Source: Candidatus Omnitrophota bacterium
GTDB lineage: Bacteria > Omnitrophota > Gorgyraeia > Zapsychrales > Fredricksoniimonadaceae
Direction of reading: 5' to 3'
NCBI GenBank assembly: GCA_016201795.1
Contig: JACQCF010000004.1
Coordinates: 10,117 to 74,116, forward strand
Length of the DNA stretch: 64,000 nucleotides
Part shown: positions 1 to 64,000 of the stretch, piece after piece
How the letters are laid out: each line of letters starts with the position of its first letter
Position numbering within the stretch: the stretch's first letter is position 1
Position numbers and translations under genes: made by a program
The notes under the pieces: model-generated
Told to the model about the DNA's origin: nothing
Databases searched by the model: none
What the model saw: only the letters and a program-made list of their open reading frames with translations

Positions 1-3000
1 TTTGGAGTGAATTTCTTTCAAAGCTTGGGGTGGAACCTGTCAGTGTGGCAGGGCATAGCTTGGGAGAATTGACGGCGTTTTATAGGGCCGGGGCTTTCCC
101 TAAAGAAACCCTTATGAAATTCGCCGAGTTACGCGGGGCATTGATGGCTGCCAAAGGTCGTTTGGCGGGCAGTATGGCCAGTTTATTCTGTTCTAAAGAA
201 AGGGCGGAAGAATTAGTCAGTAAAATATCCGGGAATATCATTATTGCCAATATCAATAGCCCAACCCAGGTGATTGTTTCCGGAGGAAGTAAGGAAATCG
301 ACAAAGTCATCGCATTGGCCAAAAAAGAAGATATTTCAACCTACCGATTGAATGTTTCCAATGCTTTTCATTCTTCTTTGATGGAACCTGCATCTGAAAA
401 GATACTTTCCAGTAAATTACTACACAACACATTTAAACCGTCTGATATTCAAGTCTATTCAGGCATCAGCGCAGCTCCTGTTGAAACAAAGGTCAATTTA
501 AGTGAGTATTTTTCCAAACAGGTCATATCACCGGTGAATTTTATGGGTTTAGTGGAAAATATGTCCAAAGAATGTGATGTAATTATTGAAGTAGGACCAG
601 GCCGGGTTTTGACCGATTTGGTTAAAGCCATCAATAAAGGAGAAGGCCCCTTATGTTTACCCGTTGAATCGACCGCACAGAATGACCGTGATTTAAATAT
701 TGTGCTGGCTGAATTGTTCGTACGTAATGTCCCTGTGAAATGGGAAGAACTGTATAAAAACAGGTTGATTAAGGTATTTGTCCCTGCTTCCCGAAAGAAA
801 TTCATCGAGAACCAGTGTGAACACCCTTTAAAGATAGGCAATCAAATTATAAAGAGTGAAAGTTTACGTTTTTCCCCTCCTTCCACAAAAACCACCCAAC
901 AACCAGAAGAAATCATTCCCGGAGGCTTACAGGCCCAGGAAACAATTAAGGGCAAGGACAATATTGCTGAATTATTGATTGAATTAACGCATAAAATCAC
1001 TGGTTTTGAAAAAGAGAGTATCTCTTTGGATTCAAGACTTTTGGATGATTTAAATCTGGATTCCATTAAAGCGGGAGAGCTTATCGGCCAGGCGGCCAGG
1101 GCTTTGGGTATCGGAGGCAAAATAGACCCATCGCAGATTTCCCACAATACTTTAGGCAAAATCAGGGACCAATTGCATGAGCTGGCTGAAGAACACGGGA
1201 AAGCATCAGATTCAGAGACAAAGGAAGATATTTTAAAGCGTTACCATGATAAATCCTGGGTCAGAAATTTTATCCCTAGTTTAAGACCCGAAGAAATCAC
1301 CACCCGTCATGTGAATCAATTAAACAGTTTAAAGAATATCGTTATTCTTTCAGAGAAGGATGAAGATTCTCTGGCAGAAACAATCAAAGAAGGCTTTAAG
1401 AATAACAAGGTTAAAATTCGAACAATCAATTATGAAGATTCGCATGAGAAAACAAAATTTACTCATGTAAATTGTTTGATAGTAACCCTTCCCAGGGATT
1501 CTCAGCCCAATGATCTCAATAAAGACACCCTAAAAGAAATCATCAAACGTCTCAACAAGGTTGTCGGCCTGGCCAATCAAATAAAGAAGGATGCTTTCAT
1601 TGTTTTTGTGCAGTTTGGCGGGGGCAATTTTGGAGAAAACAGTCATTTGAAGGATATTGCTTCATCATCGGCCAAGTCTTTGGCTTCAACCTTATATCTT
1701 GAAAGGCCGGATTTAAAGGTGAAGATTATTGATTTTGACAGCCAAATATCTGATAAAGAAATTTCATTGAAGATTATCGATGAACTTCAAACGTATGCAA
1801 AGTTTGACGCTGTTGGTTATGATTCAAATTTAAGAAGAAATGTTGTCTATTACGAGAATTCTCAGCCCGTGGACTATAAAAAACGTAATATTTTCTGGTC
1901 ATCTAAAGACGTTGTATTAGTCACAGGAGGGGCTAAGGGGATTACTGCCCAATGCGCTTTGGAATTTGCCCGTTCCACAAAGGCCTGCGTGATTTTGATG
2001 GGCCGTTCCCCAATTCCAAAAGATAAAAATGATGAAATTAATCAAACCTTAAATCAATTTGAAAAAGAACAACTCAAGGCCACTTACTATCAGTGTGATG
2101 TGACCGATGAAACAAGCGTTTTAAAAGCCATAGATGACATTGAACATAAATATGGCAAGATCACAGGGTTCATTCATGGCGCGGGTTTAAACAGCCTAAA
2201 GCGTTTAAAACAAGCCAGTGTCACGGAAGCATTCAATGAATCCTTGCCTAAAGTCATTGGGGCTGTCAATGTTTGCAAAGCTTTATCTAAAAGTCCACCC
2301 AAACTTATCGCCGGGATTACTTCTATTATTGGCTTAACCGGCATGGAGGGAAGCGGTTGGTATGGATTGTCCAATGAAATCCTCAATCTTTACCTGCGTC
2401 AATTTAAAACACAACATCCAAAAACTGAAGTTGTGACCATTGCCTATAGTGTTTGGGATGAAGTAGGTATGGGGGCAAAGCTTGGCAGCGTTGAACGTCT
2501 GGCTCAAAAGGGGATAGGGGCCATACCTGTCAAGGAAGGGGTGAAGCGTTTTAGAGAGCTTATTGAGAACGATCCGGCAACACAGCAAGTCATTGTGGCT
2601 GCCAGAATAGCTGGAATTGATACCTGGAAATTGCCAGTTGTAAAGACAAGCAATTTTAGGTTTATTGAGGATGTGAAATATTTTCTGCCTCAAGTAGAGT
2701 TGATTGTCCAGGCAAAACTTAATGTTAAAGACGATTCCTATTTACTGGACCATAACTGGAAGGGTTCGCTGTTGTTTCCTTTTGTGTTTGGGTTTGAGGC
2801 CATGGCGCAGGCAATGGCTTATGTCTTAGGCATTGATCAATTCGAACAAATTATAGCCAAGGACATTAATCTTGAGCGGCCGATTCCTGTGCCAGAGGAT
2901 ACTGGAATTACAATAGAAATTCACGCGCAGGTTTTACAGCAGGAGAGAAGGCAGGATAGCAGAGAAGTTAAGGTGGAGATTTATTCACAGGATACAGGTT

Positions 3001-5285
3001 ATAAAGAGCCGCATTTTTCAGCGATTTTTGAAATACTTCCCAAGCCTGTCATTCCCCAAAAGGTTGATCTCAGCCAAAGGGTTAAAAATGTCATTGATTT
3101 GGACATGCAGACGGATATTTACGGGCCAGTATTATTTCAAGGGAAGCTGTTTCAGTGTATCGAGCAAATCCATGAGCTTTATTACAACAAGGAAAAGAAT
3201 AAAGGGGAATGTGTTTTTACTTCAGGATATAACAGATCTACTGAAGTGTTTTTAAAGAACAATGAGAAATTCAACAGCCATTTTCTCATTGGCGAACCAT
3301 TTTTTATCGACTCTCTTTTTCAGTCGATGCAGTTAATCATTCCACAGGATATATCTTTACCCAGAGATATTGAGAAGATTGAATTAACACCAATGGAGAA
3401 TCATTCTCACTCTAAGTCTGCTCAATCCGCCATTAAAAGAATTGATAGTGAACATTACAGGGGAGATGCCGAAATTAGTCAGGGTAAGTTTTTATTAAGA
3501 ATAAGGAATTGTCGGCTTAAGGTGCTGAATACTATTTTGAGTAACCCTTCAGCTAATGATTTGGTTAATCCTGCTCAACGTGATCAAAAGATCATAGAAG
3601 ATAAGTTGGCCGAATTGTTTAATGATTTAGGATTTGTACCACCTAAAATTAAATGCCTATATGATGGACGACTTGAAGGATCCTTAAAAGAGTTAAGACA
3701 CAAAATTGAGCTTCCATTAATCAAAGCGGTTGTAGAAGAGGCAATGATTCTAGAAAGAAAGAGAATTAAAAATTTTAAAATCAAATGGCTTAAATCTGGA
3801 AAACCAGTGATTGAAGGAGATAATGCAAAAGGTTTTGGTGTGTCGCTTTCACACAACCATTCATTCCTATTGGTAATTTCTGGCTATGGTGATCAGGGAT
3901 GCGATATAGAAGAAGTACAGGATCGAAGTAAAAGTGATTGGATGGGAATTTTAGGAAGGGAGAAATTTGCATTTTTGGAGAAAATCAATTCTAATGAGGA
4001 AAACCTTAGCGAAGATTGTACCGTTCTTTGGTCTATTATGGAAGCTGGTAAGAAATTGACGGATAAAGTTAACTTAATCGAAATCAATAGGCGGAATAAT
4101 TATGTTATTTCAAGGATTAAAGATGTTTCTGATGATCTTTATATAATTGCTTTAACATTACAACTTACAAAAGGTAATAAAAAAGTATTTTCATTAGCTG
4201 TACGCCGGAAAGATAAATTAAATGTTTCTTCAACACATGATTTCTCCGATAACTCTGTATCTAAAAAGTTAGGGTACAATGACAGTGCACATACTATGCA
4301 CTTAGATTATAGCGGACCACAAGGGCAGTTAGTTTATACAAAAAGATTTCCCGTTACTTTTAAAAGTAATCAAAATTTAAGTAGGAGCGTGTACTTTACA
4401 AACTATGCTGTATGGATGGGGGAAATAAGAGAATACGGTCTTTATCCCATTATGCAAAAATTGGCAGAATTGACAGAAACAGGTGGGTGGGGAATAGCTA
4501 CAAATTACGTTAAAATAAAGATTCTCGGAGAGGTATGGGGTAGAGATACCGTAGAAGTAAGATTATGGATGGTAAAATCTTTAGGTATTAAAGACTCAAC
4601 GTTTGATTGGATGTTTGAATGGCGTAGGGTCTTACCAAATGGAGCATATGAAAGGGTTGCTACAAGTGAACTAAGGACAACATGGGTCAGAATAACTGGA
4701 CATGGGGAAGCAGAAATTGAAGGTATGCCAAAGTTTATTCAGAATTTTATGGATGGTATGAGACCACGAGATAATTCTCCAACTATTTTGGATAAAATTT
4801 CTGAACCTATTAAAAATATTTCAACAGGTCAATTAATTAAGAAAAATGATATTTTAAGCAGACAGAGACATTTGCTTCATGAAGAATCGTTTAAAACTAG
4901 CTTAGAAGAATCAAACTTAGTTGGAAATATTTATTTTGCAAACTACCCTAAATGGTTAGGTAAAACGAGAGATTTATATTTTCAGGGAATAGTTCCAGAG
5001 TACTTTAGGGGGATTGGAAAAGAAGGTGAATTTTTAACTCTTGATTGCAACATTGATCACTTACAAGAAGCCATGCCATTCGATGAGATTATAGTAAGAA
5101 TGTATCTTGAGGTGTTGTATGAAAAAGGATTTGATTTATTTTTTGAGTTTTTTAGAGTTAATCAAGAAGGGGAACAAATAAAATTAGCATTTGGAAGACA
5201 AAAAATAGTATGGATCAAAAGACAAGGCTTAACACCCGTATCTTCCAGACTGCCTAATGATATTTTGGGGTTAATTAAAACTTAG
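1..5285 (+). CDS. Iterative type I polyketide synthase, 5'-truncated at window edge: AT-ACP-KR-DH-PPTase + two hotdog (4HBT-like) thioesterase domains (enediyne-PKS-like domain order)
   Basis: Frame open from nt 3. GHSLGE acyltransferase motif at the N-terminal end. ACP motif LDDLNLDSIKAGEL. KR Rossmann motif VLVTGGAKGITAQ. PKS-DH motif LLDHNWKGSLLFPFVFGF with a distal DSLFQSMQL. PPTase motifs GCDIEEV and WSIMEAGKKL. Two C-terminal hotdog thioesterase repeats (VYFTNYAVWMGEIRE, IYFANYPKWLGKTRD). Confidence 0.8.
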   Translation, partial: WSEFLSKLGVEPVSVAGHSLGELTAFYRAGAFPKETLMKFAELRGALMAAKGRLAGSMASLFCSKERAEELVSKISGNIIIANINSPTQVIVSGGSKEIDKVIALAKKEDISTYRLNVSNAFHSSLMEPASEKILSSKLLHNTFKPSDIQVYSGISAAPVETKVNLSEYFSKQVISPVNFMGLVENMSKECDVIIEVGPGRVLTDLVKAINKGEGPLCLPVESTAQNDRDLNIVLAELFVRNVPVKWEELYKNRLIKVFVPASRKKFIENQCEHPLKIGNQIIKSESLRFSPPSTKTTQQPEEIIPGGLQAQETIKGKDNIAELLIELTHKITGFEKESISLDSRLLDDLNLDSIKAGELIGQAARALGIGGKIDPSQISHNTLGKIRDQLHELAEEHGKASDSETKEDILKRYHDKSWVRNFIPSLRPEEITTRHVNQLNSLKNIVILSEKDEDSLAETIKEGFKNNKVKIRTINYEDSHEKTKFTHVNCLIVTLPRDSQPNDLNKDTLKEIIKRLNKVVGLANQIKKDAFIVFVQFGGGNFGENSHLKDIASSSAKSLASTLYLERPDLKVKIIDFDSQISDKEISLKIIDELQTYAKFDAVGYDSNLRRNVVYYENSQPVDYKKRNIFWSSKDVVLVTGGAKGITAQCALEFARSTKACVILMGRSPIPKDKNDEINQTLNQFEKEQLKATYYQCDVTDETSVLKAIDDIEHKYGKITGFIHGAGLNSLKRLKQASVTEAFNESLPKVIGAVNVCKALSKSPPKLIAGITSIIGLTGMEGSGWYGLSNEILNLYLRQFKTQHPKTEVVTIAYSVWDEVGMGAKLGSVERLAQKGIGAIPVKEGVKRFRELIENDPATQQVIVAARIAGIDTWKLPVVKTSNFRFIEDVKYFLPQVELIVQAKLNVKDDSYLLDHNWKGSLLFPFVFGFEAMAQAMAYVLGIDQFEQIIAKDINLERPIPVPEDTGITIEIHAQVLQQERRQDSREVKVEIYSQDTGYKEPHFSAIFEILPKPVIPQKVDLSQRVKNVIDLDMQTDIYGPVLFQGKLFQCIEQIHELYYNKEKNKGECVFTSGYNRSTEVFLKNNEKFNSHFLIGEPFFIDSLFQSMQLIIPQDISLPRDIEKIELTPMENHSHSKSAQSAIKRIDSEHYRGDAEISQGKFLLRIRNCRLKVLNTILSNPSANDLVNPAQRDQKIIEDKLAELFNDLGFVPPKIKCLYDGRLEGSLKELRHKIELPLIKAVVEEAMILERKRIKNFKIKWLKSGKPVIEGDNAKGFGVSLSHNHSFLLVISGYGDQGCDIEEVQDRSKSDWMGILGREKFAFLEKINSNEENLSEDCTVLWSIMEAGKKLTDKVNLIEINRRNNYVISRIKDVSDDLYIIALTLQLTKGNKKVFSLAVRRKDKLNVSSTHDFSDNSVSKKLGYNDSAHTMHLDYSGPQGQLVYTKRFPVTFKSNQNLSRSVYFTNYAVWMGEIREYGLYPIMQKLAELTETGGWGIATNYVKIKILGEVWGRDTVEVRLWMVKSLGIKDSTFDWMFEWRRVLPNGAYERVATSELRTTWVRITGHGEAEIEGMPKFIQNFMDGMRPRDNSPTILDKISEPIKNISTGQLIKKNDILSRQRHLLHEESFKTSLEESNLVGNIYFANYPKWLGKTRDLYFQGIVPEYFRGIGKEGEFLTLDCNIDHLQEAMPFDEIIVRMYLEVLYEKGFDLFFEFFRVNQEGEQIKLAFGRQKIVWIKRQGLTPVSSRLPNDILGLIKT

Positions 5286-5294
5286 ATAAATATA

Positions 5295-8264
5295 ATGTCT
5301 CTTTTTTCTTTAACTAGTTTGCTGTTATCTATTTTATGTGGACTATTAGCAGTTTATATCTTTTTTAGTTCAAAAGAAACACTATACAAATTATGGAGTT
5401 TATTTAATGGAGTAGTTTGTCTCTGGGGTTTATTTCTATTCTTAGCAAGCCTCTCAAGAATAGAATCCGAGTCTTTAATTTTTTGGAAATTCTCACTTCT
5501 TGCACCAAGCCTGATGCCTTCCATATTGCTTCGATTTATAAATGCATTGACAGATAAAGATAATAAAAATTTTAAGAAATTGTGTGATGTTTATGCCGCT
5601 ATTTCTGTCATTCTAATTTTAGAAACCAATCTCTTTATAAAGAACGGATCTTTCTACTTTGATACTTTTTATTATATTAAATCGACTAAAGCGATGTCTA
5701 TTTGGCTTATATTTTTTGTTTTGTCTATTTGTAAAATTCTATGGAATTTATTTGAATTTACTAGAAATGAAAAAGGCTTAAAGAGTACTCAAGCTACGTA
5801 TATATTTTGGGGTATGTCGGTTGGATTTCTGGGAGGACTTTCTGTTGCTTTGCCAAGTTATGGTTTCAAAATTTTTCCGATTGGGCATATTCTTGTTTCT
5901 GTTTATGCAGCAACAGTCACCTTTGCTATAAAAAGAGAATTTATAGATATGAAATTATCACTTATAAAATTATTAATACCTTTTCTTATAGTGATTTCAG
6001 CCGTTGTTGGCTATTGTTTAACAAATTTTCATCTAAATTTATTTGCTTTGGCTGGTCTGCTTTTAGGATCTGCATGCTTTACTTTAGCTTATGTAATTCT
6101 TGCTTATGCCAATCAAAGGATGCATCACATATGGGCAATATTTAATGTTTGTATTGGTATTTGGGGTGCTGGAACCTTTTTTGTTGGAGTTTCAAATAAG
6201 CCAACCATAGCTTTAATTGCGTGGAAAATTGCGTACATAGGAGTTCTATTGTTACCTGTGCTTTTTTACCACATGATATACATTTTTTGTGACTTAAAAA
6301 ATAAGAAATTTTTAACCTTTGCGTATGCTCAGGTTATTTTTGTCCTTTTAGTTAATATTTTTACAAATCAATTTATAGGAAGGTTAGAGTATGTTTTTAA
6401 CTCTTTTTATTACCATCGTGTAACGAGTGTTTATTTATTTTTCTTTGTTATATGGGTGACAGTAGCAATTAATACCTTTTTTAGGTTGTATAGGTTCATA
6501 AAGACCTCAGAAGGACTAAAAAGAACGCAGGCTCTTTACTTATTTTGGGGAATGTTGTTAGGTTTTGCTGGAGGTACTACCGTTGTGGCTCCAGCTTTCG
6601 GTATCCCTATTTATCCATACGGTCATTTCTTTATATGTATTTATGCAGCAATATGTACTTATGCAATTTTTAGATATCAAGTGTTGGATATCAGAGTTGC
6701 TATAACACGCTTAGGGGTTTTTGTTCTTGTATATTCTTTAGTTTTAGGGGTTCCATTTGGTTTAATTATATGGGGAAAGTTATGGTTATTTAAACTGATG
6801 GGAGAAAATTGGTTCTGGGCTCCAATGTCAACCTTATTGATATTGGCGACTGCTGGGCCATTTATGTATATCTATTTTCAGAGCAGGGCAGAAGAACAGA
6901 TTTTAAAAGAAGAAAGAAGAATCCAGAGCTTGATACAGAAAACTTCCATTGGGATGGTTGCAATCAGGGATTTAAATAAGCTCTTAAAAGTAATAATTGA
7001 TGTCTTAGGAAAGAATTTACAGCTTGAACATATTTCTGTTTATTTGTTCGACCCAAATGAAAATATATATAACCAGAAAGCTTCGGATAAAATTGAGGAG
7101 GAAGGCTTTGTTTTAGAACATGATGATCTTCTGGTCCAAGAATTAAAAAAGAGAAAATCCCCTCTTTATTATGAGGAAATAAACCATCTGCTTCATAATC
7201 AAAAAGACAGTAACGGTGAGCTGAAAGCGCTTGTCGATCGCATGCAGAAATTATCGGCAAGCGTCATTGTCCCGGCAAGCAAAGAAGATATTTTGTTGGC
7301 TTTTATTGTATTGGGAAAAAGAGGCAAAAAAGAAGTTTACTCACCGGAACTGCTGGATGTTCTGGGGGTGGTTGGCAATGAAGCGGCGCTGGCCATAGAA
7401 AACGCCATCTTTTATGAGGAATCGGGTAAGGACTGGTCCGAGAGGGCGCATGACGCCCGATTAAAAATGATGGGAGCCATGGGGTCCGGCATTGCCCACC
7501 AGATTAACAACAAATTTCATGCTATTGGCTTTCAATTAAATTATTTGAAGGAATTATCAGAAGTGTCAGATTTGACGAAAATGACACCGGATGATCTTAG
7601 AAAATCACAGCAGGAACTCAAGGATGAAATCGGAAAAATCCTCACAGAAATCGACCGATCCGTGGAAATAGTCCAGGCCATTAAAAACTACGCCAAAAGG
7701 ACGGGGGCCGAGCCCCAGGTTACGTCATTCAAGGAAGTGGTGACAGGCGCCAAACACCTCGCGAAAATGATCCGCAAAGACAATGATGTGGAATATGAAC
7801 TTATTGAGGATTATCCCGAAAACGTGCTTCTATGGGTCAATTTTTCCATGCTTCAGGACGTTTTTGTCAATGCCTTTGATAATAGCCGCGACGCCTTAAT
7901 CTTGAAGAAATACCGCCTTGGAAAAGACGCGCAGAAGCTCGAGGAATACAAGCCCAAGATAACCGTATCCGGGAGGGCCAACACAACCATGTTTGATTTT
8001 GTCATAGAAGACAACGGCATGGGCATTGAAAAACATCATTTAGAAGAAGGCCAGGGAGTCAACGTCATGTATTTTACGACCAAAGGGGCTGTCAAGGGGA
8101 CCGGCATGGGAATCGCCATGATGCGCCAGTTTGCCAAACACAATAGGGGAGGCTTGAAAATAGAATCCGAGTATGGTCAGTGGACAAGAATAACCATTTC
8201 CTTACCCCTGGCGACCCCGGAACAAATAAAAGGCGGCAGCAATGAACCCAAAAACGGCCGTTGA
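5295..8264 (+). CDS. Sensor histidine kinase with ~450-aa duplicated polytopic membrane sensor, GAF-like domain, HisKA H-box and HATPase_c
   Basis: About 14 predicted TM helices in two homologous modules (LKSTQATYIFWGMSVGFLGG... / LKRTQALYLFWGMLLGFAGG...). H-box GSGIAHQINNKFHAI. G1/G2 boxes EDNGMGIE ... GTGMGIAMM at the C-terminus. Confidence 0.8.
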   Translation: MSLFSLTSLLLSILCGLLAVYIFFSSKETLYKLWSLFNGVVCLWGLFLFLASLSRIESESLIFWKFSLLAPSLMPSILLRFINALTDKDNKNFKKLCDVYAAISVILILETNLFIKNGSFYFDTFYYIKSTKAMSIWLIFFVLSICKILWNLFEFTRNEKGLKSTQATYIFWGMSVGFLGGLSVALPSYGFKIFPIGHILVSVYAATVTFAIKREFIDMKLSLIKLLIPFLIVISAVVGYCLTNFHLNLFALAGLLLGSACFTLAYVILAYANQRMHHIWAIFNVCIGIWGAGTFFVGVSNKPTIALIAWKIAYIGVLLLPVLFYHMIYIFCDLKNKKFLTFAYAQVIFVLLVNIFTNQFIGRLEYVFNSFYYHRVTSVYLFFFVIWVTVAINTFFRLYRFIKTSEGLKRTQALYLFWGMLLGFAGGTTVVAPAFGIPIYPYGHFFICIYAAICTYAIFRYQVLDIRVAITRLGVFVLVYSLVLGVPFGLIIWGKLWLFKLMGENWFWAPMSTLLILATAGPFMYIYFQSRAEEQILKEERRIQSLIQKTSIGMVAIRDLNKLLKVIIDVLGKNLQLEHISVYLFDPNENIYNQKASDKIEEEGFVLEHDDLLVQELKKRKSPLYYEEINHLLHNQKDSNGELKALVDRMQKLSASVIVPASKEDILLAFIVLGKRGKKEVYSPELLDVLGVVGNEAALAIENAIFYEESGKDWSERAHDARLKMMGAMGSGIAHQINNKFHAIGFQLNYLKELSEVSDLTKMTPDDLRKSQQELKDEIGKILTEIDRSVEIVQAIKNYAKRTGAEPQVTSFKEVVTGAKHLAKMIRKDNDVEYELIEDYPENVLLWVNFSMLQDVFVNAFDNSRDALILKKYRLGKDAQKLEEYKPKITVSGRANTTMFDFVIEDNGMGIEKHHLEEGQGVNVMYFTTKGAVKGTGMGIAMMRQFAKHNRGGLKIESEYGQWTRITISLPLATPEQIKGGSNEPKNGR

Positions 8265-8307
8265 AGCAAGCGCTGGGGTGAATTTTCAAGAAAGGACATA
8301 AGATCAA

Positions 8308-8685
8308 ATGAAGAATATCAAGATTGCCATCGTTGAGGATGAGGAGGGCGCGCGCAAGTCCATTGTCAGGATACTCAACCTTAAAGGATATAACCATATT
8401 CTGGAAGCCTCCCGGGGCAAGGAAGCCATAGCCATGATAGAGAAGGAAAAGCCTGACTTGGTGTTTCTGGATATCAAACTGGCTGATGAGGTAAGCGGTA
8501 TGGAGGTATTGGAAAGAAGCAGAACGGTTTCACCGGCTACAAGGGTGATTATGATGTCGGCCTATCAGGAGGAGCATGCTCAACAATCCAAAGAATTAGG
8601 GGCTTACGGGTTTTTTAAAAAACCTATGACGAGCATTGAACCCTTCATTAAGACTATTCAAGAAATAGCCGAGAAGCTGTCTTGA
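8308..8685 (+). CDS. Response regulator, receiver domain only (CheY-like)
   Basis: IAIVEDEE ... DLVFLDIKLAD ... MMSAYQ receiver signature. No output domain. Confidence 0.85.
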   Translation: MKNIKIAIVEDEEGARKSIVRILNLKGYNHILEASRGKEAIAMIEKEKPDLVFLDIKLADEVSGMEVLERSRTVSPATRVIMMSAYQEEHAQQSKELGAYGFFKKPMTSIEPFIKTIQEIAEKLS

Positions 8686-8686
8686 T

Positions 8687-9172
8687 ATGACCATACGTAA
8701 TAAAATCCATGATTTGGTCAATTATTATAACAAAATCAGTATGGGTTCTATCGTAACAAGAGAATTACTCTCTAGCGTCGATTACAAAAATACATCGACG
8801 GGAGAATTAGAATCGGCATTTAAAGAAGCCGTTACTAATTTGAAAATATTTGAAGATGCCATTATGGAAGCCAATAAAATCCTTCAAGAAATACAAACAT
8901 TTATCAAAAATCAAACACGGTGTAAAACAAATTTCCCGCCGGAAGTCAAAGATTGGCATGACAAACTATATCACGCTGCCTTCCTCAGCAGGAAAGCATT
9001 GCTTGAAAGTAGTTTAACCGAACTTTCTGAAGCTCAAGTTAAGGAAACCGTCTCTCAAGCCATAGAAATCCAGAACAAAATCGGAGAATACGTCATTAAG
9101 GCGGATGAGGTTATCGAAAAAGCCAAAAAAGTTATTTATAGGGAACTTGCGGGAGAAACGGAAATTCCTTAA
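8687..9172 (+). CDS. Hypothetical all-helical protein embedded among receiver genes
   Basis: 161-aa ORF, start overlaps the upstream stop (TGATATG). No recognisable motif. Confidence 0.5.
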   Translation: MTIRNKIHDLVNYYNKISMGSIVTRELLSSVDYKNTSTGELESAFKEAVTNLKIFEDAIMEANKILQEIQTFIKNQTRCKTNFPPEVKDWHDKLYHAAFLSRKALLESSLTELSEAQVKETVSQAIEIQNKIGEYVIKADEVIEKAKKVIYRELAGETEIP

Positions 9173-9201
9173 ATGATAGAAATTTATAAAAAAGGATAGA
9201 T

Positions 9202-9597
9202 ATGCCGAAACTCTTGGTTATTGATGATGATAAGGAAACTTGCGAGTACATCAAAGAATTCTTTGAGCATAGAAAATACACTGTTTTTGCCGCCGATTCA
9301 GGACCAAAGGGTCTTGCCCTTATCAAACAGCAAGAACCCGACCTGGTTTTATTGGATGTAAATATGGAAGGAATCAATGGCCTTGAAACCTTGAAGCAGA
9401 TTAAAGACAAATATCCAGAAATGGCTGTCATGATGGTGACCGTGGCTTCCGATGATGACACCCGAAAGACAGCCCAAACGCTTGGCGCCGATGACTTTAT
9501 TCGAAAGCCGATCCACGGCGACTATTTGGAAGGAACCGTGCTTCTTAAAGTGGCGGCCTTGATCCGTGAAAGGAAAAGGAAGAATGCCCATACCTAA
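9202..9597 (+). CDS. Response regulator, receiver domain only
   Basis: LLVIDDDKE ... DLVLLDVNMEG ... MMVTV ... K receiver signature. Confidence 0.85.
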   Translation: MPKLLVIDDDKETCEYIKEFFEHRKYTVFAADSGPKGLALIKQQEPDLVLLDVNMEGINGLETLKQIKDKYPEMAVMMVTVASDDDTRKTAQTLGADDFIRKPIHGDYLEGTVLLKVAALIRERKRKNAHT

Positions 9598-9976
9598 TAT
9601 TCTTATCGTTGATGATGAGCAGGACATCCGCAAGCGCATTTCTGACCATTTAAGGAAGCGCATGGAGTGTCATATTATAGAAGCCGCCAATGGCTATGAA
9701 GCGCTGGAAGAATTCCAAAAAGACCAAATTGATATCATATTATTGGATATGAAAATGCCCGGAATAAGCGGTACCGAGGTCATCAAGAAAGCCAGGGAGA
9801 AATCCAATATCCCTATCATTGTCATTAGCGGTTTGGAGGGGGCGGCTATTTCCCGGCATTTGGAAGAATGCGGCGTGGATGAGTATATTACCAAGCCTTT
9901 TTCTTTAAAAGTGGTGCAGGAGAAAGTTGTTGAAAGGTTAAAAAAGTGCGGAAAATATTTTCCCAAACAGCCTTAA
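9584..9976 (+). CDS. Response regulator, receiver domain only
   Basis: ILIVDDEQD ... IILLDMKMPG ... IVISG receiver signature. ATG at 9584 is preceded by a purine-rich RBS (AGGAAAAGGAAG); the ORF track used an upstream GTG at 9566. Confidence 0.8.
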   Translation: MPIPNILIVDDEQDIRKRISDHLRKRMECHIIEAANGYEALEEFQKDQIDIILLDMKMPGISGTEVIKKAREKSNIPIIVISGLEGAAISRHLEECGVDEYITKPFSLKVVQEKVVERLKKCGKYFPKQP

Positions 9977-10530
9977 AAGATATACTTAGGGTTTTGAACA
10001 AGGAGACATTCGGCTTTTCGGCCGGTGGGATTTTCAAAGTAATGCCAGTGTGTACTGTGAAAAGAAAAGCTTTCCCCTTTCCTTACGATATGCCTTTCCT
10101 GGCCATTTTCGGTTGTGACGATACAGGCTAGCTCGCCGCTTAACCCGTAAATCCACTTCAAAAAATCGTTCTTTTCGGCCGGGTCCTGTTCCGGGGCTGT
10201 TTTAGCGCCCGCCAAGAGGGTCAATTTGGCTGGCAAAAAGGGCAGGTTATTGACTTCAAATTCCAGCCAAGCTTTTTTATTATAATTGAAACGGGTGACT
10301 TTTTCTTCCTGATCAGTCCCTTCCCTAATATCTTTGGGAGTTTGCCCTAGAGCCGCCGCGATTTGATGCAGGGTGGTTTCCCTTAGCTGGGTTTGACCCG
10401 AGAGGGTACGAAGAAGGGTTAGATAGGTTATGGCATTTTCTTCAAAGAGATTCACAATCTCCTTATGAAGCTGGGTGATTGTCCAGCCTTTTTCTTTAAG
10501 CATTAAGTTGATTTTTTTGTATATTTTCAT
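9973..10530 (-). CDS. XRE-family HTH transcriptional regulator with C-terminal cupin domain
   Basis: Only convincing minus-strand gene. N-terminal HTH (LMLKEKGWTITQLHKEI...) and a C-terminal cupin-like beta-barrel region with His residues. Divergent from an AT-rich region carrying palindromes. Confidence 0.8.
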   Translation of the reverse strand: MKIYKKINLMLKEKGWTITQLHKEIVNLFEENAITYLTLLRTLSGQTQLRETTLHQIAAALGQTPKDIREGTDQEEKVTRFNYNKKAWLEFEVNNLPFLPAKLTLLAGAKTAPEQDPAEKNDFLKWIYGLSGELACIVTTENGQERHIVRKGESFSFHSTHWHYFENPTGRKAECLLVQNPKYIF

Positions 10531-10573
10531 AGTGTTTGCATTCTACCTTAAGACAGAAGTCCTGTCAATGAAA

Positions 10574-10612
10574 TTATATCATTTTTTAAATTAGTTTGTA
10601 ACTTATGATATA
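10574..10612. promoter_or_regulatory. Putative operator copy 1: 9-bp inverted repeat TTATATCAT-N21-ATGATATAA
   Basis: Seen directly. Spacer shares CATTTTTTAA..TTTG motif with copy 2. Confidence 0.5.
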
Positions 10613-10671
10613 AAATTTTTATTTTTTCTACATAATAAGTCATAAATACTTACTTATGAATAACTTATAAA

Positions 10672-10710
10672 ATATATCATTTTTTAACATTAATTTGACA
10701 AATGATATAT
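10672..10710. promoter_or_regulatory. Putative operator copy 2: perfect 9-bp inverted repeat ATATATCAT-N21-ATGATATAT, overlapping a TTGACA -35-like hexamer
   Basis: Seen directly, about 100 bp from copy 1, between the divergent XRE/cupin regulator and the + strand small ORFs. Confidence 0.5.
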
Positions 10711-10749
10711 TATCATGTTACACTTGCATTAGATAGGAGGAAACAGGTT

Positions 10750-10917
10750 ATGTTCTTAGGAATGTTCCATAAAATGATAATAGCTAAAACCATCAGCCCG
10801 TGTTTTTTATTAACAACCCTTTTTAGCAAAGACCACAGGCAAGAAAAGGAACGTATGAATTACGATGAAGTGCCTGGGGATAATTTTCCTTATGTACTGA
10901 TGCTTCATTGTGAGTGA
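10750..10917 (+). CDS. Small hypothetical protein (55 aa from the RBS-supported ATG)
   Basis: AGGAGG at 10735-10740, 9 nt before the ATG. No homology recognised. Confidence 0.25.
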   Translation: MFLGMFHKMIIAKTISPCFLLTTLFSKDHRQEKERMNYDEVPGDNFPYVLMLHCE

Positions 10918-10926
10918 GAGAAATGT

Positions 10927-11022
10927 ATGGCTAAAGTTATCTGTGTAAAATGCAAAGATACTGGTGGTTATACAGCCTCCCCTGATTATACACGCTGCCG
11001 ATGTGGAGGAAGGCGGTCATAG
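10927..11022 (+). CDS. 31-aa putative zinc-ribbon peptide (MAKVICVKCKDTGGYTASPDYTRCRCGGRRS)
   Basis: CxxC ... CxC spacing typical of small zinc ribbons. Below the ORF-track length cutoff. Weak RBS. Confidence 0.3.
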   Translation: MAKVICVKCKDTGGYTASPDYTRCRCGGRRS

Positions 11023-11025
11023 AGG

Positions 11026-11295
11026 ATGATGATGGGGGTAACGCAACGAGAGGAGGCAGCGATCATGAGAGCGCTCTTAATACTCAAAGGCAGCAAAACT
11101 TCTGAGAAATTAAGGATCATCGTCAAGCTGAATCAGAAGGATTTAAAAGACAGGGTGATTACCTTATTGGAAGAAAACAAGGACCGTGAAGCTTTCGATA
11201 TCTTGTATAAAGAAGCCCAAGTAGAGACGTATCTTGCTCCCGGCGAAAGGATACCGATTAGACCCGTGGTCACCTTAAGCGAAGAACCGCTTTAA
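11026..11295 (+). CDS. Hypothetical protein (89 aa)
   Basis: ORF between the regulator and the fourth receiver gene. No motif recognised. Confidence 0.45.
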   Translation: MMMGVTQREEAAIMRALLILKGSKTSEKLRIIVKLNQKDLKDRVITLLEENKDREAFDILYKEAQVETYLAPGERIPIRPVVTLSEEPL

Positions 11296-11376
11296 TATAC
11301 CCAGAGGGTCTCTTACTTACAGGGTATAACAGAAAGTGTTATTACAAATTGAGGTATATGGTATACTTTCTCTACT

Positions 11377-12012
11377 ATGCGTATGCGAATAGAAAAGCCC
11401 AAATTGCTCATCGTTGACGATGAAATGGATATTTGCACCCATGCCCAGAATTATTTCGGCAGACGGGGCTTCATCGTCTCAACAACCGGAAGCGGTTTGG
11501 AGGCCCTTTCCATGATTAAAGCTTCCAGGCCGGATCTGGTACTTTTGGATCTCACTTTGGATGATTTAGACGGAAAAGAAGTCCTTGAACGGCTGCGTAA
11601 AGAAGATAAAGAGACAAAAATCATTGTGATTTCAGGCCAGGAGAACTTAACAGATATTGATAAACTCTATAGTCTGGGGATAAGCGGCTATTATGTCAAA
11701 CCTATAACCCTGGAGAACCAGGCAAAGCTGGTTTACGATGCGCTGGGCCTTCGGCAGCTTGAGAAAACTGTTCCCCAAGCGAATAAGGTTTCCAAATATA
11801 AAATTCCCAAAGCGGGTATTATCCATCAACTTTCCAATAAGTTAAGTATCATTCGAGGGAATTGCGAGGGTTTTGTTTTAGATTATCAAGACGGTTTATA
11901 TAAAGATAAAACCAGCGATGAATTGCTTAAGATGTCTATTGAAATCATGAAAAATGTGCAGCATGGCGTCGATGGTGCCATGGAAATGGTCGATAAAATC
12001 AAAAAAGAATAA
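11377..12012 (+). CDS. Response regulator receiver fused to a C-terminal H-box/DHp-like segment (no ATPase domain)
   Basis: Receiver LLIVDDEMD ... DLVLLDLTLDD ... IVISG. The C-terminal AGIIHQLSNKLSIIRGNCEGF resembles the kinase H-box GIAHQINNKF of the upstream HK. Confidence 0.75.
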   Translation: MRMRIEKPKLLIVDDEMDICTHAQNYFGRRGFIVSTTGSGLEALSMIKASRPDLVLLDLTLDDLDGKEVLERLRKEDKETKIIVISGQENLTDIDKLYSLGISGYYVKPITLENQAKLVYDALGLRQLEKTVPQANKVSKYKIPKAGIIHQLSNKLSIIRGNCEGFVLDYQDGLYKDKTSDELLKMSIEIMKNVQHGVDGAMEMVDKIKKE

Positions 12013-12015
12013 TGT

Positions 12016-12696
12016 ATGACGCGCTCTTGCCCAGAACCCCAGCTCATTGGCCAACTCCTACTTAGAGAAGGCCTCATTCGCCTTGAAGCCCTGGAGAAAG
12101 CCTTGCTGGAGCAGGAAAAATCCGGCCTGCCTTTGGGGGAGGTCCTCATCAAGTCAGGTGACATTACGCAAGAGGCCTTTTATGAAGTTTTATCCCGGCA
12201 GACGGGCCTTGCATACGTGCGATTAAAAGATTTGACTGTGACTCCTGCCATCCTCGCTGAAATTCCGGCCAAATTCGCCTGCCATTATGCTTTCATGCCT
12301 GTGGGCATGGAAGATTCTACCGTGACGGTTGCCGTGCCCCGTCTTTTGGACATACAAACACAGGATGATATCAGGCTTTTGTTAAAAAAGAACATCAAAA
12401 TGGTCCTGGCGTCGCCTAAGGAAATTGCCGAGGCCATAAAGACATATTATGGCGTGGGCGCACAAACCATGGAAAAGATATCACCGCAGCTTGCGCAGGA
12501 GAAATTCACTAGCGTCCAGTCCCAGGAAACCCAGGACCTTGTGGCCTCCAGTGAAGACGCCTCCATCATTCAATTTGTCAATCAAATTCTGCTGCAAGCC
12601 TACCACGACAGGGCCACCGACATCCATATTGAGCCTTATGAGAATGAGCTTGCCGTCAGGTACAGAATAGACCAAGGTCAAAATAGGCCAGGATGA
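12016..12696 (+). CDS. gspE: T2SS/T4P assembly ATPase GspE/PilB, N-terminal fragment (N1E domain up to the start of the N2 domain)
   Basis: GspII_E_N-like N-terminus. Ends ...DIHIEPYENELAVRYRIDQGQNRPG* where a canonical GspE continues. Confidence 0.75.
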   Translation: MTRSCPEPQLIGQLLLREGLIRLEALEKALLEQEKSGLPLGEVLIKSGDITQEAFYEVLSRQTGLAYVRLKDLTVTPAILAEIPAKFACHYAFMPVGMEDSTVTVAVPRLLDIQTQDDIRLLLKKNIKMVLASPKEIAEAIKTYYGVGAQTMEKISPQLAQEKFTSVQSQETQDLVASSEDASIIQFVNQILLQAYHDRATDIHIEPYENELAVRYRIDQGQNRPG

Positions 12697-12697
12697 G

Positions 12698-13609
12698 GTG
12701 GACTTGCGCGTCTCCATTTTACCGACTCCTTTTGGCGAAAGTGTTGTCATCAGGGTCCTTTCCAAGCATGTCTCTTTGAATCTTGAAAATTTAGGCCTGT
12801 TACCGAGGGATTTGGAGATTTTGGAAAGAATGATTAAAAAGCCGCATGGCATTATTTTTGTGACAGGCCCTACGGGAAGCGGGAAGACCACAACCCTTTA
12901 TGCCGTGTTAAGCCAGATTAAAGGAGCGGACAAGAAAATTATCACGATAGAGGACCCCATCGAATATCAAATCAAAGGGGTCACCCAGATTCAGGTGCAG
13001 CCCAAAATTGACCTGACTTTTGCCAGCGCCTTGCGCTCCATGCTGCGCCATGACCCGGATGTCATGATGGTGGGGGAAGTCAGGGACTATGAAACCGCCG
13101 AGATTACCATTCGGGTAGCACTGACCGGCCATCTGGTGTTCTCAACACTGCATACCAATAACGCGGCTGGCGGCGTCACGCGGCTCATTGATATGGGGGT
13201 AGAGCCGTTTCTGGTGTCATCGGCGGTGGAATGTTTTATTGCCCAGCGGCTGGTGAGGGTCTTGTGCGAGCGTTGCAAAAAAGAGACAAAACTTACCGAA
13301 GAGGTCTTGCGAGAGCTTGGGGTCACGAACTTGGATTTGTCCAAAGTCAGGATATACGAACCAGCGGGATGCGAGTCCTGCCGGCACACAGGGTACAAGG
13401 GCAGGACGGCTATTTACGAGATGTTGGTTGTGAATGAGGCCATCAAAGAGTTGATCTTAAAAAGAGCTTCCTCGGATCAGATTAAAACCAAAGCATTGGC
13501 CCTTGGCATGAGAACGCTGCGCCAGGACGGATGGCAGAAGATTGTCAAAGGCCTCACGACCGCCGCTGAGGTCATCAGGGTCACCCAGCAGGAAGATCTG
13601 GTGGAATAA
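12698..13609 (+). CDS. gspE: T2SS/T4P assembly ATPase GspE/PilB, C-terminal ATPase fragment (Walker A GPTGSGKTTT, Asp box, His box, tetracysteine motif)
   Basis: The +1 frame immediately upstream reads TKVKIGQDEVDLRVSILPTPFGE, matching the conserved region just before Walker A. About 33 codons are missing relative to canonical GspE. Confidence 0.8.
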   Translation: MDLRVSILPTPFGESVVIRVLSKHVSLNLENLGLLPRDLEILERMIKKPHGIIFVTGPTGSGKTTTLYAVLSQIKGADKKIITIEDPIEYQIKGVTQIQVQPKIDLTFASALRSMLRHDPDVMMVGEVRDYETAEITIRVALTGHLVFSTLHTNNAAGGVTRLIDMGVEPFLVSSAVECFIAQRLVRVLCERCKKETKLTEEVLRELGVTNLDLSKVRIYEPAGCESCRHTGYKGRTAIYEMLVVNEAIKELILKRASSDQIKTKALALGMRTLRQDGWQKIVKGLTTAAEVIRVTQQEDLVE

Positions 13610-13612
13610 TTT

Positions 13613-14830
13613 ATGCCCACATTTATCTACGAGGCCAGGAAAAATCCCAAAGAGCTCGTCAAAGACACCCTGGTTGCCGATAACAGGACTACCGCTATTC
13701 AAAAGATAGGCAAAATGGGTTATTATCCTCTTTCAATTTATGAAGAGCATAAGATTTCCCAAGACACGACGGATATTGGCGCTTATTTCTTAGGCAGGAT
13801 AAGCTTGAAAGAGGTCACGGATTTTACCAGGCAGCTTTCCGATCTGCTGGAATCCGGTCTTACCATTGCCAAGGCGTTGGATATCCTGCGTATCCAGACG
13901 GAAAACAGGAAATTAAAGAATATTATCTTGGACATTGAGGATTTTTGTGTTGCCGGAAATCCTCTTTCCAGCGCTTTAGGGCGGCATCCGCGCGTATTCT
14001 CTAAACTTTACGTCAGCATGGTGCGTTCCGGGGAAGCCGGCGGGGCCCTGGAGGGCGTCCTCAAAAGACTCTCGGATTTGAATGAAAAGCAGCTTGAGAT
14101 ACAAACCAAAGTTACAACCGCCTTGGCCTATCCCATTTTAATGTCTGTGGTGGGCTCTGCGACTATCGTGGTCTTGTTGACTTTTGTCATGCCCAAAATG
14201 ATGGTCATGTTCAATGATTTTGGCCAGGCGCTTCCTTTGCCTACGCAAATTTTATTAAGTTTAAGCCTCCTGATAGCCCATGACTGGTGGCTTCTTGTCG
14301 TGGGACTGCTTATTGTCATCATAAGCGTCATGAAAATATCCAGCACTCAGAAGGGAAGGCTGGCCGTGGATTATCTGATATTAAAATTTCCGGTTGCAGG
14401 AAGAGTCGTCAAGAAAATAGAGATAGCCAGGTTTACCAGAACACTGGGCATCCTTTTAAATAACGGCGTTCCCATGCTGGAGGCCCTGAAAGTTGTCTCG
14501 GCCACCATGAATAACGCCGTTATGCGCCAGGAGATTACAAAAGCTTCCGCGGCCGTCAAAGAAGGTACTAGCCTGGCCAGGGGATTTTCCAATAGCAAGG
14601 TCATTCCTCTGGCTACTGTCCATATGATCGCCATTGGTGAAGAAGGCGGACATCTGGAAACTTCCTTATTGAAAATCGCTGAAGCCGGGGAACGGGAATC
14701 CGATGAGGCCATCAAAATAGCGGTGTCGTTGCTTGAGCCTGTTTTAATTTTAAGTTTAGGTCTGGTCGTAGGGTTTATTGTGATAGCCATGCTGTTGCCG
14801 ATATTTGAAATCAATTTTCTCATACGATAA
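13613..14830 (+). CDS. gspF: Type II secretion system inner-membrane platform protein GspF/PilC
   Basis: 405 aa with two GspF repeats and 3 TM segments. Position directly after gspE. Confidence 0.9.
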   Translation: MPTFIYEARKNPKELVKDTLVADNRTTAIQKIGKMGYYPLSIYEEHKISQDTTDIGAYFLGRISLKEVTDFTRQLSDLLESGLTIAKALDILRIQTENRKLKNIILDIEDFCVAGNPLSSALGRHPRVFSKLYVSMVRSGEAGGALEGVLKRLSDLNEKQLEIQTKVTTALAYPILMSVVGSATIVVLLTFVMPKMMVMFNDFGQALPLPTQILLSLSLLIAHDWWLLVVGLLIVIISVMKISSTQKGRLAVDYLILKFPVAGRVVKKIEIARFTRTLGILLNNGVPMLEALKVVSATMNNAVMRQEITKASAAVKEGTSLARGFSNSKVIPLATVHMIAIGEEGGHLETSLLKIAEAGERESDEAIKIAVSLLEPVLILSLGLVVGFIVIAMLLPIFEINFLIR

Positions 14831-14856
14831 CCTCTTTTTTAAAGGAAAACTCGCTT

Positions 14857-15270
14857 ATGAAACGTTTTCAACACAAAGGCTTTACTTTAGTGGAGCTTAT
14901 GCTTGTTGTTGTCATCATCGGTATTTTGGTAGGGATGGTCGTTCCCCGTATTGCTGGCCGGGCGGAACAGGCCAGGCAGGCAGCCGCCAAAGCCGATATA
15001 GAGGTCAATATCGCCTCAGCCCTGGATTTGTATAACGTCGACAACGGCTTTTATCCTGAAACCCTGGACGAATTTCTCACCAACACCAAAAGTTTGCCCG
15101 CCTGGAAGGGGCCCTATTTGAAGAAAAAGCCCATCGACCCGTGGGGTACCCCCTATGACTATAAATATTTTCCCGAGGACAACAGCTACACTTTGCGTTC
15201 CTTTGGCAAGGACCGTCAGGAAGGCGCCAGCAATGTCATCAGCAGTGCTGACCAGCCCAAAGCGCCTTGA
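14857..15270 (+). CDS. gspG: Major pseudopilin GspG
   Basis: Prepilin leader + GFTLVELMLVVVIIGIL. Conserved GspG core (NGFYPETLDEF..W.GPY). Confidence 0.9.
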   Translation: MKRFQHKGFTLVELMLVVVIIGILVGMVVPRIAGRAEQARQAAAKADIEVNIASALDLYNVDNGFYPETLDEFLTNTKSLPAWKGPYLKKKPIDPWGTPYDYKYFPEDNSYTLRSFGKDRQEGASNVISSADQPKAP

Positions 15271-15730
15271 GGCTGGTTTTACCCTCATCGAACTGGTCCT
15301 TGTGGCAAGCATCCTGCTGGTTCTGGCAGGGCTTTCTGTTCCTCGATTTCAAAGGACTTTTTTGAGTTTATCCGTGAAAGATTCCGCTTTTAACCTGGCC
15401 AAGTTGATAACCCTCGCCCGTCAGGAAGCGGTGTGGGAAAGGAAAAATTTTAAAATCAGTTTTAATGTGGTAAAGGGCCAGTACCAGCTTTGGGAAATCG
15501 ATGAATCCAGCGTGCCTTTGAGTTACAAGAAGGTTGCAGGCAGGATGGGGAAATTATTCGCCCTGCCGCGGGGAGTGTTTCTTAAAAGTTCAAGAAACGA
15601 GACCGTTTTTTACCCCGATGGCCATTGCGATAGTGTTCGTGTGGATATGACCGACAAAGAGGGTTTGGGCCGCAGGCTGGACATCCAAAGCCCCAGCTGC
15701 CGCAGCAGCGTGAAAGACCTTGTCCCATGA
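15233..15730 (+). CDS. Minor pseudopilin GspH-like
   Basis: Leader MSSAVLTSPKRLEAG/FTLIELVLV. Start taken at the first ATG before the prepilin motif; overlaps the gspG 3' end. Confidence 0.6.
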   Translation: MSSAVLTSPKRLEAGFTLIELVLVASILLVLAGLSVPRFQRTFLSLSVKDSAFNLAKLITLARQEAVWERKNFKISFNVVKGQYQLWEIDESSVPLSYKKVAGRMGKLFALPRGVFLKSSRNETVFYPDGHCDSVRVDMTDKEGLGRRLDIQSPSCRSSVKDLVP

Positions 15731-16083
15731 CGCCCAAAAAAGGATTTTTATTACTGGAAGTTATCGTAAGCCTTGTGATTTTGACAGGCGGTTTGTTATT
15801 TGTAACGCAGGCGTATTTTGCCGCTTTAAAAACCGCCCAGCGAACGCGCGAGAATTTTCAACTTGGTCTTTGGCTGGAAGAAGGCATGTTTGGCTTTGAA
15901 GAAAAAGGGCAGGTCAAGGAAGGCCTCTGGCAGGGAGAGTTGGAAGGCCGCAAGGATGTGCTTTGGAAGATGAAGGCCGTGGCGACCCAAGCTTCGGATT
16001 TACACACGGTAAATTTAAGTGTTTTTGACCGCCATACACCACAACAAGAGCGCTCGTTATGGACTTTTTTAAACAAATCTTAA
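15727..16083 (+). CDS. Minor pseudopilin GspI-like
   Basis: MTPKKG/FLLLEVIVSLVIL prepilin-type N-terminus. 118 aa. Confidence 0.6.
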   Translation: MTPKKGFLLLEVIVSLVILTGGLLFVTQAYFAALKTAQRTRENFQLGLWLEEGMFGFEEKGQVKEGLWQGELEGRKDVLWKMKAVATQASDLHTVNLSVFDRHTPQQERSLWTFLNKS

Positions 16084-16724
16084 ATTACAAATTTAGAACA
16101 GACATTGCTAAGAACAAAAGCGGTAAGATATTTTCCGCGGGGTTTACCTTTATAGAACTGCTGGTGGCCTTGACCATATTTTCTATTATTGCGGTAAGCG
16201 TCTATGCTGTTTTTCACGCGGGAGTTAAAATGTGGTTTAAGACTAACATCCTTACCGACGATACCCAGACGAAGAGGGTTTTCTTTAATACCATTTCCCG
16301 GGACCTTAAAAACGCAATTTCTTACACTAAGGGTGGTGTAAATTTTCAAGGGGCACCCCAAAGGATCTCGTTTATGACGACAATGGAAGTCGCCGGTCAA
16401 GACGCGCCGCTTCACTGGGAACTGGCAAAAGTGGTTTATGTCTTTGACAAAGACTCTCAATCAGTCAAAAGGCTGGTGGCCACAAAACAGGAAGGTCTGG
16501 ATGAGGCAAAAGCCAGAAGCGAAGAATTTTTTCAAAACATCAAGGAGAAAGATTTTGGCTTCACCTATTGCTATAAAGACCCCTACAGCGTCGGGGAAGT
16601 GACGTATCAATGGCAAGACGCCTGGCATGAGCAAGCCAAAATCCCCCGCGGGGTCAGAGTAAATTTGGGGGAATTAAGGAAAGTCATTTTACTACCCACG
16701 GGGGAATTGGGGACTCAACAATGA
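16059..16724 (+). CDS. Minor pseudopilin GspJ-like
   Basis: AGFTFIELLVALTIF prepilin motif after a long leader. Exact start uncertain. Confidence 0.6.
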   Translation: MDFFKQILNYKFRTDIAKNKSGKIFSAGFTFIELLVALTIFSIIAVSVYAVFHAGVKMWFKTNILTDDTQTKRVFFNTISRDLKNAISYTKGGVNFQGAPQRISFMTTMEVAGQDAPLHWELAKVVYVFDKDSQSVKRLVATKQEGLDEAKARSEEFFQNIKEKDFGFTYCYKDPYSVGEVTYQWQDAWHEQAKIPRGVRVNLGELRKVILLPTGELGTQQ

Positions 16725-17770
16725 CCTATCCTAAACCCAAAACCGCCAGCATTCTCATTGCTTCTGTCTGGATTCTGGCCCTATTGTCCCTGCTGGCCTT
16801 CGGGATAGGTTTTCGTGTGGCCATTGAGGCGCGTTTGGATAAATACGAGGCGGATAGCCTCAAAGCCCTGTATTTGGCCAAGGCCGCGGTTGTCAAATCC
16901 CGGGAATTGTTATCCAATGACAGTAAAACCTATGATTCGCTCTATGAAAACGGAATCATGTTATCCAACCAGAATGACCTCAATGACCTTTTTATGAATA
17001 TCAAAATTCTTGGGAGTCAGGAAGTTTCCGCCAGGGTCAGCTACACCAACGGCGATCTAAAAAACTACCCCGGTATGATGGATGAAGAGCGTAAAATCAA
17101 CATCAACAAGGCTTCGCAAGAAGTTTTAAGGAATCTCATTGGGGTCTTAAGCGATAAACACAAGATGTCTTTGGGAACAACGACACCGCAGGAGCTGGCC
17201 TCATCAATCGTATTCTGGCGTTCCCAGGCGCCTGGGACGCAAGAGAACTACTATGAGTCCCTGGATAATCCCTATCCTTGCAAACACGGCGATTTCAGCG
17301 CCATTGAGGAACTTTTGCTGGTCCAGGGAATCACTTTGGATATGTTGAGCGTTCTTCAAGATTATATCACCGTCTTTGGCCCGGATGAGGCTAGTATCAA
17401 CATCAACACAGCCCCCAAAGAAGTGCTGATGGCCTATGGCATGCCTGAGGCGCTTGCCGATAAAATCCTCAAGTACCGCAATGGGCCCGGCGGCGAAGCG
17501 ACAGAGAAAGACGGCGGTGTATTTTTAGATATTAACGATATCGAAACCACGTTAAAGACGAACCTGCCGGAGGGCTTAAGCGAGGAGGAAGTCCTGATTT
17601 TGGGGGACCTTAAAAGCAGCCGGCGCTTTACAACCGCCTCAAACTATTTTACAATTGAGGCCACGGGCATTGTCCATGCCTCGAAGATGGAAAGAAAGAT
17701 AGTCTGCGTTGTGCAAAAAGACCCCGTCAAAAAAGGAGCCACGAAATTAATCGCCTATCGGGAATATTAA
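16721..17770 (+). CDS. gspK: Minor pseudopilin GspK-like
   Basis: N-terminal TM anchor (ILIASVWILALLSLLAFGIGF). ~350 aa. Position after I/J. Confidence 0.75.
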   Translation: MTYPKPKTASILIASVWILALLSLLAFGIGFRVAIEARLDKYEADSLKALYLAKAAVVKSRELLSNDSKTYDSLYENGIMLSNQNDLNDLFMNIKILGSQEVSARVSYTNGDLKNYPGMMDEERKININKASQEVLRNLIGVLSDKHKMSLGTTTPQELASSIVFWRSQAPGTQENYYESLDNPYPCKHGDFSAIEELLLVQGITLDMLSVLQDYITVFGPDEASININTAPKEVLMAYGMPEALADKILKYRNGPGGEATEKDGGVFLDINDIETTLKTNLPEGLSEEEVLILGDLKSSRRFTTASNYFTIEATGIVHASKMERKIVCVVQKDPVKKGATKLIAYREY

Positions 17771-17805
17771 AAAGTTTTTCCAATACACTTCTTTCCAGGG
17801 GCCAG

Positions 17806-19224
17806 ATTATCGCGCTGGAACTTGGGGAAGATTCACTGAAAGTTTGCCTTGCGCGGGTATCGGGGGACGGGCGAGAGGTCGTCTTTTTAAAGGAACATAA
17901 ATTTTCCACAACCGAAGATGAGGCGATTGTCCATGACATCAAAGACTTTCTGAAACCTTACAATGTTTCAGCGTGCAGGGTTTTCGTCAATATTCCCCGC
18001 CATCTTGCGATCACAAGATTCCTGAAACTCCCTTCTACCAATCCCCAGGAAATTGCCAGCATCGTCAGGATAGAAGCCCTCAAGTATATCCCTTACACCG
18101 AAGAAGAAGTGGTCTCTTCCTTTAGAATCATTGACACATTCGAAGACGGCTATGCCAATGTTTTATTGGCGACAGTACCGATTGCGAGCGTCCAGAGAAT
18201 TCTGGACATTTTTCAAACGGCGGGGCTGGTCCACATCGAAGGTGTTTGTCTGGGTTGCGAAACTTTACTGTTATGGCACACCTTGGCCGCAACAAGCGTG
18301 GCAAAAAGCAGCCTGCTTCTTGCCAACGTAGATACGCACCAGATGAATATCGATATCATCCATCAAGGCAAGCTTGCCTTCACAAGAGGAATTCCCTCTA
18401 ACACGGGACATCCGTTGACGAAGGAAAAGATCGTCGAAGAACTTAAAGTGTCTCTTGACGCCTATCAAAAAGAAACGCATAACACCGTAGAACGGATGGC
18501 GCTCACCGGTTGTGGTGATATCCTTAAAACATGCGAAGATGCCGTTAGTCATGCTTTTGCTTTCCCGGTTACGGTCACAGGCCAACTGGAGCATGTGGCG
18601 GTTAAAGAGAGCGCCTCGAAAGATTCTTTTGACACTTCCTTTGTGGAACTGCTGGGCCTTGCTTTGAATTTTCAGGATACGCAGATTAATCTTTTGCCGG
18701 GCGATATGTTTTTAAAAAACCGTCTCAAGCAGATTAAAAGCCATGTTTCGTTGACCCTGGCTCTTGTGGGTCTTATGACGCTTTTAGGCATTGGCCTTGC
18801 CTTTAAGAAACTCAACGACAAAACCGCCTATCTGGCTTATCTGAAGACCGAAATCGCCAGCATGGATTCCCAGGTCGCCCAGACAAAGAAAACGTTAAAA
18901 TACCTTACGGTCCTTAAAGAGCAAATGCTTGAGAAACCCCTGGCCATAGACTTTATTAGCGAAATTTATAAACTCTCGCCTAGCGGTATCACGCTTAACG
19001 GGATGGATTATGAGGACGGCAAGACCCTGACTTTGAAAGGAACCGCGTCTTCTTTGAGTGAAGCGCTCAAATACGTCGCTATTCTGGAAGGTTCGCAGTA
19101 TTTTCAAGATGTCAAAATCAAAAACGCCGTTCAGCAAAAGGGCGGGGGTAGCGAATACGCGGCTTTTGAGATTCTTTGCGCTTTGTCGAGGGAGGGGCAC
19201 GATGCCGTTAAAAAATCTGAATAA
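17806..19224 (+). CDS. GspL-like protein: PilM-like cytoplasmic actin-fold domain fused to a PilN-like TM/periplasmic domain; no canonical start codon
   Basis: Frame is open from 17659 and encodes PilM-like IIALELGEDSLKVCLARVSGDGREV ... IEALKYIPYTEEEVVSSFRII, but has no ATG/GTG/TTG before 18109. Start placed at ATT 17806 as a guess. The ORF track starts at ATG 18109. Confidence 0.6.
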   Translation: MIALELGEDSLKVCLARVSGDGREVVFLKEHKFSTTEDEAIVHDIKDFLKPYNVSACRVFVNIPRHLAITRFLKLPSTNPQEIASIVRIEALKYIPYTEEEVVSSFRIIDTFEDGYANVLLATVPIASVQRILDIFQTAGLVHIEGVCLGCETLLLWHTLAATSVAKSSLLLANVDTHQMNIDIIHQGKLAFTRGIPSNTGHPLTKEKIVEELKVSLDAYQKETHNTVERMALTGCGDILKTCEDAVSHAFAFPVTVTGQLEHVAVKESASKDSFDTSFVELLGLALNFQDTQINLLPGDMFLKNRLKQIKSHVSLTLALVGLMTLLGIGLAFKKLNDKTAYLAYLKTEIASMDSQVAQTKKTLKYLTVLKEQMLEKPLAIDFISEIYKLSPSGITLNGMDYEDGKTLTLKGTASSLSEALKYVAILEGSQYFQDVKIKNAVQQKGGGSEYAAFEILCALSREGHDAVKKSE

Positions 19225-19732
19225 AAGAGAGCGTCTAATGGCTTCCGTAACGTTTTGGCTGGCGCTTGTAGCGGTGGTGTATGGTTTTCTGATTGAGCCG
19301 CTGGTCGGCCGCTGGCAAAGCCTTGAGAGTGAGATTGTCTCCCAAAAGGATATCTTAAAAAAAGATTTGAGAATCCTCGAAAAACGAAAAATTATTGAGG
19401 CCGCTTACGTTGATATTGTCAAGGAGGCACAGTCCAGGGAACCGCAGGGTGCTGTAGATATCATGACGAGTGTGGAAACCCTTTCCAGGAACGATTCCTG
19501 CCTTCTTGTGAATATCAAGCCCTTAGGGATACAAAAAAGGGGATCCTGGCAGGAGGTCTCTATCGAAATCACCGCCGAGGCCAACGCGCAGCAATTTTCT
19601 AAATTTTTGTACGACCTGGAAAGTTCTAAAACAGGGATGTTAAGAATCAAACATTTCAGCCTAAATCCTGAATCCGCCAAGCCCGGTATTTTAAAGGGTG
19701 TTTTTATCCTGAATCGAATCCTGTTGGATTAA
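19202..19732 (+). CDS. GspM/PilO-like bitopic assembly protein
   Basis: Single TM (VTFWLALVAVVYGFLI) and a periplasmic domain. Start at the ATG overlapping the upstream stop; alternative ATG at 19238. Confidence 0.55.
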   Translation: MPLKNLNKRERLMASVTFWLALVAVVYGFLIEPLVGRWQSLESEIVSQKDILKKDLRILEKRKIIEAAYVDIVKEAQSREPQGAVDIMTSVETLSRNDSCLLVNIKPLGIQKRGSWQEVSIEITAEANAQQFSKFLYDLESSKTGMLRIKHFSLNPESAKPGILKGVFILNRILLD

Positions 19733-19900
19733 CAAGCTATTTGAGATTTCTATTATCTTATAAGTTATTTATTTACAATATGTTATATTCGATTATATCT
19801 TTAATTGGCATTTTAGGTGATTACATGTTATATTTTATCATAACATCACCCATGAGTTGAATATTCCTCAATTTCAACACATTATAAAGCAAGGTAAACT

Positions 19901-20395
19901 ATGGAAAGCGGCCATCATTTAGCCAAATTTCAGCTATGGCAGCTTACTAATAAATTCTTGGCAGTATCTTTGGTTCTTTTATCTTTGTATTTTGTGTATG
20001 GAATTTTTTTCCTCAAGCCTTCTTACACACTCCAAGGGTCTGTCAAAAGCGAAGTGGATCCGCTGAAGGATACTAACATGAATAATCAGCCTTTTGCGCT
20101 ACAGAGAAAAGACTACTCTTATTATTTTGACAAAATCTCCGGCAGGGAATTGTTTGGCCAAACCCAGCAGACACTTTCCGTTGACACAGCCACAGTAGAT
20201 GAAGCGACGGATAACTTAAAGCTTGTGGGAATCATCGCGGGGAAGAGTCCGCAGGCTGTTGTGGAAGACAAGAAAAATGAAAAGACGTATTATCTCAATA
20301 AAGGGGACTCTTTTGAGGGTTTGAACGTGCAGGAGATTCTAGATAACAAAGTGATTCTTGACCATGAAGGAAAGAAAATGGCGCTTTCTTTGTAA
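19901..20395 (+). CDS. GspC/PilP-like secretin-interacting protein
   Basis: N-terminal TM. C-terminal LVGIIAG..PQAVVEDKKNEKTYYLNKGDSFEGLNVQEILDNKVIL, HR-domain-like. Immediately upstream of the secretin. Confidence 0.55.
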   Translation: MESGHHLAKFQLWQLTNKFLAVSLVLLSLYFVYGIFFLKPSYTLQGSVKSEVDPLKDTNMNNQPFALQRKDYSYYFDKISGRELFGQTQQTLSVDTATVDEATDNLKLVGIIAGKSPQAVVEDKKNEKTYYLNKGDSFEGLNVQEILDNKVILDHEGKKMALSL

Positions 20396-20412
20396 AAGGA
20401 ACAATTGACCTT

Positions 20413-22362
20413 ATGAAAACAAAACTCATAAGTATTTTGACGGCGGGGACGTTGTTTGTTGTGTCTATGTTGGGGCCTCTTCGGGTCTCGGGCCAGGAAG
20501 AGCCTCATCCCGCTTCCAATCTCAAGCAAGCGCCTGCGCAAATCCAGTCCGATAGAATCTCGCTGGATTTAAAAGGCATGGATGTGGTGGAAGTCATCAA
20601 GACCCTGGCTTCCCAGGGTAACTTGAATGTCGTCATAGGCGATGATGTCAAAGGCCGCGTGACGATTTTTTTAAAAAGCGTTAAGCTTATGGATGCCTTT
20701 GAGATTATCCTTGTGGCCAGCGACTTGGCCTATGACAGGCGGGGGGACATTATCTATGTCATGTCCCAGAGGGAATACGAGGACACCTATGGAGAGCGCT
20801 TTGCCGACAAAACAACGGCCAAAATCATTCAACTGAAATTTGCCAAAGCCGCTGAAGTGGCCAAGGCGTTGAACCAGATGAAAAGCAAGATCGGCAAAAT
20901 CATCGTGGATGAAGGTTCCAATACCATTGTCATGATGGACAGTCCTGTTTTAGTGACCCGCATGCAGGAGACGGCCGGCAAACTGGATTCACCCACCATA
21001 ACGAAAGTCTTCAGTCTCACCTACGCGAAAGCGGAAGATTTAAAGACCAAAATTTCCGAGAGCCTCACCCCCGGCATTGGCAGTATGCAGATTGATGAAA
21101 GGACCAATCAGGTTGTGGTCACCGATCTGGAGGGAAAGATGGCCAAAATCCAGCAGATGATAACAGCTTTTGATGAAAAATTGCAGCAAGTTTTTATCGA
21201 AGCCAAGATTGTGCAGATTACCCTCAATGACCAGTACAAAATGGGTGTGGACTGGAACAGTTTCCTTAATAAATTGCATAAAAACAGCATCAACAGTGCC
21301 TTTGGGCTGGCAGCCAGGGATACTCTTAATCCCGGCGCACAACTGGCCATCGGTTCCGGGGACCCCAACTCTGATTACAACATTGTTGTGCAGGCGTTAA
21401 AATCCATTGGCGATGCCAATCTGCTTTCCAGTCCCAGAATCACCGTCCTGAATAACCAGGAGGCAAAAATCTTGGTGGGTAAAACCCAGCCCTACGCGAT
21501 TAATACCGTGACCCAGGGAACAGCCACGACCACGACGGCCACGAACTTGCAGTTTATCGATATCGGGGTCAAACTCTATGTCACACCCGTGGTCAATCGG
21601 GATGGTTTTATTACCATGAAAATCAAGCCCGAGGTCAGCTCGGCCACCGACTTTTACACGTATGGCTCGCCTCCAACCACAGTTCCCATCGTGGAAACCA
21701 CCCAGGCGGAAACCAGTGTGACGGTCAAAGACGGCACCACTCTGATTATCGCGGGTCTTATCAAGGACGACAGAAACAGCCAGGTGGACAAGGTCCCGTT
21801 TTTGGGTGACCTTCCCTTGATTGGAAACGCCTTTCGAAAGACCGGTAAATCCATCAACAAGCAGGAACTGGTGGTTTTTTTGACTCCTCATATCGTGACC
21901 GGAGACAATGATTATGTGGTCGCGCCACCTAGTCCGCCCACTGGCGAAAAGAAATTCACCATGCCAGAGGATTTTGTTTTTGAACGCAGGGACAGGGTGA
22001 AAATGGACCCGGGCGTATTTAAAGAGAACCCTGTTCCTCAAGCTAGGGGAAAAGCAACGTCTTTTATAACGGTGTTGCCCGCAAGCGATCAGGAGTATTA
22101 TTACGTGGTTAAAGAAAAAATAGCCCAACAGATCATAGCACCCAAAGACAAAACGCATATCCCTTTGAAAGGGAAGGTGAAGGTGCAATTTTTTCTTTCT
22201 TCCAAAGGGGAACTCTTATACGCGCCCGAGATTGCGCAGTCAAGTAATTCTTCTTTGGATGAGGCGGTCATCGCCGCGGTAGTTAAAGCTGCGCCGTATC
22301 CAGCGTCTCCCCAAAAGGGGGTAAAACAGAAACGTTTTGTGGTGGATTTTTCCTTTGAGTAA
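20413..22362 (+). CDS. gspD: Secretin GspD/PilQ with a C-terminal TonB-C-like extension
   Basis: Signal peptide and N0/N1-type domains. Secretin core (LLSSPRITVLNNQEAKILVG ... VPFLGDLPLIGNAFRK ... VVFLTPHIV). A ~150-aa tail ending KGKVKVQFFLSSKGELLYAPEIAQSSNSSLDEAVIAAVVKAAPYPASPQKGVKQKRFVVDFSF. Confidence 0.9.
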   Translation: MKTKLISILTAGTLFVVSMLGPLRVSGQEEPHPASNLKQAPAQIQSDRISLDLKGMDVVEVIKTLASQGNLNVVIGDDVKGRVTIFLKSVKLMDAFEIILVASDLAYDRRGDIIYVMSQREYEDTYGERFADKTTAKIIQLKFAKAAEVAKALNQMKSKIGKIIVDEGSNTIVMMDSPVLVTRMQETAGKLDSPTITKVFSLTYAKAEDLKTKISESLTPGIGSMQIDERTNQVVVTDLEGKMAKIQQMITAFDEKLQQVFIEAKIVQITLNDQYKMGVDWNSFLNKLHKNSINSAFGLAARDTLNPGAQLAIGSGDPNSDYNIVVQALKSIGDANLLSSPRITVLNNQEAKILVGKTQPYAINTVTQGTATTTTATNLQFIDIGVKLYVTPVVNRDGFITMKIKPEVSSATDFYTYGSPPTTVPIVETTQAETSVTVKDGTTLIIAGLIKDDRNSQVDKVPFLGDLPLIGNAFRKTGKSINKQELVVFLTPHIVTGDNDYVVAPPSPPTGEKKFTMPEDFVFERRDRVKMDPGVFKENPVPQARGKATSFITVLPASDQEYYYVVKEKIAQQIIAPKDKTHIPLKGKVKVQFFLSSKGELLYAPEIAQSSNSSLDEAVIAAVVKAAPYPASPQKGVKQKRFVVDFSFE

Positions 22363-22376
22363 GCAAAGAAAATTTT

Positions 22377-22907
22377 ATGAACGTTAAAATCATTTCAAAA
22401 ATTTCGTTAATCGCAAGCGTTATCTTACTGGCCGCGGCTATCAGTTTGTATTTGCAGAAACAACAAGCAAAGAACCAGAACGTCTCTTTACAAAACAGGC
22501 TGGATGAGGCAACGGTTTTCAAACAGGCCATTGAAAAGAAACTCCAGGATGCCACAAATGCCAATGCCAGCCTGGACCTTAAGACAAAAGCCCTGCAGAC
22601 AAAAATTGATACCCTCTCACAGGAATTGGAAGAAAGCAAGGCCGTAAATATGAAGCTGAGCCATAGTCTTGAGGCAAAAGAAGGCAATGTCAAGGAACTC
22701 GCCTTAAAGCTAAAGGATGTCGGGGCAAAAGAAGATGACCTCACCGCGCGCCTGGCAAAGGCTAACGAAGATTGTTTGAAGGTAAAATCGCAGGCAGAGA
22801 ATTTTTTAAAAACCAAACAGGCGCTGGAGAGGAAAATTGAAGATCTGACTCAACAAAACGACCCGGTCCCTTTGGGCACCATTGTCGTCAAACAGTCTTC
22901 AGAGTAG
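22377..22907 (+). CDS. Membrane-anchored coiled-coil protein, function unknown
   Basis: N-terminal TM, then a heptad-rich Q/K/E/L sequence. Confidence 0.5.
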   Translation: MNVKIISKISLIASVILLAAAISLYLQKQQAKNQNVSLQNRLDEATVFKQAIEKKLQDATNANASLDLKTKALQTKIDTLSQELEESKAVNMKLSHSLEAKEGNVKELALKLKDVGAKEDDLTARLAKANEDCLKVKSQAENFLKTKQALERKIEDLTQQNDPVPLGTIVVKQSSE

Positions 22908-22948
22908 GGGGTAATAATATTGATTTTACATCAAGTAAAAATTACTAT

Positions 22949-22977
22949 TTGACAAAATATCTTTTTGTCTGTAGTAT
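22949..22977 (+). promoter_or_regulatory. Sigma70-like promoter TTGACA-N17-TAGTAT
   Basis: Seen directly. Preceded by TTTACATCAAG, a motif also present at 38600. Confidence 0.5.
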
Positions 22978-23014
22978 ATAGCCTGTTACTTAAGTTCAGT
23001 AGTTTGTGTGACAT

Positions 23015-23653
23015 TTGTGCTTAAAGAAAAGAAAGTCCCCCATGTTCAAAGCCCGGCACAACCGCATAAGAAATTTCCCGCAGCCTTCAAGAACCCTTGA
23101 AGGTTTTTTATTTGTTCTTGCCTTTGCTGTTGGTATCGCCTACGCAGATCAATTGCCCCCTGGCATTAAAATAGTGGCTTATCACATCCAGCCTCTTGCT
23201 TTCAAGGCTTATGAAGACGTCTCGGATATCACTAAAATCCCAATTGTCTTCTCTAAATATGGGCAGGAAGCAAAGCTGGTATATCCGGCTCCAAAAGAAA
23301 ACACCATCCGCGAGACGTCCGTTATCATGAAAAAATGCAGAGAGGCCCTCTCGCGGAATGTCGAGAGGATCGTTAAGACTCAAAAAGAAAACAAAGCTGT
23401 GCATGATTATTTGACTTTGAAGGACAAGGTGCCCGCACTCAATAAAGAGGATTTTCTCAGGATTGTTGACGATCCCAGGGAAGCGACGTTCCAAAGGGAT
23501 CCCGCCACCAACAAGGCCGTGGCGGAGTTTCGGTCGAAGGAATTTCCCATCAATAAAAATATGGCCTTTTGTATCTATATAACCTTTATCTGCTCTTACG
23601 AACAGTCAACTGTTGAGAAAATCATTCTATCGGCGGTGAAACTTGAAAGCTAA
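23015..23653 (+). CDS. Hypothetical protein with N-terminal hydrophobic segment
   Basis: ORF downstream of the strong promoter. No motif recognised. Confidence 0.5.
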   Translation: MCLKKRKSPMFKARHNRIRNFPQPSRTLEGFLFVLAFAVGIAYADQLPPGIKIVAYHIQPLAFKAYEDVSDITKIPIVFSKYGQEAKLVYPAPKENTIRETSVIMKKCREALSRNVERIVKTQKENKAVHDYLTLKDKVPALNKEDFLRIVDDPREATFQRDPATNKAVAEFRSKEFPINKNMAFCIYITFICSYEQSTVEKIILSAVKLES

Positions 23654-24191
23654 AAATTTTTTATTCAGGGCAGTATCGTTAAGCGTTTTCTTCCTGTTAA
23701 ATTTAACTTATAGCAAAGCTGACGATAACACACAATCTAATCAAAATTATATTGCCAGTGGCAGTTCCATAAAAGTAACACAGGGAGGAGCTCTCTTTAA
23801 TACACAGATAGAATATTTTAAAATCACTGGCAACACTATTAATATCGATAGGAAGAATGATAATAAAGGTCTTGAGTCCAAATCAGCAAACTCTACTTCT
23901 GGGATATCTGTGGTTCATACCTCTGCAGGAACTAATCAATCTTTTGATTTAATAAATAAGACAAATACTGCCCGTTGGCAAAAGAAGACTTTTTCCACCG
24001 CACAGGCATCGAAGCCGATAGTTAAGATTACTCAATCAAAAGAATTACAGAATTTAGAACAGCATCGCAAAGCCAGAAAAGAAGCCTTAAAGAAAATGCT
24101 GGAATTGCGCCCGTCCCGTCGGGAAAATACTCTTATCAATAACCTAAACACCAACACCAACCAGGACGATCAAGACAATGCGCAGCCATAG
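23643..24191 (+). CDS. Hypothetical secreted Asn/Thr/Ser-rich protein
   Basis: Signal peptide MKAKNFLFRAVSLSVFFLLNLTYSKA. AT-rich. Confidence 0.5.
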   Translation: MKAKNFLFRAVSLSVFFLLNLTYSKADDNTQSNQNYIASGSSIKVTQGGALFNTQIEYFKITGNTINIDRKNDNKGLESKSANSTSGISVVHTSAGTNQSFDLINKTNTARWQKKTFSTAQASKPIVKITQSKELQNLEQHRKARKEALKKMLELRPSRRENTLINNLNTNTNQDDQDNAQP

Positions 24192-25650
24192 AACAGGTTC
24201 CGCGTTTTTTGTTTTTTTGTTTTTCCTTGCAAGCGCTGTCCATGCCCAGACTGCTACCTCGCGCATTGTGGTTTCTCCTCAATATCTGGTGCTTTACGCT
24301 GTGCAGGGGGCTACCACCAGCCAGTCCCAGACTTTTACTATTTCCAATGGCGGCACGGGAACACTGCATTTCAATTTGTCCAATGCCACATCTTGGTTAA
24401 GTATCAACACCTCCTCCGGTTCTGTCACAAATAACAAAGCCACCATCACCGCAACAGTCAATCCTTCGGGATTAACTTCCTCTTCAAGTCCTTATATCGT
24501 GGACATCACGATCTCAAATACCGATATTCCCCAGGACACTAAAAAAGTCAGGATCCGGTTATCTATTCTGGCCTCTGACGCTTATGTGCATAGCTACCAG
24601 TATGATTCTAAAGGAAATGTTGTAAGAAGAATCACCCCCAACGGCGATATTATTGAATATGCTTACGATGCTTTGGGCCATATGCTTCATATCTATTATC
24701 CCAATAGCCAAGAGGTCGACTATATCTATGGTGCAGTTGGAAACCGTATCTCGATGACGGATTGGCATGGAATCACCACATATGGCTATGACCAGCTCAA
24801 CCGTCTGCGTGGTGTTATTTACCCTAATATAAATCCCATCCTTTATGATTATGACAAATCAGGGAAATTGACGGCCATAACCTATCCGGACCAGTCAAAG
24901 GTCACCTACACCTATGATACAGATGGGAGACTAACGAATGTTGGTTATACCGCAGGGACAGTTACTTATACCTACAGTAACACTTCGAATAATCTTACAC
25001 AGAAAACTTTACCTAACGGGGCTTACACCACCTATAGCTACGATCTAGCCAAGAGGATTACAGATACAATAAATAAGCAATCCAATGGTTCACTGATTTC
25101 CAGTTATCATTATGCCTATGATGCCAACAGCAATATCACTCAGGAAATAGAAACCACCCCTACTGCAACAACGATCAAAAATTATATCTACGATAAACTC
25201 AATCGTTTAACAAACGTCAATTATTCTGATGGGACCTACGAAACCTATACGTATGACTCGATGGGAAATCGCCTGACAATGACAACCCAAACAGGCACAA
25301 CCACCTATGAATACGACTCCGACAACAGGCTCATCAGGGCCGGCAGCACGTATTATTTCTACGATAAAAACGGTAATACCATCAAAAAAGTCTCGCCCTT
25401 AAAAACAGAGACCTACCAGTATGACTACAATAACATGCTCACCCAGTATTCCGATGGTACCAATACCGTTACTTACCAGTATGACGGCGACCGTAACCGC
25501 ATAGCCAAGGTTGTCAATGGCACAATTACAAACTATATCAATGATATCAACAGACCCGTTGTCCAGGTCCTTATGGAAACCAACGCCAATTTAGTCATGA
25601 CTAAACGCTATGTCTACGGCAATGAACTCATCAGCCAGGAGGCCTTCTAA
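24178..25650 (+). CDS. RHS/YD-repeat protein, N-terminal part (signal peptide, Ig/BACON-like domain, YD repeats), ending inside a YD repeat
   Basis: Signal peptide. Ig-like segment TFTISNGGTGTLHFNLSNATSWLSINTSSGSV. Multiple YxYDxxG(R/N)L repeats. Ends RYVYGNELISQEAF*. Confidence 0.8.
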   Translation: MRSHRTGSAFFVFLFFLASAVHAQTATSRIVVSPQYLVLYAVQGATTSQSQTFTISNGGTGTLHFNLSNATSWLSINTSSGSVTNNKATITATVNPSGLTSSSSPYIVDITISNTDIPQDTKKVRIRLSILASDAYVHSYQYDSKGNVVRRITPNGDIIEYAYDALGHMLHIYYPNSQEVDYIYGAVGNRISMTDWHGITTYGYDQLNRLRGVIYPNINPILYDYDKSGKLTAITYPDQSKVTYTYDTDGRLTNVGYTAGTVTYTYSNTSNNLTQKTLPNGAYTTYSYDLAKRITDTINKQSNGSLISSYHYAYDANSNITQEIETTPTATTIKNYIYDKLNRLTNVNYSDGTYETYTYDSMGNRLTMTTQTGTTTYEYDSDNRLIRAGSTYYFYDKNGNTIKKVSPLKTETYQYDYNNMLTQYSDGTNTVTYQYDGDRNRIAKVVNGTITNYINDINRPVVQVLMETNANLVMTKRYVYGNELISQEAF

Positions 25651-25928
25651 TGCAAGAAAACAATTTTAAACCCGGTAAAGCTTTTTTCTTTCAAAATTTC
25701 AAATGGTATGAGCATTTGGCCGCCGGGTGGCCTTTATTTTTGATTTTTGTAGGAGGCGCCATTGGCGGCGGTTGCGGCGGCGCTGCTTATGTTATTAATG
25801 GCAAGATATTTGGTTCCAAGCTTTCTCAACTTTTAAAGTATGTGTGTTCTTTTTTGGTGGGATCGGGAGCGGTACTGCTTTACTTAATTATTGCGGTTAT
25901 TTTTAAGAGTTTATTTGTTCATAATTAA
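25650..25928 (+). CDS. Small two-TM membrane protein with Gly-rich loop
   Basis: ATG overlaps the upstream stop (TAATG). GGAIGGGCGGAAYVING segment. AT-rich. Confidence 0.5.
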   Translation: MQENNFKPGKAFFFQNFKWYEHLAAGWPLFLIFVGGAIGGGCGGAAYVINGKIFGSKLSQLLKYVCSFLVGSGAVLLYLIIAVIFKSLFVHN

Positions 25929-25935
25929 GGAAGCT

Positions 25936-26034
25936 TTAACCGAAGGTCAATGGCAGAATTTTGCCAACGCCAATTTGTCCGTTGGAAAGAAATATGTTGA
26001 TGGGAATGAACTGATAAGCCAGGAGTCGTTTTAA
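25936..26034 (+). other. Degenerate duplicate of the YD-protein 3' end (encodes ...NANLSVGKKYVDGNELISQESF*)
   Basis: Compare RYVYGNELISQEAF* at 25609-25650. Nucleotide similarity roughly 75% over ~35 nt. Confidence 0.45.
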
Positions 26035-26035
26035 C

Positions 26036-26794
26036 GTGAATAAAATTGCTAAATATATCCAGGAGGCGCATGGCAGGGTACAGCGAAGAAAGAGCCCATG
26101 GAATTGGATATTGCTGTTTTCTATTATTGGTATTGGAGGCAGCGGGTTTTTTATGTTTAAAGGTTTATCAGATATACAGCACCATTTAATTCCTACAGAC
26201 GTTATTCTCTCAAGTTGGACCGCGGTAGGCAGCGGTCTAATACTTCTTCCTACCCTTTTTCTGTCGCTTCCTCTTGGATTTATGTTTGCCAATCTTATTG
26301 CTTGGTGTATTCCTCCCGCAAGGAGAGCCTTGGACAGCGAAGCAAAGGAAATAAAAGGAAAAACTTTAAAGGAATCGATAAAGATAATCTCTATTGTCTT
26401 AATAGTCCTTCTCATAATTGTCACGCCGTTAAGCATTGTAGGAGTTTTTAATTATTTTTATGTGACCCCCAGCGGAGTTACTCTACGCCCCTTATTCTCA
26501 CTAAAGGAAAAACATTATGACTGGAGTGATATTGTAAGGATACACGGTAAGTTTTGGGATGCTCAGAACAATACTTTCAACAGGGAGTATGTTCTATATA
26601 TGAAGGATGGAAGAAAAGTTGATCTTGCTAATCCTGCTTCAACGTTTATAAATGCCTACGATAAAATAAAACCATTTATTCGAGCACAATCTCAAATATC
26701 ATATGACTATATTATAAAAGATACACGAATGTTTACAACCCCTTATACAGACTATGATAGAAAATTTATGAAGATAATTCAAAATAAAGACTAG
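26036..26794 (+). CDS. Four-TM membrane protein with C-terminal soluble domain, unknown function
   Basis: GTG start 1 nt after the remnant stop. Hydrophobic helices. AT-rich 3' half. Confidence 0.55.
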   Translation: MNKIAKYIQEAHGRVQRRKSPWNWILLFSIIGIGGSGFFMFKGLSDIQHHLIPTDVILSSWTAVGSGLILLPTLFLSLPLGFMFANLIAWCIPPARRALDSEAKEIKGKTLKESIKIISIVLIVLLIIVTPLSIVGVFNYFYVTPSGVTLRPLFSLKEKHYDWSDIVRIHGKFWDAQNNTFNREYVLYMKDGRKVDLANPASTFINAYDKIKPFIRAQSQISYDYIIKDTRMFTTPYTDYDRKFMKIIQNKD

Positions 26795-26862
26795 CCGATA
26801 GGAGTCTGAATATTTTACAAGGTACCTTTATTCAAAGACCGCTGCAAAACAGCATAGGCAGG

Positions 26863-36876: not shown

Positions 36877-37476
36877 ATGCTTCTTCGTTGTACTCAAAAA
36901 TTTCTCACCGAGCTTCGCCTTAAGAAAAAAGAGATCGCCGAATCTTGCGGAGTTTTGCATCCGTTGGATGAATGGTATGCGCACATCTTCTTTCTTTATC
37001 CTCGCAGAAAGAGCGCAATCTTTATGCACGCAAAGACAGGGTTTTGTTTCTTCGCCTTTGACCGGACACGGGATCAGTTAAATGACATTAAAGGCCTTTT
37101 TGGTAAATGCCTTGGCCGGGCCCTGTTTGATGAGCATTACCCTGCTTCGGTCATCAAGCTGTTTAATGAGCATCTTGAGAATATTCAAATAGGGCGGACC
37201 ATTGACCGAAAGATCGTGTCCCTGGTTAACCGGCGTCTCTTTGAATTGGGCTGTACTGGCGATTATCATCCTGATGACAGGCGAGTGCATGATGAGTTTC
37301 TTGCGGGACTGGATTTCCGCAGGGAATTGACACTCAAAGATTCTCGTTACCCAATTGAGCGGATGCGGGACCTTTTGGCAGGTCTGGATGAGTTAAGAGG
37401 GGTGGAGATACCTCCAGCGAAAGAGAAACATGAAGTTCTGGAAGCCTTTTTTGAGACGCTCAGGCGGAACAGATAG
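36877..37476 (+). CDS. Hypothetical protein (199 aa), no recognised domain
   Basis: ORF only. Confidence 0.5.
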   Translation: MLLRCTQKFLTELRLKKKEIAESCGVLHPLDEWYAHIFFLYPRRKSAIFMHAKTGFCFFAFDRTRDQLNDIKGLFGKCLGRALFDEHYPASVIKLFNEHLENIQIGRTIDRKIVSLVNRRLFELGCTGDYHPDDRRVHDEFLAGLDFRRELTLKDSRYPIERMRDLLAGLDELRGVEIPPAKEKHEVLEAFFETLRRNR

Positions 37477-37524
37477 ACCAATGTTCCAGTAGGAAGGGGA
37501 TTATGATAAGTAGGGGAATCAATT

Positions 37525-38391
37525 ATGGATTTATTCAATGATTCAAATGAAACAGTACAAAAACTATATGGAAAACAAATTTGTTCGAATTTTCCTGCTT
37601 ATAAAACCTTATGGGATGAATTTATAGGAGAAAGAGAACTAGGTGGAATACTGGAGCCCTATGAGACAGAATTTCCAAACACACCCTCAGAAATAAAAAT
37701 AATATTACAAGAGGAGTACAAACAAATATCCATCGTTCATTATTCTATTTTCTTTAATTTTGCATCAGCTCACGAAGATTTTAATTTAATCCTTAAGGCC
37801 CCAGCTGAGAAAAATGACAAAGAATATTTTTTATATCTAAAATGCATTAATTCGATATATTCCAATTTGGGGAATATATTCGACTTGCTTGAGAGATTAT
37901 TTGCAAATGTATTAACATTAGTCAATAAAAAGGGTAAACAGAAATTCAAAAAATATTTGAAGCTTAAATTAGCTTGGCCAGAGTACCTCCCTTTGGAAGA
38001 GACAATAAAGAAGAAACGAAACATTTTGGCGCATGCTTACTCGGTTATGCCAATGGTTATTCATAAAAATGATATTAAAATTCCTCTCAGCTTGGTAAAT
38101 CCCAAAGGAAATGATAAGACTGTCTCTGAATTATTAGCTGAAGATAAGAAAGAATGGGTGTCTTTACAAAACGTTCTTAAAGAAGATATTGAAAAAATGG
38201 AGAAACTTGTAAATAAAATTGACTTGCTTTTCATAAATGAGCTTCAGGAATTTAAAAGAAAAGGAGGGATTCTCATTAGATACCCTGCCAATTCAACTTC
38301 TTATGGAATGCAAAGTCTTCCTTCTCTTTCAGCAAGACCTGTTTCAACCAGTAGTACTATTATCATTAAACCCTCAGGGTGCCAAACTTAA
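37525..38391 (+). CDS. AT-rich hypothetical protein with HEPN-type Rx4HxY motif (KKRNILAHAY); putative abortive-infection/toxin RNase
   Basis: GC clearly lower than its flanks (about 33% by eye). Motif R-N-I-L-A-H-A-Y at about residue 175 matches the HEPN Rx4-6H(xY) signature. Confidence 0.5.
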   Translation: MDLFNDSNETVQKLYGKQICSNFPAYKTLWDEFIGERELGGILEPYETEFPNTPSEIKIILQEEYKQISIVHYSIFFNFASAHEDFNLILKAPAEKNDKEYFLYLKCINSIYSNLGNIFDLLERLFANVLTLVNKKGKQKFKKYLKLKLAWPEYLPLEETIKKKRNILAHAYSVMPMVIHKNDIKIPLSLVNPKGNDKTVSELLAEDKKEWVSLQNVLKEDIEKMEKLVNKIDLLFINELQEFKRKGGILIRYPANSTSYGMQSLPSLSARPVSTSSTIIIKPSGCQT

Positions 38392-38436
38392 TGTATAAAA
38401 CCAACAATAGTTATATGATATTGATAAATCTAGAGC

Positions 38437-38577
38437 TTGGTGCTGGAGCGCTTGGCCGATGTTAAAACGGTGTCAGATAATTTTTTTAAGCTGGCGGCTC
38501 ATGATTTTGAGGATGCCAGAAAATTGTTAGATACCATCAACACCGACGAAAAGTTATCGAATATTTTTGATATGTAA
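38437..38577 (+). CDS. Possible small ORF (~46 aa, TTG/GTG start), protein-like sequence ...LADVKTVSDNFFKLAAHDFEDARKLLDTINTDEKLSNIFDM
   Basis: Not in the ORF track (short, non-ATG start). Could be a gene remnant. Confidence 0.2.
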   Translation: MVLERLADVKTVSDNFFKLAAHDFEDARKLLDTINTDEKLSNIFDM

Positions 38578-38617
38578 AAAATACAAGGCTTAATTTGACT
38601 TTACATCAAGAAAGTTG

Positions 38618-38645
38618 TTGACAAAATAAATGATTCTGGTAATAT
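38618..38645 (+). promoter_or_regulatory. Sigma70-like promoter TTGACA-N16/17-TAATAT
   Basis: Preceded by TTTACATCAAG at 38600, shared with the 22925 promoter. Confidence 0.45.
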
Positions 38646-38731
38646 CATTCCCAGCAGTCAAGAAACACTGATACCGATTCCCCATCGGTGAAAAGTTTTA
38701 AAAACTTCCCCAAACAATCTTCAGGAAATAC

Positions 38732-39679
38732 ATGCTTAAAAATTTTTCATTTCTGGTATTTATTCTCATAGGGATACTCTCTGGCTGTTTACAGCAAGCA
38801 CCCGAGACCGAACAAGCCCAGGGTGGCGTTAGAGACGACTTGCTTAAAAAATATGACAAAATGGTTTCGGAAAGGCAAAAAGAAATCAACCACCTTGCCA
38901 ATGAAATTAAGCACAACGACCATTCCGCGGACTTATTTTATCGGAAGGCCCTTCTTGAGATAGAAAATAACAATTTACGGGATGCTTTATCGCAATGCTG
39001 GCTTTATAAAGACTCCGCTGGTCATAAAGAAGAGAAGAAAGTCTACGGCCTTTTTTCAGTGTTGCAAGACAGGGCCAAGGGCGTGCGGGAGGATATGAAA
39101 GGTGTCATATTAACTCATCCCGATTGTTTTAAAATCGCGGACACCAGTGAATTAATCGCCTCCTATCAACAAAGGGCCATGTCTTCCTCTTATGATATCG
39201 TCCAGCAGCCTGTCAGGGACTTGAGCAGGGCCATAGAGCTGGGGACAAGGCAGAAAGAAGCTTACCTTTACAGATCCCAGCTTGATACAGAATCGGAACT
39301 GAATGACTACTCCAAAGCGTTAAGTATTACCCCTGATGCCCCAACCTACATTAAAAGAGCCATTTTGTATTATCAAAAAGATGATCGCCTGGTTTATCGC
39401 GACTGCCTGAATGCGATAAATTTAGACCCAGGGTATCCCGATAGCTATGTCTTAAAAGCCCTGGAGGAATGGAATAATTCTGCTTCTTGTTCCAATAGTG
39501 ATCATAGCGTAAGAAAGGCCTGCCAACGGCAAGTGGCTCAAACAATATTAAATGATTTAAAGACAGCGTATGCGTACGATCCAAGTTTTCCTTTATTGAA
39601 AGAGGATATCGAAAGATATAGCAAGTCCTTAGAAGAGGATGACCCCGAAGTCTGGGGATTTAGTTCTGAGAATTATTAG
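38732..39679 (+). CDS. Lipoprotein with TPR-like helical repeats
   Basis: Lipobox LSGC. Repeated helical motifs (YRKALLEIENNNLRDAL, YIKRAILYYQKDD, YVLKALEEWNN). Confidence 0.6.
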   Translation: MLKNFSFLVFILIGILSGCLQQAPETEQAQGGVRDDLLKKYDKMVSERQKEINHLANEIKHNDHSADLFYRKALLEIENNNLRDALSQCWLYKDSAGHKEEKKVYGLFSVLQDRAKGVREDMKGVILTHPDCFKIADTSELIASYQQRAMSSSYDIVQQPVRDLSRAIELGTRQKEAYLYRSQLDTESELNDYSKALSITPDAPTYIKRAILYYQKDDRLVYRDCLNAINLDPGYPDSYVLKALEEWNNSASCSNSDHSVRKACQRQVAQTILNDLKTAYAYDPSFPLLKEDIERYSKSLEEDDPEVWGFSSENY

Positions 39680-39716
39680 AGAAAGAGGTTTGCAGTCTTT
39701 ATAGTTTTTTAACAGA

Positions 39717-39754
39717 AGCTCAATTTCTTTTCACCCATATAAAGAAATTGAACT
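39717..39754. promoter_or_regulatory. 14-bp inverted repeat AGCTCAATTTCTTT-N10-AAAGAAATTGAACT (1 mismatch), candidate operator or oriT-like site
   Basis: Seen directly, 34 nt upstream of the Replic_Relax-like gene. Confidence 0.4.
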
Positions 39755-39787
39755 TGCAAGATGTATTTTTTGTAAAGGTATCCGTTT

Positions 39788-40543
39788 ATGTATACGGTCC
39801 CGCAAAAAATCAAAATCTTGAAGTTCGTGGGTGAACAGGGAATTGTCACCGTTTCCGATGTAGCCCGCCATTTATTAAAGCCCGACAAATTCGCCGCCAT
39901 TCGCATCACCATGCATCAGCTGGGTATTTCCCACATGAAATACCGCCACATTGAGCATGGCGTCTGGTTTATTGACAAGCCGCAATTGTATGAGCTTTTG
40001 ACTTCCTATTTCCCCGGCTATCCCTTGATGGAAGTCATTCCTGTTGCCGACCATCATATCCCGCATTACCTGGAGCTTAATCGAGTCCGTATCACGTTAG
40101 AACAAACCAGTCAAATTATCCTGGATGAATGGTGGTCAGAGTATTACATCCGGGCCCTGCCGGCGTCCTTAAAAGGCGATTTTAACAGTACTAACTATCC
40201 GGATGCCATTTTCTGGCGCAAACGCGCGGATGGCAGCCGTCAGAAGTTCTTCCTTGAATACGAGCGCAGTTTAAAGAACCCCGAGCGTTACATACAGATT
40301 TTCAGGGCCTACATTAAAAGGCAAGACGTTGCCAACCGCAATGTCATCTATTTATGCCATACGCCAGCCATCAGACAAAACCTGATGAGCATAGAACAAC
40401 GACTGGCGCAAACCGGCCAACTGGAAGCGGCTGGCTTGCATTTTCAATTTGTCGATTTAGAGAGTTTCTATAAATCCCATGCACAAAACAAGGAGGTCTT
40501 CGATGAAGTTAGTCAAACAGCTTTACAAAGCGCTGTGGTTTAA
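39788..40543 (+). CDS. Replication-relaxation (Replic_Relax)-family-like protein with N-terminal wHTH
   Basis: N-terminal ...FVGEQGIVTVSDVARHL... then PDAIFWRKRADGSRQKFFLEYERSLKNPERYIQIFRAY block. Heads the T4SS gene set. Confidence 0.45.
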   Translation: MYTVPQKIKILKFVGEQGIVTVSDVARHLLKPDKFAAIRITMHQLGISHMKYRHIEHGVWFIDKPQLYELLTSYFPGYPLMEVIPVADHHIPHYLELNRVRITLEQTSQIILDEWWSEYYIRALPASLKGDFNSTNYPDAIFWRKRADGSRQKFFLEYERSLKNPERYIQIFRAYIKRQDVANRNVIYLCHTPAIRQNLMSIEQRLAQTGQLEAAGLHFQFVDLESFYKSHAQNKEVFDEVSQTALQSAVV

Positions 40544-40802
40544 ATGTTGTTGGCTTATCATGGTTTTTTTATGTTTTACCCATCAATTCGCCTACGCGGA
40601 CTTGATAAGCAGTATGGAGGACCTGCAGATAAAGGTGAGGGTCATCTGTCAGCCTTTGGCGGTTATCTTCCTTATTATAGCCGGCTGGCAGAAGGCCATG
40701 GGCAACAGCCAGATGTTTATCCTGGCTTTGATAGGCACGGTTGTCATGTTTGCAGCGCCCCAGATTGTCAATTTCGTCAGCACTTCCTTTGGAGGATTTT
40801 GA
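40503..40802 (+). CDS. VirB2/TrbC-family conjugative pilin
   Basis: AAGGAGG RBS 7 nt upstream. Signal-like N-terminus plus two hydrophobic helices. ~99 aa. Confidence 0.65.
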   Translation: MKLVKQLYKALWFKCCWLIMVFLCFTHQFAYADLISSMEDLQIKVRVICQPLAVIFLIIAGWQKAMGNSQMFILALIGTVVMFAAPQIVNFVSTSFGGF

Positions 40803-40811
40803 GGATAAGCC

Positions 40812-43577
40812 ATGCGATCTTATTCAGAAAAATGTTTAAGGAATTTACAGGACAGGATGATTGTCTTTGGCTTTGAAGGATGGGACATCTTCATTGTTTT
40901 GGGGACCGCCTTGATTCTGCAAATTTGCAAGGTCACTAACCTTGTCATATGGGTAGTTTGCGTGGCAATGAGCGGTTTCCTTATTTTCATCAAAAGGGGC
41001 AAACCAGCGCATGCGATCGAACATTATCTGGACTGGTTCCTTAAGGATAAACGCTTTAGCGCCTTTGAGCAGAGCTTTGCCCATACGATTAAAGGCCGTG
41101 AGCTCGATATCAAGCTCAATGGCCTGCAGAAGATACTGCCTTACAGTCATTTTGAAGACGGACTTCTTGTCTTTAAAGACGATTCTTTATCCGTTGCCTA
41201 TGAAATCACTTGTCCCACCCTGGATAATCTCTCACCTGAAGAGCTTATTGGCTATTCAGGGAAGATTGAGACTTTCCTTAATGGTTTAAGCGACAGAGCC
41301 ACCTATCAGGTCATTTTTACCCTGGACAGCGATTACAGTAAAGAAATCACCGAACATAAGACCATAAAGACCAATCATCCTTTGATTAAAGCCATGCATG
41401 CTCAGCGTATTGAACGTTTTGAAGCTTTAGGCAAAGAGAAACTCTTCCGGCGCAGGCGTTGTTATTTGCTGGTCAATTTTGCCCAGAAAATCTTGGGATC
41501 AAACCGTTTCAATTATTTTAAGAATGTGAAAAAAATAACCGAGACCCAGGTAGAGGAATCCAAAAAAGATTTCAGGCTGGTGCTGAATAATATAGAGGAA
41601 GGCATCAACGGAGTGGGATTCGCCTTTAAAGCTGTAGGTGAGGTCGAGCTTATGCAGCTCATTTACAAATACCTGAACCCCGACCGCTTAAAGCAAAGTA
41701 TTGAATGTCCAAAGCCAAAAGAAAATGTCTCGTTCGTTAAACAAGTCTGTTGCAGCGACATGAACATAGATGATAAGAAAGGCGAGTACATCCATTTTGG
41801 CGGGTTTTACCACAAGTATATTTCCCTTAAAGTCCTTCCCGAAGCCACATCCCCGGCCATGCTTTCCAGGCTTGATTATTTATCTTTCCCTGAATTTGAC
41901 GTGATAGTCAACTTTGAAGCCCCCGAAAAAGAATGGGGCAGACAAAAAATCGAAAGCATGCGCAAGCGCGAATACGGCAACATGCAGGGTATGTTTGGCA
42001 TTGTCAATAAGGACGCCCAGACAAAAGTCGGCCAATACGAATATCTCCTTGAGGAAATCCAGCAAAGCAGTCAAAAGCTGTTTCGCGCGCAATTAACCGT
42101 CCACGTTTACGCCGAAGAATATGAGGAAGTCAAAAAGAAAACAGCGGAAGTCATCCGGTTGTTTTCTTCTCTTAACGGCACGGAAATGCACGATGAACGC
42201 TGGGGCTCTGTGAAACCTATTTTTATCAGCTGCCTGCCAGGCTGGACCAGGGAATCATCCCGCTGGATATTACTCAAATCCGCTCATCTGGCGGATTTCA
42301 TGCCGTTTTTTTCTGAATTTAAAGGAAGCGGAAAAGCCGAGTGTTTATTTTATAACACCACTCACGGCCTGGCTTCCTATGATCCTTTTTGCGAAGAGCT
42401 TTCCGCCTTTAATACCGTCGTTGTGGGGGCTACCGGTTCAGGCAAAAGCTTTACCATTAACCAGCTTATTAATCAATACAGCAAGAACGATCCTGTTGAA
42501 ATATTCATCGATATCGGCGGTTCCTACAAACGCCAGGTCATCTTAAAAGGCGGGGAATATATAGACCTGGGGTTAAAAGAAAAATTCACCATCAATCTTT
42601 TCGACTTATCTTCTGGCAAAAAGTTATCCGATTTTAGCGAAGAAGAACAAAATGAGATTCTCATCATCAAAACCAAAACCATCGAACAGATGATGGGCGG
42701 GGTGGCCCGCTTTAACGGCTCTGACCAGATCGTTGAAGATTATATCTTTCGTTCCATTCAAAGGCTGTATCGAACAGTTGATTACCCAATCCTTCGGGAT
42801 TTAAAAGATGCTTTAAAAGCCACGGCCGAGGCCCATAAAATCCTGGCACCCTTTTATGAGCAGGTTGTTGGGCTTTTAGGGAATTGGTTTGCCGGCGGAC
42901 AGTATGGCCATTACACGGATGGCAAATCGACCATTTCTCTGGATAAAAACGTTATTTGTTTTGACCTAAAAGGCCTTGAGAAGTTTGAACGCCTGCAGGC
43001 GGCCATGCTCACTATCGTCACTAATTTCGTCTGGGGCAAGATCATGAGCGAGCCGGGACGGCGCAAGTTCGTCATCTTCGATGAATGCTGGAAGCTTCTT
43101 TCCACCCCTGAATCCGCAAGGTTTATTGCGGAGTGTTACAGGACGTTTCGTAAATACGGGGCCGCGGCCATATCCGTGACCCAGTCCTTGAATGACTTTT
43201 TATCCGGCGGCCTGGAACATGCCATTTTAGGCAATTCCAATACCCGCTTTATCCTGCGACAAAACTCCACCCCGGCCGTTAAGTCAATCGTTGAGTATTT
43301 CAATTTCAACGAACAGGAACGGCGCCTTATCGAGTCTTTGCGTATTCAAAAAGGCGAGTACTCGGAAGTGTTCTTTTCGCAGTCGAAACAGTTACAGCAT
43401 ATCAGCGCCAAGATGGTCATCTGCCCTACCCCCATCGAATACTGGGTGGCCACAACAGACGCCATGGACTTGAATTATTACGAAAAAACAAAGATGGAAA
43501 ACCCGAAAGCAGACATGTACGGGGTTTTAAAACAATGCGCCAAGAATTATCCGCGCGGGATTGGTTACCAAAAGTAA
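40812..43577 (+). CDS. VirB3-VirB4 fusion conjugative ATPase (TrbE-like)
   Basis: N-terminal 2-TM VirB3-like segment. Walker A VVGATGSGKSF. Walker B FVIFDECWKLL. 921 aa. Confidence 0.9.
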   Translation: MRSYSEKCLRNLQDRMIVFGFEGWDIFIVLGTALILQICKVTNLVIWVVCVAMSGFLIFIKRGKPAHAIEHYLDWFLKDKRFSAFEQSFAHTIKGRELDIKLNGLQKILPYSHFEDGLLVFKDDSLSVAYEITCPTLDNLSPEELIGYSGKIETFLNGLSDRATYQVIFTLDSDYSKEITEHKTIKTNHPLIKAMHAQRIERFEALGKEKLFRRRRCYLLVNFAQKILGSNRFNYFKNVKKITETQVEESKKDFRLVLNNIEEGINGVGFAFKAVGEVELMQLIYKYLNPDRLKQSIECPKPKENVSFVKQVCCSDMNIDDKKGEYIHFGGFYHKYISLKVLPEATSPAMLSRLDYLSFPEFDVIVNFEAPEKEWGRQKIESMRKREYGNMQGMFGIVNKDAQTKVGQYEYLLEEIQQSSQKLFRAQLTVHVYAEEYEEVKKKTAEVIRLFSSLNGTEMHDERWGSVKPIFISCLPGWTRESSRWILLKSAHLADFMPFFSEFKGSGKAECLFYNTTHGLASYDPFCEELSAFNTVVVGATGSGKSFTINQLINQYSKNDPVEIFIDIGGSYKRQVILKGGEYIDLGLKEKFTINLFDLSSGKKLSDFSEEEQNEILIIKTKTIEQMMGGVARFNGSDQIVEDYIFRSIQRLYRTVDYPILRDLKDALKATAEAHKILAPFYEQVVGLLGNWFAGGQYGHYTDGKSTISLDKNVICFDLKGLEKFERLQAAMLTIVTNFVWGKIMSEPGRRKFVIFDECWKLLSTPESARFIAECYRTFRKYGAAAISVTQSLNDFLSGGLEHAILGNSNTRFILRQNSTPAVKSIVEYFNFNEQERRLIESLRIQKGEYSEVFFSQSKQLQHISAKMVICPTPIEYWVATTDAMDLNYYEKTKMENPKADMYGVLKQCAKNYPRGIGYQK

Positions 43578-43605
43578 ACAATCCAAAAAATGAAAGGGGA
43601 ATCAC

Positions 43606-43992
43606 ATGAGTCTCAACACCGTTAACATCATGGGCAATCTCACACGCAAACCTGAAATCAAACAAACGCCTTCGGGAAAGGCCGTATGCAGTCTTTCCCT
43701 GGCCAACAATCGCACGTACCTGAAAAACGACGAAAAAGTCAATGAGGTTTCCTATTTCGATGTGGAAGCCTGGGGAACGCCCGCGGAAAACTGCTCTAAA
43801 TATTTAGCCAAAGGAAGCGGCATTGTTGTGCAGGGCCGCCTGGTCCAGGACCGCTGGGAGAAAGACGGCAAAACCCACAGCCGGGTCAAGATAGTGGCAA
43901 GCGCCATTCATTTTCTGCCTAAAAAACGAACCAACCCAGCGGAACCTGAGGCGCCTGTGGAAGAGGTTTATGAAGAAGTGCCCTTGGATTAG
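43606..43992 (+). CDS. ssb: Single-stranded DNA-binding protein
   Basis: OB-fold signature NIMGNLTRKPEIKQTPSGKAVCSLSLA...SYFDVEAWG...VVQGRL. Acidic C-terminal tail. Confidence 0.85.
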   Translation: MSLNTVNIMGNLTRKPEIKQTPSGKAVCSLSLANNRTYLKNDEKVNEVSYFDVEAWGTPAENCSKYLAKGSGIVVQGRLVQDRWEKDGKTHSRVKIVASAIHFLPKKRTNPAEPEAPVEEVYEEVPLD

Positions 43993-44006
43993 GAAAGGAA
44001 GTTTTT

Positions 44007-44408
44007 ATGATGGACAAATATATTTGCTCAGTCGGTTTGGTATGTTTGTTGACTGGCTGCAGCCTGCGCCAGGCCGGATACACAGCGGCAGGCGCGGCTG
44101 CGGGCGGAGGGATCGGCTATTCCATACACCATGATGCTAAAAGCGCCGTCTTGGGCGGTTTAGGCGGGGCATTGGCCGGTAATCTGGCCGGTCAATGGCA
44201 GGATAAAGCTGCAAATGCCAAGCATGATAAGAATTACCAGGAAGGCTATACCCAGGCCAAGGTGGACATGGCCAATAAAAATTGGGACCAGAACACGGGC
44301 AAAGGCATGGAACCCAGAAAGAAACTCGTCAGCATCATGGTACCCAAACGCGAGGAAAACGGCGTTATTTACGACCAAAAGGAAATCACCCTGGAGGACT
44401 ACCAATGA
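44007..44408 (+). CDS. Glycine-zipper lipoprotein
   Basis: Lipobox LTGC. GxxxG-rich segment GAAAGGGIGY...GGLGGALAGNLAG. Confidence 0.55.
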   Translation: MMDKYICSVGLVCLLTGCSLRQAGYTAAGAAAGGGIGYSIHHDAKSAVLGGLGGALAGNLAGQWQDKAANAKHDKNYQEGYTQAKVDMANKNWDQNTGKGMEPRKKLVSIMVPKREENGVIYDQKEITLEDYQ

Positions 44409-45151
44409 AAAAGATATTTATCATAACTCTATTGACCATTCTCAGCTTTACTCATTCTGCCACAGCTATGGCTTTTACCGATCCAGCCGTTTTAGCGGCT
44501 ATTTTACAGCAGACCGCGACCCAAACCGCCGAGCATTTGAGCCGATTGGCCCAGGCTATTCAAACGGTCCAAACTCTGCAACAACAGTTAAGCAGTACTC
44601 AAGGTATTTTGCAATTGGCCCAAAACAACGCCCAAGGAGTGGATGGATTGCAAACGATGGGGGATTTTCGCAATGTCATGCTGTCAAACAACAGTATTAT
44701 CCAAAGCATTCAATCTGATATTAACGCATCCGGTGATTTATCCGGGCAGTGGAAGAATTTATTCGGCACGTTAGACCCGTGGATTCAAAACTCAAATACG
44801 GCTTTTGCCAATATCGACGCTTCCGACAAAATGAACTCTGGCAGTTATCTGGTGGGGGACAGTTATCAGCGTTTCTATGAACAAAATGCAGGTACAGTCA
44901 GTCAATTTATGGCTAACGCCCAAGAGGTTAGCGAAAAGGGCGCTTTAAAGCAGATTGCTGTTGAGACCGCCCAGCTTATCCAGATGGAAAACAATGTGAT
45001 TTATCTTTTGTCCCAATTATTGAAAAACCAAAGCATTGAGGCTTCCAACCAGAATCTAAAGCGCAAGGAAGAAGCCATTCAGCTGCAGCAGGAGAACCAG
45101 GGGATACGCAGCTTTATGAGCATTGTGGATGATAAAACCTTCGGAGTTTAA
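44405..45151 (+). CDS. VirB5/TrbJ-like secreted coiled-coil protein
   Basis: Signal peptide MKKIFIITLLTILSFTHSATA, then Q/L-rich coiled coil. ATGA overlap with the upstream gene. Confidence 0.55.
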   Translation: MKKIFIITLLTILSFTHSATAMAFTDPAVLAAILQQTATQTAEHLSRLAQAIQTVQTLQQQLSSTQGILQLAQNNAQGVDGLQTMGDFRNVMLSNNSIIQSIQSDINASGDLSGQWKNLFGTLDPWIQNSNTAFANIDASDKMNSGSYLVGDSYQRFYEQNAGTVSQFMANAQEVSEKGALKQIAVETAQLIQMENNVIYLLSQLLKNQSIEASNQNLKRKEEAIQLQQENQGIRSFMSIVDDKTFGV

Positions 45152-45154
45152 TTT

Positions 45155-46066
45155 ATGGACTTAGTCCTATCCGTCGTTAAAACAGATTTAGCCAATGCCT
45201 TGAATGCAGGCCGGTATATGCTTGCGTCTTTATTCATGCTGGCGGTCTTTGTCCGTTATGCGGGCATTTTAAGCCATCATGTCTCCTGGGCGGATGTTAT
45301 TGTACGGCTGGTTGTTGGCTTTGTGCTTTTACAAAACTACACCTGGATCATGGATACCACTCGAAACATCGTTGCCGGTGTGGATCAAACGATTAACCCA
45401 CAGCAAGACTTTGTCAGTCAATACGCCAGCATGAGCCAGACCATGCAGACCAAAAATGAAAACACCACCAATCAAAGCATCCTTGGCCAGATAGCCAATG
45501 CCACAGTGAATTTCTTCCGGTATACCCTGCGCAATCTGGTTATTAACCTTTCTTTTATCTTTTATGCGCTTGTTTCCAAGATCATGGAAGCGGTTAGATA
45601 TTCCATGGCCGCGATCTTATATAAGACGGGACCGGTCATCATTCCGCTGGTTCTATTCGAGTCAACGGGCAGGGTGGTCAAGGGCTGGTTTACCAGTTAC
45701 GTATCTGTTCTTTGCTGGCCCATTCTCTGGCATATTGTCCTGTCCATTGCCGTTGCTATCGGCAGTCAGATTATGACCAATGGAGGCCTGGAACAATTCG
45801 CCGCTTTAAATTTCGCCGTTTGTTTTGTGCTTGTTTTCTCGCCGTTTATTATTAACAGCTTTGTGTCAGGTGTCGGCGCCGGTTCCTCGGCGGGTCTGGC
45901 AGGTCTTATGTCATCCAGCGCAACGACTAACTTACTAAACCAAACAGGCCTGGCGGGTTTTAAGACTGCTACGGGTTTTATTGACGATAGATTTATGAAA
46001 AATCCCACCACTTCGTCGGGCAAGTTTAAAGACACTATGTTAGGCGATAATAATTCAGGAGGATAG
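45155..46066 (+). CDS. VirB6/TrbL-like polytopic membrane protein
   Basis: Multiple TM helices. Position between B5 and B8. Confidence 0.6.
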   Translation: MDLVLSVVKTDLANALNAGRYMLASLFMLAVFVRYAGILSHHVSWADVIVRLVVGFVLLQNYTWIMDTTRNIVAGVDQTINPQQDFVSQYASMSQTMQTKNENTTNQSILGQIANATVNFFRYTLRNLVINLSFIFYALVSKIMEAVRYSMAAILYKTGPVIIPLVLFESTGRVVKGWFTSYVSVLCWPILWHIVLSIAVAIGSQIMTNGGLEQFAALNFAVCFVLVFSPFIINSFVSGVGAGSSAGLAGLMSSSATTNLLNQTGLAGFKTATGFIDDRFMKNPTTSSGKFKDTMLGDNNSGG

Positions 46067-46068
46067 AT

Positions 46069-46668
46069 GTGAGCGAACTGGCGTTTAATCGCGTGATTTT
46101 GGAGAACAATAACCGGATTTTGATGGTCTTATCCGTTATGTCATTGGTGCTTAACTTTGTTTTAGTGCTGGGAATAATCCGAATCGGTCAAAAGGCGCCT
46201 TTAGTCGTTTATGCCCAGGAGGGCCAGGTGTCCGTCTTGAAAACAAAGTCTTTGCAAGTCGATGAAGCCTTGTTAAGCGACTTTGCTAAATTTATTCTTG
46301 GTCAATATCTGTCCTTTACGGTCGATTCCTTACCAAAGCAGATTGAGGGTATAAAACCATACTTAGCCATTAAACCAGCTGAGGACATTCTTGCCTCTTT
46401 TAAAAACAATCAGGCTGCCATTGAAAAGAACAACATATCCCAGCAATTTGTCATTGATAGCATCACCATTACTAAAAAGAACAGTCCGTTTTGGGTGGAA
46501 GTCCAAGGTGTGCGAAATATCCATGCCGCAGGTAGGGATAAAAATATGCCTATGACCTACGTTGTGGAGGTTAAAAAGGTTAAATCAACAGAAAATAATC
46601 CCTACGGCTTTCTCATGACGGACATTATCGAGAAAGATAAACTCAATCAAAAAGGACAAAAACCATGA
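46069..46668 (+). CDS. VirB8-like bitopic protein
   Basis: GTG start after AGGAGGA. N-terminal TM then a ~150-aa periplasmic domain. Confidence 0.6.
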   Translation: MSELAFNRVILENNNRILMVLSVMSLVLNFVLVLGIIRIGQKAPLVVYAQEGQVSVLKTKSLQVDEALLSDFAKFILGQYLSFTVDSLPKQIEGIKPYLAIKPAEDILASFKNNQAAIEKNNISQQFVIDSITITKKNSPFWVEVQGVRNIHAAGRDKNMPMTYVVEVKKVKSTENNPYGFLMTDIIEKDKLNQKGQKP

Positions 46669-47489
46669 AAACAATCCTGTTAGCTCTGTTTATGTTTTTA
46701 TCCGGTCCGCTTTGGGCAGAGCCAGATAATCGCTATCTGGACCCTGGCAAAGTTTGGTTTGAAAAACCCCTGGAAGAAGATGTGATGAAGGTCAACACGT
46801 CTATAGGCTACTGCACGGTGCTGGAGTTTCCAGAAAAGCCAATGCTGGTAACCATAGGGGACAACTCGCTCATCCAGGTCGAAATCCCCCAAAATTCCAA
46901 AAGTGTGGTCATAAAACCTTTGCAGCAATCAGGGGAAACCAACCTTTTTGTGTTTACGCCCAACCAAAGATTTAACTATAAAGTCATCATAGGCGGCGCT
47001 GAACAAATGGATTACGTTTTGGACGCTAAAGAATCGTTCAAAGATAAGAATCAACCGGCAAGCAGGCTATCTCTAGGTACAGTTTTAAAAATAGCCAGAG
47101 GCTATGATTTTTTTAAGCGTAACCACATCATTAATAAGAGGGAATTCATTCAAAAGAATCTCTTTTACCAGTGTTCCTATCCCAATGCCAATGTGGATGT
47201 CATTGAGGCCTTCAGCAATAAGGATCCGCATTATCTGCTTTTACATATTGTCATCCACAATTTAACTGATGAAACCATTAACTTAAGCGAACAAAACACT
47301 AATCTTTTTATCGGCGATGATAAGTTTACTCCCCAATATGTTTTGTTCGACAGCAATCAGGTAGGCCCTTTAGATAAAACCGATGGCTGGCTGGTTTTGG
47401 AAAATAGTTATGTTTCCATTGATAATAAATTTTCCATAAGTCTTGGAATAGAGGATCAAGAATATGTCTGTAGGCCGTCTGTTTCTTAA
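46665..47489 (+). CDS. VirB9/TrbG-like secreted protein
   Basis: Signal peptide. Beta-rich sequence (SIGYCTVLEFPEKPMLVTIGDNSLIQVE). Confidence 0.65.
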   Translation: MKTILLALFMFLSGPLWAEPDNRYLDPGKVWFEKPLEEDVMKVNTSIGYCTVLEFPEKPMLVTIGDNSLIQVEIPQNSKSVVIKPLQQSGETNLFVFTPNQRFNYKVIIGGAEQMDYVLDAKESFKDKNQPASRLSLGTVLKIARGYDFFKRNHIINKREFIQKNLFYQCSYPNANVDVIEAFSNKDPHYLLLHIVIHNLTDETINLSEQNTNLFIGDDKFTPQYVLFDSNQVGPLDKTDGWLVLENSYVSIDNKFSISLGIEDQEYVCRPSVS

Positions 47490-48396
47490 AACGGACAATA
47501 CCGGCAAAAAGCAGCCAACGCTTTTGACCTGCGTTTTGATTGGACTGCTGGTATTTGGTTCATGTTTGCTTTCACAGAATAGAAAGCCGCATTCCAAGAA
47601 AGAAGTTAAAGAAAGTATTATCAAAGAAAAAGACATTATTGAGGCCGCCAATAACCCTTTAAGCAGTGAAGGTAAAGCCTTCAAACTCGACTACACCGTT
47701 TTACAACCACCCGAAATCAAACCACTACCCCTAGCCCCTAAACCAACCCCGCCGCCTTCAGCTAAACCGGCGTTATCCATAAATGCAAAAATGATCGTCT
47801 TCGATAACACCAATGCCTATCAAAGCAATTGGGTCATACCTCTGGGAAGCATGGTCAAATGCCTTCTTATCCATAATATCGTCACTAACAATTTTGAAGC
47901 GCCGGTCATAGCCCAGGTGTGGGAGGATTTTTATTTTGACGGTAAACTACTGCTTCCTTTTGGCACGCGCATTTATGGAACAGCCTCGGCCGGTAAGGAA
48001 AGAGACAGGATAACTGTGAAATTTCAAAATATAGTCTTTCAAGACGGCAGAACTATCAAGATTGATGCCATCGCCTTAAGCAAAGACGGCTCCGGAGGCT
48101 TAACAGGGATAGTGGTTGATGACAGCACCAAAAAAACGATCATCGGCATGGCCATGAATCTTTTAAGCGGCATGGCCTTAGGGTTTCAGCAGACGACGAC
48201 CAATGCTTTAACCGGAATCAATCAGGTGGAAGCCAATTCCCGTAATGCTTTGCTTAATGGGGTCGCCAATACATTCCAAAAACAGGCTGATCATATTCAA
48301 AGCGACGTAGAAGGATCAAAGGGATATGCCATCGTTTTGGCAGGTAGCGATTTGGTCGTGTATTTCCAGAAAGAAGCAGATGTTCAAGGGGGATAG
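47464..48396 (+). CDS. VirB10/TrbI-like protein
   Basis: TM segment. Pro-rich linker KPLPLAPKPTPPPSAKP. C-terminal beta domain. Confidence 0.7.
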   Translation: MSVGRLFLKTDNTGKKQPTLLTCVLIGLLVFGSCLLSQNRKPHSKKEVKESIIKEKDIIEAANNPLSSEGKAFKLDYTVLQPPEIKPLPLAPKPTPPPSAKPALSINAKMIVFDNTNAYQSNWVIPLGSMVKCLLIHNIVTNNFEAPVIAQVWEDFYFDGKLLLPFGTRIYGTASAGKERDRITVKFQNIVFQDGRTIKIDAIALSKDGSGGLTGIVVDDSTKKTIIGMAMNLLSGMALGFQQTTTNALTGINQVEANSRNALLNGVANTFQKQADHIQSDVEGSKGYAIVLAGSDLVVYFQKEADVQGG

Positions 48397-48399
48397 AAC

Positions 48400-48672
48400 A
48401 TGCGGTTTATAACATTATTACTTGCGGTCATTCTTTTAAGCGGATGTGAAACATTGCAAGACATGGATTTTAATAAGCCGTTAATTCCCATTCCTGAAAA
48501 TATTGAAACCAAACCTAAAGAAGAAAAAATCTGGGTTGAAGCTAGAACCAGCCGCATATGGGTGAATCCCCATGTGGATGAAAACGGGGATTTAGTGGAA
48601 GGCCATTACAAGAACACTGTTTTAGAACCCGGGCATTGGGTGGTCAATGGAAACCAGGGACAACAAAACTAA
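48400..48672 (+). CDS. Small lipoprotein (VirB7-like position)
   Basis: Lipobox LLSGC. 90 aa. Confidence 0.5.
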   Translation: MRFITLLLAVILLSGCETLQDMDFNKPLIPIPENIETKPKEEKIWVEARTSRIWVNPHVDENGDLVEGHYKNTVLEPGHWVVNGNQGQQN

Positions 48673-50404
48673 CTCGATTGTCAGTGATAATGCTATCATT
48701 GCTTTGCTTATCATGGCCGTTTTTTATTATCAATATAAAACGGTCATTCAAGAAAAACTGCAGGAACCTTTCCTGGTATCGTTATTGGCAGCGGCAGCTG
48801 TCTTGTTCTTGTTGACTTTTTATGCTATCGGTCACGAAATCGAGAAATTCCTCAATACAATCAAAATGAAACGAAGAGGGATCACGCTGGAGGATAAAAA
48901 CGAGAGTATTTCCTTTCCATCCATTCCTTTTGACCTGCAACAGGAATCCGACACCTTCTACGAAAATGGCAAGAATCGTGACCGGACATTTTTAGGGTTA
49001 AACGCGGAAAAACAAAATACAGAGGTGGTCAGTGTCGCCGATATTCAGCGAAGTCAGCATTTACAGGTATTAGGCATGACCGGAACAGGCAAAACCACGG
49101 GCGTCTTTTTACCTTTGATTTATCAGGACGCTTTCAAGCACCGTCCGGTCATTATTCTGGACGCCAAAGGGGAATTGACCTTTATTAACCAGTTAAATGC
49201 CTTGCTGGCTTCTATTGGCCGAAGCCAGGACTTTTTATTGTTTTCACTTGTGCATAAAGACAAGTCCTGCACCTATAATCCGCTCTATGTGGGGGAATGC
49301 GACCCGCAAGTTGTCATTGACGCCTTTTTTAGTAATTTTAAGGACGAGAATTCTTTTTACCGGCAGACAGCGCACACCATTTTTACGAATACTTTCTATG
49401 TCCTTCATTCATTGGATAAACCTTTTACGGTCATGGATGTTTACACGTATTTAACCAATGACACCTGCCGCAAGGCAATCAATAAACAGGTGAAATCCCA
49501 CGGCAAGAAGGGGCTTTTATATCTCAAACTTCTTAATACCCATATCTACCGTTTGATTGAACAGTACAAGGGCTGGCAGCACGTCATTACCGGATTTAAT
49601 AATTATTTATTGGACCACAAGGAAGGTATTCTTAATGAAGCGGACAGCGACATTGTCCTGACCGATGCCATTCGCAATCGAAAAGTAGTTTACTTCCAGC
49701 TTCCCACAAACGCTTATCCTATTCAGGCCATTGGTATTGCCCGTATGGTGCAGGCTAATTTGAGGTATGTTTCTTCCTTGATTCAAACGGGGCAGATTCC
49801 CAAAGATATTTTGGTGAGCGTCATTATTGACGAATATGGGTCATTCGCGGAAGAGTCATTTGTGGAAGTCCTCAATAAGGCCCGCAGCAGCGGCATGATG
49901 GTAACAATCGCCCATCAAAGCTTAAGCGATTTAAGGGCCATATCACAAAGTTTTATGAAGCGTATCGATGAAAACACCCTCAATAAGATTTACCTTAAAC
50001 AAACCGACCCGGAATTGTGCGAGCTGATTGCCAGGAGCATGGGGACATACACCAAACAGGAAAAGACCTACCGCATGACCGGAGGGCGTTTCGGCAACCA
50101 GATTTATACGGGAGAATCTTCGGATCGTATGGTTAATGAATTTTACTTTCCGCCGGACAAGATCAAGAATTTGCGTGAACAATGGCAGGGCTACTTTATC
50201 CATCGAGGGAAAAACAGCCAGGTTTGCGTGAATTTTGGCCATTTCAAGGACTTGCCGGAAATGGCTTACAATAAAAGAGCCAGAGACAACAAGAAGGAGG
50301 GGTTAAGGCTTTTTGAAACTTATTATGTGCAGCTAGATGAGGAACCTACGGAAAAATTAATATTAGAACAAAAAGTAAGTCCAACCATAAGCTACGATAA
50401 TTAA
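48647..50404 (+). CDS. Type IV coupling protein (VirD4/TraG-like)
   Basis: Two N-terminal TM helices. Walker A GMTGTGKTTG. Walker B VIIDEYGSF. Confidence 0.8.
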   Translation: METRDNKTNSIVSDNAIIALLIMAVFYYQYKTVIQEKLQEPFLVSLLAAAAVLFLLTFYAIGHEIEKFLNTIKMKRRGITLEDKNESISFPSIPFDLQQESDTFYENGKNRDRTFLGLNAEKQNTEVVSVADIQRSQHLQVLGMTGTGKTTGVFLPLIYQDAFKHRPVIILDAKGELTFINQLNALLASIGRSQDFLLFSLVHKDKSCTYNPLYVGECDPQVVIDAFFSNFKDENSFYRQTAHTIFTNTFYVLHSLDKPFTVMDVYTYLTNDTCRKAINKQVKSHGKKGLLYLKLLNTHIYRLIEQYKGWQHVITGFNNYLLDHKEGILNEADSDIVLTDAIRNRKVVYFQLPTNAYPIQAIGIARMVQANLRYVSSLIQTGQIPKDILVSVIIDEYGSFAEESFVEVLNKARSSGMMVTIAHQSLSDLRAISQSFMKRIDENTLNKIYLKQTDPELCELIARSMGTYTKQEKTYRMTGGRFGNQIYTGESSDRMVNEFYFPPDKIKNLREQWQGYFIHRGKNSQVCVNFGHFKDLPEMAYNKRARDNKKEGLRLFETYYVQLDEEPTEKLILEQKVSPTISYDN

Positions 50405-50419
50405 CGGCGAGGTGAATAT

Positions 50420-50605
50420 ATGGAAAAAAGATATTTAACAGTTGTAGAGATTTCACAATACTTGGGTTTTAAACCAAGCGCCATTCGTAAATGGATTCGC
50501 CAGGGAAGAATACCATTTAACAGATTCCAAAGAAATATCCGCTTCGATCTTAAATTGATTGACCAATGGGCCAACGAGAGGCTTGAAAAAACACACATAA
50601 ATTAA
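50420..50605 (+). CDS. Excisionase/AlpA-like HTH DNA-binding protein
   Basis: LTVVEISQYLGFKPSAIRKWIRQGRIP. 61 aa. Directly upstream of the integrase. Confidence 0.7.
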   Translation: MEKRYLTVVEISQYLGFKPSAIRKWIRQGRIPFNRFQRNIRFDLKLIDQWANERLEKTHIN

Positions 50606-50742
50606 AATGAGATTATTCCTTGAAATCTCCAAGCAAAACATTCGATCGACGTTGAAATTATCTGCAAATGGTCTATAATTGAGAATGTTTATCGGTGGTA
50701 GGCCCATTTGCAAGAAAGGAGGTTTTGAAAGGAGAAAGTCAA

Positions 50743-51864
50743 ATGGGAACTACATTTAAACGCGGTAAGAAATGGGGTATTAGTGTTATTGATTCTCACG
50801 GCCGGCAAATACGAAAAATGGTTTCTTCTTATAAAGAAACCGCCGAGCGCATCCTCAAGAAAATTGAAACAGAAATAGTAGAGGGTAAATACCTCGATAT
50901 TAAGAAATATGAAAAGATTTTCTTTGAGGACTTTGCATCAGAGTATATTAAAACTCATGTCAGGTTGGAATTGAAGAATCCTAGAAATCAAGAATATATG
51001 ATTAATTGTTTGGCTACTCAATTCCGTGGAAAATATTTGCATCAAATCGATGCACTTATGATTCGTCAACATATGGCAAGAAGGTTGAGGGTTGTGCGTC
51101 CTGCTTCAGTTAATCGGGAGTTTCAAACTCTTAAATCCATGTTTAACCGAGCAATAGAATGGGGTATGTACTCTGGCAGTAATCCTGCCGTGGGCATTAA
51201 GAATGTTCCCCAAAATAACAGCCGTTGCCGGTGGCTTACGGAGGAAGAACAGGAACGCCTTTTGTCTTGCTGTAGTAATAACCTTACAAGAGTAATAATT
51301 CTGGTCGCGCTTAAAACAGGTATGCGTTGGGGAGAAATTGTTACGCTAAAATGGAAACAGGCGGCCTGCAGTAACTATGTGGATTTCGATAATGGTGTAA
51401 TTTTTGTTCATGAGTCTTTGGCCAAGAGCCAGCGCTCTCGGCATATTCCTTTAAGTGATGCTGTTCGTATGGCATTGCAGGGACTTGAACGAATTCCAAA
51501 CACTGATTATATTTTTTACAACCCGACGACTTTAAAGCCAATGGGGAGTTTAAAAAGATCATTCCACACAGCATTGAGAAGGGCCAAAATTAGCAATTTT
51601 AGGTTCCATGACTTGCGTCACACATTCGCTTCTCAGCTTGTGCGATGTGGGGTTGACCTTTATGTTGTTCAGAAATTATTGGGTCACACTTCACCAAAAA
51701 TGACACAGCGTTATGCCCATTTAAGATCAGATCAATTAAAAGAAGCTATTGAAAGAATCGATATGCAATCTAAAAATAATGTGTATCATGCGGATTCCAA
51801 CAATAGCACGTTTTTAGCACATTCTGATTTTGATAAGAAACAGGATATGAGCAATGTTTTATAA
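50743..51864 (+). CDS. Tyrosine-type site-specific integrase
   Basis: HDLRHTFAS...LLGHTSPKMTQRYAHL catalytic box. GGAG RBS before the ATG at 50743. Confidence 0.9.
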   Translation: MGTTFKRGKKWGISVIDSHGRQIRKMVSSYKETAERILKKIETEIVEGKYLDIKKYEKIFFEDFASEYIKTHVRLELKNPRNQEYMINCLATQFRGKYLHQIDALMIRQHMARRLRVVRPASVNREFQTLKSMFNRAIEWGMYSGSNPAVGIKNVPQNNSRCRWLTEEEQERLLSCCSNNLTRVIILVALKTGMRWGEIVTLKWKQAACSNYVDFDNGVIFVHESLAKSQRSRHIPLSDAVRMALQGLERIPNTDYIFYNPTTLKPMGSLKRSFHTALRRAKISNFRFHDLRHTFASQLVRCGVDLYVVQKLLGHTSPKMTQRYAHLRSDQLKEAIERIDMQSKNNVYHADSNNSTFLAHSDFDKKQDMSNVL

Positions 51865-51894
51865 CCTATTGAAATTAAAAAATTTGAGAGTTTT

Positions 51895-51971
51895 GGGTCG
51901 GTAGCTCAGTTTGGGAGAGCGCCTCGTTCGCAATGAGGAGGCCGGGGGTTCGATCCCCCCCCGATCCACCA
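51895..51971 (+). tRNA. tRNA-Ala (anticodon CGC at 51929-51931), CCA encoded
   Basis: Cloverleaf folded by hand: 7-bp acceptor with G3:U70, D-arm GCTC/GAGC, anticodon loop TTCGCAA, T-arm GGGGG/TTCGATC/CCCCC. Confidence 0.9.
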
Positions 51972-51996
51972 GGAATAAAGTGTCCCCTTCAAATAT

Positions 51997-52731
51997 ATGC
52001 ATAGATTCTATTGCGCCAACGCTGATTTCCTCAAAAAATATTTCACCATCACCGACTCCGACGAGATTCATCACATCAAAGATGTTTTACGGTTTAAGAA
52101 GGGTGCGGTGATTCAAATTTTTAACAGTCAAAATCAAGCAGCGGACGTTGTTATTGAATCGTTTAGCCAACAGGGTTTGAATGTCAGCGTTCTATCCGTG
52201 CGCCAAATGTCTTTCAGTAGACCCAAGATCACCTTGGCCTGCGCGCCGCCTAAAAAAGACAAATTCGAATGGATCATTGAAAAGTGCACGGAGCTTGGGG
52301 TGGATGAAATTATTCCGCTCAAAACCAAACGTGGACAGGTAGTATTTTCGACGGAAAAGATGGCCAGTAAACTGCCGCGTTTTGAAAAAGTAGCGGTCAA
52401 TGCGGCCAAACAATCCAAACGCGCCGCTGTTCCAATCATTCATCCTATGACGGATTTAACCGGGGTGCTCAAAAGTTTGGATCCTCAGGGGCTTCATCTT
52501 TTTCCTTCGCTCAACGGTCATCCGCAGCATATCAAAGAAGTGGTGCGCAAAGCCTCCGGTCATCAATCCGTGACGGTTTTTATCGGGCCGGAAGGGGATT
52601 TTACTATCGACGAGGTGCATAGGGCATTGGATGCCGGCTGTGTGCCGGTGTCTTTGGGCAACACGGTGTTGAAGGTGGAAACCGCGGCAATCGCGGCGGT
52701 GAGTTTCGTGCGTTTGATGCTAGGGGATTGA
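51997..52731 (+). CDS. rsmE: 16S rRNA (uracil1498-N3)-methyltransferase RsmE
   Basis: N-terminal PUA-like domain MHRFYC... and a C-terminal SPOUT domain (VFIGPEGDFT). Confidence 0.8.
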   Translation: MHRFYCANADFLKKYFTITDSDEIHHIKDVLRFKKGAVIQIFNSQNQAADVVIESFSQQGLNVSVLSVRQMSFSRPKITLACAPPKKDKFEWIIEKCTELGVDEIIPLKTKRGQVVFSTEKMASKLPRFEKVAVNAAKQSKRAAVPIIHPMTDLTGVLKSLDPQGLHLFPSLNGHPQHIKEVVRKASGHQSVTVFIGPEGDFTIDEVHRALDAGCVPVSLGNTVLKVETAAIAAVSFVRLMLGD

Positions 52732-52770
52732 CAATACGTACGTAATATGGTACGCTTTGGGTAAGGAGGT

Positions 52771-53019
52771 TTGACGATGACTACATTAACAGCCAGCAAG
52801 GCCCGTAACCAACTGTATCGCCTTTTGGATCAAGCCGCGCAGAACCATGAGCCCATTCAGATTACGGGCAAGCGTCATAATGCTGTGCTTGTTTCGCAGG
52901 AGGATTGGCGTTCTATAGAAGAAACTATGTATTTAATGAGTAAACCTAAATTACGAAGATCTATTATTAAGGGAATGAAAACGCCAATTAGAAAATGCGT
53001 TAAGAAGTTAGATTGGTAG
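52771..53019 (+). CDS. yefM: YefM/Phd-family antitoxin
   Basis: LTASKARNQLYRLLDQAAQNHEPIQITGKRHNAVLVSQEDWRSIEETMYL. Confidence 0.8.
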   Translation: MTMTTLTASKARNQLYRLLDQAAQNHEPIQITGKRHNAVLVSQEDWRSIEETMYLMSKPKLRRSIIKGMKTPIRKCVKKLDW

Positions 53020-53022
53020 GCT

Positions 53023-53286
53023 ATGTCTTGGCAGATTGTGTTTACCAAAGAAGCGTACAAAGATGCTCAAAAGATTTCCAGAGCGGGATTAAAAAATAAA
53101 ACAGAAGATTTGATCAATATCCTTAAGGCTAACCCCTATCAAAATCCCCCTCCTTATGAAAAATTAAGAAGAGATTTTCAAGGATCTTATTCACGCAGGA
53201 TTAATATTCAGCACAGGCTTATTTATCAAGTATTCATTCCAATTAAAACGGTAAAGATTATAAGGATGTGGACGCATTACGAATAA
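53023..53286 (+). CDS. yoeB: YoeB/Txe-family mRNA interferase toxin
   Basis: MSWQIVFTKEAYKDAQKI ... GSYSRRINIQHRLIYQV ... IIRMWTHYE. Confidence 0.85.
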   Translation: MSWQIVFTKEAYKDAQKISRAGLKNKTEDLINILKANPYQNPPPYEKLRRDFQGSYSRRINIQHRLIYQVFIPIKTVKIIRMWTHYE

Positions 53287-53316
53287 TTCTAAAATTATTT
53301 CCAAACCCCTTTGGAA

Positions 53317-53346
53317 TTGACAATACAATCCCCGACAAGGTATAAT
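53317..53346 (+). promoter_or_regulatory. recA promoter TTGACA-N18-TATAAT
   Basis: Seen directly. No obvious LexA-box palindrome found by eye. Confidence 0.5.
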
Positions 53347-53380
53347 CCCACGTTCATTTAATTTAAATATTGGAGGTATT

Positions 53381-54415
53381 ATGGCTCAAGACAAAGCAGT
53401 GATTGAGAAAATTTCTTCCGAGAAAGAAAATCGTTTAAAAGCTCTGGAGCTGGCGCTGGCTCAAATTGAAAAGCAGTTTGGCAAGGGCTCGATTATGCGC
53501 TTGGACAGCAAGATGGTCGTGGATATTCCGGTTATTCCTACCGGTTCTTTGAGTTTGGATGTGGCGCTGGGAGTCTGGGGCGTTCCCCGAGGCCGTGTGG
53601 TAGAAATTTACGGCCCTGAATCCTCGGGTAAAACGACGCTTACGTTAAGTATTATCAAACAAATGCAGCTAGCCGGAGGCGTGGCGGCTTTTATCGACGC
53701 TGAGCATGCCTTTGACAGCAGTTATGCCGGGAAGCTGGGTGTTAAGCTGGATGATCTTCTAGTGTCCCAGCCGGATACCGGTGAGCAGGCTTTGGAAATC
53801 GTCGAAACCCTGGTGCGTTCCAATGCCGTGGATTTGGTGGTCATCGATTCGGTGGCGGCCTTAACGCCCCGCGCGGAAATCGAAGGGGAAATGGGCGACG
53901 CGCACATGGGCTTGCAGGCGCGTTTGATGAGCCAGGCGCTGCGTAAATTAACCGCGGCTATTAATAAATCCAAAACCTGTGTCGTCTTTATCAATCAAAT
54001 CCGCATGAAAATCGGCGTGATGTTCGGTAATCCGGAGACGACCACCGGCGGACGGGCTTTAAAATTTTACGCGTCGGTACGTATTGATCTTAGGAAAATA
54101 GAATCCATTAAAGTCGGCGAAGAGATTATCGGCAACCGCGTTAAGGCCAAGGTGGTTAAAAATAAAGTGGCTCCGCCGTTTAAAGAGTCCGAATTTGAGA
54201 TTTATTTCGATGAGGGGATTTCCAAAGCCAGTGACATTCTGGATTTGGGTATTGCGCAGGACGTGATTCAGAAAAGCGGGGCGTGGCTGTCTTTTGAAAA
54301 TGAAAAAATCGGCCAGGGCCGCGAAAGCGCGCGCAAGTTTTTGAAGGATAATCCCAAAGTCATGGCCAAAATTGAGAAACTCATCGTCGAAAAGCTCAAA
54401 AACCAAAAAGTTTAA
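53381..54415 (+). CDS. recA: Recombinase RecA
   Basis: Walker [10 protein letters not shown]. Highly conserved RecA core. Confidence 0.95.
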
Positions 54416-54416
54416 G

Positions 54417-54863
54417 ATGCTCGTCTCATGCCGTCCATGGGCGTTAAGATTTCTGAAGATTCGCCCTCGAAGTGTGGCGGAACTTAAAGAAAAACTTGAG
54501 AAAAAAGGTTTTGAAGCAAAGGACATTGACCAGACCATCGGATGGCTTCAAAGCACTAAATTACTCGACGACCGGGCTTTTACGAAAAGCTGGATTCAGT
54601 ATCGTTTAGCCCGGCCGTTTGGTTTTAGAAGGATTGTTCTGGAGTTGAAGGATCAAGGCATTGATCCGGCCATCATCGAGGAAGAAATCGACGCGGTCAA
54701 GGTTCAGGACGACCAACATCAAACAGCCTTGGAGTTAGCCAAACGTCGATGGCAAAGACTGACAGGCATTGAGCCGCAAAAGAAAAAGAAACGCATTTTT
54801 GATTTTTTATCCCGACGGGGTTTTGGTCCGGATGTTATTTTTAAGGTGCTTAAGCAATTATGA
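54417..54863 (+). CDS. recX: Regulatory protein RecX
   Basis: ATG 1 nt after the recA stop. Three-helix-repeat RecX-like sequence. Confidence 0.8.
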   Translation: MLVSCRPWALRFLKIRPRSVAELKEKLEKKGFEAKDIDQTIGWLQSTKLLDDRAFTKSWIQYRLARPFGFRRIVLELKDQGIDPAIIEEEIDAVKVQDDQHQTALELAKRRWQRLTGIEPQKKKKRIFDFLSRRGFGPDVIFKVLKQL

Positions 54864-57448
54864 CGACTAATGAAATACGAGAGCGATTTTTAAATTTTTT
54901 TCAATCGAAAGGACACAAGATTATCACCGGCGACTCGCTGGTCCCTAAGGATGATGCGACCGTGCTTTTTACCACCGCCGGCATGCAGCAGTTTAAGCCG
55001 CAGTTTTTAGGCCGTATCGACGGCCCTACGCGCGCGGCCACCTGTCAAAAATGTTTACGCACGGATGATCTCGATCAAGTGGGTCACAGCGATGTCCATC
55101 ACACTTTTTTTGAGATGCTGGGCAATTTCTCCTTTGGCGATTATTTTAAGAAGGATGCTATCCATTGGGCGTGGGAGTTTTTGACCAAGGAATTGGGGAT
55201 ACCGATGCAGAAACTGTGGGTTTCCGTCTATAAGGATGATGAGGAAGCCCACCACATTTGGTTTAATGAAATCAAAGTTGCGGCCAACAAAATTATTAAA
55301 CTTGGCGATCAGAGCAATTTTTGGCCGTCCAATGCCAGGCTCAATGGCCCTAATGGCCCTTGCGGGCCCTGCTCAGAGATTTTTTTCGATTATGGCGTCA
55401 ATCCTCATTGCCCCAAAGGCAAAGATTGCGACCCCCTATGTTCTTGCGGCCGCTTCTCGGAAGTATGGAATTTAGTTTTTACCCAATTTAACCGCAAGGA
55501 CGGAGGTGTTCTAGAACCTTTGCCAGCGAAGAATATTGATACCGGCATGGGGCTGGAGCGTTTGGCGGCACTGGTGCAAGGCAAAAAGAGCAATTATGAG
55601 ACGGATGTTTTTGAGCCGATTTTAAAAGAGGTTCAATCAAAAATCAAAGGAATTTCTCAACAGGATACAAAGATTATTGCGGATCATATGAGGGCTGTTG
55701 TATTTGGTATTAGCGACGGGGTTATGCCTTCCAATGAAGGCCGCGGCTATGTGATACGTAAACTCATCGTGGATATCACGGATTTAGCCATACGTGCCGG
55801 GATTAATAAGCCGGTGATCCATACTTTGGTGGATGCGGTCATTCAAGTGATGGGCCAGCCGTATCCGGAAATTGTTAGAAAATCGTCGGAAATCACTGCT
55901 ATCATCAAGCGTATTGAAGAGGGTTTTATCAAGGGGCGTCGGCAAAGGGTTTTGGAATTGCAAGAATGTTTAGCTCAGGTGAAAACGAAAGCAACGGATT
56001 TAGGCCAATTATTTTTTTTGTACCGTGACACCCACGGGCTGACTTTGTCGACGATTGAGGCCGTGGCGCTGAAGGCAGGCATTTCGGATAGCCAGTTGGC
56101 CCAGGCCCTCAAAGTGTTCAAAGCGAAGATGCAGGAACAAAAAGAGCGTTCCCGTGCCGGCAGTAAAATGATGGGCGATGTATTTGCCGACCAGAATGTT
56201 GCTCTCAATGTGCCCAAGACGGAATTTTTAGGCTATAGCCAGCTCAAGGCTGATGCGACGGTGGTAAAAATTTTTAACGAAGCTGGTGAAATAAACCAGG
56301 CCACCGAAGGTCAGGCCGTTAAAATTATTTTAAACCGTACGCCCTTTTATGCTGAGGCTGGTGGTCAGGTGGGTGATACCGGTTATTTAACCACCGCTCA
56401 GGCAAAAGTGCGCGTGACGGATACGCAAAAGACCAATGATATTTATATCCACTTTGGTACCATCGAGCAAGGTGTCATTCAAGCCAAGGGTAAGGTCCAG
56501 GCGGCCATTGATCAAGAACGCCGTCTGGCGATTATGCGCAATCACACCGCCACGCATTTATTGCAAGCAGCTTTGCGTGAGGTTTTAGGCAGTCATATTA
56601 AACAACAGGGGTCTCTGGTGGCCCAGGATCGTTTGCGTTTTGACTTTACGCATCCGCAAGGCATCAAACCGCAGGAGATTGAAAAAATTGAGTCTAAGAT
56701 TAACGGGTTTATTCTTAATGACGATATGGTCACTAAAGAAGTTTTACCTTTGGAAGAAGCTAAGAAGAAAGGGGCTTTGGCGTTCTTCGCCGAGAAATAC
56801 GGCGATACCGTGCGGGTTGTTTCTATCGGTAATTATTCCAAAGAATTTTGCGGCGGTACTCACTTAGATTCTACCAGTCAGGCAGGTCCTTTTAAAATTG
56901 TTAGTGAAGGATCGGTGGCTCAGGGGATTCGTCGTATGGAAGCCGTGACCGGTAAGGCCGCGGTTGAAGCTTTCTTGAAAAAGAAACAACAAGAAGAGTC
57001 GGCCAAACAACAAAGCCAGCGCATGAAGCAGCTGGAGAGACAAAAGCAAAATTCCCATTTTGAGCTGATCAAATCCTCGGTGGATGAGCTCATCCGCGGG
57101 GCCGAAAATGTCAAAGGGATAAGCGTTATTACCCGTTGTTTGGAAGGGGCGGATATTGCTTTATTACGTAAATTATCTGATCTTTTAAAAAAAAAGTTAC
57201 CGTCGGGAGTTTTTATCCTAGGTGCTAAAAGTAAGCAGGACGCTTCCTTGATTGTGTCTGTTACGGATGACCTGGTAACTAAGGGGATTAAGGCTAATGA
57301 GTTGGTAGACCAAATCGCCTTGTTGATTGACGGTAGCGGCGGCGGGCGTGCGAATATGGCCCAGGCAGGCGGGAAGGGTGTGGATAAGCTGGACACTGCT
57401 TTAGCCAAGGCGAAAAAAATTATTGAGGCGTCATTACCAGGAGTATAA
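54860..57448 (+). CDS. alaS: Alanine--tRNA ligase
   Basis: 862 aa. Class II motifs. Editing domain HTATHLL. C-terminal DHHA1. Confidence 0.95.
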   Translation: MTTNEIRERFLNFFQSKGHKIITGDSLVPKDDATVLFTTAGMQQFKPQFLGRIDGPTRAATCQKCLRTDDLDQVGHSDVHHTFFEMLGNFSFGDYFKKDAIHWAWEFLTKELGIPMQKLWVSVYKDDEEAHHIWFNEIKVAANKIIKLGDQSNFWPSNARLNGPNGPCGPCSEIFFDYGVNPHCPKGKDCDPLCSCGRFSEVWNLVFTQFNRKDGGVLEPLPAKNIDTGMGLERLAALVQGKKSNYETDVFEPILKEVQSKIKGISQQDTKIIADHMRAVVFGISDGVMPSNEGRGYVIRKLIVDITDLAIRAGINKPVIHTLVDAVIQVMGQPYPEIVRKSSEITAIIKRIEEGFIKGRRQRVLELQECLAQVKTKATDLGQLFFLYRDTHGLTLSTIEAVALKAGISDSQLAQALKVFKAKMQEQKERSRAGSKMMGDVFADQNVALNVPKTEFLGYSQLKADATVVKIFNEAGEINQATEGQAVKIILNRTPFYAEAGGQVGDTGYLTTAQAKVRVTDTQKTNDIYIHFGTIEQGVIQAKGKVQAAIDQERRLAIMRNHTATHLLQAALREVLGSHIKQQGSLVAQDRLRFDFTHPQGIKPQEIEKIESKINGFILNDDMVTKEVLPLEEAKKKGALAFFAEKYGDTVRVVSIGNYSKEFCGGTHLDSTSQAGPFKIVSEGSVAQGIRRMEAVTGKAAVEAFLKKKQQEESAKQQSQRMKQLERQKQNSHFELIKSSVDELIRGAENVKGISVITRCLEGADIALLRKLSDLLKKKLPSGVFILGAKSKQDASLIVSVTDDLVTKGIKANELVDQIALLIDGSGGGRANMAQAGGKGVDKLDTALAKAKKIIEASLPGV

Positions 57449-57459
57449 CGACGAAGATT

Positions 57460-58686
57460 ATGAAACTGATTAAACAAACCGGCCAGAATATTGAGAAGCT
57501 ATGCAATCGTCACCTGTCTTTTCGTAAGAAACGCATTGAAGAAAAGGTTCGCGGCATTATCGATGATGTACGGACTAACGGGGATGACGCGCTCATGAAA
57601 TACACCAGGCGTTTTGATGGTGTCGAATTGACGCCGCGTCAGCTTCAGGTGGCGGAAAGCGAAATTTCCAGCGCGTTTCAAAACATTACCCCGGATTTCG
57701 TGGAGCATTTAAAAACGATTATCAATAATGTTTCTAATTATTACAAGAAACAGCTCAAAAAGCCCTGCAAAGTCAAAGGACGTGACGGTGTTCTTTTAAA
57801 AGAGGAAATCAGGCCTTTGGAATCGGTGGGGATTTATATTCCGGCAGGGACCGCGCCTCTGGTTTCCTCGGTGTATATGACCGCGGTGCCGGCGATTATC
57901 GCCGGTGTCAAACGCGTGGTGATCGTTACTCCGCCTAACAAAGAGGCCCAAGTCAATCCTTATATTTTGGCGGTGGCTAATCTTTTGAAGGTCAGCGAGA
58001 TTTACAAATTAGGCGGGGCGCAGGCCGTGGCCGCCCTGGCGCTGGGAACAAAAACAATTCCCAAAGTCGATAAAATCGTCGGCCCTGGTAATATGTATGT
58101 AACGGAAGCCAAACGCCAATTATTCGGTTACGTGGATATTGATATGTTAGCCGGTCCGACGGAGTTGCTGGTGATCGCCACCCGCTACAGCAATGTGGAT
58201 TACGTGGTTGCCGACCTGGAAGCACAAATGGAACACGTGGGTGGTTTGTCGATTTTAGTCAGCACTTCCAAACAATTGATTCAACAAGTACGCGAGAGGG
58301 TGGCCAACGGTTATTGCATCTATTGCAAGAATATGGATGAGGCTGTTGAAATTGCCAATCAGATCGCTCCCGAACATTTGCAGATTGTCACCAATAATGC
58401 GGTGAGCATCGCCAGGAAAATTAAAAACGCGGGCGCGATTTTTTTAGGCCCCTATAGCCCGACGGCTTTGGGTGATTATGCGGCCGGTCCCAGCCATGTT
58501 TTGCCAACGATGGGCACAGCCAGATTTTTTTCCGGGCTTTGTCTGTCGGATTTTACCAAGACCAGCCACGTGATCGCGTATTCGAAAAAGGCTTTGGAAC
58601 GGGTGCGCGGACCCGTAGAGAAGGTGGCACATTTGGAAGGTTTAACTAAACATGCGGATTCTGTTAATGTGAGGTTTAAAACATGA
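57460..58686 (+). CDS. hisD: Histidinol dehydrogenase
   Basis: 408 aa with conserved HisD core. Confidence 0.9.
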   Translation: MKLIKQTGQNIEKLCNRHLSFRKKRIEEKVRGIIDDVRTNGDDALMKYTRRFDGVELTPRQLQVAESEISSAFQNITPDFVEHLKTIINNVSNYYKKQLKKPCKVKGRDGVLLKEEIRPLESVGIYIPAGTAPLVSSVYMTAVPAIIAGVKRVVIVTPPNKEAQVNPYILAVANLLKVSEIYKLGGAQAVAALALGTKTIPKVDKIVGPGNMYVTEAKRQLFGYVDIDMLAGPTELLVIATRYSNVDYVVADLEAQMEHVGGLSILVSTSKQLIQQVRERVANGYCIYCKNMDEAVEIANQIAPEHLQIVTNNAVSIARKIKNAGAIFLGPYSPTALGDYAAGPSHVLPTMGTARFFSGLCLSDFTKTSHVIAYSKKALERVRGPVEKVAHLEGLTKHADSVNVRFKT

Positions 58687-59294
58687 TACAACGCAAAGCA
58701 AAAATTGAACGTAAGTCTAAAGAGACTCAAATCAAAGTTTCTCTGAATGTCGACGGCAAAGGCCGGGCAAAGATCAAAACACCTATCGGTTTTTTGGATC
58801 ACATGCTCGAGCTGTTTGCTTTTCATGGGCTTTTTGATTTGGATTTGTCTGTAGCCGGGGACACTCATATCGACATTCATCACACCAATGAAGACATCGG
58901 TATTGTTTTAGGCAAAGCTTTTAAGAAAGCACTCGGCGAGAGTAAAGCTGGGATTAAGCGTTTTGGCTATGCCTTTGCGCCGATGGAGGCCACTGTTGGT
59001 CGTTGTGTGATCGATATTTCCGGTCGTGGATTTTTTAAGTTTAATGGTGTAGCTGGTATGCCTGATGAACGGGGAACCGATGGTTATGGGTTTTCCCATC
59101 TTGAGCATTTTATGGAAAGCTTTGCCCACAATTTGGGGGCAACGTTAATCTTAAACTTGCAAAATCCGAGTAATGATTTACATACGAACTTAGAGACGAT
59201 GTTTAAGTCTCTAGGGCTGGCTTTAGATCAGGCTACTACCGTTGATCCTCGTCGGGTAGGTCAAGTACCTTCCACCAAAGGGATTATCGATTGA
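58683..59294 (+). CDS. hisB: Imidazoleglycerol-phosphate dehydratase
   Basis: DTHIDIHHTNEDIGIVLG motif. Confidence 0.9.
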   Translation: MIQRKAKIERKSKETQIKVSLNVDGKGRAKIKTPIGFLDHMLELFAFHGLFDLDLSVAGDTHIDIHHTNEDIGIVLGKAFKKALGESKAGIKRFGYAFAPMEATVGRCVIDISGRGFFKFNGVAGMPDERGTDGYGFSHLEHFMESFAHNLGATLILNLQNPSNDLHTNLETMFKSLGLALDQATTVDPRRVGQVPSTKGIID

Positions 59295-59378
59295 GCGGGT
59301 GGCCGAAGGAGGGGCATCCCCGTTTTTCGTAACGTTAGTGAGAAAAATGGGGATACCTGAGGACAGGACCCGCTCAAT
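59290..59378. other. 89-bp structured intergenic element bounded by perfect 11-bp inverted repeats ATTGAGCGGGT / ACCCGCTCAAT, with internal GGGGCATCCCC-T5 hairpin and alternative pairing to GGGGAT
   Basis: Seen directly. The left arm overlaps the hisB stop codon. Confidence 0.4.
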
Positions 59379-59392
59379 CTGTTAGAGCAAAT

Positions 59393-59992
59393 ATGATTGC
59401 AATCATTGATTACGGCATGGGGAACTTACGCAGCGTGCAAAAAGCGCTGGAGAAAGTCGGCGCCCGGGCGCAAATCACCCATAACACTGAGGATATTTCA
59501 AAAGCACAAAAAGTAGTTTTGCCCGGTGTCGGAGCTATGGCACCCGCCATGCAGAAATTGAAAGAGTTGGGGCTGGTGGATGTTGTGCGCCGGGTGATCA
59601 AAGAAGGTAAACCGTTCTTAGGGATTTGTTTAGGTTTGCAATTGCTGTTTGAGAAAAGCTCGGAAGGCGGCTATGTGGAAGGTTTAAGCATCATTCCCGG
59701 CACCGTTGAGCGTTTTACTTCTCTTAAAGTTCCTCATATGGGCTGGAACCAAATTAATATTCAAAGCGCAGGGCAGGCGATGTTTAAAGGCATTAACAGC
59801 GGCGAGAATGTGTATTTTTGTCATTCCTATTTTGTACAACCGAAAGATAAAGCTATTGCCGCCAGCATCACCACTTATGGCATTGATTGTGTATCGTCGG
59901 TGGTAAAGGGTAATATCTGGGGCGTACAGTTTCACCCGGAAAAAAGTCAAACCGTCGGTCTTCAAATCTTAAAAAATTTTGTAGCCTTATGA
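59393..59992 (+). CDS. hisH: Imidazole glycerol phosphate synthase, glutamine amidotransferase subunit
   Basis: Class I GATase with the catalytic Cys in GICLGLQLL. Confidence 0.9.
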   Translation: MIAIIDYGMGNLRSVQKALEKVGARAQITHNTEDISKAQKVVLPGVGAMAPAMQKLKELGLVDVVRRVIKEGKPFLGICLGLQLLFEKSSEGGYVEGLSIIPGTVERFTSLKVPHMGWNQINIQSAGQAMFKGINSGENVYFCHSYFVQPKDKAIAASITTYGIDCVSSVVKGNIWGVQFHPEKSQTVGLQILKNFVAL

Positions 59993-60708
59993 TTTTAATA
60001 CCAGCTATTGACATCAAAGACGGCAGAGTGGTGCGTTTGTTTCAAGGCAAATTTGCCGAGGTAACCGAATACGACCAGGATCCGGTGGCCGTGGCTAAGA
60101 AATGGGAATCATTGGGAGCCCAATGGCTTCATGTGGTGGATTTAGATGGGGCCAAAACAGGGGCCATGCAAAACCAGGATGTCATTGCCGCCATAGCTAA
60201 GACTGTTGATATCCCTATTGAAGTCGGCGGCGGTATCCGCGATGAACAGACGGTGGAATATCTTTTTTCAAAGGCCAAAGTGGCGCGGGTGATTCTGGCA
60301 ACCAGGGCGATTAAAGATCGTGATTTTTTAAAGAAGATACTGGCTGCTTACGGCCATAAGATTGGCGTGAGCTTCGACTGTTCCAATGGTCTGGTGGCCG
60401 AGCGCGGTTGGGTGTCGATGACGAATATTAAAGCCGTGGATTTAGCTAAAGAATTGGAGTATTTAGGGCTTCAATGGATGGTTTACACCGACATCGCCCG
60501 CGATGGCACGTTGGCAGGACCGAATTTTGAGCAATTGCAACTGATGGCTCAAACCGTCGATAAAATTAATCTCATTGCGTCCGGCGGCATTGGAACTCTG
60601 GATGATGTCAAGAAACTAGCTTCGATGAAGACTATTGCAGCGGCCATTACCGGTAAAGCGATTTATGAAGGAACATTGGACTTTCAGCAAGCGCTAAAGG
60701 TATGTTAA
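59989..60708 (+). CDS. hisA: ProFAR isomerase
   Basis: TIM-barrel HisA signature ([14 protein letters not shown]). Confidence 0.9.
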
Positions 60709-61454
60709 ACAGACGTATTATTCCATGTTTGGATGTCAAAGACGGGCGGGTGGTCAAGGGTGTTAATTTTGTCCAGCTTAAGGATGCCGGCGATCCTGTG
60801 GACTGCGCCAAAGCTTACGATGCTGTTGGTGCGGATGAATTGGTTTTTTTGGATATTACGGCTAGTTTTGAGAAGCGTAAAATTTTTATGGAGGTGGTAC
60901 AAAAAACAGCTGAACAGGTTTTTATGCCGCTGACGGTCGGAGGCGGGATTAACAATGTCAGCGATATCCGCGCTTTGTTAAATGCTGGAGCGGATAAGGT
61001 GTCTATCAATACCGCAGCGGTGAATGAGCCCGGACTTGTGCGTCGGGCAGCGAATATGTTTGGTTGCCAGTGTATTGTGGTGGCTATCGATGCCAAACGT
61101 GTTGGCGACACTTATGAAGTTTTTACGCACGGGGGGCGCACTCCGGCGAAAAAAAATGCTATACGGTGGGCTCGTGAAGCAGAATCGTCGGGTGCCGGGG
61201 AAATCCTTTTGACTAGCATGGATGCCGACGGTACTAAAAACGGCTATGATATCGCTTTAACCAAAGCCGTGGCCGAGGCGGTGAATATTCCGGTGATTGC
61301 CTCCGGCGGTGCGGGAAGCCTGGAGCATTTTTATGAGGTTTTCACTCAAACCGGTGTGGATGCGGCGCTAGCGGCATCGGTTTTTCATTACGGTGAAATT
61401 TCGATTCCAGAAGTGAAAAAATATCTTAAAGAAAGACGGGTGAATGTGCGATGA
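60702..61454 (+). CDS. hisF: Imidazole glycerol phosphate synthase cyclase subunit
   Basis: [16 protein letters not shown] ... SGGAGS. Confidence 0.9.
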
Positions 61455-61807
61455 GTAAAATAATACCTGAAACCATACAAATTACGACGAGAAATTTAAA
61501 TAAATTAAAATTCAACGCACAGGATCTGATTCCAGCCGTCATTCAGGATTATCAAGATAAAACAGTGTTGATGATGGCGTACATGAATTTGGAATCCATC
61601 AAGCGCACGCTGAAATTAGGCAAGACCTGTTTTTGGTCGCGTTCACGCGGCCAATATTGGGTGAAAGGGGAAACGTCCGGCCATTTTCAATTTGTCAAAG
61701 GCATCTGGTATGACTGCGATGGCGACTGCCTGTTGATTAAGGTGCGTCAAATCGGAGCAGCCTGCCATATGAATAAGAGAAGTTGTTTTTATAGAAAGAT
61801 TAAATAA
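61451..61807 (+). CDS. hisI: Phosphoribosyl-AMP cyclohydrolase
   Basis: 118 aa. [14 protein letters not shown] ... CDGDCLL metal-binding motifs. Confidence 0.85.
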
Positions 61808-61809
61808 AT

Positions 61810-63303
61810 ATGAACTGTTTGTCTCGAGAAGATTTTTTAAAACTGTCCCAAAAGGGGAATTTAATTCCCGTTTACAAAGAGATTTTGGGCGATTGTCTGA
61901 CACCGGCCTCGGCCTATCTGCATTTGGCTAAAAAAGCTAAATATTCCTTTCTTTTGGAATCTATCGAGGGCCAGGAGAAGTTTGCACGGTTTTCTTTTAT
62001 TGCCCGCAATCCTTCTTTGATCGTCCGCAGCAAGGGCCGCACTGCCGAGATTATTCGTATAGTCAAGGGTAAAGTTGAGGCAGAGAAAAGACCAATTCAA
62101 TCCTCACCGCTGGACATCGTACGGGAATTGATGAAAGCTTATCAAGCGGTTGATGTAGCGCCATTGCCCCGATTCTACGGCGGTATGGTAGGTTTTTTAA
62201 GTTATGACTGTGTGCGTTTTTTTGAACGCCTACCGCAAAACACACAGGATGATTTGAATTTGCCTGATATGGTTCTGGCTCTAGCACAGGACCTAGTTGT
62301 TTTTGACCATCGCCACCATACCATTAAGGTGGTTTCCTGTGCGCATTTGGTAGCAGAAGATTCACAGGCCGTTAAAATTCAAAAATACAATGAAGCGATC
62401 AAAAAGATTGATGGGTTAATTCAAGAACTGCGCCAGCCGGTGGCTGTCAAAAGCCTTGAGCTTTCGGGTAAGAAAAAGATCAAAGTGACATCCAACTGTA
62501 CGCAAAAACAGTATGAAGACATGGTCGCAACCGCCAAGAAATATATCCACGACGGAGATATTATTCAGGTGGTCTTGTCCCAGCGTTTTGAAGCCAAGAT
62601 TTCAGTTGATCCTTTCACGATTTATCGGGCCTTGCGCGCACTGAATCCGTCGCCTTATATGTTTTATTTGAATTTTGATGGTTTGTATTTGGTAGGAGCT
62701 TCCCCGGAGCTTTTGGTGCGCTGTGAAAATGGTTTGGTCGAAATTCGTCCGATTGCCGGTACGCGTCCTCGAGGAAAAACTCAAGCCGAAGACGAAGCTT
62801 TGGAAAAAGACCTGTTGGCGGATCCCAAAGAAAAGGCCGAGCATGTGATGCTGGTGGATTTGGGCCGCAATGATTTAGGCCGCATTTGTCAACAGGGGAC
62901 GGTTAAACTTTCTGAGTTTATGGCCATTGAACGCTATTCGCACGTGATGCATATTGTCAGCAATGTGCAGGGTCAACTGCGGCAAGATAAAGATGCTTTG
63001 GATGTGCTGGAAGCGGCATTTCCGGCGGGGACAGTGGCGGGAGCGCCTAAAATCCGCGCCATGGAAATCATTGAAGATTTAGAAATCAAAAGACGAGGGC
63101 CCTACGCGGGGGCGGTGGGATACTTTAGCTTTTCAAAAAATCTTGATACTTGTATAACTATACGTACAATAGTCGTGCATCGCGGCAAGGCTTATGTGCA
63201 GGCGGGAGCCGGGATCGTGGCTGATTCTGTTGGTTCAAAAGAGTATCAGGAAACCGTCAGTAAAGCCCGCGCGCAGATTCGGGCTATTGAATTGGCACAT
63301 TAA
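61810..63303 (+). CDS. trpE: Anthranilate synthase component I
   Basis: 497 aa. Chorismate-binding core (LMLVDLGRNDLGR, GAVGYF). Confidence 0.9.
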   Translation: MNCLSREDFLKLSQKGNLIPVYKEILGDCLTPASAYLHLAKKAKYSFLLESIEGQEKFARFSFIARNPSLIVRSKGRTAEIIRIVKGKVEAEKRPIQSSPLDIVRELMKAYQAVDVAPLPRFYGGMVGFLSYDCVRFFERLPQNTQDDLNLPDMVLALAQDLVVFDHRHHTIKVVSCAHLVAEDSQAVKIQKYNEAIKKIDGLIQELRQPVAVKSLELSGKKKIKVTSNCTQKQYEDMVATAKKYIHDGDIIQVVLSQRFEAKISVDPFTIYRALRALNPSPYMFYLNFDGLYLVGASPELLVRCENGLVEIRPIAGTRPRGKTQAEDEALEKDLLADPKEKAEHVMLVDLGRNDLGRICQQGTVKLSEFMAIERYSHVMHIVSNVQGQLRQDKDALDVLEAAFPAGTVAGAPKIRAMEIIEDLEIKRRGPYAGAVGYFSFSKNLDTCITIRTIVVHRGKAYVQAGAGIVADSVGSKEYQETVSKARAQIRAIELAH

Positions 63304-63420
63304 AAAATTAGCATTCCCCTCCCTTGGTGGGAGGGGCTAGGGGAGGGGGAAATAGCTGGAATTGTCCCCCACCCTAACCCTCCCCACAAGGGGGAGGGAA
63401 ACAAAAAGAGAGGACGATTA
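63304..63420 (+). terminator. G/C-rich multi-hairpin region (CCCCTCCC-TTGGT-GGGAGGGG and CCCTCCCC-ACAA-GGGGGAGGG) between trpE and rpsP
   Basis: Seen directly. No strong poly-U tract, so classification as a terminator is tentative. Confidence 0.4.
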
Positions 63421-63663
63421 ATGGAAGTTCGCATCAGATTACAAAAAGCAGGTAAAGTGGCTAACAAAGCTTATAACTACCGTATCGTGGTTTTGCCGCG
63501 CCAAGAGGGCCGTGACGGCAGAACGCTGGATATTTTAGGTTATTATGATCCGACCAAAAAACCAGCCATGTATTCGCTGGAGAAAGAAAAGATCAACGCC
63601 TGGGTGGCTAAAGGCGCGCAGTTAAGCGACACCGTGCGTAGTTTGCTCAAGAAGGCTAAATAG
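63421..63663 (+). CDS. rpsP: 30S ribosomal protein S16
   Basis: VRIRLQKAGKVANKAYNYRIVV...RDGRTLDILGYYDP. Confidence 0.9.
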   Translation: MEVRIRLQKAGKVANKAYNYRIVVLPRQEGRDGRTLDILGYYDPTKKPAMYSLEKEKINAWVAKGAQLSDTVRSLLKKAK

Positions 63664-63673
63664 CGAGGTTATT

Positions 63674-63961
63674 ATGCCCCAAGATAATGGTATTTTTGTC
63701 GTCTATGCAGTGATCATAGGCATTTTTTATTTTTTGGTATTTCGTCCCCAGCGCCAGCGTCAAAAAGAACTTAAGACCATGCTGGGGAACTTGAAGAAGA
63801 ATGATGAAGTGGTGACCTCATCTGGTATTCACGGTGTCGTTGTCATCGTCAAAGATAAAACTGTGGTGGTACGGGTGGATGATAATTGCCGCATCGAGTT
63901 TGATAAAGACGCTGTCACCACGGTCCAATCTAATAGCGTCAAAGTTGAAGTGGTAAAGTAG
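63674..63961 (+). CDS. yajC: Preprotein translocase subunit YajC-like
   Basis: Single TM, then KKNDEVVTSSGIHGVVVIVKD YajC motif. Confidence 0.7.
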   Translation: MPQDNGIFVVYAVIIGIFYFLVFRPQRQRQKELKTMLGNLKKNDEVVTSSGIHGVVVIVKDKTVVVRVDDNCRIEFDKDAVTTVQSNSVKVEVVK

Positions 63962-64000
63962 GGGCGAGGTAACCCCGTCCGTACAGGAATAGAAAGGCAT

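Follow-up and report, generated by a model that had tools for sequence, protein, structure and literature searches.

In enediyne biosynthesis, the synthase (E) and its thioesterase (E10) alone yield a heptaene, and the cassette E10/E/E5/E4/E3 consists of five genes which are adjacent in all known enediyne clusters (PMC4480864). The ACP of the enediyne polyketide synthases (PKSE) is atypical, with the motif H(L/M)(S/T/N)S(I/L) (PMC3107222). In SgcE, CalE8 and DynE8 a single polypeptide bears the series KS-AT-ACP-KR-DH-PPTase and lacks an ER. The PUFA-type synthase PfaA likewise has a KS-AT-ACP(n)-KR-DH core and an oxygen-independent iterative chemistry. In another kind of system (CqsA/CqsS, LqsA/LqsS and RpfF/RpfC/RpfG), the gene for the synthase of a fatty-acyl-derived hydrophobic signal adjoins that of a polytopic membrane histidine kinase.

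We analysed a stretch of 64,000 nucleotides (64 kb), called the window in what follows, whose host is an uncultured Omnitrophota and not an actinomycete. The first ORF enters the window from its left edge and ends at the stop codon 5283-5285; its translation, which forms the C-terminal 1,760 residues of the protein, is identical to residues 689-2448 of P0176 (2,448 aa, from a Candidatus Omnitrophica MAG). Pfam searches of the window ORF and of full-length P0176, together with other methods for the PPTase and the first hotdog, give the domain order KS-AT-ACP-KR-DH-PPTase-hotdog-hotdog; an ER domain is absent from both searches, so that the series and the missing ER of SgcE, CalE8 and DynE8 are found in this protein too. 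Positions 3-5285 are the 3' two-thirds of the gene of a single-polypeptide, self-sufficient iterative PKS, which combines the enediyne-PKSE architecture with a C-terminal double-hotdog thioesterase. Its features are as follows (residues of the window ORF are counted from nucleotide 3):

3..5285, + strand: C-terminal 1,760 codons and stop codon of the iterative type I PKS P0176 (identity of ORF and protein)
3..770, + strand: acyltransferase (AT), cut N-terminally by the window edge (Pfam Acyl_transf_1, 2.8e-24, residues 4-209)
972..1163, + strand: ACP (Pfam PP-binding, 1.5e-5, residues 324-387)
1914..2459, + strand: catalytic subdomain of the ketoreductase (KR) (Pfam KR, 2.8e-23, residues 638-819)
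2697..3527, + strand: PKS-type double-hotdog dehydratase (DH) (Pfam PKS_DH_N, 1.3e-7, and PS-DH, 5.4e-7, residues 899-1175)
3573..4205, + strand: Sfp-type phosphopantetheinyl transferase (PPTase) domain (motifs, family profile, NCBIfam and predicted fold; Pfam ACPS negative)
4299..4760, + strand: hotdog domain 1 (HD1) of the thioesterase (paralogy with HD2, two-domain model)
4833..5282, + strand: hotdog domain 2 (HD2), of the enediyne-thioesterase family (Pfam 4HBT_2, residues 1638-1743; matches to SgcE10, CalE7 and DynE7)

A preliminary description of this DNA had read the order AT-ACP-KR-DH-PPTase in the ORF and had placed the KS outside the window. Both readings agree with our results: Pfam recovers the AT, the PP-binding domain, the KR and the DH, the PPTase is recovered by its motifs, profile and fold, and a domain search on full-length P0176 locates the KS at residues 21-433, the KS and the start of the AT (~75 residues) being encoded upstream of the window. 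In all the domains found in the window ORF the catalytic motifs are intact. The AT has GHSLG with the active-site Ser19 and AFHS at 121-124; the pantetheine attachment site of the ACP is Ser354, within LDDLNLDSI; the KR has the nucleotide motif TGGAKGIT and Tyr787; the DH has His917 in HxxxGxxxxP and Asp1103 in DxxxQ.

The same description had proposed that the protein carries its own PPTase, a proposal to be given up should domain searches detect none between the DH and the hotdogs. One such search does fail: Pfam ACPS (PF01648) gives no match at residues ~1191-1401, neither with the whole ORF nor, even at E <= 10, with the isolated segment. For this reason we examined the motifs, searched with a profile of the family and with NCBIfam, and predicted the fold; all four approaches detect a PPTase at this place. 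The family-invariant motifs of the Sfp type are present (SLSH at 1281, GCDIE at 1299-1303 and WxxxEAxxK with E1347 and K1351), and so are the positions binding Mg and CoA (D1301, E1303, E1347 and K1351), among which the D, E1347 and the K are invariant across the family. A profile built from 12 homologues matches Sfp (1qr0, 4mrt) at E = 6e-4 over this region, and NCBIfam AcpT matches it at 1.1e-5. The AlphaFold model of the region has a pLDDT of 79.6; its top 24 Foldseek matches in the PDB are all Sfp-type PPTases (PptAb, PptT, Sfp, PcpS), with E-values from 1e-7 to 1e-5 and alignments spanning about 220 columns. One homologue, P0279, has a precomputed match to PF01648. Hence, we concluded that the PPTase is integrated in the synthase as proposed.

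The two C-terminal 4HBT-like thioesterase domains of the preliminary description were also found. HD2 matches the enediyne thioesterases SgcE10 (4i4j, 4.5e-16), CalE7 (4.4e-15) and DynE7 (1.8e-14), and the CalE7 match rises to 7.7e-26 with the family profile. Its residues N1638, Y1648 and R1656 align with N19, Y29 and R37 of CalE7, so that these three positions, taken as the functional ones of CalE7, are kept; our literature search found no paper giving the catalytic residues of CalE7. HD1 has no match in the Pfam search of the window ORF. It resembles HD2 in sequence (25% identity, E = 1e-8), which indicates that the two are paralogues, and its counterpart residues are N1458, Y1468 and R1476; all members of the family keep the Asn in HD2 and an Arg-Glu pair in HD1. 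The model of the two hotdogs together (pLDDT 86, pTM 0.86) finds its best structural matches among the double-hotdog thioesterases of acyl-ACP and acyl-CoA (FatA/FatB, ACOT7/12) and not among dehydratases, a score as DH being the other outcome by which the preliminary description would have been refuted. In this model the hotdogs are not two separate enzymes but the halves of a single, pseudo-dimeric double-hotdog thioesterase. FatA/FatB, ACOT7 and ACOT12 are similarly single chains whose two hotdog halves make one pseudo-dimer; however, the Foldseek alignments (~300 columns, E ~1e-13, TM 0.55-0.75) show only 5-14% identity, and the sequences of both halves in the window place their origin in the 4HBT-like lineage of the enediyne thioesterases, which suggests that duplication and fusion took place independently here.

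How far does the kinship with the enediyne systems extend? Two parts of the protein support it specifically at the sequence level, and the enediyne-PKS-like character assigned at first is upheld: HD2 is clearly homologous to SgcE10, CalE7 and DynE7, and the ACP of CalE8 (2l9f, 1.3e-6) is the top PDB match of the window ACP among all carrier proteins. Even there one can notice differences. The window ACP has LDDLNLDSI where CalE8 has LDDLHMSSI, that is, two departures from the PKSE motif (N for H, and D for S/T/N), and the thioesterase, unlike the discrete homotetrameric E10 type of ~150 aa, is fused to the PKS and duplicated in tandem. As for the AT, it is no closer to its PKSE counterpart than to a generic FabD (77.9 bits against the DynE8 AT and 82 against DisD/FabD in the PDB sequence search). 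With the AT-to-DH part, as with a full-length homologue, this search does not separate kinship to PKSE from kinship to other PKS/FAS. PfaA (TIGR02813) is the second-best NCBIfam match of the window ORF (4.8e-66), with 222.6 bits against a cut-off of 1010.1. In contrast to PfaA, the window protein has a single ACP and no ER, and integrates a PPTase and a thioesterase; no PfaB/C/D partner genes are present in the window.

It had been stated that this is not a canonical enediyne cluster, and the rest of the window confirms it. The 64 kb yielded no tailoring genes and no further biosynthetic ones, from which it follows that the locus is not an enediyne cluster; judged by gene content, no E3/E4/E5 cassette genes are seen downstream. 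One could still imagine a cryptic but genuine enediyne pathway with E3/E4/E5 and the tailoring genes elsewhere in the genome. The PKSE-type domain order, the PKSE-like ACP and the E10-family thioesterase would fit such a pathway, as would the label "enediyne polyketide synthase" given by JGI to several homologues and the enediyne-like KS clades noted in Deltaproteobacteria and sediments (PMC10308959). Against it, the cassette genes are adjacent in all known clusters, which refutes this explanation insofar as adjacency is required; no candidates occur in the remaining 59 kb of the window; the neighbors recurring across 21 related loci are only signalling proteins, FadL and FAS-type genes; and the family is a large one carried by small-genome anaerobes. 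We regard a cryptic enediyne pathway as extremely improbable.

The fusion of hotdogs to the PKS is real and no singular case: hundreds of database proteins have it, from Omnitrophota, Planctomycetota, Desulfobacterales and other groups, and it is the rule in a large family. Clustered at 50% identity, this family counts 284 representatives with E < 1e-30, of which many measure 2,300-2,700 aa. The carriers are mostly anaerobes of dark habitats. In some relatives the di-hotdog of ~340 aa is a separate gene; in some relatives the PKS begins with a PilZ domain or ends with an amine-oxidase domain; members from Desulfosarcina have 2-3 tandem ACPs; in L008 the PKS lies within a plsX-fabH-fabD operon. 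Our literature search found no relevant paper in which PKSs of this kind are connected with PilZ, with 7TM kinases or with Omnitrophota.

Behind the synthase gene lie the following genes:

5295..8264, + strand: sensor histidine kinase of 989 aa (HisKA_7TM duplicated, ~1-240 and 241-480; GAF-like region, H-box, HATPase)
8308..8685, + strand: single-domain CheY-like response regulator (Pfam Response_reg, 1.8e-23)
8687..9172, + strand: ORF of 161 aa with no family match (Pfam and NCBIfam negative)
9202..9976, + strand: two receiver domains in overlapping ORFs, 9202-9597 and 9566-9976 (domain search)
9973..10530, - strand: HTH (XRE-type) and cupin regulator, convergent with the operon (domain search)

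The kinase ORF, whose membrane part, a duplicated HisKA_7TM, has 14 TM segments, begins 9 bp past the stop codon of the PKS, and no terminator-like site is found on the + strand from the PKS until after 9976. The PKS gene is co-operonic with the HisKA_7TM-GAF kinase and the CheY-like receivers. The response regulators of the window are devoid of any DNA-binding output domain; relatives have a single REC-REC gene of 256 aa where the window has two overlapping receiver ORFs. The 161-aa ORF has a detectable homologue in L029 only; L009, L017 and L027 have in the same position a small ORF which looks unrelated and does not match it (tblastn). The HTH-cupin regulator, preceded by a promoter-like site at 10568-10540, recurs at the end of the conserved block in relatives. 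Elsewhere the window contains two-component, T2SS/T4P-like, RHS, T4SS and housekeeping genes. We considered that the 7TM domain might hold a covalently bound polyene chromophore as in rhodopsins, and dropped this idea as there is no invariant lysine among the conserved 7TM positions.

The preliminary description had taken the sensor kinase for the end of the cluster. On the contrary, the kinase is the most conserved partner of the thioesterase: in all 18 informative loci of the di-hotdog clade of the window (Omnitrophota, Planctomycetota, a Peregrinibacteria-labelled MAG, Troglogloeales), a 7TM kinase lies directly downstream, at -11 to +23 bp from the thioesterase gene. The adjacency is kept in L002, L003 and L044, where the synthase consists of discrete KS, FabA-like DH and di-hotdog genes; in L044, two 7TM kinases flank the di-hotdog gene. 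Upstream, the context of the window PKS is deduced from the closest relatives with upstream sequence, L084 (63% identity) and L085 (56%), in both of which a gene for a FadL-type outer-membrane channel directly precedes the PKS, as it also does in L001, L006, L007 and L082. Many relatives additionally carry an HD(-GYP-like) protein and receivers, which recalls the Rpf system. The resemblance to the CqsA, LqsA and RpfF pairs lies in the gene arrangement, a synthase gene adjoining that of a membrane kinase; the window synthase itself has no known sequence relationship to CqsA, LqsA or RpfF, and the sensor domain of its partner is HisKA_7TM.

Seen from the kinase, the picture is different, and the association is one-directional. 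A reciprocal metagenome scan found a di-hotdog or PKS at only 2 of the 44 informative loci having homologues of the 7TM-GAF part of the kinase, and we therefore rejected the idea that this kinase family is specific to the di-hotdog thioesterase. What appears instead is a broader link with lipid gene clusters: 30 of these 44 loci have fatty-acid or polyketide-type genes just upstream (KS, ACP, FabA-like DH, KR, CrtI-like FAD oxidase, acyl reductase, methyltransferase). Conversely, the kinase is absent from most members of the fused PKS-TE family, for instance from the Desulfosarcina loci. One might hence suppose that the adjacency is functionally meaningless, the PKS-TE being a stand-alone lipid or polyene synthase beside unrelated two-component genes, inasmuch as most members of the wider family have other neighbors and most kinase homologues are not beside a di-hotdog. 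We hold this to be very improbable in view of the unbroken pairing in 18 loci from several phyla, of genes which overlap or are less than 25 bp apart, and of a pairing that survives the change from a type I protein to discrete enzymes, up to the doubly flanked di-hotdog of L044.

Given that the kinase pairing is invariant in the thioesterase clade of the window, the lipid is most likely a ligand or an output of the kinase system. We consider it probable that the locus couples a self-priming, self-releasing synthase of polyene or unsaturated acyl chains to a two-component system, and that the released lipid is the ligand of the kinase or the output which it controls, and not an antibiotic. The PPTase domain would turn the protein's own ACP (Ser354) into its holo form; the KS, AT, KR and DH would then iterate on malonyl units to give a conjugated polyenoyl-ACP, which should stay fully unsaturated because there is no ER. 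The pseudo-dimeric thioesterase would cleave this polyenoyl-ACP, and decarboxylation might accompany the cleavage, as it does with SgcE/SgcE10 and CalE8/CalE7; the product could be a free polyene acid, a hydrocarbon or a methyl ketone. For the length of the chain, its unsaturation and the chemistry of release we extrapolate from the actinobacterial PKSE/TE pairs. As the other genes of the cassette are absent, no enediyne would be made. The locus would then be a module of lipid signalling or lipid homeostasis, in which the kinase may sense the product, control its synthesis, or both, the coupling being deduced from genomic association, which is compatible with either direction.

Some related loci invite another interpretation, in which the PKS makes secondary lipids for the membrane under feedback from a DesK-like sensor: unsaturated or polyene acids, made by an oxygen-independent route of unsaturation suited to an anaerobe, would enter membrane lipids or glycolipids, and the kinase would tune synthesis to the state of the membrane without sensing a diffusible signal. 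The relationship to PfaA is consistent with this, as are the tandem ACPs of the Desulfosarcina members, which are like those of PUFA synthases, the operon of L008, and the PilZ-PKS fusions, which suggest an allosteric control of synthesis. In addition, at the type II kinase-linked loci the kinase genes are immediately followed by those of glycosyltransferases (an MGDG-synthase-like one and a GT2) and of a lipid A-type acyltransferase, which points to a membrane-anchored lipid at those loci rather than a diffusible signal. However, the PfaA score is far under its cut-off, the window protein departs from PfaA in its single ACP and in lacking an ER and the PfaB/C/D partners, its dedicated hydrolytic thioesterase would free the product, the 64 kb showed neither acyltransferase nor glycosyltransferase genes, and the recurrent FadL channel fits the outer-membrane traffic of a free hydrophobic molecule. 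We judge the membrane-lipid role rather unlikely.

The aryl polyene (APE) systems suggest a further one. The product class predicted here is likewise a polyene, and loci of kinase homologues possess an APE-like set of genes (KS/KS, ACP, FabA-like DH, KR, methyltransferase, lipid A-type acyltransferase, GT2). The product might thus be a protective pigment akin to aryl polyenes or xanthomonadins, serving as a membrane antioxidant or photoprotectant, with a two-component system that merely regulates its expression under oxidative or other stress. A KS-AT-ACP-KR-DH protein without ER does predict a conjugated polyene, CrtI-like desaturases accompany the APE-like genes, and the FabA-like DH of L002 has a weak ApeP-like match. 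But the window has a type I megasynthase and, unlike APE clusters, no anchoring, export or tailoring genes (acyltransferase, LolA/MMPL-type) were found in it; the carriers are mostly dark-dwelling anaerobes; the kinase shares the operon of the synthase, as a downstream gene, instead of being an outside controller; and the receivers have no DNA-binding domains. APE clusters are not known to embed a 7TM kinase. A pigment is in our opinion improbable.

Finally, the signalling module may extend beyond this locus. We suggest, tentatively, that HisKA_7TM-GAF kinases could act as receptors of lipids made by the cell itself, of polyketide or fatty-acyl type. The window would then exemplify a kind of lipid signalling module that is as yet undescribed but widespread among uncultivated anaerobes of Omnitrophota, Planctomycetota, Desulfobacterota and other phyla. 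The synthases of the ligand would be interchangeable, either a PKSE-like type I protein with its fused thioesterase or discrete KS/ACP/DH/KR enzymes accompanied by acyl reductases or CrtI-like oxidases. Having crossed the outer membrane by way of the FadL channel, the ligand would be read by the cognate 7TM kinase, and the output of the kinase would involve CheY-like receivers, phosphodiesterases of the HD type and c-di-GMP (PilZ, MshEN). Since one gene encodes the whole fused enzyme, its direct expression can give access to the product, and the hypothesis can be tested without cultivating Omnitrophota. The non-actinobacterial "enediyne-like" PKS genes, common in sediments and anaerobes, are currently taken as hints of new enediyne drugs (PMC10308959). 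A self-contained PKS-PPTase-thioesterase, the absent cassette and the invariant kinase partner lead to a non-enediyne reading: for one large branch of these genes, if not for more, the locus argues for stand-alone synthases of polyenes or unsaturated lipids tied to signal transduction. For the uncharacterised HisKA_7TM sensor domain, the fact that its genes lie behind lipid-biosynthetic genes provides a first concrete functional lead.

The window opens within a PKS gene, whose ORF (frame 3, open at the left edge, stop codon at 5283-5285) encodes 1,760 residues identical to residues 689-2448 of P0176, the full-length protein of 2,448 aa, which NCBI entitles 'MAG: SDR family NAD(P)-dependent oxidoreductase [Candidatus Omnitrophica bacterium]' and which lies on a contig of 143.5 kb. 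Pfam gave the domains listed below and found no enoylreductase in the full-length P0176; the catalytic motifs are all intact.

Pfam domains and catalytic motifs of the PKS (residues counted from window nucleotide 3, except for the KS)
KS: residues 21-433 of P0176 (full protein); active site Cys229, P0176 numbering
AT: residues 4-209; GHSLG
PP-binding (ACP): residues 324-387; LDSI, Ser354
KR: residues 638-819; TGGAKGIT, Tyr787
PKS_DH_N + PS-DH: residues 899-1175; His917 in HxxxGxxxxP, Asp1103
4HBT_2: residues 1638-1743

The preliminary description had placed an integrated PPTase between the DH and the hotdog domains, to be checked by a Pfam ACPS match. Taken literally, this check failed: ACPS has no match in residues ~1191-1420, even when the isolated segment is searched at E <= 10. 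The PPTase nevertheless stood, since four independent lines (motifs, profile, NCBIfam AcpT and fold) show one of the Sfp type at this place. In an alignment of 12 homologues the Sfp-type motifs GKP, SLSH, G-C-D-[IV]-E and W[ST]xxE[AS]xxK form invariant or near-invariant columns (D1301, E1303, E1347 and K1351 in the window), and the profile of this alignment matched Sfp (1qr0, 4mrt) at E = 6e-4, the AcpS matches being weaker. The segment matches NCBIfam AcpT at 1.1e-5, and PF01648 is precomputed for a homologue, P0279. Finally, the AlphaFold model of residues 1191-1466 (mean pLDDT 79.6, above 80 up to model residue ~210) was compared with the PDB by Foldseek: the best 24 matches are all Sfp-type PPTases (PptAb, PptT, Sfp, MuPPT, PcpS; E 1e-7 to 1e-5, ~220 aligned columns, probability 1.00) and are followed by unrelated proteins with E > 3e-3.

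The two C-terminal hotdogs, HD1 and HD2, are of the thioesterase type and not DHs, as had been proposed. HD2 (the last ~125 residues) matches the solved enediyne thioesterases SgcE10 (4i4j, 4.5e-16), CalE7 (2w3x, 4.4e-15) and DynE7 (1.8e-14), the CalE7 match reaching 7.7e-26 with the family profile. HD1 has no Pfam match and is, judging from its resemblance to HD2 (25% identity, E = 1e-8), a paralogue of it. The best whole-length matches of the two-hotdog model (pLDDT 86, pTM 0.86) are double-hotdog thioesterases (FatA/FatB acyl-ACP thioesterases, ACOT7, ACOT12; E ~1e-13) and not dehydratases. Asn19, Tyr29 and Arg37 of CalE7, which we take to be positions with catalytic roles, have counterparts in both domains (N1458, Y1468 and R1476 in HD1; N1638, Y1648 and R1656 in HD2). 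Across the family, the Asn is invariant in HD2 only and an Arg-Glu pair in HD1 only; such asymmetric conservation would be expected of a former homodimer turned into a pseudo-dimer with one main active site.

As far as its sequence tells, the PKS has complete and intact domains for self-priming, chain building and thioesterase release. The PPTase would prime the ACP of the PKS itself, the KS, AT, KR and DH would build the chain iteratively without enoyl reduction, and the built-in enediyne-type thioesterase would release it hydrolytically. The pairs SgcE/SgcE10 and CalE8/CalE7 suggest, by analogy, a conjugated polyene as the product; it may leave the enzyme as the free acid or, if decarboxylated, as a hydrocarbon or methyl ketone.

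With the enediyne PKSE, the protein shares its domain order, the homology of HD2 to E10-type thioesterases and an ACP nearest to that of CalE8 (2l9f, 1.3e-6, the top match among all PDB carrier proteins), where LDDLHMSSI aligns with LDDLNLDSI of the window; the published ACP motif of PKSE, H(L/M)(S/T/N)S(I/L) (PMC3107222), is kept only in part. For the AT, DynE8 is no nearer than FabD-type enzymes, and PfaA is a comparable NCBIfam match for the PKS, but far under its cut-off. Several homologues are labelled 'enediyne polyketide synthase' by JGI. In every known enediyne cluster the genes E10, E, E5, E4 and E3 stay side by side, and a heptaene shunt product arises from E and E10 on their own (PMC4480864). 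The remainder of the window is occupied by signalling, secretion, RHS and housekeeping genes, and none of the tailoring enzymes of related loci is found within its 64 kb, which agrees with the earlier statement that this is not a canonical enediyne cluster.

Gene content of the window after the PKS
5.3-12 kb: kinase, receiver domains, small unknown ORF, HTH-cupin regulator
12-22 kb: T2SS/T4P-like system (MshEN-type ATPase, GspF, GspK, PilN, secretin)
24.2-35.7 kb: RHS-repeat proteins
40.8-50.4 kb: type IV secretion genes
beyond 50.4 kb: housekeeping genes

We concluded that the feature is a PKSE-like iterative PKS that has a double-hotdog thioesterase fused to it and no enediyne cassette; the preliminary description was right both in what it observed and in how it interpreted it. 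Elsewhere in the window, the RHS-repeat proteins (24178-25650, 490 aa; 26863-35700, 2,945 aa, with Ig-like domains) lie just 3' of the T2SS/T4P-like set, whose secretin has a TonB_C-like tail (20413-22362). The type IV secretion or conjugation genes, which encode a VirB4/TraC-like ATPase (40812-43577) and a TraG/VirD4-like coupling protein (48647-50404), are possible signs of an integrated mobile element; a tRNA-Ala(CGC) at 51895-51971 is followed by AlaRS, HisD and TrpE.

The PPTase-plus-di-hotdog segment was the query of an exhaustive HMMER search. Clustered at 50% identity, the matching proteins give 767 representatives at E <= 1e-3 and 284 at E <= 1e-30; many are 2,300-2,700 aa long with the matching segment C-terminal. 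A scan of GTDB species genomes gave 227 loci, the best in an Omnitrophota MAG (81% identity); Desulfobacterales hold many carriers, including the cultured Desulfosarcina variabilis, D. alkanivorans and D. widdelii, and others are Planctomycetales, Oligoflexia, Nitrospiraceae, Thermoflavimicrobium daqui and a Waterburya cyanobacterium. The fusion of PKS, PPTase and di-hotdog is a family trait, and it has variants: there are 1-3 ACPs, a PilZ domain is N-terminal in P0044, P0290 and L078, and an amine-oxidase/CrtI-like domain is C-terminal to the hotdogs in L074 and L078. P0003 (950 aa, metagenome) consists of a stand-alone PPTase followed by four hotdogs, that is, two di-hotdog units in tandem, while at L002, L003 and L044 the di-hotdog (~340 aa) is a gene of its own next to discrete KS and FabA-like genes. 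The Desulfobulbaceae-type relatives L078 (2822-12496) and L074 (2828-12478) encode proteins of ~3,220 aa in the order [PilZ]-KS-AT-ACP-ACP-KR-DH-PPTase-hotdog-hotdog-amine oxidase/CrtI-like FAD domain (PilZ being detected in L078 and not in L074), with a 7TM kinase next. In one Omnitrophica MAG (L008, 636-11017) the PKS comes directly after plsX, fabH and fabD, in the usual place of fabG-acpP-fabF in a fatty-acid synthesis operon. Databases already contain many members of the family, with names that say little about them, and the literature has partly noticed it at the level of KS tags: enediyne-like KS sequences known in Deltaproteobacteria, sediments and anaerobes were treated as possible enediyne sources, with products unknown (PMC10308959). 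We did not find the fused thioesterase and the kinase context of enediyne-like PKSs described in the literature.

The PKS is followed by a HisKA_7TM-GAF sensor histidine kinase, and no terminator-like site was found on the + strand before the end of the last receiver gene, 9976.

The PKS, the kinase and the ORFs after them
3-5285, + strand: PKS, C-terminal part
5295-8264, + strand: kinase, 989 aa, starting 9 bp past the PKS stop codon
8687-9172: 161-aa ORF within the operon, with no Pfam or NCBIfam family match and a single detectable homologue, L029
9202-9597 (frame 1) and 9566-9976 (frame 2): receiver ORFs, which are a single 256-aa REC-REC gene in L009 and L017

The HisKA_7TM membrane domain of the kinase is duplicated; the protein also has a GAF-like region, an H-box and a HATPase domain. 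The tandem HisKA_7TM copies (residues ~1-240 and 241-480) have about 14 hydrophobic segments (window 5295-6735), and GC goes down to ~0.30 over this region; orthologues are mostly ~725 aa long with one copy, two copies being present also in L027. The REC-REC alignment changes frame between ~9570 and 9578, which leaves two readings of 9202-9976: a +1 frameshift, from an assembly error or in a pseudogene, or a real split into two overlapping genes. A second possible frameshift lies at 12016-13609, where a GspE/PilB-type ATPase occupies two ORFs in different frames (12016-12696, MshEN and the start of T2SSE; 12698-13609, the remaining T2SSE).

ORFs and domains were annotated at 83 related loci, and the di-hotdog region was used for an NJ tree. 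In this tree the window's clade comprises about 19 loci, from Omnitrophota, Planctomycetota, a Peregrinibacteria-labelled MAG and Troglogloeales, and a HisKA_7TM kinase comes directly after the PKS or di-hotdog in 18 of the 18 with downstream sequence (gaps -11 to +23 bp; L011 has a short spurious ORF in between). This holds for type I and discrete synthases alike. Two such kinases flank the di-hotdog gene of L044, and the same pairing occurs in a second small group (L074, L078, L082, with L048 nearby); the Desulfosarcina-type clades are without it. The block after the kinase usually has one of two layouts: receiver, GAF-HD protein, more 7TM kinases on the opposite strand, receiver and HTH-cupin regulator, or, as in the window, receiver, small ORF, REC-REC protein and convergent HTH-cupin gene. 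In L084 (63% identity) and L085 (56%), the closest relatives with available upstream flank, a FadL/Toluene_X outer-membrane channel is directly upstream of the PKS, as it is also in L001, L006, L007 and L082. Five HisKA_7TM kinases surround the PKS of L085 (14659-24662), one downstream and four encoded in tandem, as paralogues, by the other strand, as if the receptors had been expanded here. The conserved wiring that joins these PKSs to HisKA_7TM-GAF kinases is apparently new to the literature. From the conserved operon structure we infer that the PKS product and the 7TM-GAF kinase system form one functional unit. We favour the product as ligand of the kinase or kinases, because synthase and receptor are co-transcribed, dedicated hydrolytic release yields a free molecule, the FadL channel is recurrent and receptor paralogues are expanded.

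Metagenome contigs were then scanned with the 7TM-GAF part of the kinases, which returned 80 loci. A PKS or di-hotdog is upstream of the kinase homologue in only two of them (L086 and L102); this shows that the kinase family is not specific to the di-hotdog PKS. For 44 loci the upstream sequence is 1 kb or longer, and in nearly all of these a same-strand gene is directly 5' of the kinase (gaps mostly -13 to +30 bp).

Gene directly upstream of the kinase (44 loci)
CrtI/amine-oxidase-like FAD enzyme: 9
KS: 7
methyltransferase: 6
conserved unknown (cluster C7): 5
NAD_binding_4 acyl reductase: 2
type I PKS: 2
other or unclustered: 13

The fetched upstream stretch contains at least one fatty-acid or polyketide-type gene in 30 of the 44 loci, and a KS in 21. 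A typical locus reads KS-KS-ACP-FabA-KR-(reductase, nitroreductase)-CrtI-like, kinase, receiver, GAF-HD, and continues with an MGDG-synthase-like glycosyltransferase, a lipid A-type acyltransferase and a GT2. Among L086-L165 (e.g. L096, L103, L091) there recurs a set of KS-KS-ACP-FabA-like DH-KR, acyl reductase or nitroreductase, CrtI-like FAD oxidase, HisKA_7TM-GAF kinase, receiver and GAF-HD protein, after which come the glycosyltransferase, acyltransferase and GT2 and a PCMT-like methyltransferase; it is apparently undescribed. The CrtI-like enzyme is the domain fused to the PKS in L074 and L078, and the FadL family of the PKS loci is found again. Kinases of this family thus lie, as a rule, among genes for lipids or polyenes whose enzymology differs from set to set, which strengthens the case that the window kinase is tied functionally to the PKS product. 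These gene sets also bear on a second explanation, namely that the kinase senses the state of the membrane and regulates a membrane lipid or pigment made by the PKS. It fits nearly as well, given the glycosyl- and acyltransferases of the type II kinase loci, the plsX-fabH-fabD context of the PKS in L008 and the PilZ domains on some synthases; the ligand reading is favoured for the four reasons already stated.

The receivers of the window are without DNA-binding outputs. One may speculate that c-di-GMP is the signalling currency; there are hints of it in the HD-type proteins, in PilZ and in the MshEN-type ATPase encoded shortly after them in the window, MshEN being a c-di-GMP-binding domain. 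The kinase wiring offers a testable function for the 'enediyne-like' PKSs of anaerobes and likewise for the uncharacterised HisKA_7TM sensor domain.

Follow-up and report, generated by a model that had tools for sequence, protein, structure and literature searches.

The gene for the GspE/PilB-family ATPase that heads a T2SS-like operon in Candidatus Omnitrophota contig JACQCF010000004.1 is split by a single out-of-frame deletion of 125 nt, and an intact allele of the same gene is present in the same population. These results come from a 64,000-nt stretch of the contig (GenBank assembly GCA_016201795.1), referred to here as the window. We lean slightly towards an assembly error, as opposed to a real allele, as the source of the deletion. 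Overall, this is an ordinary assembly error or a rare null allele, since the other assembly of the same population has the 125 bases in frame.

gspE is split by a 125-nt deletion

Two open reading frames, ORF1 (12016-12696) and a +1-frame ORF (12671/12698-13609; ORF2), encode the two halves of one GspE/PilB-family ATPase (Table 1). ORF1 runs in frame 1 from 12016, comprises 226 aa and ends in HIEPYENELAVRYRIDQGQNRPG at a TGA stop codon. ORF2 lies in frame 2, i.e., +1 relative to ORF1, is open from 12671 to its stop codon at 13607-13609, and starts immediately after a stop with TKVKIGQDEVDLRVSILPTPFGE. Pfam searches detected an MshEN domain (68.4 bits) and T2SSE profile positions 3-44 (29.8 bits) in ORF1, and T2SSE profile positions 84-370 (361.9 bits, E = 3.6e-108) in ORF2; both ORFs pass the gathering cut-off of PF00437 (T2SSE; 24.9 bits), and approximately 39 profile positions (45-83) are absent between them. 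Continuity across PF00437, i.e., one polypeptide containing the N2 and C-terminal domains over profile positions 1-370, is broken in the window and preserved in the intact allele. When the two halves were fused and compared with solved structures, they aligned as two colinear blocks on PilB/PilF and GspE chains, with approximately 38-40 chain residues skipped; they occupy, e.g., positions 5-215 followed by 254-561 of Myxococcus PilB (3JC8). Given that both halves match the same family and are colinear, this split-gene pattern is far above chance.

The deletion takes out 41 codons plus 2 nt (residues G220-I261) and thereby causes a +1 frameshift. Its junction falls between positions 12672 and 12673, with a 1-nt (C) ambiguity, and past this point ORF1 reads seven aberrant codons before terminating. 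By tblastn, residues 1-219 of the repaired protein match 12016-12672 in frame 1 and residues 262-572 match 12674-13606 in frame 2, both at 100% identity. A preliminary description had proposed that gspE is split by an internal out-of-frame deletion with the second frame at +1, and reading frames, Pfam and tblastn confirm this; it also correctly recognized the lost segment as a part of the N2 domain ending in PQDGR. Its estimate of the size (approximately 100 nt, or 33 residues) fell short of the 125 nt measured in the alignment with Logan contig L001. When both ORFs were aligned to canonical GspE/PilB, as that description had suggested, residues were indeed missing between them, and the repaired segment aligned unbroken to Geobacter PilB and Vibrio EpsE (1P9R, E = 7.8e-48).

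The sequence around the junction offers little by way of a cause. There is no direct repeat in register and the microhomology is 1 nt; an imperfect, out-of-register similarity (GCTTGCC..CAGG..AGAAT) occurs near both ends of the deletion, and a 7-bp inverted repeat covers the left breakpoint, with similar repeats found in approximately 9% of random windows. We therefore rejected repeat collapse or simple slippage, given the 1-nt microhomology, the lack of an in-register repeat and the commonplace nature of the inverted repeat. To test for relocation, the remainder of the window was searched for the 125 nt, with zero matches.

Table 1. Features of the split gspE gene and of the operon that follows it, in window coordinates.
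Feature	Position	Strand	Evidence and remarks
gspE 5' part, codons 1-219	12016-12672	+	MshEN domain and first part of N2 domain, to ...VRYRID; Pfam, tblastn; L003 100% identical over 10749-12660
Deletion junction	12672-12673	+	lacks the 125 nt of L001 positions 21-145, ggcatcctttacgag...ccaggatggaagaat; no flanking repeat
Out-of-frame tail of ORF1 (QGQNRPG) and premature TGA (12694-12696)	12673-12696	+
gspE 3' part, +1 frame, repaired residues 262-572	12674-13609	+	end of N2 domain and C-terminal ATPase domain; T2SSE profile, tblastn; L001 100% identical over 12673-16875
AGGA (12690-12693), TGA (12694-12696), GTG (12698-12700)	12690-12700	+	possible fortuitous restart that would give a 303-aa C-terminal fragment
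gspF	13613-14830	+	TIGR02120, 388.7 bits, below cut-off (424)
gspG	14857-15270	+	T2SSG, above cut-off
Pseudopilins, H/I/J-like (three genes)	15155-16724	+	T2SSJ, 25.9, below cut-off (28)
gspK	16721-17770	+	T2SSK, above cut-off
PilM/PilN-like gspL	18109-19224	+	PilN, above cut-off
gspM-like	19058-19732	+	T2SSM, 19.3, below cut-off (27.8)
gspC-like	19901-20395	+	T2SSC, above cut-off
Secretin gspD	20413-22362	+	Secretin/Secretin_N, above cut-off

An intact allele is present in the same population

An exact-product look-up of the downstream gspF gene identified two Logan contigs, from runs SRR12113409 and SRR12113410. One of these, L001 (4,348 nt, SRR12113409), begins with 20 nt equal to window positions 12653-12672, continues with 125 extra nt, and then follows the window for 4,203 nt (12673-16875), with zero mismatches. 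The extra block is in frame and encodes 42 residues, such that the repaired protein comprises 572 aa. The preliminary description had named the recovery of approximately 100 nt as a refuting result; as regards a settled pseudogene, this has in part come about, with an independent assembly (SRR12113409) restoring the 125 nt in frame. Because these bases are restored, gspE is not a fixed pseudogene of the lineage; the gene is likewise intact in all 82 relatives examined, the remaining operon genes are undamaged, and 31.8 kb show no further change. The choice that had been posed between a pseudogene and an assembly or consensus error still stands, with its branch of a fixed, lineage-wide pseudogene disfavored by the intact contig.

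Altogether, seven Logan contigs from the two runs could be aligned with the window over 31.8 kb; they are 100% identical to it, and the gspE deletion is the sole gap. This identity indicates that the window comes from the same population as the Logan contigs, that its consensus is otherwise accurate, and that the lesion stands without divergence; very likely, the window and the contigs also share their underlying reads. The sequence shows no sign of decay beyond the gspE lesion. As no divergence accompanies it, the lesion either arose extremely recently or is not of biological origin.

The discontinuities of three assemblies fall no more than 20 nt apart: L001 starts at 12653, L003 (SRR12113410) ends at 12660, and the deletion junction of the window follows. 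With contigs of 2-12 kb, such clustering is unlikely to occur by chance, and it suggests that few solid reads support the intact path at this spot. No motif was common to the other Logan contig ends. The exact products of ORF1 (226 aa) and ORF2 (303 aa, from the GTG at 12698) had no record in the public-assembly collection searched, and the cut Logan gene products were absent from the cluster collection searched. Scans with the upstream flank returned zero matches both in the GTDB representative genomes and in the JGI metagenome contigs, and hence no further copy of either allele; a literature search for the accessions SRR12113409 and SRR12113410 gave no match.

The lost block is strongly conserved

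We compared the repaired protein with a collection of 5.8 billion proteins and with related loci. In all 120 matches listed, coverage was 89-100%, and in all but four it was at least 98%; the matches are 519-595 aa long, nearly all of approximately 570 aa, and the repaired protein aligns end to end with Omnitrophota homologues of this latter size. Those with a name among the matches listed belong to Candidatus Omnitrophota; identity reaches 79% at best. The related loci numbered 82 (two from metagenome contigs and 80 from GTDB representative genomes; best identity 74%). The lost block was found in frame, as a single match, in every one of them and is among the most conserved parts of the protein; its consensus begins ..DG.L....P.. 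and includes a near-invariant 11-residue motif. This conservation across 82 of 82 relatives points to strong purifying selection on the block.

In structural terms, the block lies within the N2 domain of PilB, at approximately positions 238-277 of the 5TSG chain. The N2 domain comprises residues 181-288 in Geobacter metallireducens PilB, and the chains of the hexamer touch one another mainly where this domain meets the C-terminal domain of the neighboring chain (PMC5424180). Since the lost block is conserved and sits inside the domain that makes this contact, the window allele is predicted to be null.

The repaired protein is a GspE/PilB-clade ATPase

The catalytic motifs are all present in the translation of ORF2, i.e., Walker A GPTGSGKT, Asp box IITIEDPIEY, DPDVMMVGEVRD, TGHLVFSTLHTN and CERC...CESC; the motif list used here (Walker A, Asp box, Walker B, His box, and the tetracysteine zinc motif of the PilB/GspE clade) is taken from PMC5424180. 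The best NCBIfam match of the repaired protein was TIGR02533 (GspE) with 617.1 bits, narrowly below the cut-off of 630.25, and the score against TIGR02538 (PilB) was 596.0 bits, below the cut-off of 675.65. Judged by these profiles, the protein is assigned to the GspE/PilB clade while passing neither equivalog threshold.

At the N-terminus, residues 11-62 score 51.3 bits against NF053729, a model of the MshE-related c-di-GMP motif (cut-off 38), and binding of c-di-GMP is predicted. Two tandem LGxxLLxxGLIxxxxLxxALxxQ-like motifs were recognized by eye in the stretch encoded by 12016-12200. On the strength of the model match and the tandem motifs, the T2SS-like motor may be regulated by c-di-GMP.

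The operon is otherwise intact

The rest of the operon (13613-22362, forward strand) is apparently intact, as the preliminary description had noted, and has the order gspF-G-H-I-J-K-L-M-C-D. Genes for C, D, F, G, K, the minor pseudopilins and L/M-like proteins are co-located, as in a T2SS operon, and a role in secretion is predicted. Two relatives, L008 and L009, share the operon order and gene lengths and encode an intact ATPase of 570 aa. No second GspE/PilB/PilT-family ATPase was found within the window at E <= 1e-3.

Several features of the operon and its surroundings were recorded in passing. The secretin carries a TonB_C/TonB_2 domain at its C-terminus, past the Secretin domain; the same fusion occurs in the operon of the relative with 74% identity (L009, 19637-21580), on which grounds the fusion appears to be a lineage feature. 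Directly upstream of the operon (5295-12012) are a 7TM-sensor histidine kinase (5295-8264) and four receiver-only response regulators (8308-8685, 9202-9597, 9566-9976 and 11377-12012), the last of which ends 4 nt before the gspE start. In L008 and L009, the upstream genes differ from this kinase/regulator set.

Further away, a large polyketide-synthase-like ORF occupies 30-5285, with acyltransferase, carrier protein, ketoreductase, dehydratase and thioesterase-like domains. Because this ORF starts with GTG at position 30 and its acyltransferase domain is matched from profile position 83 onward, the gene may extend upstream of the window. Just downstream of the operon are two RHS/YD-repeat proteins (24178-25650 and 26863-35700), one of them a giant of 2,945 aa with Ig-like domains; these are possible secreted or surface toxins. 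The region at approximately 39788-50404 contains a conjugation/type IV secretion module with a Replic_Relax-like protein, a VirB4/TraC-like ATPase (40812-43577), TrbL, TraE, CagX, TrbI, TraV and a TraG/VirD4 coupling protein (48647-50404). This region is probably an integrated conjugative element. Gene calls on Logan contig L006 add an HTH_17 gene at approximately window positions 50420-50605.

Assembly defect or real allele

We rate it as slightly better than an even chance that the gap is a local assembly defect and that the intact allele dominates in the population. The organism's gspE would then be a normal, intact gene for a 572-aa ATPase with an MshEN domain of c-di-GMP type, an N2 domain and a C-terminal ATPase domain, and its product would power the pseudopilus of the adjoining T2SS-like operon. 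The 125-nt gap would be confined to this assembly and unrepresentative of the bulk population, having its origin in assembly or library preparation and not in the cells. Two routes to it appear the most probable: the assembler may have taken a rare or chimeric read bearing the deletion, or a gap may have been wrongly closed where solid reads for the intact path were thin.

The zero-mismatch flanks of the in-frame block in L001 favor such a defect. In addition, this block is continuous with 4.2 kb of downstream sequence, which would mean that no deletion branch survived graph cleaning in SRR12113409. The lesion is the sole discrepancy over 31.8 kb and seven contigs, and the breaks of L001 and L003 within 20 nt of the junction point to local assembly difficulty. 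The presence of the block in 82 of 82 loci, with listed matches near full length, and the other operon genes, intact and syntenic with those of relatives, are further consistent with an intact gene in the organism. However, De Bruijn-graph assemblers cannot invent junctions; given 1-nt microhomology and no repeat, one or more deletion-bearing reads probably exist and could stem from a real variant. Moreover, the contig of the window is long and free of other errors, which indicates that coverage was not generally poor. The break positions themselves (12653 and 12660) fit no simple model: they agree in simple form neither with an assembly defect nor with a real allele, nor with a simple two-allele bubble.

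A strong contender, to which we give somewhat less than an even chance, is that the deletion is real and that gspE lost its function very recently, in an allele that a substantial share of the population carries beside the wild type. Cells with this allele would make an N-terminal fragment of 226 aa and at most a restart product without much of the N2 domain, and the T2SS/pseudopilus machine would be dead unless an ATPase encoded elsewhere in the genome substitutes. Speculatively, the function could have been lost by neutral drift or by selection, e.g., as an escape from pilus-using phage or predators. The lack of a repeat on which an assembly could collapse argues for this allele, in that deletion reads probably exist, as does the trustworthiness of a consensus that is identical to independent contigs over 31.8 kb; the breaks beside the site in both runs could also represent two alleles splitting low coverage. 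However, the sole independent assembly across the site (L001) is intact and shows no branch at the downstream merge point, and the exact ORF1 and ORF2 products are without record in the collection searched. Without a SNP or other lesion in 31.8 kb, the allele would have to be extremely young, and it would have lost a block that appears to be under strong purifying selection. The more specific proposition, i.e., a newly arisen null allele of a motor ATPase at appreciable frequency in an otherwise clonal wild population, possibly selected by phage or predation, is a tentative one that we regard with some doubt.

It is highly improbable that the split gene functions as it stands, either through two polypeptides that reassemble or through recoding across the frames. 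An AGGA upstream of a GTG, 1 nt past the TGA of ORF1, makes translational restart conceivable. However, the same bases (12690-12700) are plain coding sequence (GQDEV) in the intact allele, and the restart site is thus not an evolved signal; the arrangement occurs in none of the 82 relatives examined; and the DNA lacks the codons for 42 N2-domain residues, among them the near-invariant 11-residue motif, in a domain that supplies the main inter-chain contact of the PilB hexamer (PMC5424180). Because this conserved block is physically missing, recoding cannot restore gspE, and a functional split gene is effectively refuted.

Implications and comparison with known systems

For annotation, these findings are a warning: because an intact gene exists in the same population, the contig provides no ground for claiming a loss of the T2SS motor ATPase in this Omnitrophota lineage. 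If the deletion were real and frequent, it would illustrate on a small scale that loss-of-function alleles of a secretion/pilus motor can form part of the standing variation of an uncultured bacterium, which would be of modest interest and mechanistically unsurprising. Mechanistically, nothing here is new: one assembly contains a damaged copy of a gene that is well known, and the intact allele can be recovered from public reads.

Among characterized systems, GspE/EpsE ATPases (Vibrio cholerae EpsE, PDB 1P9R and 4KSR) share with the repaired protein the Pfam T2SSE domain, Walker A, Asp box, Walker B, His box and tetracysteine motifs, and the placement of gspE at the head of an operon that also contains gspF, G, J, K, C and the secretin gene D. 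The N-terminus of canonical EpsE is a GspL-binding N1 domain. In contrast, the protein described here has an MshEN/c-di-GMP-motif N-terminal domain, and the window gene further differs in lacking 125 nt and being frame-shifted. The best PDB matches overall (441-410 bits) are the type IVa pilus ATPases PilB/PilF (Geobacter 5TSG/5ZFR, Myxococcus 3JC8 and Thermus 6F8L), which resemble the repaired protein in their MshEN-type N-terminal domain, in the organization of the N2 and C-terminal domains, and in the tetracysteine motif; however, the operon here is T2SS-like, with GspC, GspK and GspJ-like genes, and not of the pilMNOPQ/pilA kind. As for the lesion itself, it resembles the frameshifted genes and local misassemblies of metagenome-assembled genomes, in that a single indel interrupts a conserved gene that is otherwise intact, and the undamaged version can be retrieved from the same reads; the sole oddity is the three clustered discontinuities.

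Follow-up and report, generated by a model that had tools for sequence, protein, structure and literature searches.

Can a folded domain of the TonB type take the place of the pilotin-binding peptide at the end of a secretin, and what might such a domain capture there? The question is raised by a secretin gene in the window (the whole stretch of 64,000 nucleotides that was analysed), which comes from an Omnitrophota MAG. Omnitrophota are ultra-small bacteria and probably depend on hosts. The targeting, assembly and anchoring of secretins vary with the system; to our knowledge, nearly all studies of these processes concern Proteobacteria, in which a lipoprotein pilotin binds a peptide presented by the C-terminus of the secretin. 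The initial annotation of the window had compared the end of this secretin with the TonB C-terminal domain and had called the combination unusual.

Layout of the secretin and its operon

The secretin (649 aa, C-terminus ...KGKVKVQFFLSSKGELLYAPEIAQSSNSSLDEAVIAAVVKAAPYPASPQKGVKQKRFVVDFSFE) is identical in sequence to P0001, named [quoted passage not shown], and has the signal peptide, the periplasmic N-domains and the C-terminal barrel domain of the secretin superfamily. The coordinates of its parts and of the neighbouring genes are collected in Table 1. Cleavage of the signal peptide is predicted at aa 27, and reading of the signal peptide revealed no lipobox cysteine. Two Secretin_N matches were found by Pfam (89.5 bits), with STN and GspD_N0 weak and below cut-off, and the AlphaFold2 (AF2) model contains three beta-alpha-beta-beta-alpha units in this part (pLDDT about 90). 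The core is beta-rich in the model, and PF00263 (Secretin) reaches 174 bits over aa 328-495. Secretins of the PDB match the query at 1e-40 to 1e-37, and the alignment to every solved secretin ends at query aa 495-504. Neither NCBIfam equivalog cut-off is reached, be it that of TIGR02517 (GspD; 252.3 vs 351.35) or of TIGR02515 (PilQ; 272.9 vs 284.35), and the protein is assigned to the T2SS type by operon context only.

Table 1. Features of the secretin locus (positions in the window; aa, residues of the respective product)
Feature	Position	Strand	Basis
Rest of the T2SS-type operon: gspE (split), gspF, gspG, minor pseudopilins (J, K), PilM/N-like (GspL-like), GspM-like	12016..19732	+	Pfam
GspC-like gene, directly upstream of the secretin gene	19901..20395	+	Pfam T2SSC, 39.5 bits
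Secretin gene (649 aa plus stop)	20413..22362	+	ORF list; Pfam Secretin and Secretin_N x2
Predicted signal peptide, aa 1-27 (between ...RVSG and QEE)	20413..20493	+	Sequence reading; helix 2-19 in model
N0/N1/N2-type periplasmic ring domains, aa 48-254	20554..21174	+	Pfam and AF2 model
Secretin beta-barrel core, aa 255-496	21175..21900	+	PF00263 and solved-secretin alignments
Linker, aa 497-558	21901..22086	+	Alignment of 86 sequences; AF2 model
TonB/TolA-type C-terminal domain, aa 559-649	22087..22359	+	Pfam, AF2, Foldseek, PDB profile
Downstream gene (176 aa), candidate tail ligand	22377..22907	+	ORF list; orthologue alignment
TonB-box-like motif PLGTIVV, aa 165-171 of the downstream product	22869..22889	+	Family consensus SLG[TA][IV]V[IV]

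The gene is the final core gene of a complete T2SS-type operon, in which Pfam matches to T2SSE, MshEN, T2SSF, T2SSG, N_methyl, T2SSJ, T2SSK, PilN and, weakly, T2SSM were obtained upstream of the GspC-like gene. In the MAG gspE appears disrupted; therefore this copy may be inactive or misassembled. GspD and PilQ (P. aeruginosa XcpQ, 5wln; Neisseria PilQ, 4av2 and 9sh1) share the signal peptide, the N0/N1/N2 domains and the barrel with the Omnitrophota secretin, and GspD is likewise the last product of an operon of the gspE-F-G-(pseudopilins)-L-M-C-D type. The Omnitrophota protein differs from them in scoring below both equivalog cut-offs and in lacking a helical S-domain, and none of the solved secretins has an extension of 150 aa that ends in a TonB/TolA-type domain.

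Identity of the C-terminal module

The extension of about 150 aa recognised in the initial annotation (21900..22362, aa 497-649) resolves into a 60-aa linker and a 90-aa module. The linker begins with a conserved linear motif, GE.DY..P..PP.GE..FT.PE.P.FERR (aa ~497-537), which is followed by a variable charged stretch; among 86 aligned sequences R526 never varies, and F515, T516, E519 and F523 hardly do. In the AF2 model aa 497-558 are free of helices (pLDDT 42-62). The motif is confined to a close clade, and a more distant clade of tailed secretins has kept the module without it.

The TonB C-terminal pattern that had been read from the sequence is borne out by curated families. In the whole secretin, both families exceed their cut-offs, TonB_2 (PF13103) with 34.0 bits against 22 and TonB_C (PF03544) with 29.0 bits against 24.6. 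The tail by itself gives higher bit scores than the whole protein (E 3.2e-9 for TonB_2, 1.7e-7 for TonB_C) and matches NCBIfam tonB_Cterm at 29.2 bits (cut-off 27.1). Moreover, a PDB search with a profile of 48 tails retrieves TonB C-terminal domains of known structure (6sly, E 7.6e-6). Structure prediction, which had been proposed as a check, gave a confident model of the tail with an alpha-beta-beta-alpha-beta fold (pLDDT 89, pTM 0.79). The best 24 Foldseek matches of this model in the PDB are all TonB, TolA, HasB or FusB C-terminal domains, led by 6sly (E 2.5e-5, TM 0.76) and including the peptide-bound complexes 6s3w (TolAIII-TolB peptide) and 2gsk (BtuB:TonB). Thus, secretin aa 559-649 are a genuine TonB/TolA-type domain, with a resemblance far above chance, and this module is no less close to the TolA-like TonB_2 than to TonB_C. 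The alternative that the tail is a pilotin-binding S-domain finds no support, as no S-domain or pilotin-binding family of Pfam matches it and the AF2 model contains no S-domain-like helices between barrel and module.

The fold and the sequence family are those of H. pylori TonB (6sly), E. coli and P. aeruginosa TolAIII (6s3w, 1lr0) and HasB (2m2k). These proteins, however, have an inner-membrane TM helix and an ExbBD or TolQR motor, and the tail is instead tethered to an outer-membrane pore, with reversed polarity and no obvious energy input, and each secretin subunit has one copy. Apart from its signal peptide the secretin has no N-terminal hydrophobic segment, so that a TM helix of the TonB/TolA kind is absent, and Pfam detected no ExbB or ExbD among the ORFs of the operon and its flanks (8308..25650). 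A tail that follows an outer-membrane barrel, without its own TM anchor and without adjoining ExbB/ExbD, cannot be an energy transducer, and a role as an energy-transducing TonB was therefore ruled out. Tailed Omnitrophota secretins already carry the automatic name "TonB family protein" in databases; the name is misleading because the TM helix and motor that distinguish TonB and TolA are missing. At least one genome survey has already included such secretins, under this name, in its tally of TonB content.

Distribution of the tail and of a coiled-coil gene

All 86 aligned family members retain the tail. A scan of species-representative genomes for secretin loci was seeded with the full-length alignment, the tail alignment (A2) being too poorly conserved; among the 80 most similar loci, 45 have the tail. 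The fusion is rare among studied bacteria and common in Omnitrophota. The term "unusual" holds for solved secretins, none of which aligns past aa ~504, but not within the phylum, where the fusion is widespread; no published description of a secretin fused to a TonB C-terminal domain was found in the literature on secretins and TonB or on Omnitrophota and secretins. A GspC-like gene lies upstream of the secretin in 39/45 tailed and 33/35 tail-less Omnitrophota loci, and the idea that the two are separate systems was rejected because this gene precedes both. Modules also occur on Tad-pilus secretins of the same phylum (CpaC/RcpA type; P0160, P0295 and others), again at the extreme C-terminus and in one or two copies. 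By score their modules fit TonB_C much better than TonB_2, and the secretins themselves belong to a different family, with N-domains of PF13629 and with RcpC and a TadZ/TadA fusion encoded at the Tad locus.

Directly downstream of the secretin gene in the window lies a gene whose product has an N-terminal TM helix (aa ~8-26), a coiled-coil-like region of about 130 aa and a conserved C-terminal strand (C-terminal end ...QQNDPVPLGTIVVKQSSE; candidate ligand peptide for the tail domain, EKEGVSLGTIVVKQS). Its Pfam matches, to Tropomyosin and Crescentin-rod, are weak only. The C-terminus is conserved in 16/16 aligned orthologues, with L166, G167 and V170 invariant; outside this near-invariant motif the orthologues are only ~30% identical. 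We take the motif to resemble TonB boxes such as DTIVVTA. The usual place of a TonB box, however, is close to the N-terminus of an outer-membrane protein, and the conserved motif is here C-terminal on a predicted inner-membrane protein.

The pairing of this gene with tailed secretins is strict. SLGT[IV]V[IV] occurs in 18 of 6,167 scanned ORFs, each immediately 3' of a tailed secretin, and the same ORF scan found no box motif in 34 tail-less loci. In an independent metagenome scan, seeded with the alignment of the coiled-coil protein, an ORF with the tail ending lies directly upstream of the coiled-coil gene in all 21 loci with enough sequence; a homologue search with the downstream protein itself returned that protein alone. 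No box-bearing gene was found in the fetched DNA (up to 10 kb per side) of 28 more distant tailed loci, and neither a relaxed motif search nor an HMM built from the coiled-coil protein revealed a partner in distant-tail or tail-less loci. In the distant tailed clade a search of the GspC-, M-, L- and K-like proteins for box-like C-termini yielded nothing specific, nor did one for box-bearing neighbours among the genes of two Tad loci. The coiled-coil gene as an obligate companion of all tailed secretins is thereby ruled out; it belongs to the close clade only. Box gene, linker motif FT.PE.P.FERR and close clade coincide exactly, and this coincidence may represent one evolutionary event and not 18 independent ones.

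Candidate ligands and role of the tail

Ligands of TonB/TolA domains are short extended peptides, such as the TonB box or the N-terminus of TolB, that are added as an extra beta-strand. For these C-terminal domains binding by beta-strand addition is established (PMC12204202), and by analogy it is presumed for the tail too. Our tentative reading, which we put at slightly below an even chance, is that the tail, tethered to the secretin, captures peptides passively and serves trans-envelope anchoring, with the downstream protein as its best candidate ligand; the proposal of this protein as ligand is new. Of the two contacts suggested in the initial annotation, with peptidoglycan or with a partner, the second thereby gains a concrete candidate. 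The secretin itself is the outer-membrane pore of an Omnitrophota T2SS-type machine, in which a flexible linker of ~60 residues and a TonB/TolA-type domain stand in place of a short pilotin-binding S-domain. One module per subunit, for roughly 12-15 subunits, would hang passively at the periplasmic rim and take up a short peptide as an added strand. In the close clade the protein encoded next door would supply this peptide as its C-terminal strand, SLGT[IV]V[IV]; it is a putative inner-membrane-anchored coiled coil that would point into the periplasm and be long enough to span it. Such struts would tie the outer-membrane pore to the inner membrane by a TonB/TonB-box pairing of reversed polarity, and may do the anchoring and assembly job of pilotins, GspB/OutB and GspAB elsewhere. 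As to the part of the tail that the strut may contact, the coincidence of box gene and linker motif fits binding of the box to the linker motif equally well. Moreover, the lack of the box gene near 28 tailed loci implies that the strut is not the general reason for the tail, unless the gene is encoded elsewhere or has diverged. A wider form of the proposal, in which T2SS-type and Tad secretins of Omnitrophota alike carry TonB-like receptors that capture box peptides from inner-membrane struts or other envelope proteins, as an unrecognised pilotin-independent way to anchor and assemble secretins, is possible but doubtful.

Two known arrangements invite comparison with the proposed strut. GspB/OutB and GspA-GspB (ExeA-ExeB) contact the N-terminal domains of secretins. 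PMC9239104 and PMC4098917 describe them as inner-membrane-anchored periplasmic ties from the secretin to the inner membrane and cell wall; the tethering role proposed for the strut is alike, the sequences are unrelated, and its proposed contact is instead the C-terminal TonB-like tail. In S-domain/pilotin pairs (PulD-PulS, GspD-AspS, RcpA-TadD), as with the tail, a C-terminal appendage of the secretin is placed for an accessory envelope protein, which is required for targeting or assembly of the secretin (PMC10499894). There the secretin gives a peptide or helix and the pilotin the groove, whereas here the folded receptor domain belongs to the secretin, and the peptide would come from the candidate partner, which is predicted to be inner-membrane-anchored and not a lipoprotein.

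It is rather unlikely that the ligand of the module is peptidoglycan or some abundant component of the envelope, by which the secretin is fixed in the cell wall, the coiled-coil protein being unrelated to the module. AMIN domains, TsaP/LysM and GspA/ExeA fix secretins to the cell wall elsewhere. Modules of this kind are found in the phylum on both T2SS-type and Tad-type secretins, two families that are unrelated, and this argues for a ligand not tied to a single system and for such an anchor, as do the 28 tailed loci with no box gene nearby. Signal-peptide proteins built of 2-5 tandem module copies fit a generic periplasmic binding module, and a lipoprotein N-acetylmuramoyl-L-alanine amidase encoded directly 3' of some tail-less secretins (L051, L052, L053, L055, L062) points to a secretin-cell wall link in the phylum. 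However, no peptidoglycan-binding family of Pfam or NCBIfam matches the tail, the established mode of its relatives is the peptide one, and the conserved box gene is left unexplained; we know of no firmly established peptidoglycan binding by TonB C-terminal domains.

Somewhat less probably, the tail captures a TonB-box-like strand of an outer-membrane protein or lipoprotein in the service of targeting or assembly, in an arrangement like that of pilotins or of Tol-Pal, with the roles of S-domain and pilotin swapped. The module occupies the exact position of the S-domain, and Omnitrophota possess TonB, ExbD and TonB-dependent receptors. Sister clades have a secretin tail of ~74 aa ending in LKGLKKY, followed by a coiled-coil-TPR protein, which looks like a conventional pairing. 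Secretin-pilotin pairings are, furthermore, bespoke and non-conserved (PMC10499894). Against this, the window and the tailed loci yielded no candidate lipoprotein or outer-membrane partner, with no lipobox or pilotin-like TPR domain among the ORFs neighbouring the secretin, and the proposal is otherwise unconstrained.

A clamp within the ring, in which each tail binds the linker motif or module of the neighbouring subunit and stabilises the multimer as S-domains do, appears improbable. The linker motif is strongly conserved, and its poor confidence when a single chain is modelled would be typical of a segment packing in trans; both agree with a clamp, as do the strand-swapped dimers formed by TonB C-terminal domains in some crystal forms. 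The distant clade, however, keeps the module without the motif, and the tandem modules (x2, x3) of other secretins would not be needed for a one-to-one clamp. Docking of secreted cargo, such as the neighbouring RHS/YD giant proteins, through a box-like peptide is highly improbable: RHS-repeat proteins are encoded shortly downstream (24178..25650 and 26863..35700) and giant proteins are flanked by T2SS-type loci in Omnitrophota (preprint 10.64898/2026.06.07.730766), but the neighbouring large ORFs contain no box motif, the geometry of solved secretins would place the tail outside the barrel while substrates enter by the periplasmic vestibule, and the module also occurs on Tad secretins, which export pilus fibres.

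In Omnitrophota, a folded TonB/TolA-type domain replaces the peptide-to-pilotin arrangement on two unrelated secretin families, and in one large clade a conserved, directly testable candidate ligand is encoded next door. The machines with tailed secretins flank giant proteins thought to underlie the lifestyle of these bacteria. If the proposed pairing of tail and strut is true, TonB-type domains would serve beyond energy transduction, the envelope of these bacteria would contain a new kind of trans-envelope tether, and hundreds of Omnitrophota "TonB family protein" entries that are secretins would be due for re-annotation.

The window secretin and its operon

The secretin of the window is 100% identical to the database entry 'MAG: type II secretion system protein GspD [Candidatus Omnitrophica bacterium]', located on a 143-kb contig. 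The Pfam Secretin domain covers aa 328-495 of the ORF (174 bits), and the residues C-terminal to it, aa 497-649, correspond to positions 21900..22362. With both equivalog models, GspD and PilQ, the protein scores under the curated cut-off; it is therefore filed as a secretin-superfamily member, T2SS-type by context, and the strict GspD label is withheld. T2SS-type genes lie upstream on the same strand, which makes the secretin the outer-membrane pore of such a machine.

Features of the window; aa positions refer to the secretin
Feature	Position	Strand	Remarks
Polyketide-synthase-like ORF	30..5285		1,751 aa
7TM-receptor histidine kinase	5295..8264		989 aa; next after the preceding ORF
Single-domain response regulators	8308 and 9202		after the histidine kinase
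Response regulator	11377	+	211 aa; upstream of secretin
gspE	12016..13609	+	upstream of secretin; split in two
gspF	13613	+	upstream of secretin
gspG	14857	+	upstream of secretin
Minor pseudopilins, J-like and K-like among them	15155..17770	+	upstream of secretin
PilM/PilN-like (GspL-like)	18109	+	upstream of secretin
GspM-like	~19202..19732	+	upstream of secretin
GspC-like	19901..20395	+	upstream of secretin
Secretin	20413..22362	+	649 aa
Linear linker motif GE.DY..P..PP.GE..FT.PE.P.FERR	aa ~497-537		R526 invariant; F515, T516, E519, F523 nearly invariant
Variable, charged stretch	aa ~538-558		low conservation
TonB-like module	aa 559-649		Y562, F593, G599 invariant
Coiled-coil protein	22377..22907	+	176 aa; annotated 'hypothetical protein'; 14 nt downstream of secretin
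RHS/YD-repeat protein	24178..25650		490 aa; BACON-like domain
RHS-repeat giant protein	26863..35700		2,945 aa; Ig-like domains

In the split gspE, the ORF 12016..12696 contains MshEN, matches the T2SSE profile up to position ~44 and ends in TGA, and the ORF 12698..13609 restarts at profile position 92; ~47 profile positions are absent between 'RYRID' and 'VDLRVS'. The split marks either a pseudogene or an error in the MAG assembly. The two RHS-repeat proteins, just 3' of the operon, are possible T2SS substrates, which agrees with the report that T2SS/T4P genes flank Omnitrophota giant proteins (preprint 10.64898/2026.06.07.730766). The polyketide-synthase-like ORF (AT, ACP, KR, DH and thioesterase domains) probably starts upstream of the window, because it begins no more than 30 bases from the edge of the window and its acyltransferase match sets in only partway through the profile.

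A TonB-type domain after the barrel

The initial annotation described a TonB-C-like domain at the secretin C-terminus, and the ORF ends exactly as quoted there. Four independent lines of evidence bear this reading out, namely sequence families (Pfam/NCBIfam), solved structures matched by sequence (PDB profile), the predicted fold (AlphaFold2) and a fold search (Foldseek); the tail is therefore almost certainly a TonB-type domain. TonB_2 (PF13103) matched aa 560-646, nearly its entire profile, with 34.0 bits (cut-off 22), and TonB_C (PF03544), the family proposed for checking, reached 29.0 bits (cut-off 24.6). With the tail alone, the E-values were 3.2e-9 and 1.7e-7, respectively, and NCBIfam tonB_Cterm gave 29.2 bits (cut-off 27.1); there is also a sub-threshold match to the C-terminal end of the TolA model. 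Against solved structures, a profile of 48 homologous tails found H. pylori TonB (6sly, E 7.6e-6) as best match, followed by 5lw8 and HasB 2m2k.

In the full-length AlphaFold2 model, built on the full-length family alignment, the module consists of a helix (559-573), two strands (587-596, 606-610), a second helix (614-626) and a final strand (639-648) at pLDDT about 90, and its connection to the barrel is of low confidence (pLDDT 42-62) and without helices. The tail-only model reached pLDDT 89 and pTM 0.79. All of the top 24 Foldseek matches in the PDB were C-terminal domains of TonB, HasB or FusB, or TolA domain III, including the peptide-bound complexes 6s3w (TolAIII with TolB peptide) and 2gsk (BtuB:TonB). 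The initial annotation had also named a pilotin-binding S-domain as the alternative; no S-domain or pilotin-related family matched the tail in the family profile search, and the alignment to every solved secretin ends at query aa 495-504.

The tail is present in all 86 aligned full-length homologues (47-67% identical by BLASTP, 45-65% in the alignment), and P605, P628, F629, F632, P633 and F642 of the module are kept in >90% of them. The linker motif was found only in the close clade, which comprises the window and the scanned loci L001-L019; the distant tailed clade (L020-L070) keeps the module with a different, charged linker.

Distribution of the module among secretins

Scanning GTDB at one genome per species yielded 80 secretin loci, the majority titled Omnitrophota MAGs, 17 titled 'uncultured Planctomycetia/Planctomycetales' and a few merely 'bacterium'. 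Two more of the 80 are Omnitrophota-type secretins on contigs binned 'Methanosarcinales archaeon' (L060) and 'Cyanobacteriota bacterium' (L061). These two titles and the 17 planctomycete ones probably reflect mis-binning or placeholder taxonomy; physical association with a host could be an alternative source of the Methanosarcinales-binned contig.

The module is found in 45 of the 80 secretin ORFs, extending 111-177 aa beyond the barrel, and one further ORF is truncated by a contig end; the remaining secretins stop 5-40 aa past the barrel or carry another tail of ~74-86 aa ending 'LKGLKKY'. A GspC-like gene precedes both tailed (39/45) and tail-less (33/35) secretins, which therefore occupy equivalent places in one type of operon. 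A neighbour-joining tree built from barrel cores unites the tailed secretins in one large and mostly coherent group, in which a few tail-less lineages are nested; the basal groups are tail-less. This crude tree suggests a single old gain of the tail, followed by losses.

Other features were observed beside these secretins. Sister secretins with the LKGLKKY or a similar motif (L059, L064, L065, L067, L069; also L068, L075, L077) are followed in six loci (L059, L064, L065, L067, L069, L077) by a gene for a signal/TM, coiled-coil and TPR protein, and may by analogy represent a conventional peptide-into-TPR pilotin pairing like RcpA-TadD. Directly after the tail-less secretins of L051, L052, L053, L055 and L062, a lipoprotein of ~350 aa is encoded; in L051 it carries Amidase_3 (N-acetylmuramoyl-L-alanine amidase) plus Cu_amine_oxidN1 domains, and its catalytic motifs recur in the copies of L053, L055 and L062. 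It is a possible cell-wall link, absent from tailed lineages. An identical spurious peptide (...RLDAPGEPRCVFIWESS...), read just 3' of the tail-less secretins of L031, L033 and L043, hints at conservation of a non-coding element or of an RNA gene.

An exhaustive search with the tail profile returned 10,773 cluster representatives at E <= 1e-3 (407 at E <= 1e-10). Among the best 150, 33 contained a secretin core, and ~10 were Tad-pilus secretins (PF13629 N-domain and Secretin) with two tandem TonB_C domains; P0121, an 851-aa T2SS-type secretin on a 3.3-kb contig, has three tandem modules after the barrel. With the Tad secretin P0160, itself named only 'bacterium', as query, 651 homologues were found. 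All of the 120 listed combine PF13629, Secretin and TonB_C, 102 with one module (~548 aa) and 18 with two (~738 aa), nearly always at the very C-terminal end; of the 14 with a taxon in the source name, 13 are Omnitrophota/Omnitrophica. These secretins lie in genuine Tad loci (RcpC, secretin, TadZ/TadA fusion, DUF192, Flp-type pilins). The same kind of tail is thus present on two unrelated secretin families of Omnitrophota. The Tad modules score far higher with TonB_C than with TonB_2, whereas the window tail does the opposite, and they are no more similar to this tail than non-secretin TonB-like proteins are; independent capture by both families therefore seems more likely than transfer between them.

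Ordinary TonB systems of Omnitrophota were seen at two loci. In L014 (318..1302), gspE of a tailed-secretin operon is immediately preceded by genes for ExbD and for a TonB of 200 aa (TonB_C 52.9 bits), an arrangement not seen in the window; in L041, TonB adjoins a TonB-dependent receptor. Proteins made up of 2-5 tandem TonB_2/TonB_C-like modules, with a signal peptide and no TM anchor, are numerous (e.g. P0122, which bears an Omnitrophica name, P0123, P0125, P0126, P0128, P0133), and they suggest that the module serves as a general periplasmic binding unit.

A candidate ligand and its meaning

The downstream coiled-coil protein has a hydrophobic N-terminal helix (aa ~8-26), ~130 coiled-coil-like residues with weak Tropomyosin and Crescentin-rod matches, and the C-terminus ...DPVPLGTIVVKQSSE. 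In the close clade, the secretin is followed by orthologues of this protein with only ~30% overall identity, yet all 16 aligned share a strand SLG[TA][IV]V[IV] within the last ~12 residues, which we take to resemble TonB boxes such as DTIVVTA or ETVIVTA. A strict box pattern, LG[TAS][IVL][IVLE][IVL] in the last 16 residues, was searched in ORFs of at least 60 aa from the window and 81 loci. It occurred in 18 of 6,167 ORFs, each immediately after a close-clade tailed secretin, and in none from 28 distant-tail loci, 34 tail-less loci or elsewhere. In an independent metagenome scan seeded with the coiled-coil protein, the box was kept in 24 of 25 loci, the remaining one being truncated where its contig stops. 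Upstream sequence of ~150 bp or more was available for 21 loci, and in every one of these the next ORF upstream, 11-107 bp away, terminates in the module; the other four have <75 bp. These 18 and 21 co-occurrences, all in one clade, may stem from one event in evolution.

Lacking a TM anchor, and with no ExbBD partner in the window, the tail cannot be an energy transducer. Domains of the TonB/TolA type bind partners through a short extended peptide added as an extra beta-strand (PMC12204202). The reading with most support, a tentative one, is that the tail may be a passive peptide-capture domain, with the C-terminal strand of the coiled-coil protein as its candidate ligand in this clade. A flexible leash would hold one such domain per secretin subunit at the periplasmic rim, and the predicted inner-membrane-anchored coiled coil would reach across the periplasm, with an inferred length of about 20 nm for ~130 residues in one unbroken helix. 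Such a strut would resemble GspB/OutB and GspAB in anchoring to inner membrane and cell wall, and its contact with the tail would take the position of the S-domain/pilotin contact (PMC10499894).

The phyletic pattern of the linker motif exactly equals that of the box gene, so the linker motif, rather than the module, could be the real contact of the box protein. No box neighbour of the module was visible in the distant tailed clade and Tad secretin loci examined; the general ligand of the module could therefore be a component common to every system, for instance peptidoglycan or a different envelope protein.

The secretin, TonB/TolA domain III and possibly the TonB-box-like peptide are each known. 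In the literature searched, the combination of secretin and TonB-type domain was not described, and searches for secretin with TonB C-terminal domain, and for Omnitrophota with secretin, found nothing relevant; secretins and Omnitrophota both go unmentioned in a 2025 study on the evolution of TolA/TonB. The 2026 preprint lists 'TonB C-terminal domain' genes beside giant proteins and does not recognise them as secretins (10.64898/2026.06.07.730766). Databases detect both domains and often label the whole protein 'TonB family protein', a misleading name for tailed secretins. The current work confirms the observation of the initial annotation, supports its interpretation and extends it in two respects: the fusion extends across the phylum in two families of secretins, and a specific, testable candidate ligand was identified.

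Follow-up and report, generated by a model that had tools for sequence, protein, structure and literature searches.

The interval from 36877 to 38391 of the window, by which we mean the whole 64-kb stretch of Omnitrophota DNA analyzed here, raises the question of what its two co-oriented genes encode and whether they work together. The first-pass annotation described them as a candidate two-gene defence or toxin module carried as ICE cargo next to a BrnT/BrnA pair. The two ORFs were placed exactly, gene 1 at 36877..37476 (199 aa) and gene 2 at 37525..38391 (288 aa), both on the forward strand. The ICE setting is also borne out. The window encodes MobC-like, VirB4/TraC, TrbL, VirB9 (CagX), VirB10 (TrbI) and T4CP proteins, and a tyrosine integrase that adjoins a tRNA-Ala gene (51895-51971), which provides the T4SS, coupling protein, relaxase-associated gene and integrase by which an ICE is recognized. 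Within the 64 kb, neither a relaxase nor an att repeat was identified, and a search for insertion scars and att repeats, both for the ICE and flanking the low-GC block described below, found none. The assignment of the upstream pair holds in part. A BrnT-like toxin candidate (92 aa, 36287..36565, forward strand) and a CopG/BrnA-like antitoxin candidate (93 aa, 36562..36843, forward strand) overlap by 4 bp, and their sizes and overlap are compatible with a TA pair, but the library matches fall below the curated cut-offs (Pfam BrnT_toxin, E 1e-4, 23 bits against 34.5; Pfam CopG_antitoxin, E 2.6e-4, 22.1 bits against 28; NCBIfam BrnA, E 0.013, 15.7 bits against 60). This pair is context and lies outside the system of gene 2.

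Neither gene had been assigned to a recognizable family, which is correct for gene 2 but not for gene 1. The latter matches Pfam DUF6933 (PF22016) with an E-value of 3e-23 and 82.8 bits, exceeding the gathering score of 27 bits, and PADLOC PDC-S63 (PDLC05054) with an E-value of 5e-11, being on sequence grounds a bona fide member with no feature that sets it apart. Its structure model, of high confidence, adopts an RNase H / DDE-integrase-like fold. In the family, E32 and D110 are invariant and D31, D62 and E140 near-invariant. From the predicted fold and these acidic residues, gene 1 is probably a nuclease. The ten DUF6933 loci all lie in defence, R-M or TA islands, where the neighbors vary and none is fixed, and the PADLOC entry is a single-gene candidate; no literature on DUF6933 or PDC-S63 was found. 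Gene 1 behaves as a stand-alone defence-island gene.

Gene 2 has a different composition, as was claimed from the beginning. Its GC content is 31.8% (GC3 27.7%), compared with 47.0% for gene 1 and 43.8% for the whole window; among windows of the same size the standard deviation is 4.6%, and just 2% reach a value this low. The low-GC block spans about 37480 to 38730 and includes the intergenic stretch downstream of gene 2 (38392..38731, no strand, 34.7% GC), which came in together with gene 2. The closest relatives of gene 2 have a GC content of 30-32%, and the separate acquisition proposed earlier fits these values.

A comparison of gene 2 with Pfam, NCBIfam, PADLOC, PHROGs and PDB sequences gave no match, and PDB sequence searches using three family alignments returned nothing meaningful. 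However, an exhaustive profile search collected 115 representatives at E<1e-3, whereas a word-indexed search for homologues, run with the family profile, returned only five proteins, the family being visible mainly through the exhaustive search. Members are held by 58 loci, 53 of them unique, which were collected with one hand-made degenerate DNA pattern (F-P-x-Y-x-x-F-W-x-x-F-I-G), so the sample is biased; the same pattern found no family member in 2.9 million viral contigs. The family signature is a domain of ~255 aa with the order FPxYxxFWxxFIG … HYxLF … Y..LG … R[ND]xxxH, to which gene 2 conforms, scoring 246 bits against the profile of the family (E 2e-74) and retaining Y26, W30, G35, Y46, H72, Y73, F76, Y112, G116, R165, H170 and P187. 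On the other hand, it departs from conserved acidic sites at Q12 (E in the family), K106 (E) and N109 (E/D), and from another conserved site at S173.

The motif on which the first-pass annotation relied, KKRNILAHAY read as Rx4HxY, is present, and its candidate catalytic part, R165-N-I-L-A-H170, lies at 38017..38034 on the forward strand (R165 at 38017-38019, H170 at 38032-38034). Among 131 unique complete members, R165 is conserved in 98% and H170 in 99%, and the residue after the arginine is N in 44%, D in 34% and H in 9% (87% together). The tyrosine, however, is not conserved, position 172 being A in 29%, S in 27% and G in 19% of the members. Judged by these sequences, this is an undescribed family with a strict Rx4H spacing and an N-terminal region of ~50 aa of its own.

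Proteins of the HEPN type are recognized by an Rx4-6H motif with a polar residue (N, D or H) after the arginine, and by an up-and-down bundle of four helices in which an insert parts helix 2 from helix 3 and the motif lies where helix 3 passes into the loop to helix 4 (PMC3710099). The gene-2 family agrees with the first feature by its conservation, and with the bundle and the motif position in an AF2 model of only moderate quality (pTM 0.68, pLDDT 66, input alignment of three sequences). In this all-alpha model, the HEPN-like core (residues 55-245, 37687..38259, forward strand) consists of helices 55-90, 98-132, 151-173 and 208-245, with an insert at 133-150 between the second and third, which contains a short helix (141-147), and a loop with a hairpin at 175-202 between the third and fourth. 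R165 and H170 would be located at the C-terminal end of helix 151-173, before the loop. Comparisons with known proteins are less clear, since no significant sequence or profile link to any established HEPN family was found. The best Pfam match, HEPN_Apea, reaches an E-value of 0.023 in 2 of 61 members, and HepT-like matches once (E 0.053, 1/61), yet HEPN models are overrepresented among the sub-threshold library matches (HEPN_Apea twice, HepT-like, HEPN_MAE_28990, CARF-HEPN and Cas13a). Also, hhalign of the family profile against single sequences of DUF3644, PF05168 and DUF4209 gives probabilities <3%, and the sole local match to DUF3644 and DUF4209 superposes motif on motif. A Foldseek search of the gene-2 model against the PDB, suggested as a check in the earlier work, retrieved generic helical bundles only, with E-values of at least 0.09. 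In this case, the HEPN RNase assignment stands as far as the conserved R-[N/D/H]-x3-H and its HEPN-like placement go, but lacks a significant profile match; fold and profile evidence are compatible with a HEPN protein, short of conclusive. As a HEPN family, it would have a metal-independent RNase activity dependent on the R and H.

The likeness to HepT drawn earlier does not hold. In the HepT-MntA (HEPN-MNT) system, the Tyr of RX4HXY is the AMPylation site. Because this residue is not conserved in the gene-2 family, gene 2 does not qualify as HepT-like. The domain-scanned neighbors of the family loci included no gene for a nucleotidyltransferase (MNT).

What most members do have is a partner of another kind. 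Directly 3' of the effector gene, and translationally coupled to it, lies a gene for a Cys4 zinc-ribbon protein of 45-86 aa with a Ser/Gly-rich linker, present in 33 of the 34 domain-only loci, its start being at -47 to +13 nt (mostly -4 to +4) relative to the effector stop. In six members a complete zinc ribbon is fused to the effector, and a third architecture, besides the split and fused ones, has a Ser-rich tail only. Gene 2 is of this third type: its residues 254-288 (38284..38388, forward strand) form a disordered Ser-rich C-terminal tail (…SLPSLSARPVSTSSTIIIKPSGCQT, pLDDT <35). Tail and partner are mutually exclusive, the zinc-ribbon gene being absent from all four tail-type loci with usable context (0/4 compared with 33/34, Fisher p=6.8e-5, on n=4 tail-type loci). 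Several independent tail-type clades exist, and the others have in common the motifs [LP][PS]S[LSC][SA]A and a near-terminal SG[DC]. Moreover, Q12, N109 and the tail are common to gene 2 and the members of its clade P0002, P0003 and P0070, at an identity of only 43-46%, which suggests that the tail-type architecture is old and maintained. We propose that the Ser-rich tail stands in for the absent zinc-ribbon partner. A search of the zinc-ribbon-less tails with the partner HMM was not significant, so that a homology of tail and linker is put forward as a suggestion only.

Downstream of gene 2, the stretch 38392..38731 contains no Cys-containing ORF, and it gave no tblastx or blastn match to any locus, no Rfam family and no tandem repeat. 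A type III TA system or RNA antitoxin at gene 2 was rejected because of the last two results. Also rejected was a degenerate partner in the form of a non-conserved 46-aa ORF (38437-38577), which occupies the position of the relatives' zinc-ribbon gene but encodes no Cys and resembles none of the loci.

The relatives of gene 2 sit in defence or TA islands. DUF4238, a validated defence gene (PMC9122126), adjoins a family member in two loci (L010 and L017), and further neighbors include PDC-S19/DUF3644, PDC-S39/DUF4209, the DISARM gene DrmD and a GajA-like TOPRIM protein, with the DUF3644/PDC-S19 gene directly upstream of P0003. One locus (L008) has an MTase+DUF2130 operon (R-M methyltransferase) with MazE/PIN and a recombinase, another (L015) is adjoined by a HigBA-type pair according to domain matches, and a third (L011) by a VapBC-type pair as read by eye. 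These surroundings support the defence or TA setting that had been taken as a sign of abortive infection, but not in the form of a module of DUF6933 and gene 2. We infer a defence phenotype for the gene-2 family.

The explanation that we favor, as somewhat more likely than not, starts from the canonical form of the family, a two-gene operon in which an effector of ~260 aa is followed by the 45-86-aa zinc-ribbon protein. The effector, whose R-[N/D/H]-x3-H is essentially invariant and closes helix 3 of the predicted four-helix bundle, would be a metal-independent HEPN-type endoribonuclease that works as a dimer and would halt translation, as in abortive infection or in the way of a toxin. For the zinc-ribbon protein we propose a regulatory role, which could be that of a sensor, as RAZR has one, or that of an antitoxin like RnlB. 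Gene 2 was probably acquired separately from a low-GC donor; in its clade the separate partner is gone, and the Ser-rich disordered tail on the effector presumably regulates in cis. A bolder reading, to which we give somewhat less than an even chance, is that gene 2 represents a so far undescribed immune or toxin system of two components that occurs widely among uncultivated archaea (Bathyarchaeota, Methanocellales) and bacteria (Omnitrophota and others), where a new HEPN-clan RNase would be placed under a tiny Cys4 zinc-ribbon protein. The Ser/Gly-rich loop of the latter would be the regulatory element, and this loop by itself could be transplanted to the effector C-terminus to give the self-contained, tail-type single-gene form. 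Compared with RAZR, such a system would be split and reversed in order.

By analogy, the closest known systems are RAZR/PD-T7-4 and HEC-08. RAZR (PD-T7-4) is a ring-activated zinc-finger RNase that is not toxic on its own (PMC13017515). RAZR carries its zinc ribbon at the N-terminus of the same polypeptide, whereas the gene-2 family encodes it in a gene of its own downstream or has it fused to the C-terminus, and the window protein is without any zinc ribbon. Moreover, the HEPN domain of RAZR is a DUF4145 with the spacing R146…H154, in contrast to the strict Rx4H and the additional N-terminal region of the gene-2 family, and neither PADLOC PD-T7-4 nor Pfam DUF4145 matched any of 61 family members. 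HEC-08 / EC042_2821-DUF3644 and Ishtar likewise combine a HEPN Rx4-6H with zinc-ribbon-like modules in a single-protein defence (bioRxiv 10.1101/2024.01.29.577857; 10.64898/2026.07.06.735840). However, they belong to another HEPN family (hhalign probability <1%, the motif alone aligning), and their zinc ribbons are C-terminal, fused and in multiple copies, with no Ser-rich linker. A further point of comparison is RnlA-RnlB / LsoA-LsoB, the RNase LS type of HEPN toxin with a small antitoxin downstream. In this case, RnlA has extra N-terminal domains, RnlB has no zinc ribbon, and no sequence relationship to the gene-2 family was detected.

A rather unlikely alternative, which nonetheless deserves weight, is that the family is a classical TA addiction module that stabilizes mobile elements, with the HEPN toxin encoded first and the zinc-ribbon antitoxin second, the window copy being a self-inhibited or attenuated solo toxin. 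It overlaps with the favored explanation, and the two are not mutually exclusive. Arguing against it, the neighbors are mostly dedicated defence genes (DUF4238, DrmD, PDC-S19, PDC-S39), the scan of viral contigs yielded no member, and for a zinc ribbon combined with HEPN there is a sensor precedent, RAZR, which by itself is not toxic. We also consider it unlikely that the members of the family are helical scaffolds without catalysis, built as a generic four-helix bundle or in a TPR-like way, in which the R and H would be needed for folding or for binding a partner such as the zinc-ribbon protein. Less probable again, and doubtful in our view, is that the window copy is an inactive remnant, decaying cargo that has lost its partner and key acidic residues. 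The missing partner gene, the non-conserved 340-bp spacer in its place and the substitutions Q12, K106, N109 and S173 would agree with decay. Nonetheless, the reading frame is uninterrupted over its full length and is preceded at 7 nt by a Shine-Dalgarno-like AGGGGA, Q12, N109 and the tail recur in distant members of its clade, and the tail type is found in several independent clades.

There remains the question of whether genes 1 and 2 belong together. The 48 bp between them contain no predicted terminator, so that co-transcription may occur, and a strong sigma-70-like promoter match at 36244-36272 is possibly common to both; also, operons of HEPN proteins with an RNase H-fold nuclease (NamA-like) have been mentioned (PMC3710099). 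However, of the 37 family loci whose upstream sequence covers 700 bp or more, the window alone has DUF6933, and a gene-2 relative is present in none of the nine other DUF6933 loci. The first-pass annotation had itself made co-occurrence in other genomes the test of its module, and the pair is found in the window only, being absent from the 52 other unique family loci. The idea of a single module for abortive infection or toxicity, in which the 199-aa protein would serve the HEPN effector as its sensor or antitoxin, is thereby largely refuted, and we regard it as very improbable, as the GC contents are also discordant (47.0% and 31.8%), the gene-2 family has a conserved partner of its own, and DUF6933 has variable neighbors and a single-gene PADLOC entry. 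Instead, the interval probably contains two single-gene items, independent of each other, in the cargo of an ICE defence/TA islet, the RNase H-like DUF6933 gene and the separately acquired, HEPN-like tail-type gene. Gene 1 would be native to Omnitrophota-type genomes, an item of defence, R-M and TA islands without a fixed partner.

Finally, although no novel module of DUF6933 and HEPN emerges from this locus, its analysis uncovered a family that none of Pfam, NCBIfam, PADLOC, PHROGs and PDB contains, and the RNase H-like model is the first fold assignment for the candidate defence gene DUF6933 / PDC-S63. Should the gene-2 family prove to be a genuine RNase system of the defence or TA type, the HEPN repertoire of little-studied archaea and candidate phyla would gain a family. 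Moreover, its three architectures would then provide a natural 'domain-swap series' on how HEPN nucleases are regulated by small zinc ribbons or peptide tails, a question only just opened by RAZR.

The two co-oriented ORFs of this 143.5-kb Candidatus Omnitrophica MAG contig (locus tags HY209_01220 and HY209_01225) lie exactly where the first-pass annotation had placed them, gene 1 at 36877-37476 (199 aa) and gene 2 at 37525-38391 (288 aa). The description of both as lacking a recognisable family applies to gene 2, for which nothing matched in Pfam, NCBIfam, PADLOC, PHROGs or PDB sequences, but not to gene 1, which matches Pfam DUF6933 (PF22016; E 3e-23, with a score of 82.8 bits where the cut-off is 27) and the PADLOC single-gene candidate PDC-S63 (E 5e-11). 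A word-indexed search with gene 2 gave two relatives only (43-45% identity), and a profile run exhaustively against 1.84 billion representatives gave 115 proteins at E<1e-3, 78 of these at E<1e-10, most of the 115 being 250-270 aa long. When 61 aligned members were compared with Pfam at E<=0.01, none matched, one stray match excepted. Loci were sampled by a single degenerate DNA pattern that encodes the signature F-P-x-Y-x-x-F-W-x-x-F-I-G of the family and retrieved them from metagenomes and species genomes (including two Bathyarchaeota, one Methanocellales archaeon, one Omnitrophota and one uncultured bacterium), while the viral contigs scanned gave no locus; 58 loci, 53 of them unique, hold a family member. 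The gene-2 family is real and undescribed.

The peptide KKRNILAHAY is indeed present in gene 2, with R165 at 38017-38019 and H170 at 38032-38034, and these candidate catalytic residues are conserved in 98% and 99%, respectively, of 131 unique complete members that are mutually only about 17-46% identical. In 87% of these proteins the arginine is followed by N, D or H, which is the signature that the HEPN census gives (PMC3710099). The earlier reading as the Rx4HxY of HEPN RNases stands for R and H but not for Y, since most members have A, S or G there, so that a HepT-like identity was rejected; no MNT gene was found among the domain-scanned neighbours. Some conserved acidic sites are changed in the window protein (E to Q12, E to K106, E/D to N109), Q12 and N109 being common to its clade, in which the other proteins share only 43-46% identity with it.

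The AF2 model of gene 2, of moderate quality and built from three sequences only (pLDDT 66, pTM 0.68), is all-alpha. Two long helices span residues 55-90 and 98-132; after a short insert comes a third helix, 151-173, that carries the Rx4H at its C-terminal end, and then a loop and a long fourth helix, 208-245. Sub-threshold matches tilt to HEPN, both in the libraries (HEPN_Apea for two members, HepT-like and HEPN_MAE_28990) and in PADLOC (CARF-HEPN, Cas13a), and the sole local hhalign match to the DUF3644 and DUF4209 HEPN proteins, which is not statistically significant, sets motif on motif. On the other hand, none of these sequence matches reaches significance, Foldseek against the PDB found nothing (E at least 0.09), and the first two helices weakly match TPR models, either through mimicry of a motif or, perhaps, through distant kinship of helical hairpins. 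In the family alignment A3, these two helices (window 37735-37920; LAGAHxQ…F.HWE.FE..Y..LGN) reach a summed E of 0.003 with OGT TPRs and 0.57 with TPR_11. Weighing the motif and the model against the non-significant matches, the Foldseek result and the TPR likeness, we regard a true HEPN RNase as a somewhat better than even prospect and use the label HEPN-like.

Neighbour clustering revealed a small co-oriented gene directly downstream of most family members. This partner is a Cys4 zinc-ribbon protein of 45-86 aa, with an N-terminal CPxCG knuckle, a C-terminal [YW]xC(x2-4)CGY knuckle and a Ser/Gly-rich linker with a conserved G-S-[IVLA]-[DS] core; in Pfam and PADLOC it matches no family beyond generic zinc-ribbon half-matches. 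It starts between -47 and +13 nt relative to the effector stop codon (mostly -4 to +4) and, after manual correction, was found in 33 of the 34 loci with enough downstream DNA whose member lacks both tail and fusion. In six further members the complete zinc ribbon is fused to the C terminus, a Rosetta-stone link between effector and partner. About 20 other unique members, distributed over several separate clades and including the window protein (…SLPSLSARPVSTSSTIIIKPSGCQT), end instead in a disordered Ser-rich tail devoid of cysteines; these tails have in common [LP][PS]S[LSC][SA]A and, close to the terminus, SG[DC]. None of the four tail-type loci whose context is usable (the window, L001, L010 and L064) has the partner, and tail and partner are mutually exclusive (Fisher's exact p=6.8e-5, with only four tail-type contexts). 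In the window, the partner's position is taken by a non-conserved 46-aa ORF, and the stretch shows no cysteines, RNA family match or repeats. Because sequence homology between tail and partner linker could not be demonstrated, the proposal that the tail would replace the partner is drawn from mutual exclusivity and motif resemblance only.

Gene 1 belongs to a known but uncharacterised candidate family, DUF6933; no paper mentions DUF6933 or PDC-S63. The search gave 66 homologues, many from Omnitrophica. Invariant or near-invariant acidic residues (D31, E32, D62, D110 and E140) make a nuclease function plausible. Across 10 loci the DUF6933 neighbours vary, including Mrr-like and HNH nucleases, HTH-M78 (ImmA/IrrE-like) pairs, AbiEi/AbiEii, Fic, DUF3800, MmeI-type R-M, SNF2-PLD helicase, HsdM and BrnT, as is typical of a defence-island gene that stands alone. 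The proposed two-gene module fails the co-occurrence test set for it: a gene-2 relative is present at 53 unique loci, 37 of which have at least 700 bp upstream, and DUF6933 occurs in the window only, while none of nine other DUF6933 loci holds a gene-2 relative. Given this and the GC discordance (47.0% for gene 1 vs 31.8% for gene 2), the best reading is that the two genes adjoin by coincidence in a cargo islet.

The low GC ascribed to gene 2 is borne out: it has 31.8% (27.7% at GC3), whereas the window averages 43.8%, with an sd of 4.6% for equal-sized windows, only 2% of which are as GC-poor. The low-GC block extends over the 340-bp spacer 3' of it. The window minimum is a second AT-rich patch at ~4900-5770 (29.4% GC over 867 bp), where the large ORFs 30-5285 and 5295-8264 meet. 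The gene that follows gene 2 (38732-39679, 315 aa) is probably unconnected with it; its product has weak TPR matches and a signal of lipoprotein type (…LSGC), and at 38618-38645 there is a good match to a sigma-70-like promoter (TTGACA-16-TAATAT with TG).

The ICE setting is genuine: 3' of the islet lie a MobC-like gene, VirB4/TraC, TrbL, VirB9-like and VirB10-like genes, a coupling protein and a tyrosine integrase directly adjoining tRNA-Ala(cgc) (50695-51971, tRNA at 51895-51971) at the right end, then housekeeping genes. A direct repeat of the tRNA that would define the left end was not found elsewhere in the window. As for the reported BrnT/BrnA pair, an overlapping 92/93-aa gene pair does precede gene 1 and gene 2, but its matches to BrnT and CopG/BrnA antitoxins are weak and sub-threshold. 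In L004, BrnT and BrnA genes lie 370 bp downstream of a DUF6933 gene, with a 422-aa gene of unassigned function inserted between them (3763-5545); besides the window, this is the second locus with BrnT/BrnA close to DUF6933. Immediately upstream of the islet, a 2945-aa giant ORF (26863-35700) shows, by eye only, an RHS/YD core-end-like motif at its start (…RYYDSSAGRFITKD…DPQGL), numerous YD-type repeats and Ig/FN3-like stretches.

The surroundings of the gene-2 family are a typical defence-island neighbourhood. They include, as immediate or near neighbours, DUF4238, a validated single-gene anti-phage system (PMC9122126), in two loci, DUF3644/PDC-S19 (a HEPN relative of HEC-08 and Ishtar), DUF4209/PDC-S39, a PF05168 HEPN protein, full-length DISARM DrmD, a GajA-like TOPRIM protein, an MTase-DUF2130 operon with MazE/PIN and a serine recombinase, and HigBA-type and VapBC-type TA pairs (the latter read by eye). 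In L064 (= L079; 2490-6906), the tail-type member lies two genes upstream of the DrmD helicase (PADLOC E=0), with a small HTH-like ORF between and a weak DUF5677 protein overlapping upstream. A DUF6933 gene in L003 and a gene-2 relative in L060 each have as neighbour a large protein whose peptidase domain is C39-like, of papain fold (6701-8188 and 7060-8805, respectively).

The first-pass observation is confirmed in part and its interpretation supported in part. That a defence islet holds a HEPN-like effector is plausible; a module with the 199-aa protein is unsupported. The two genes are independent items, a DUF6933 gene and a partner-less tail-type gene-2 variant. Mechanistically, the gene-2 effector would act as a dimer, a HEPN-type endoribonuclease that needs no metal and arrests translation, regulated by the zinc-ribbon protein or by the tail in cis. 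This regulator could act as a labile antitoxin, resembling RnlB, or else as a sensor, resembling the zinc-finger domain that is the sensor in RAZR/PD-T7-4 (PMC13017515). The gene-2 family would then be a fresh instance of an already known theme, that of HEPN nucleases regulated by zinc-ribbon modules.
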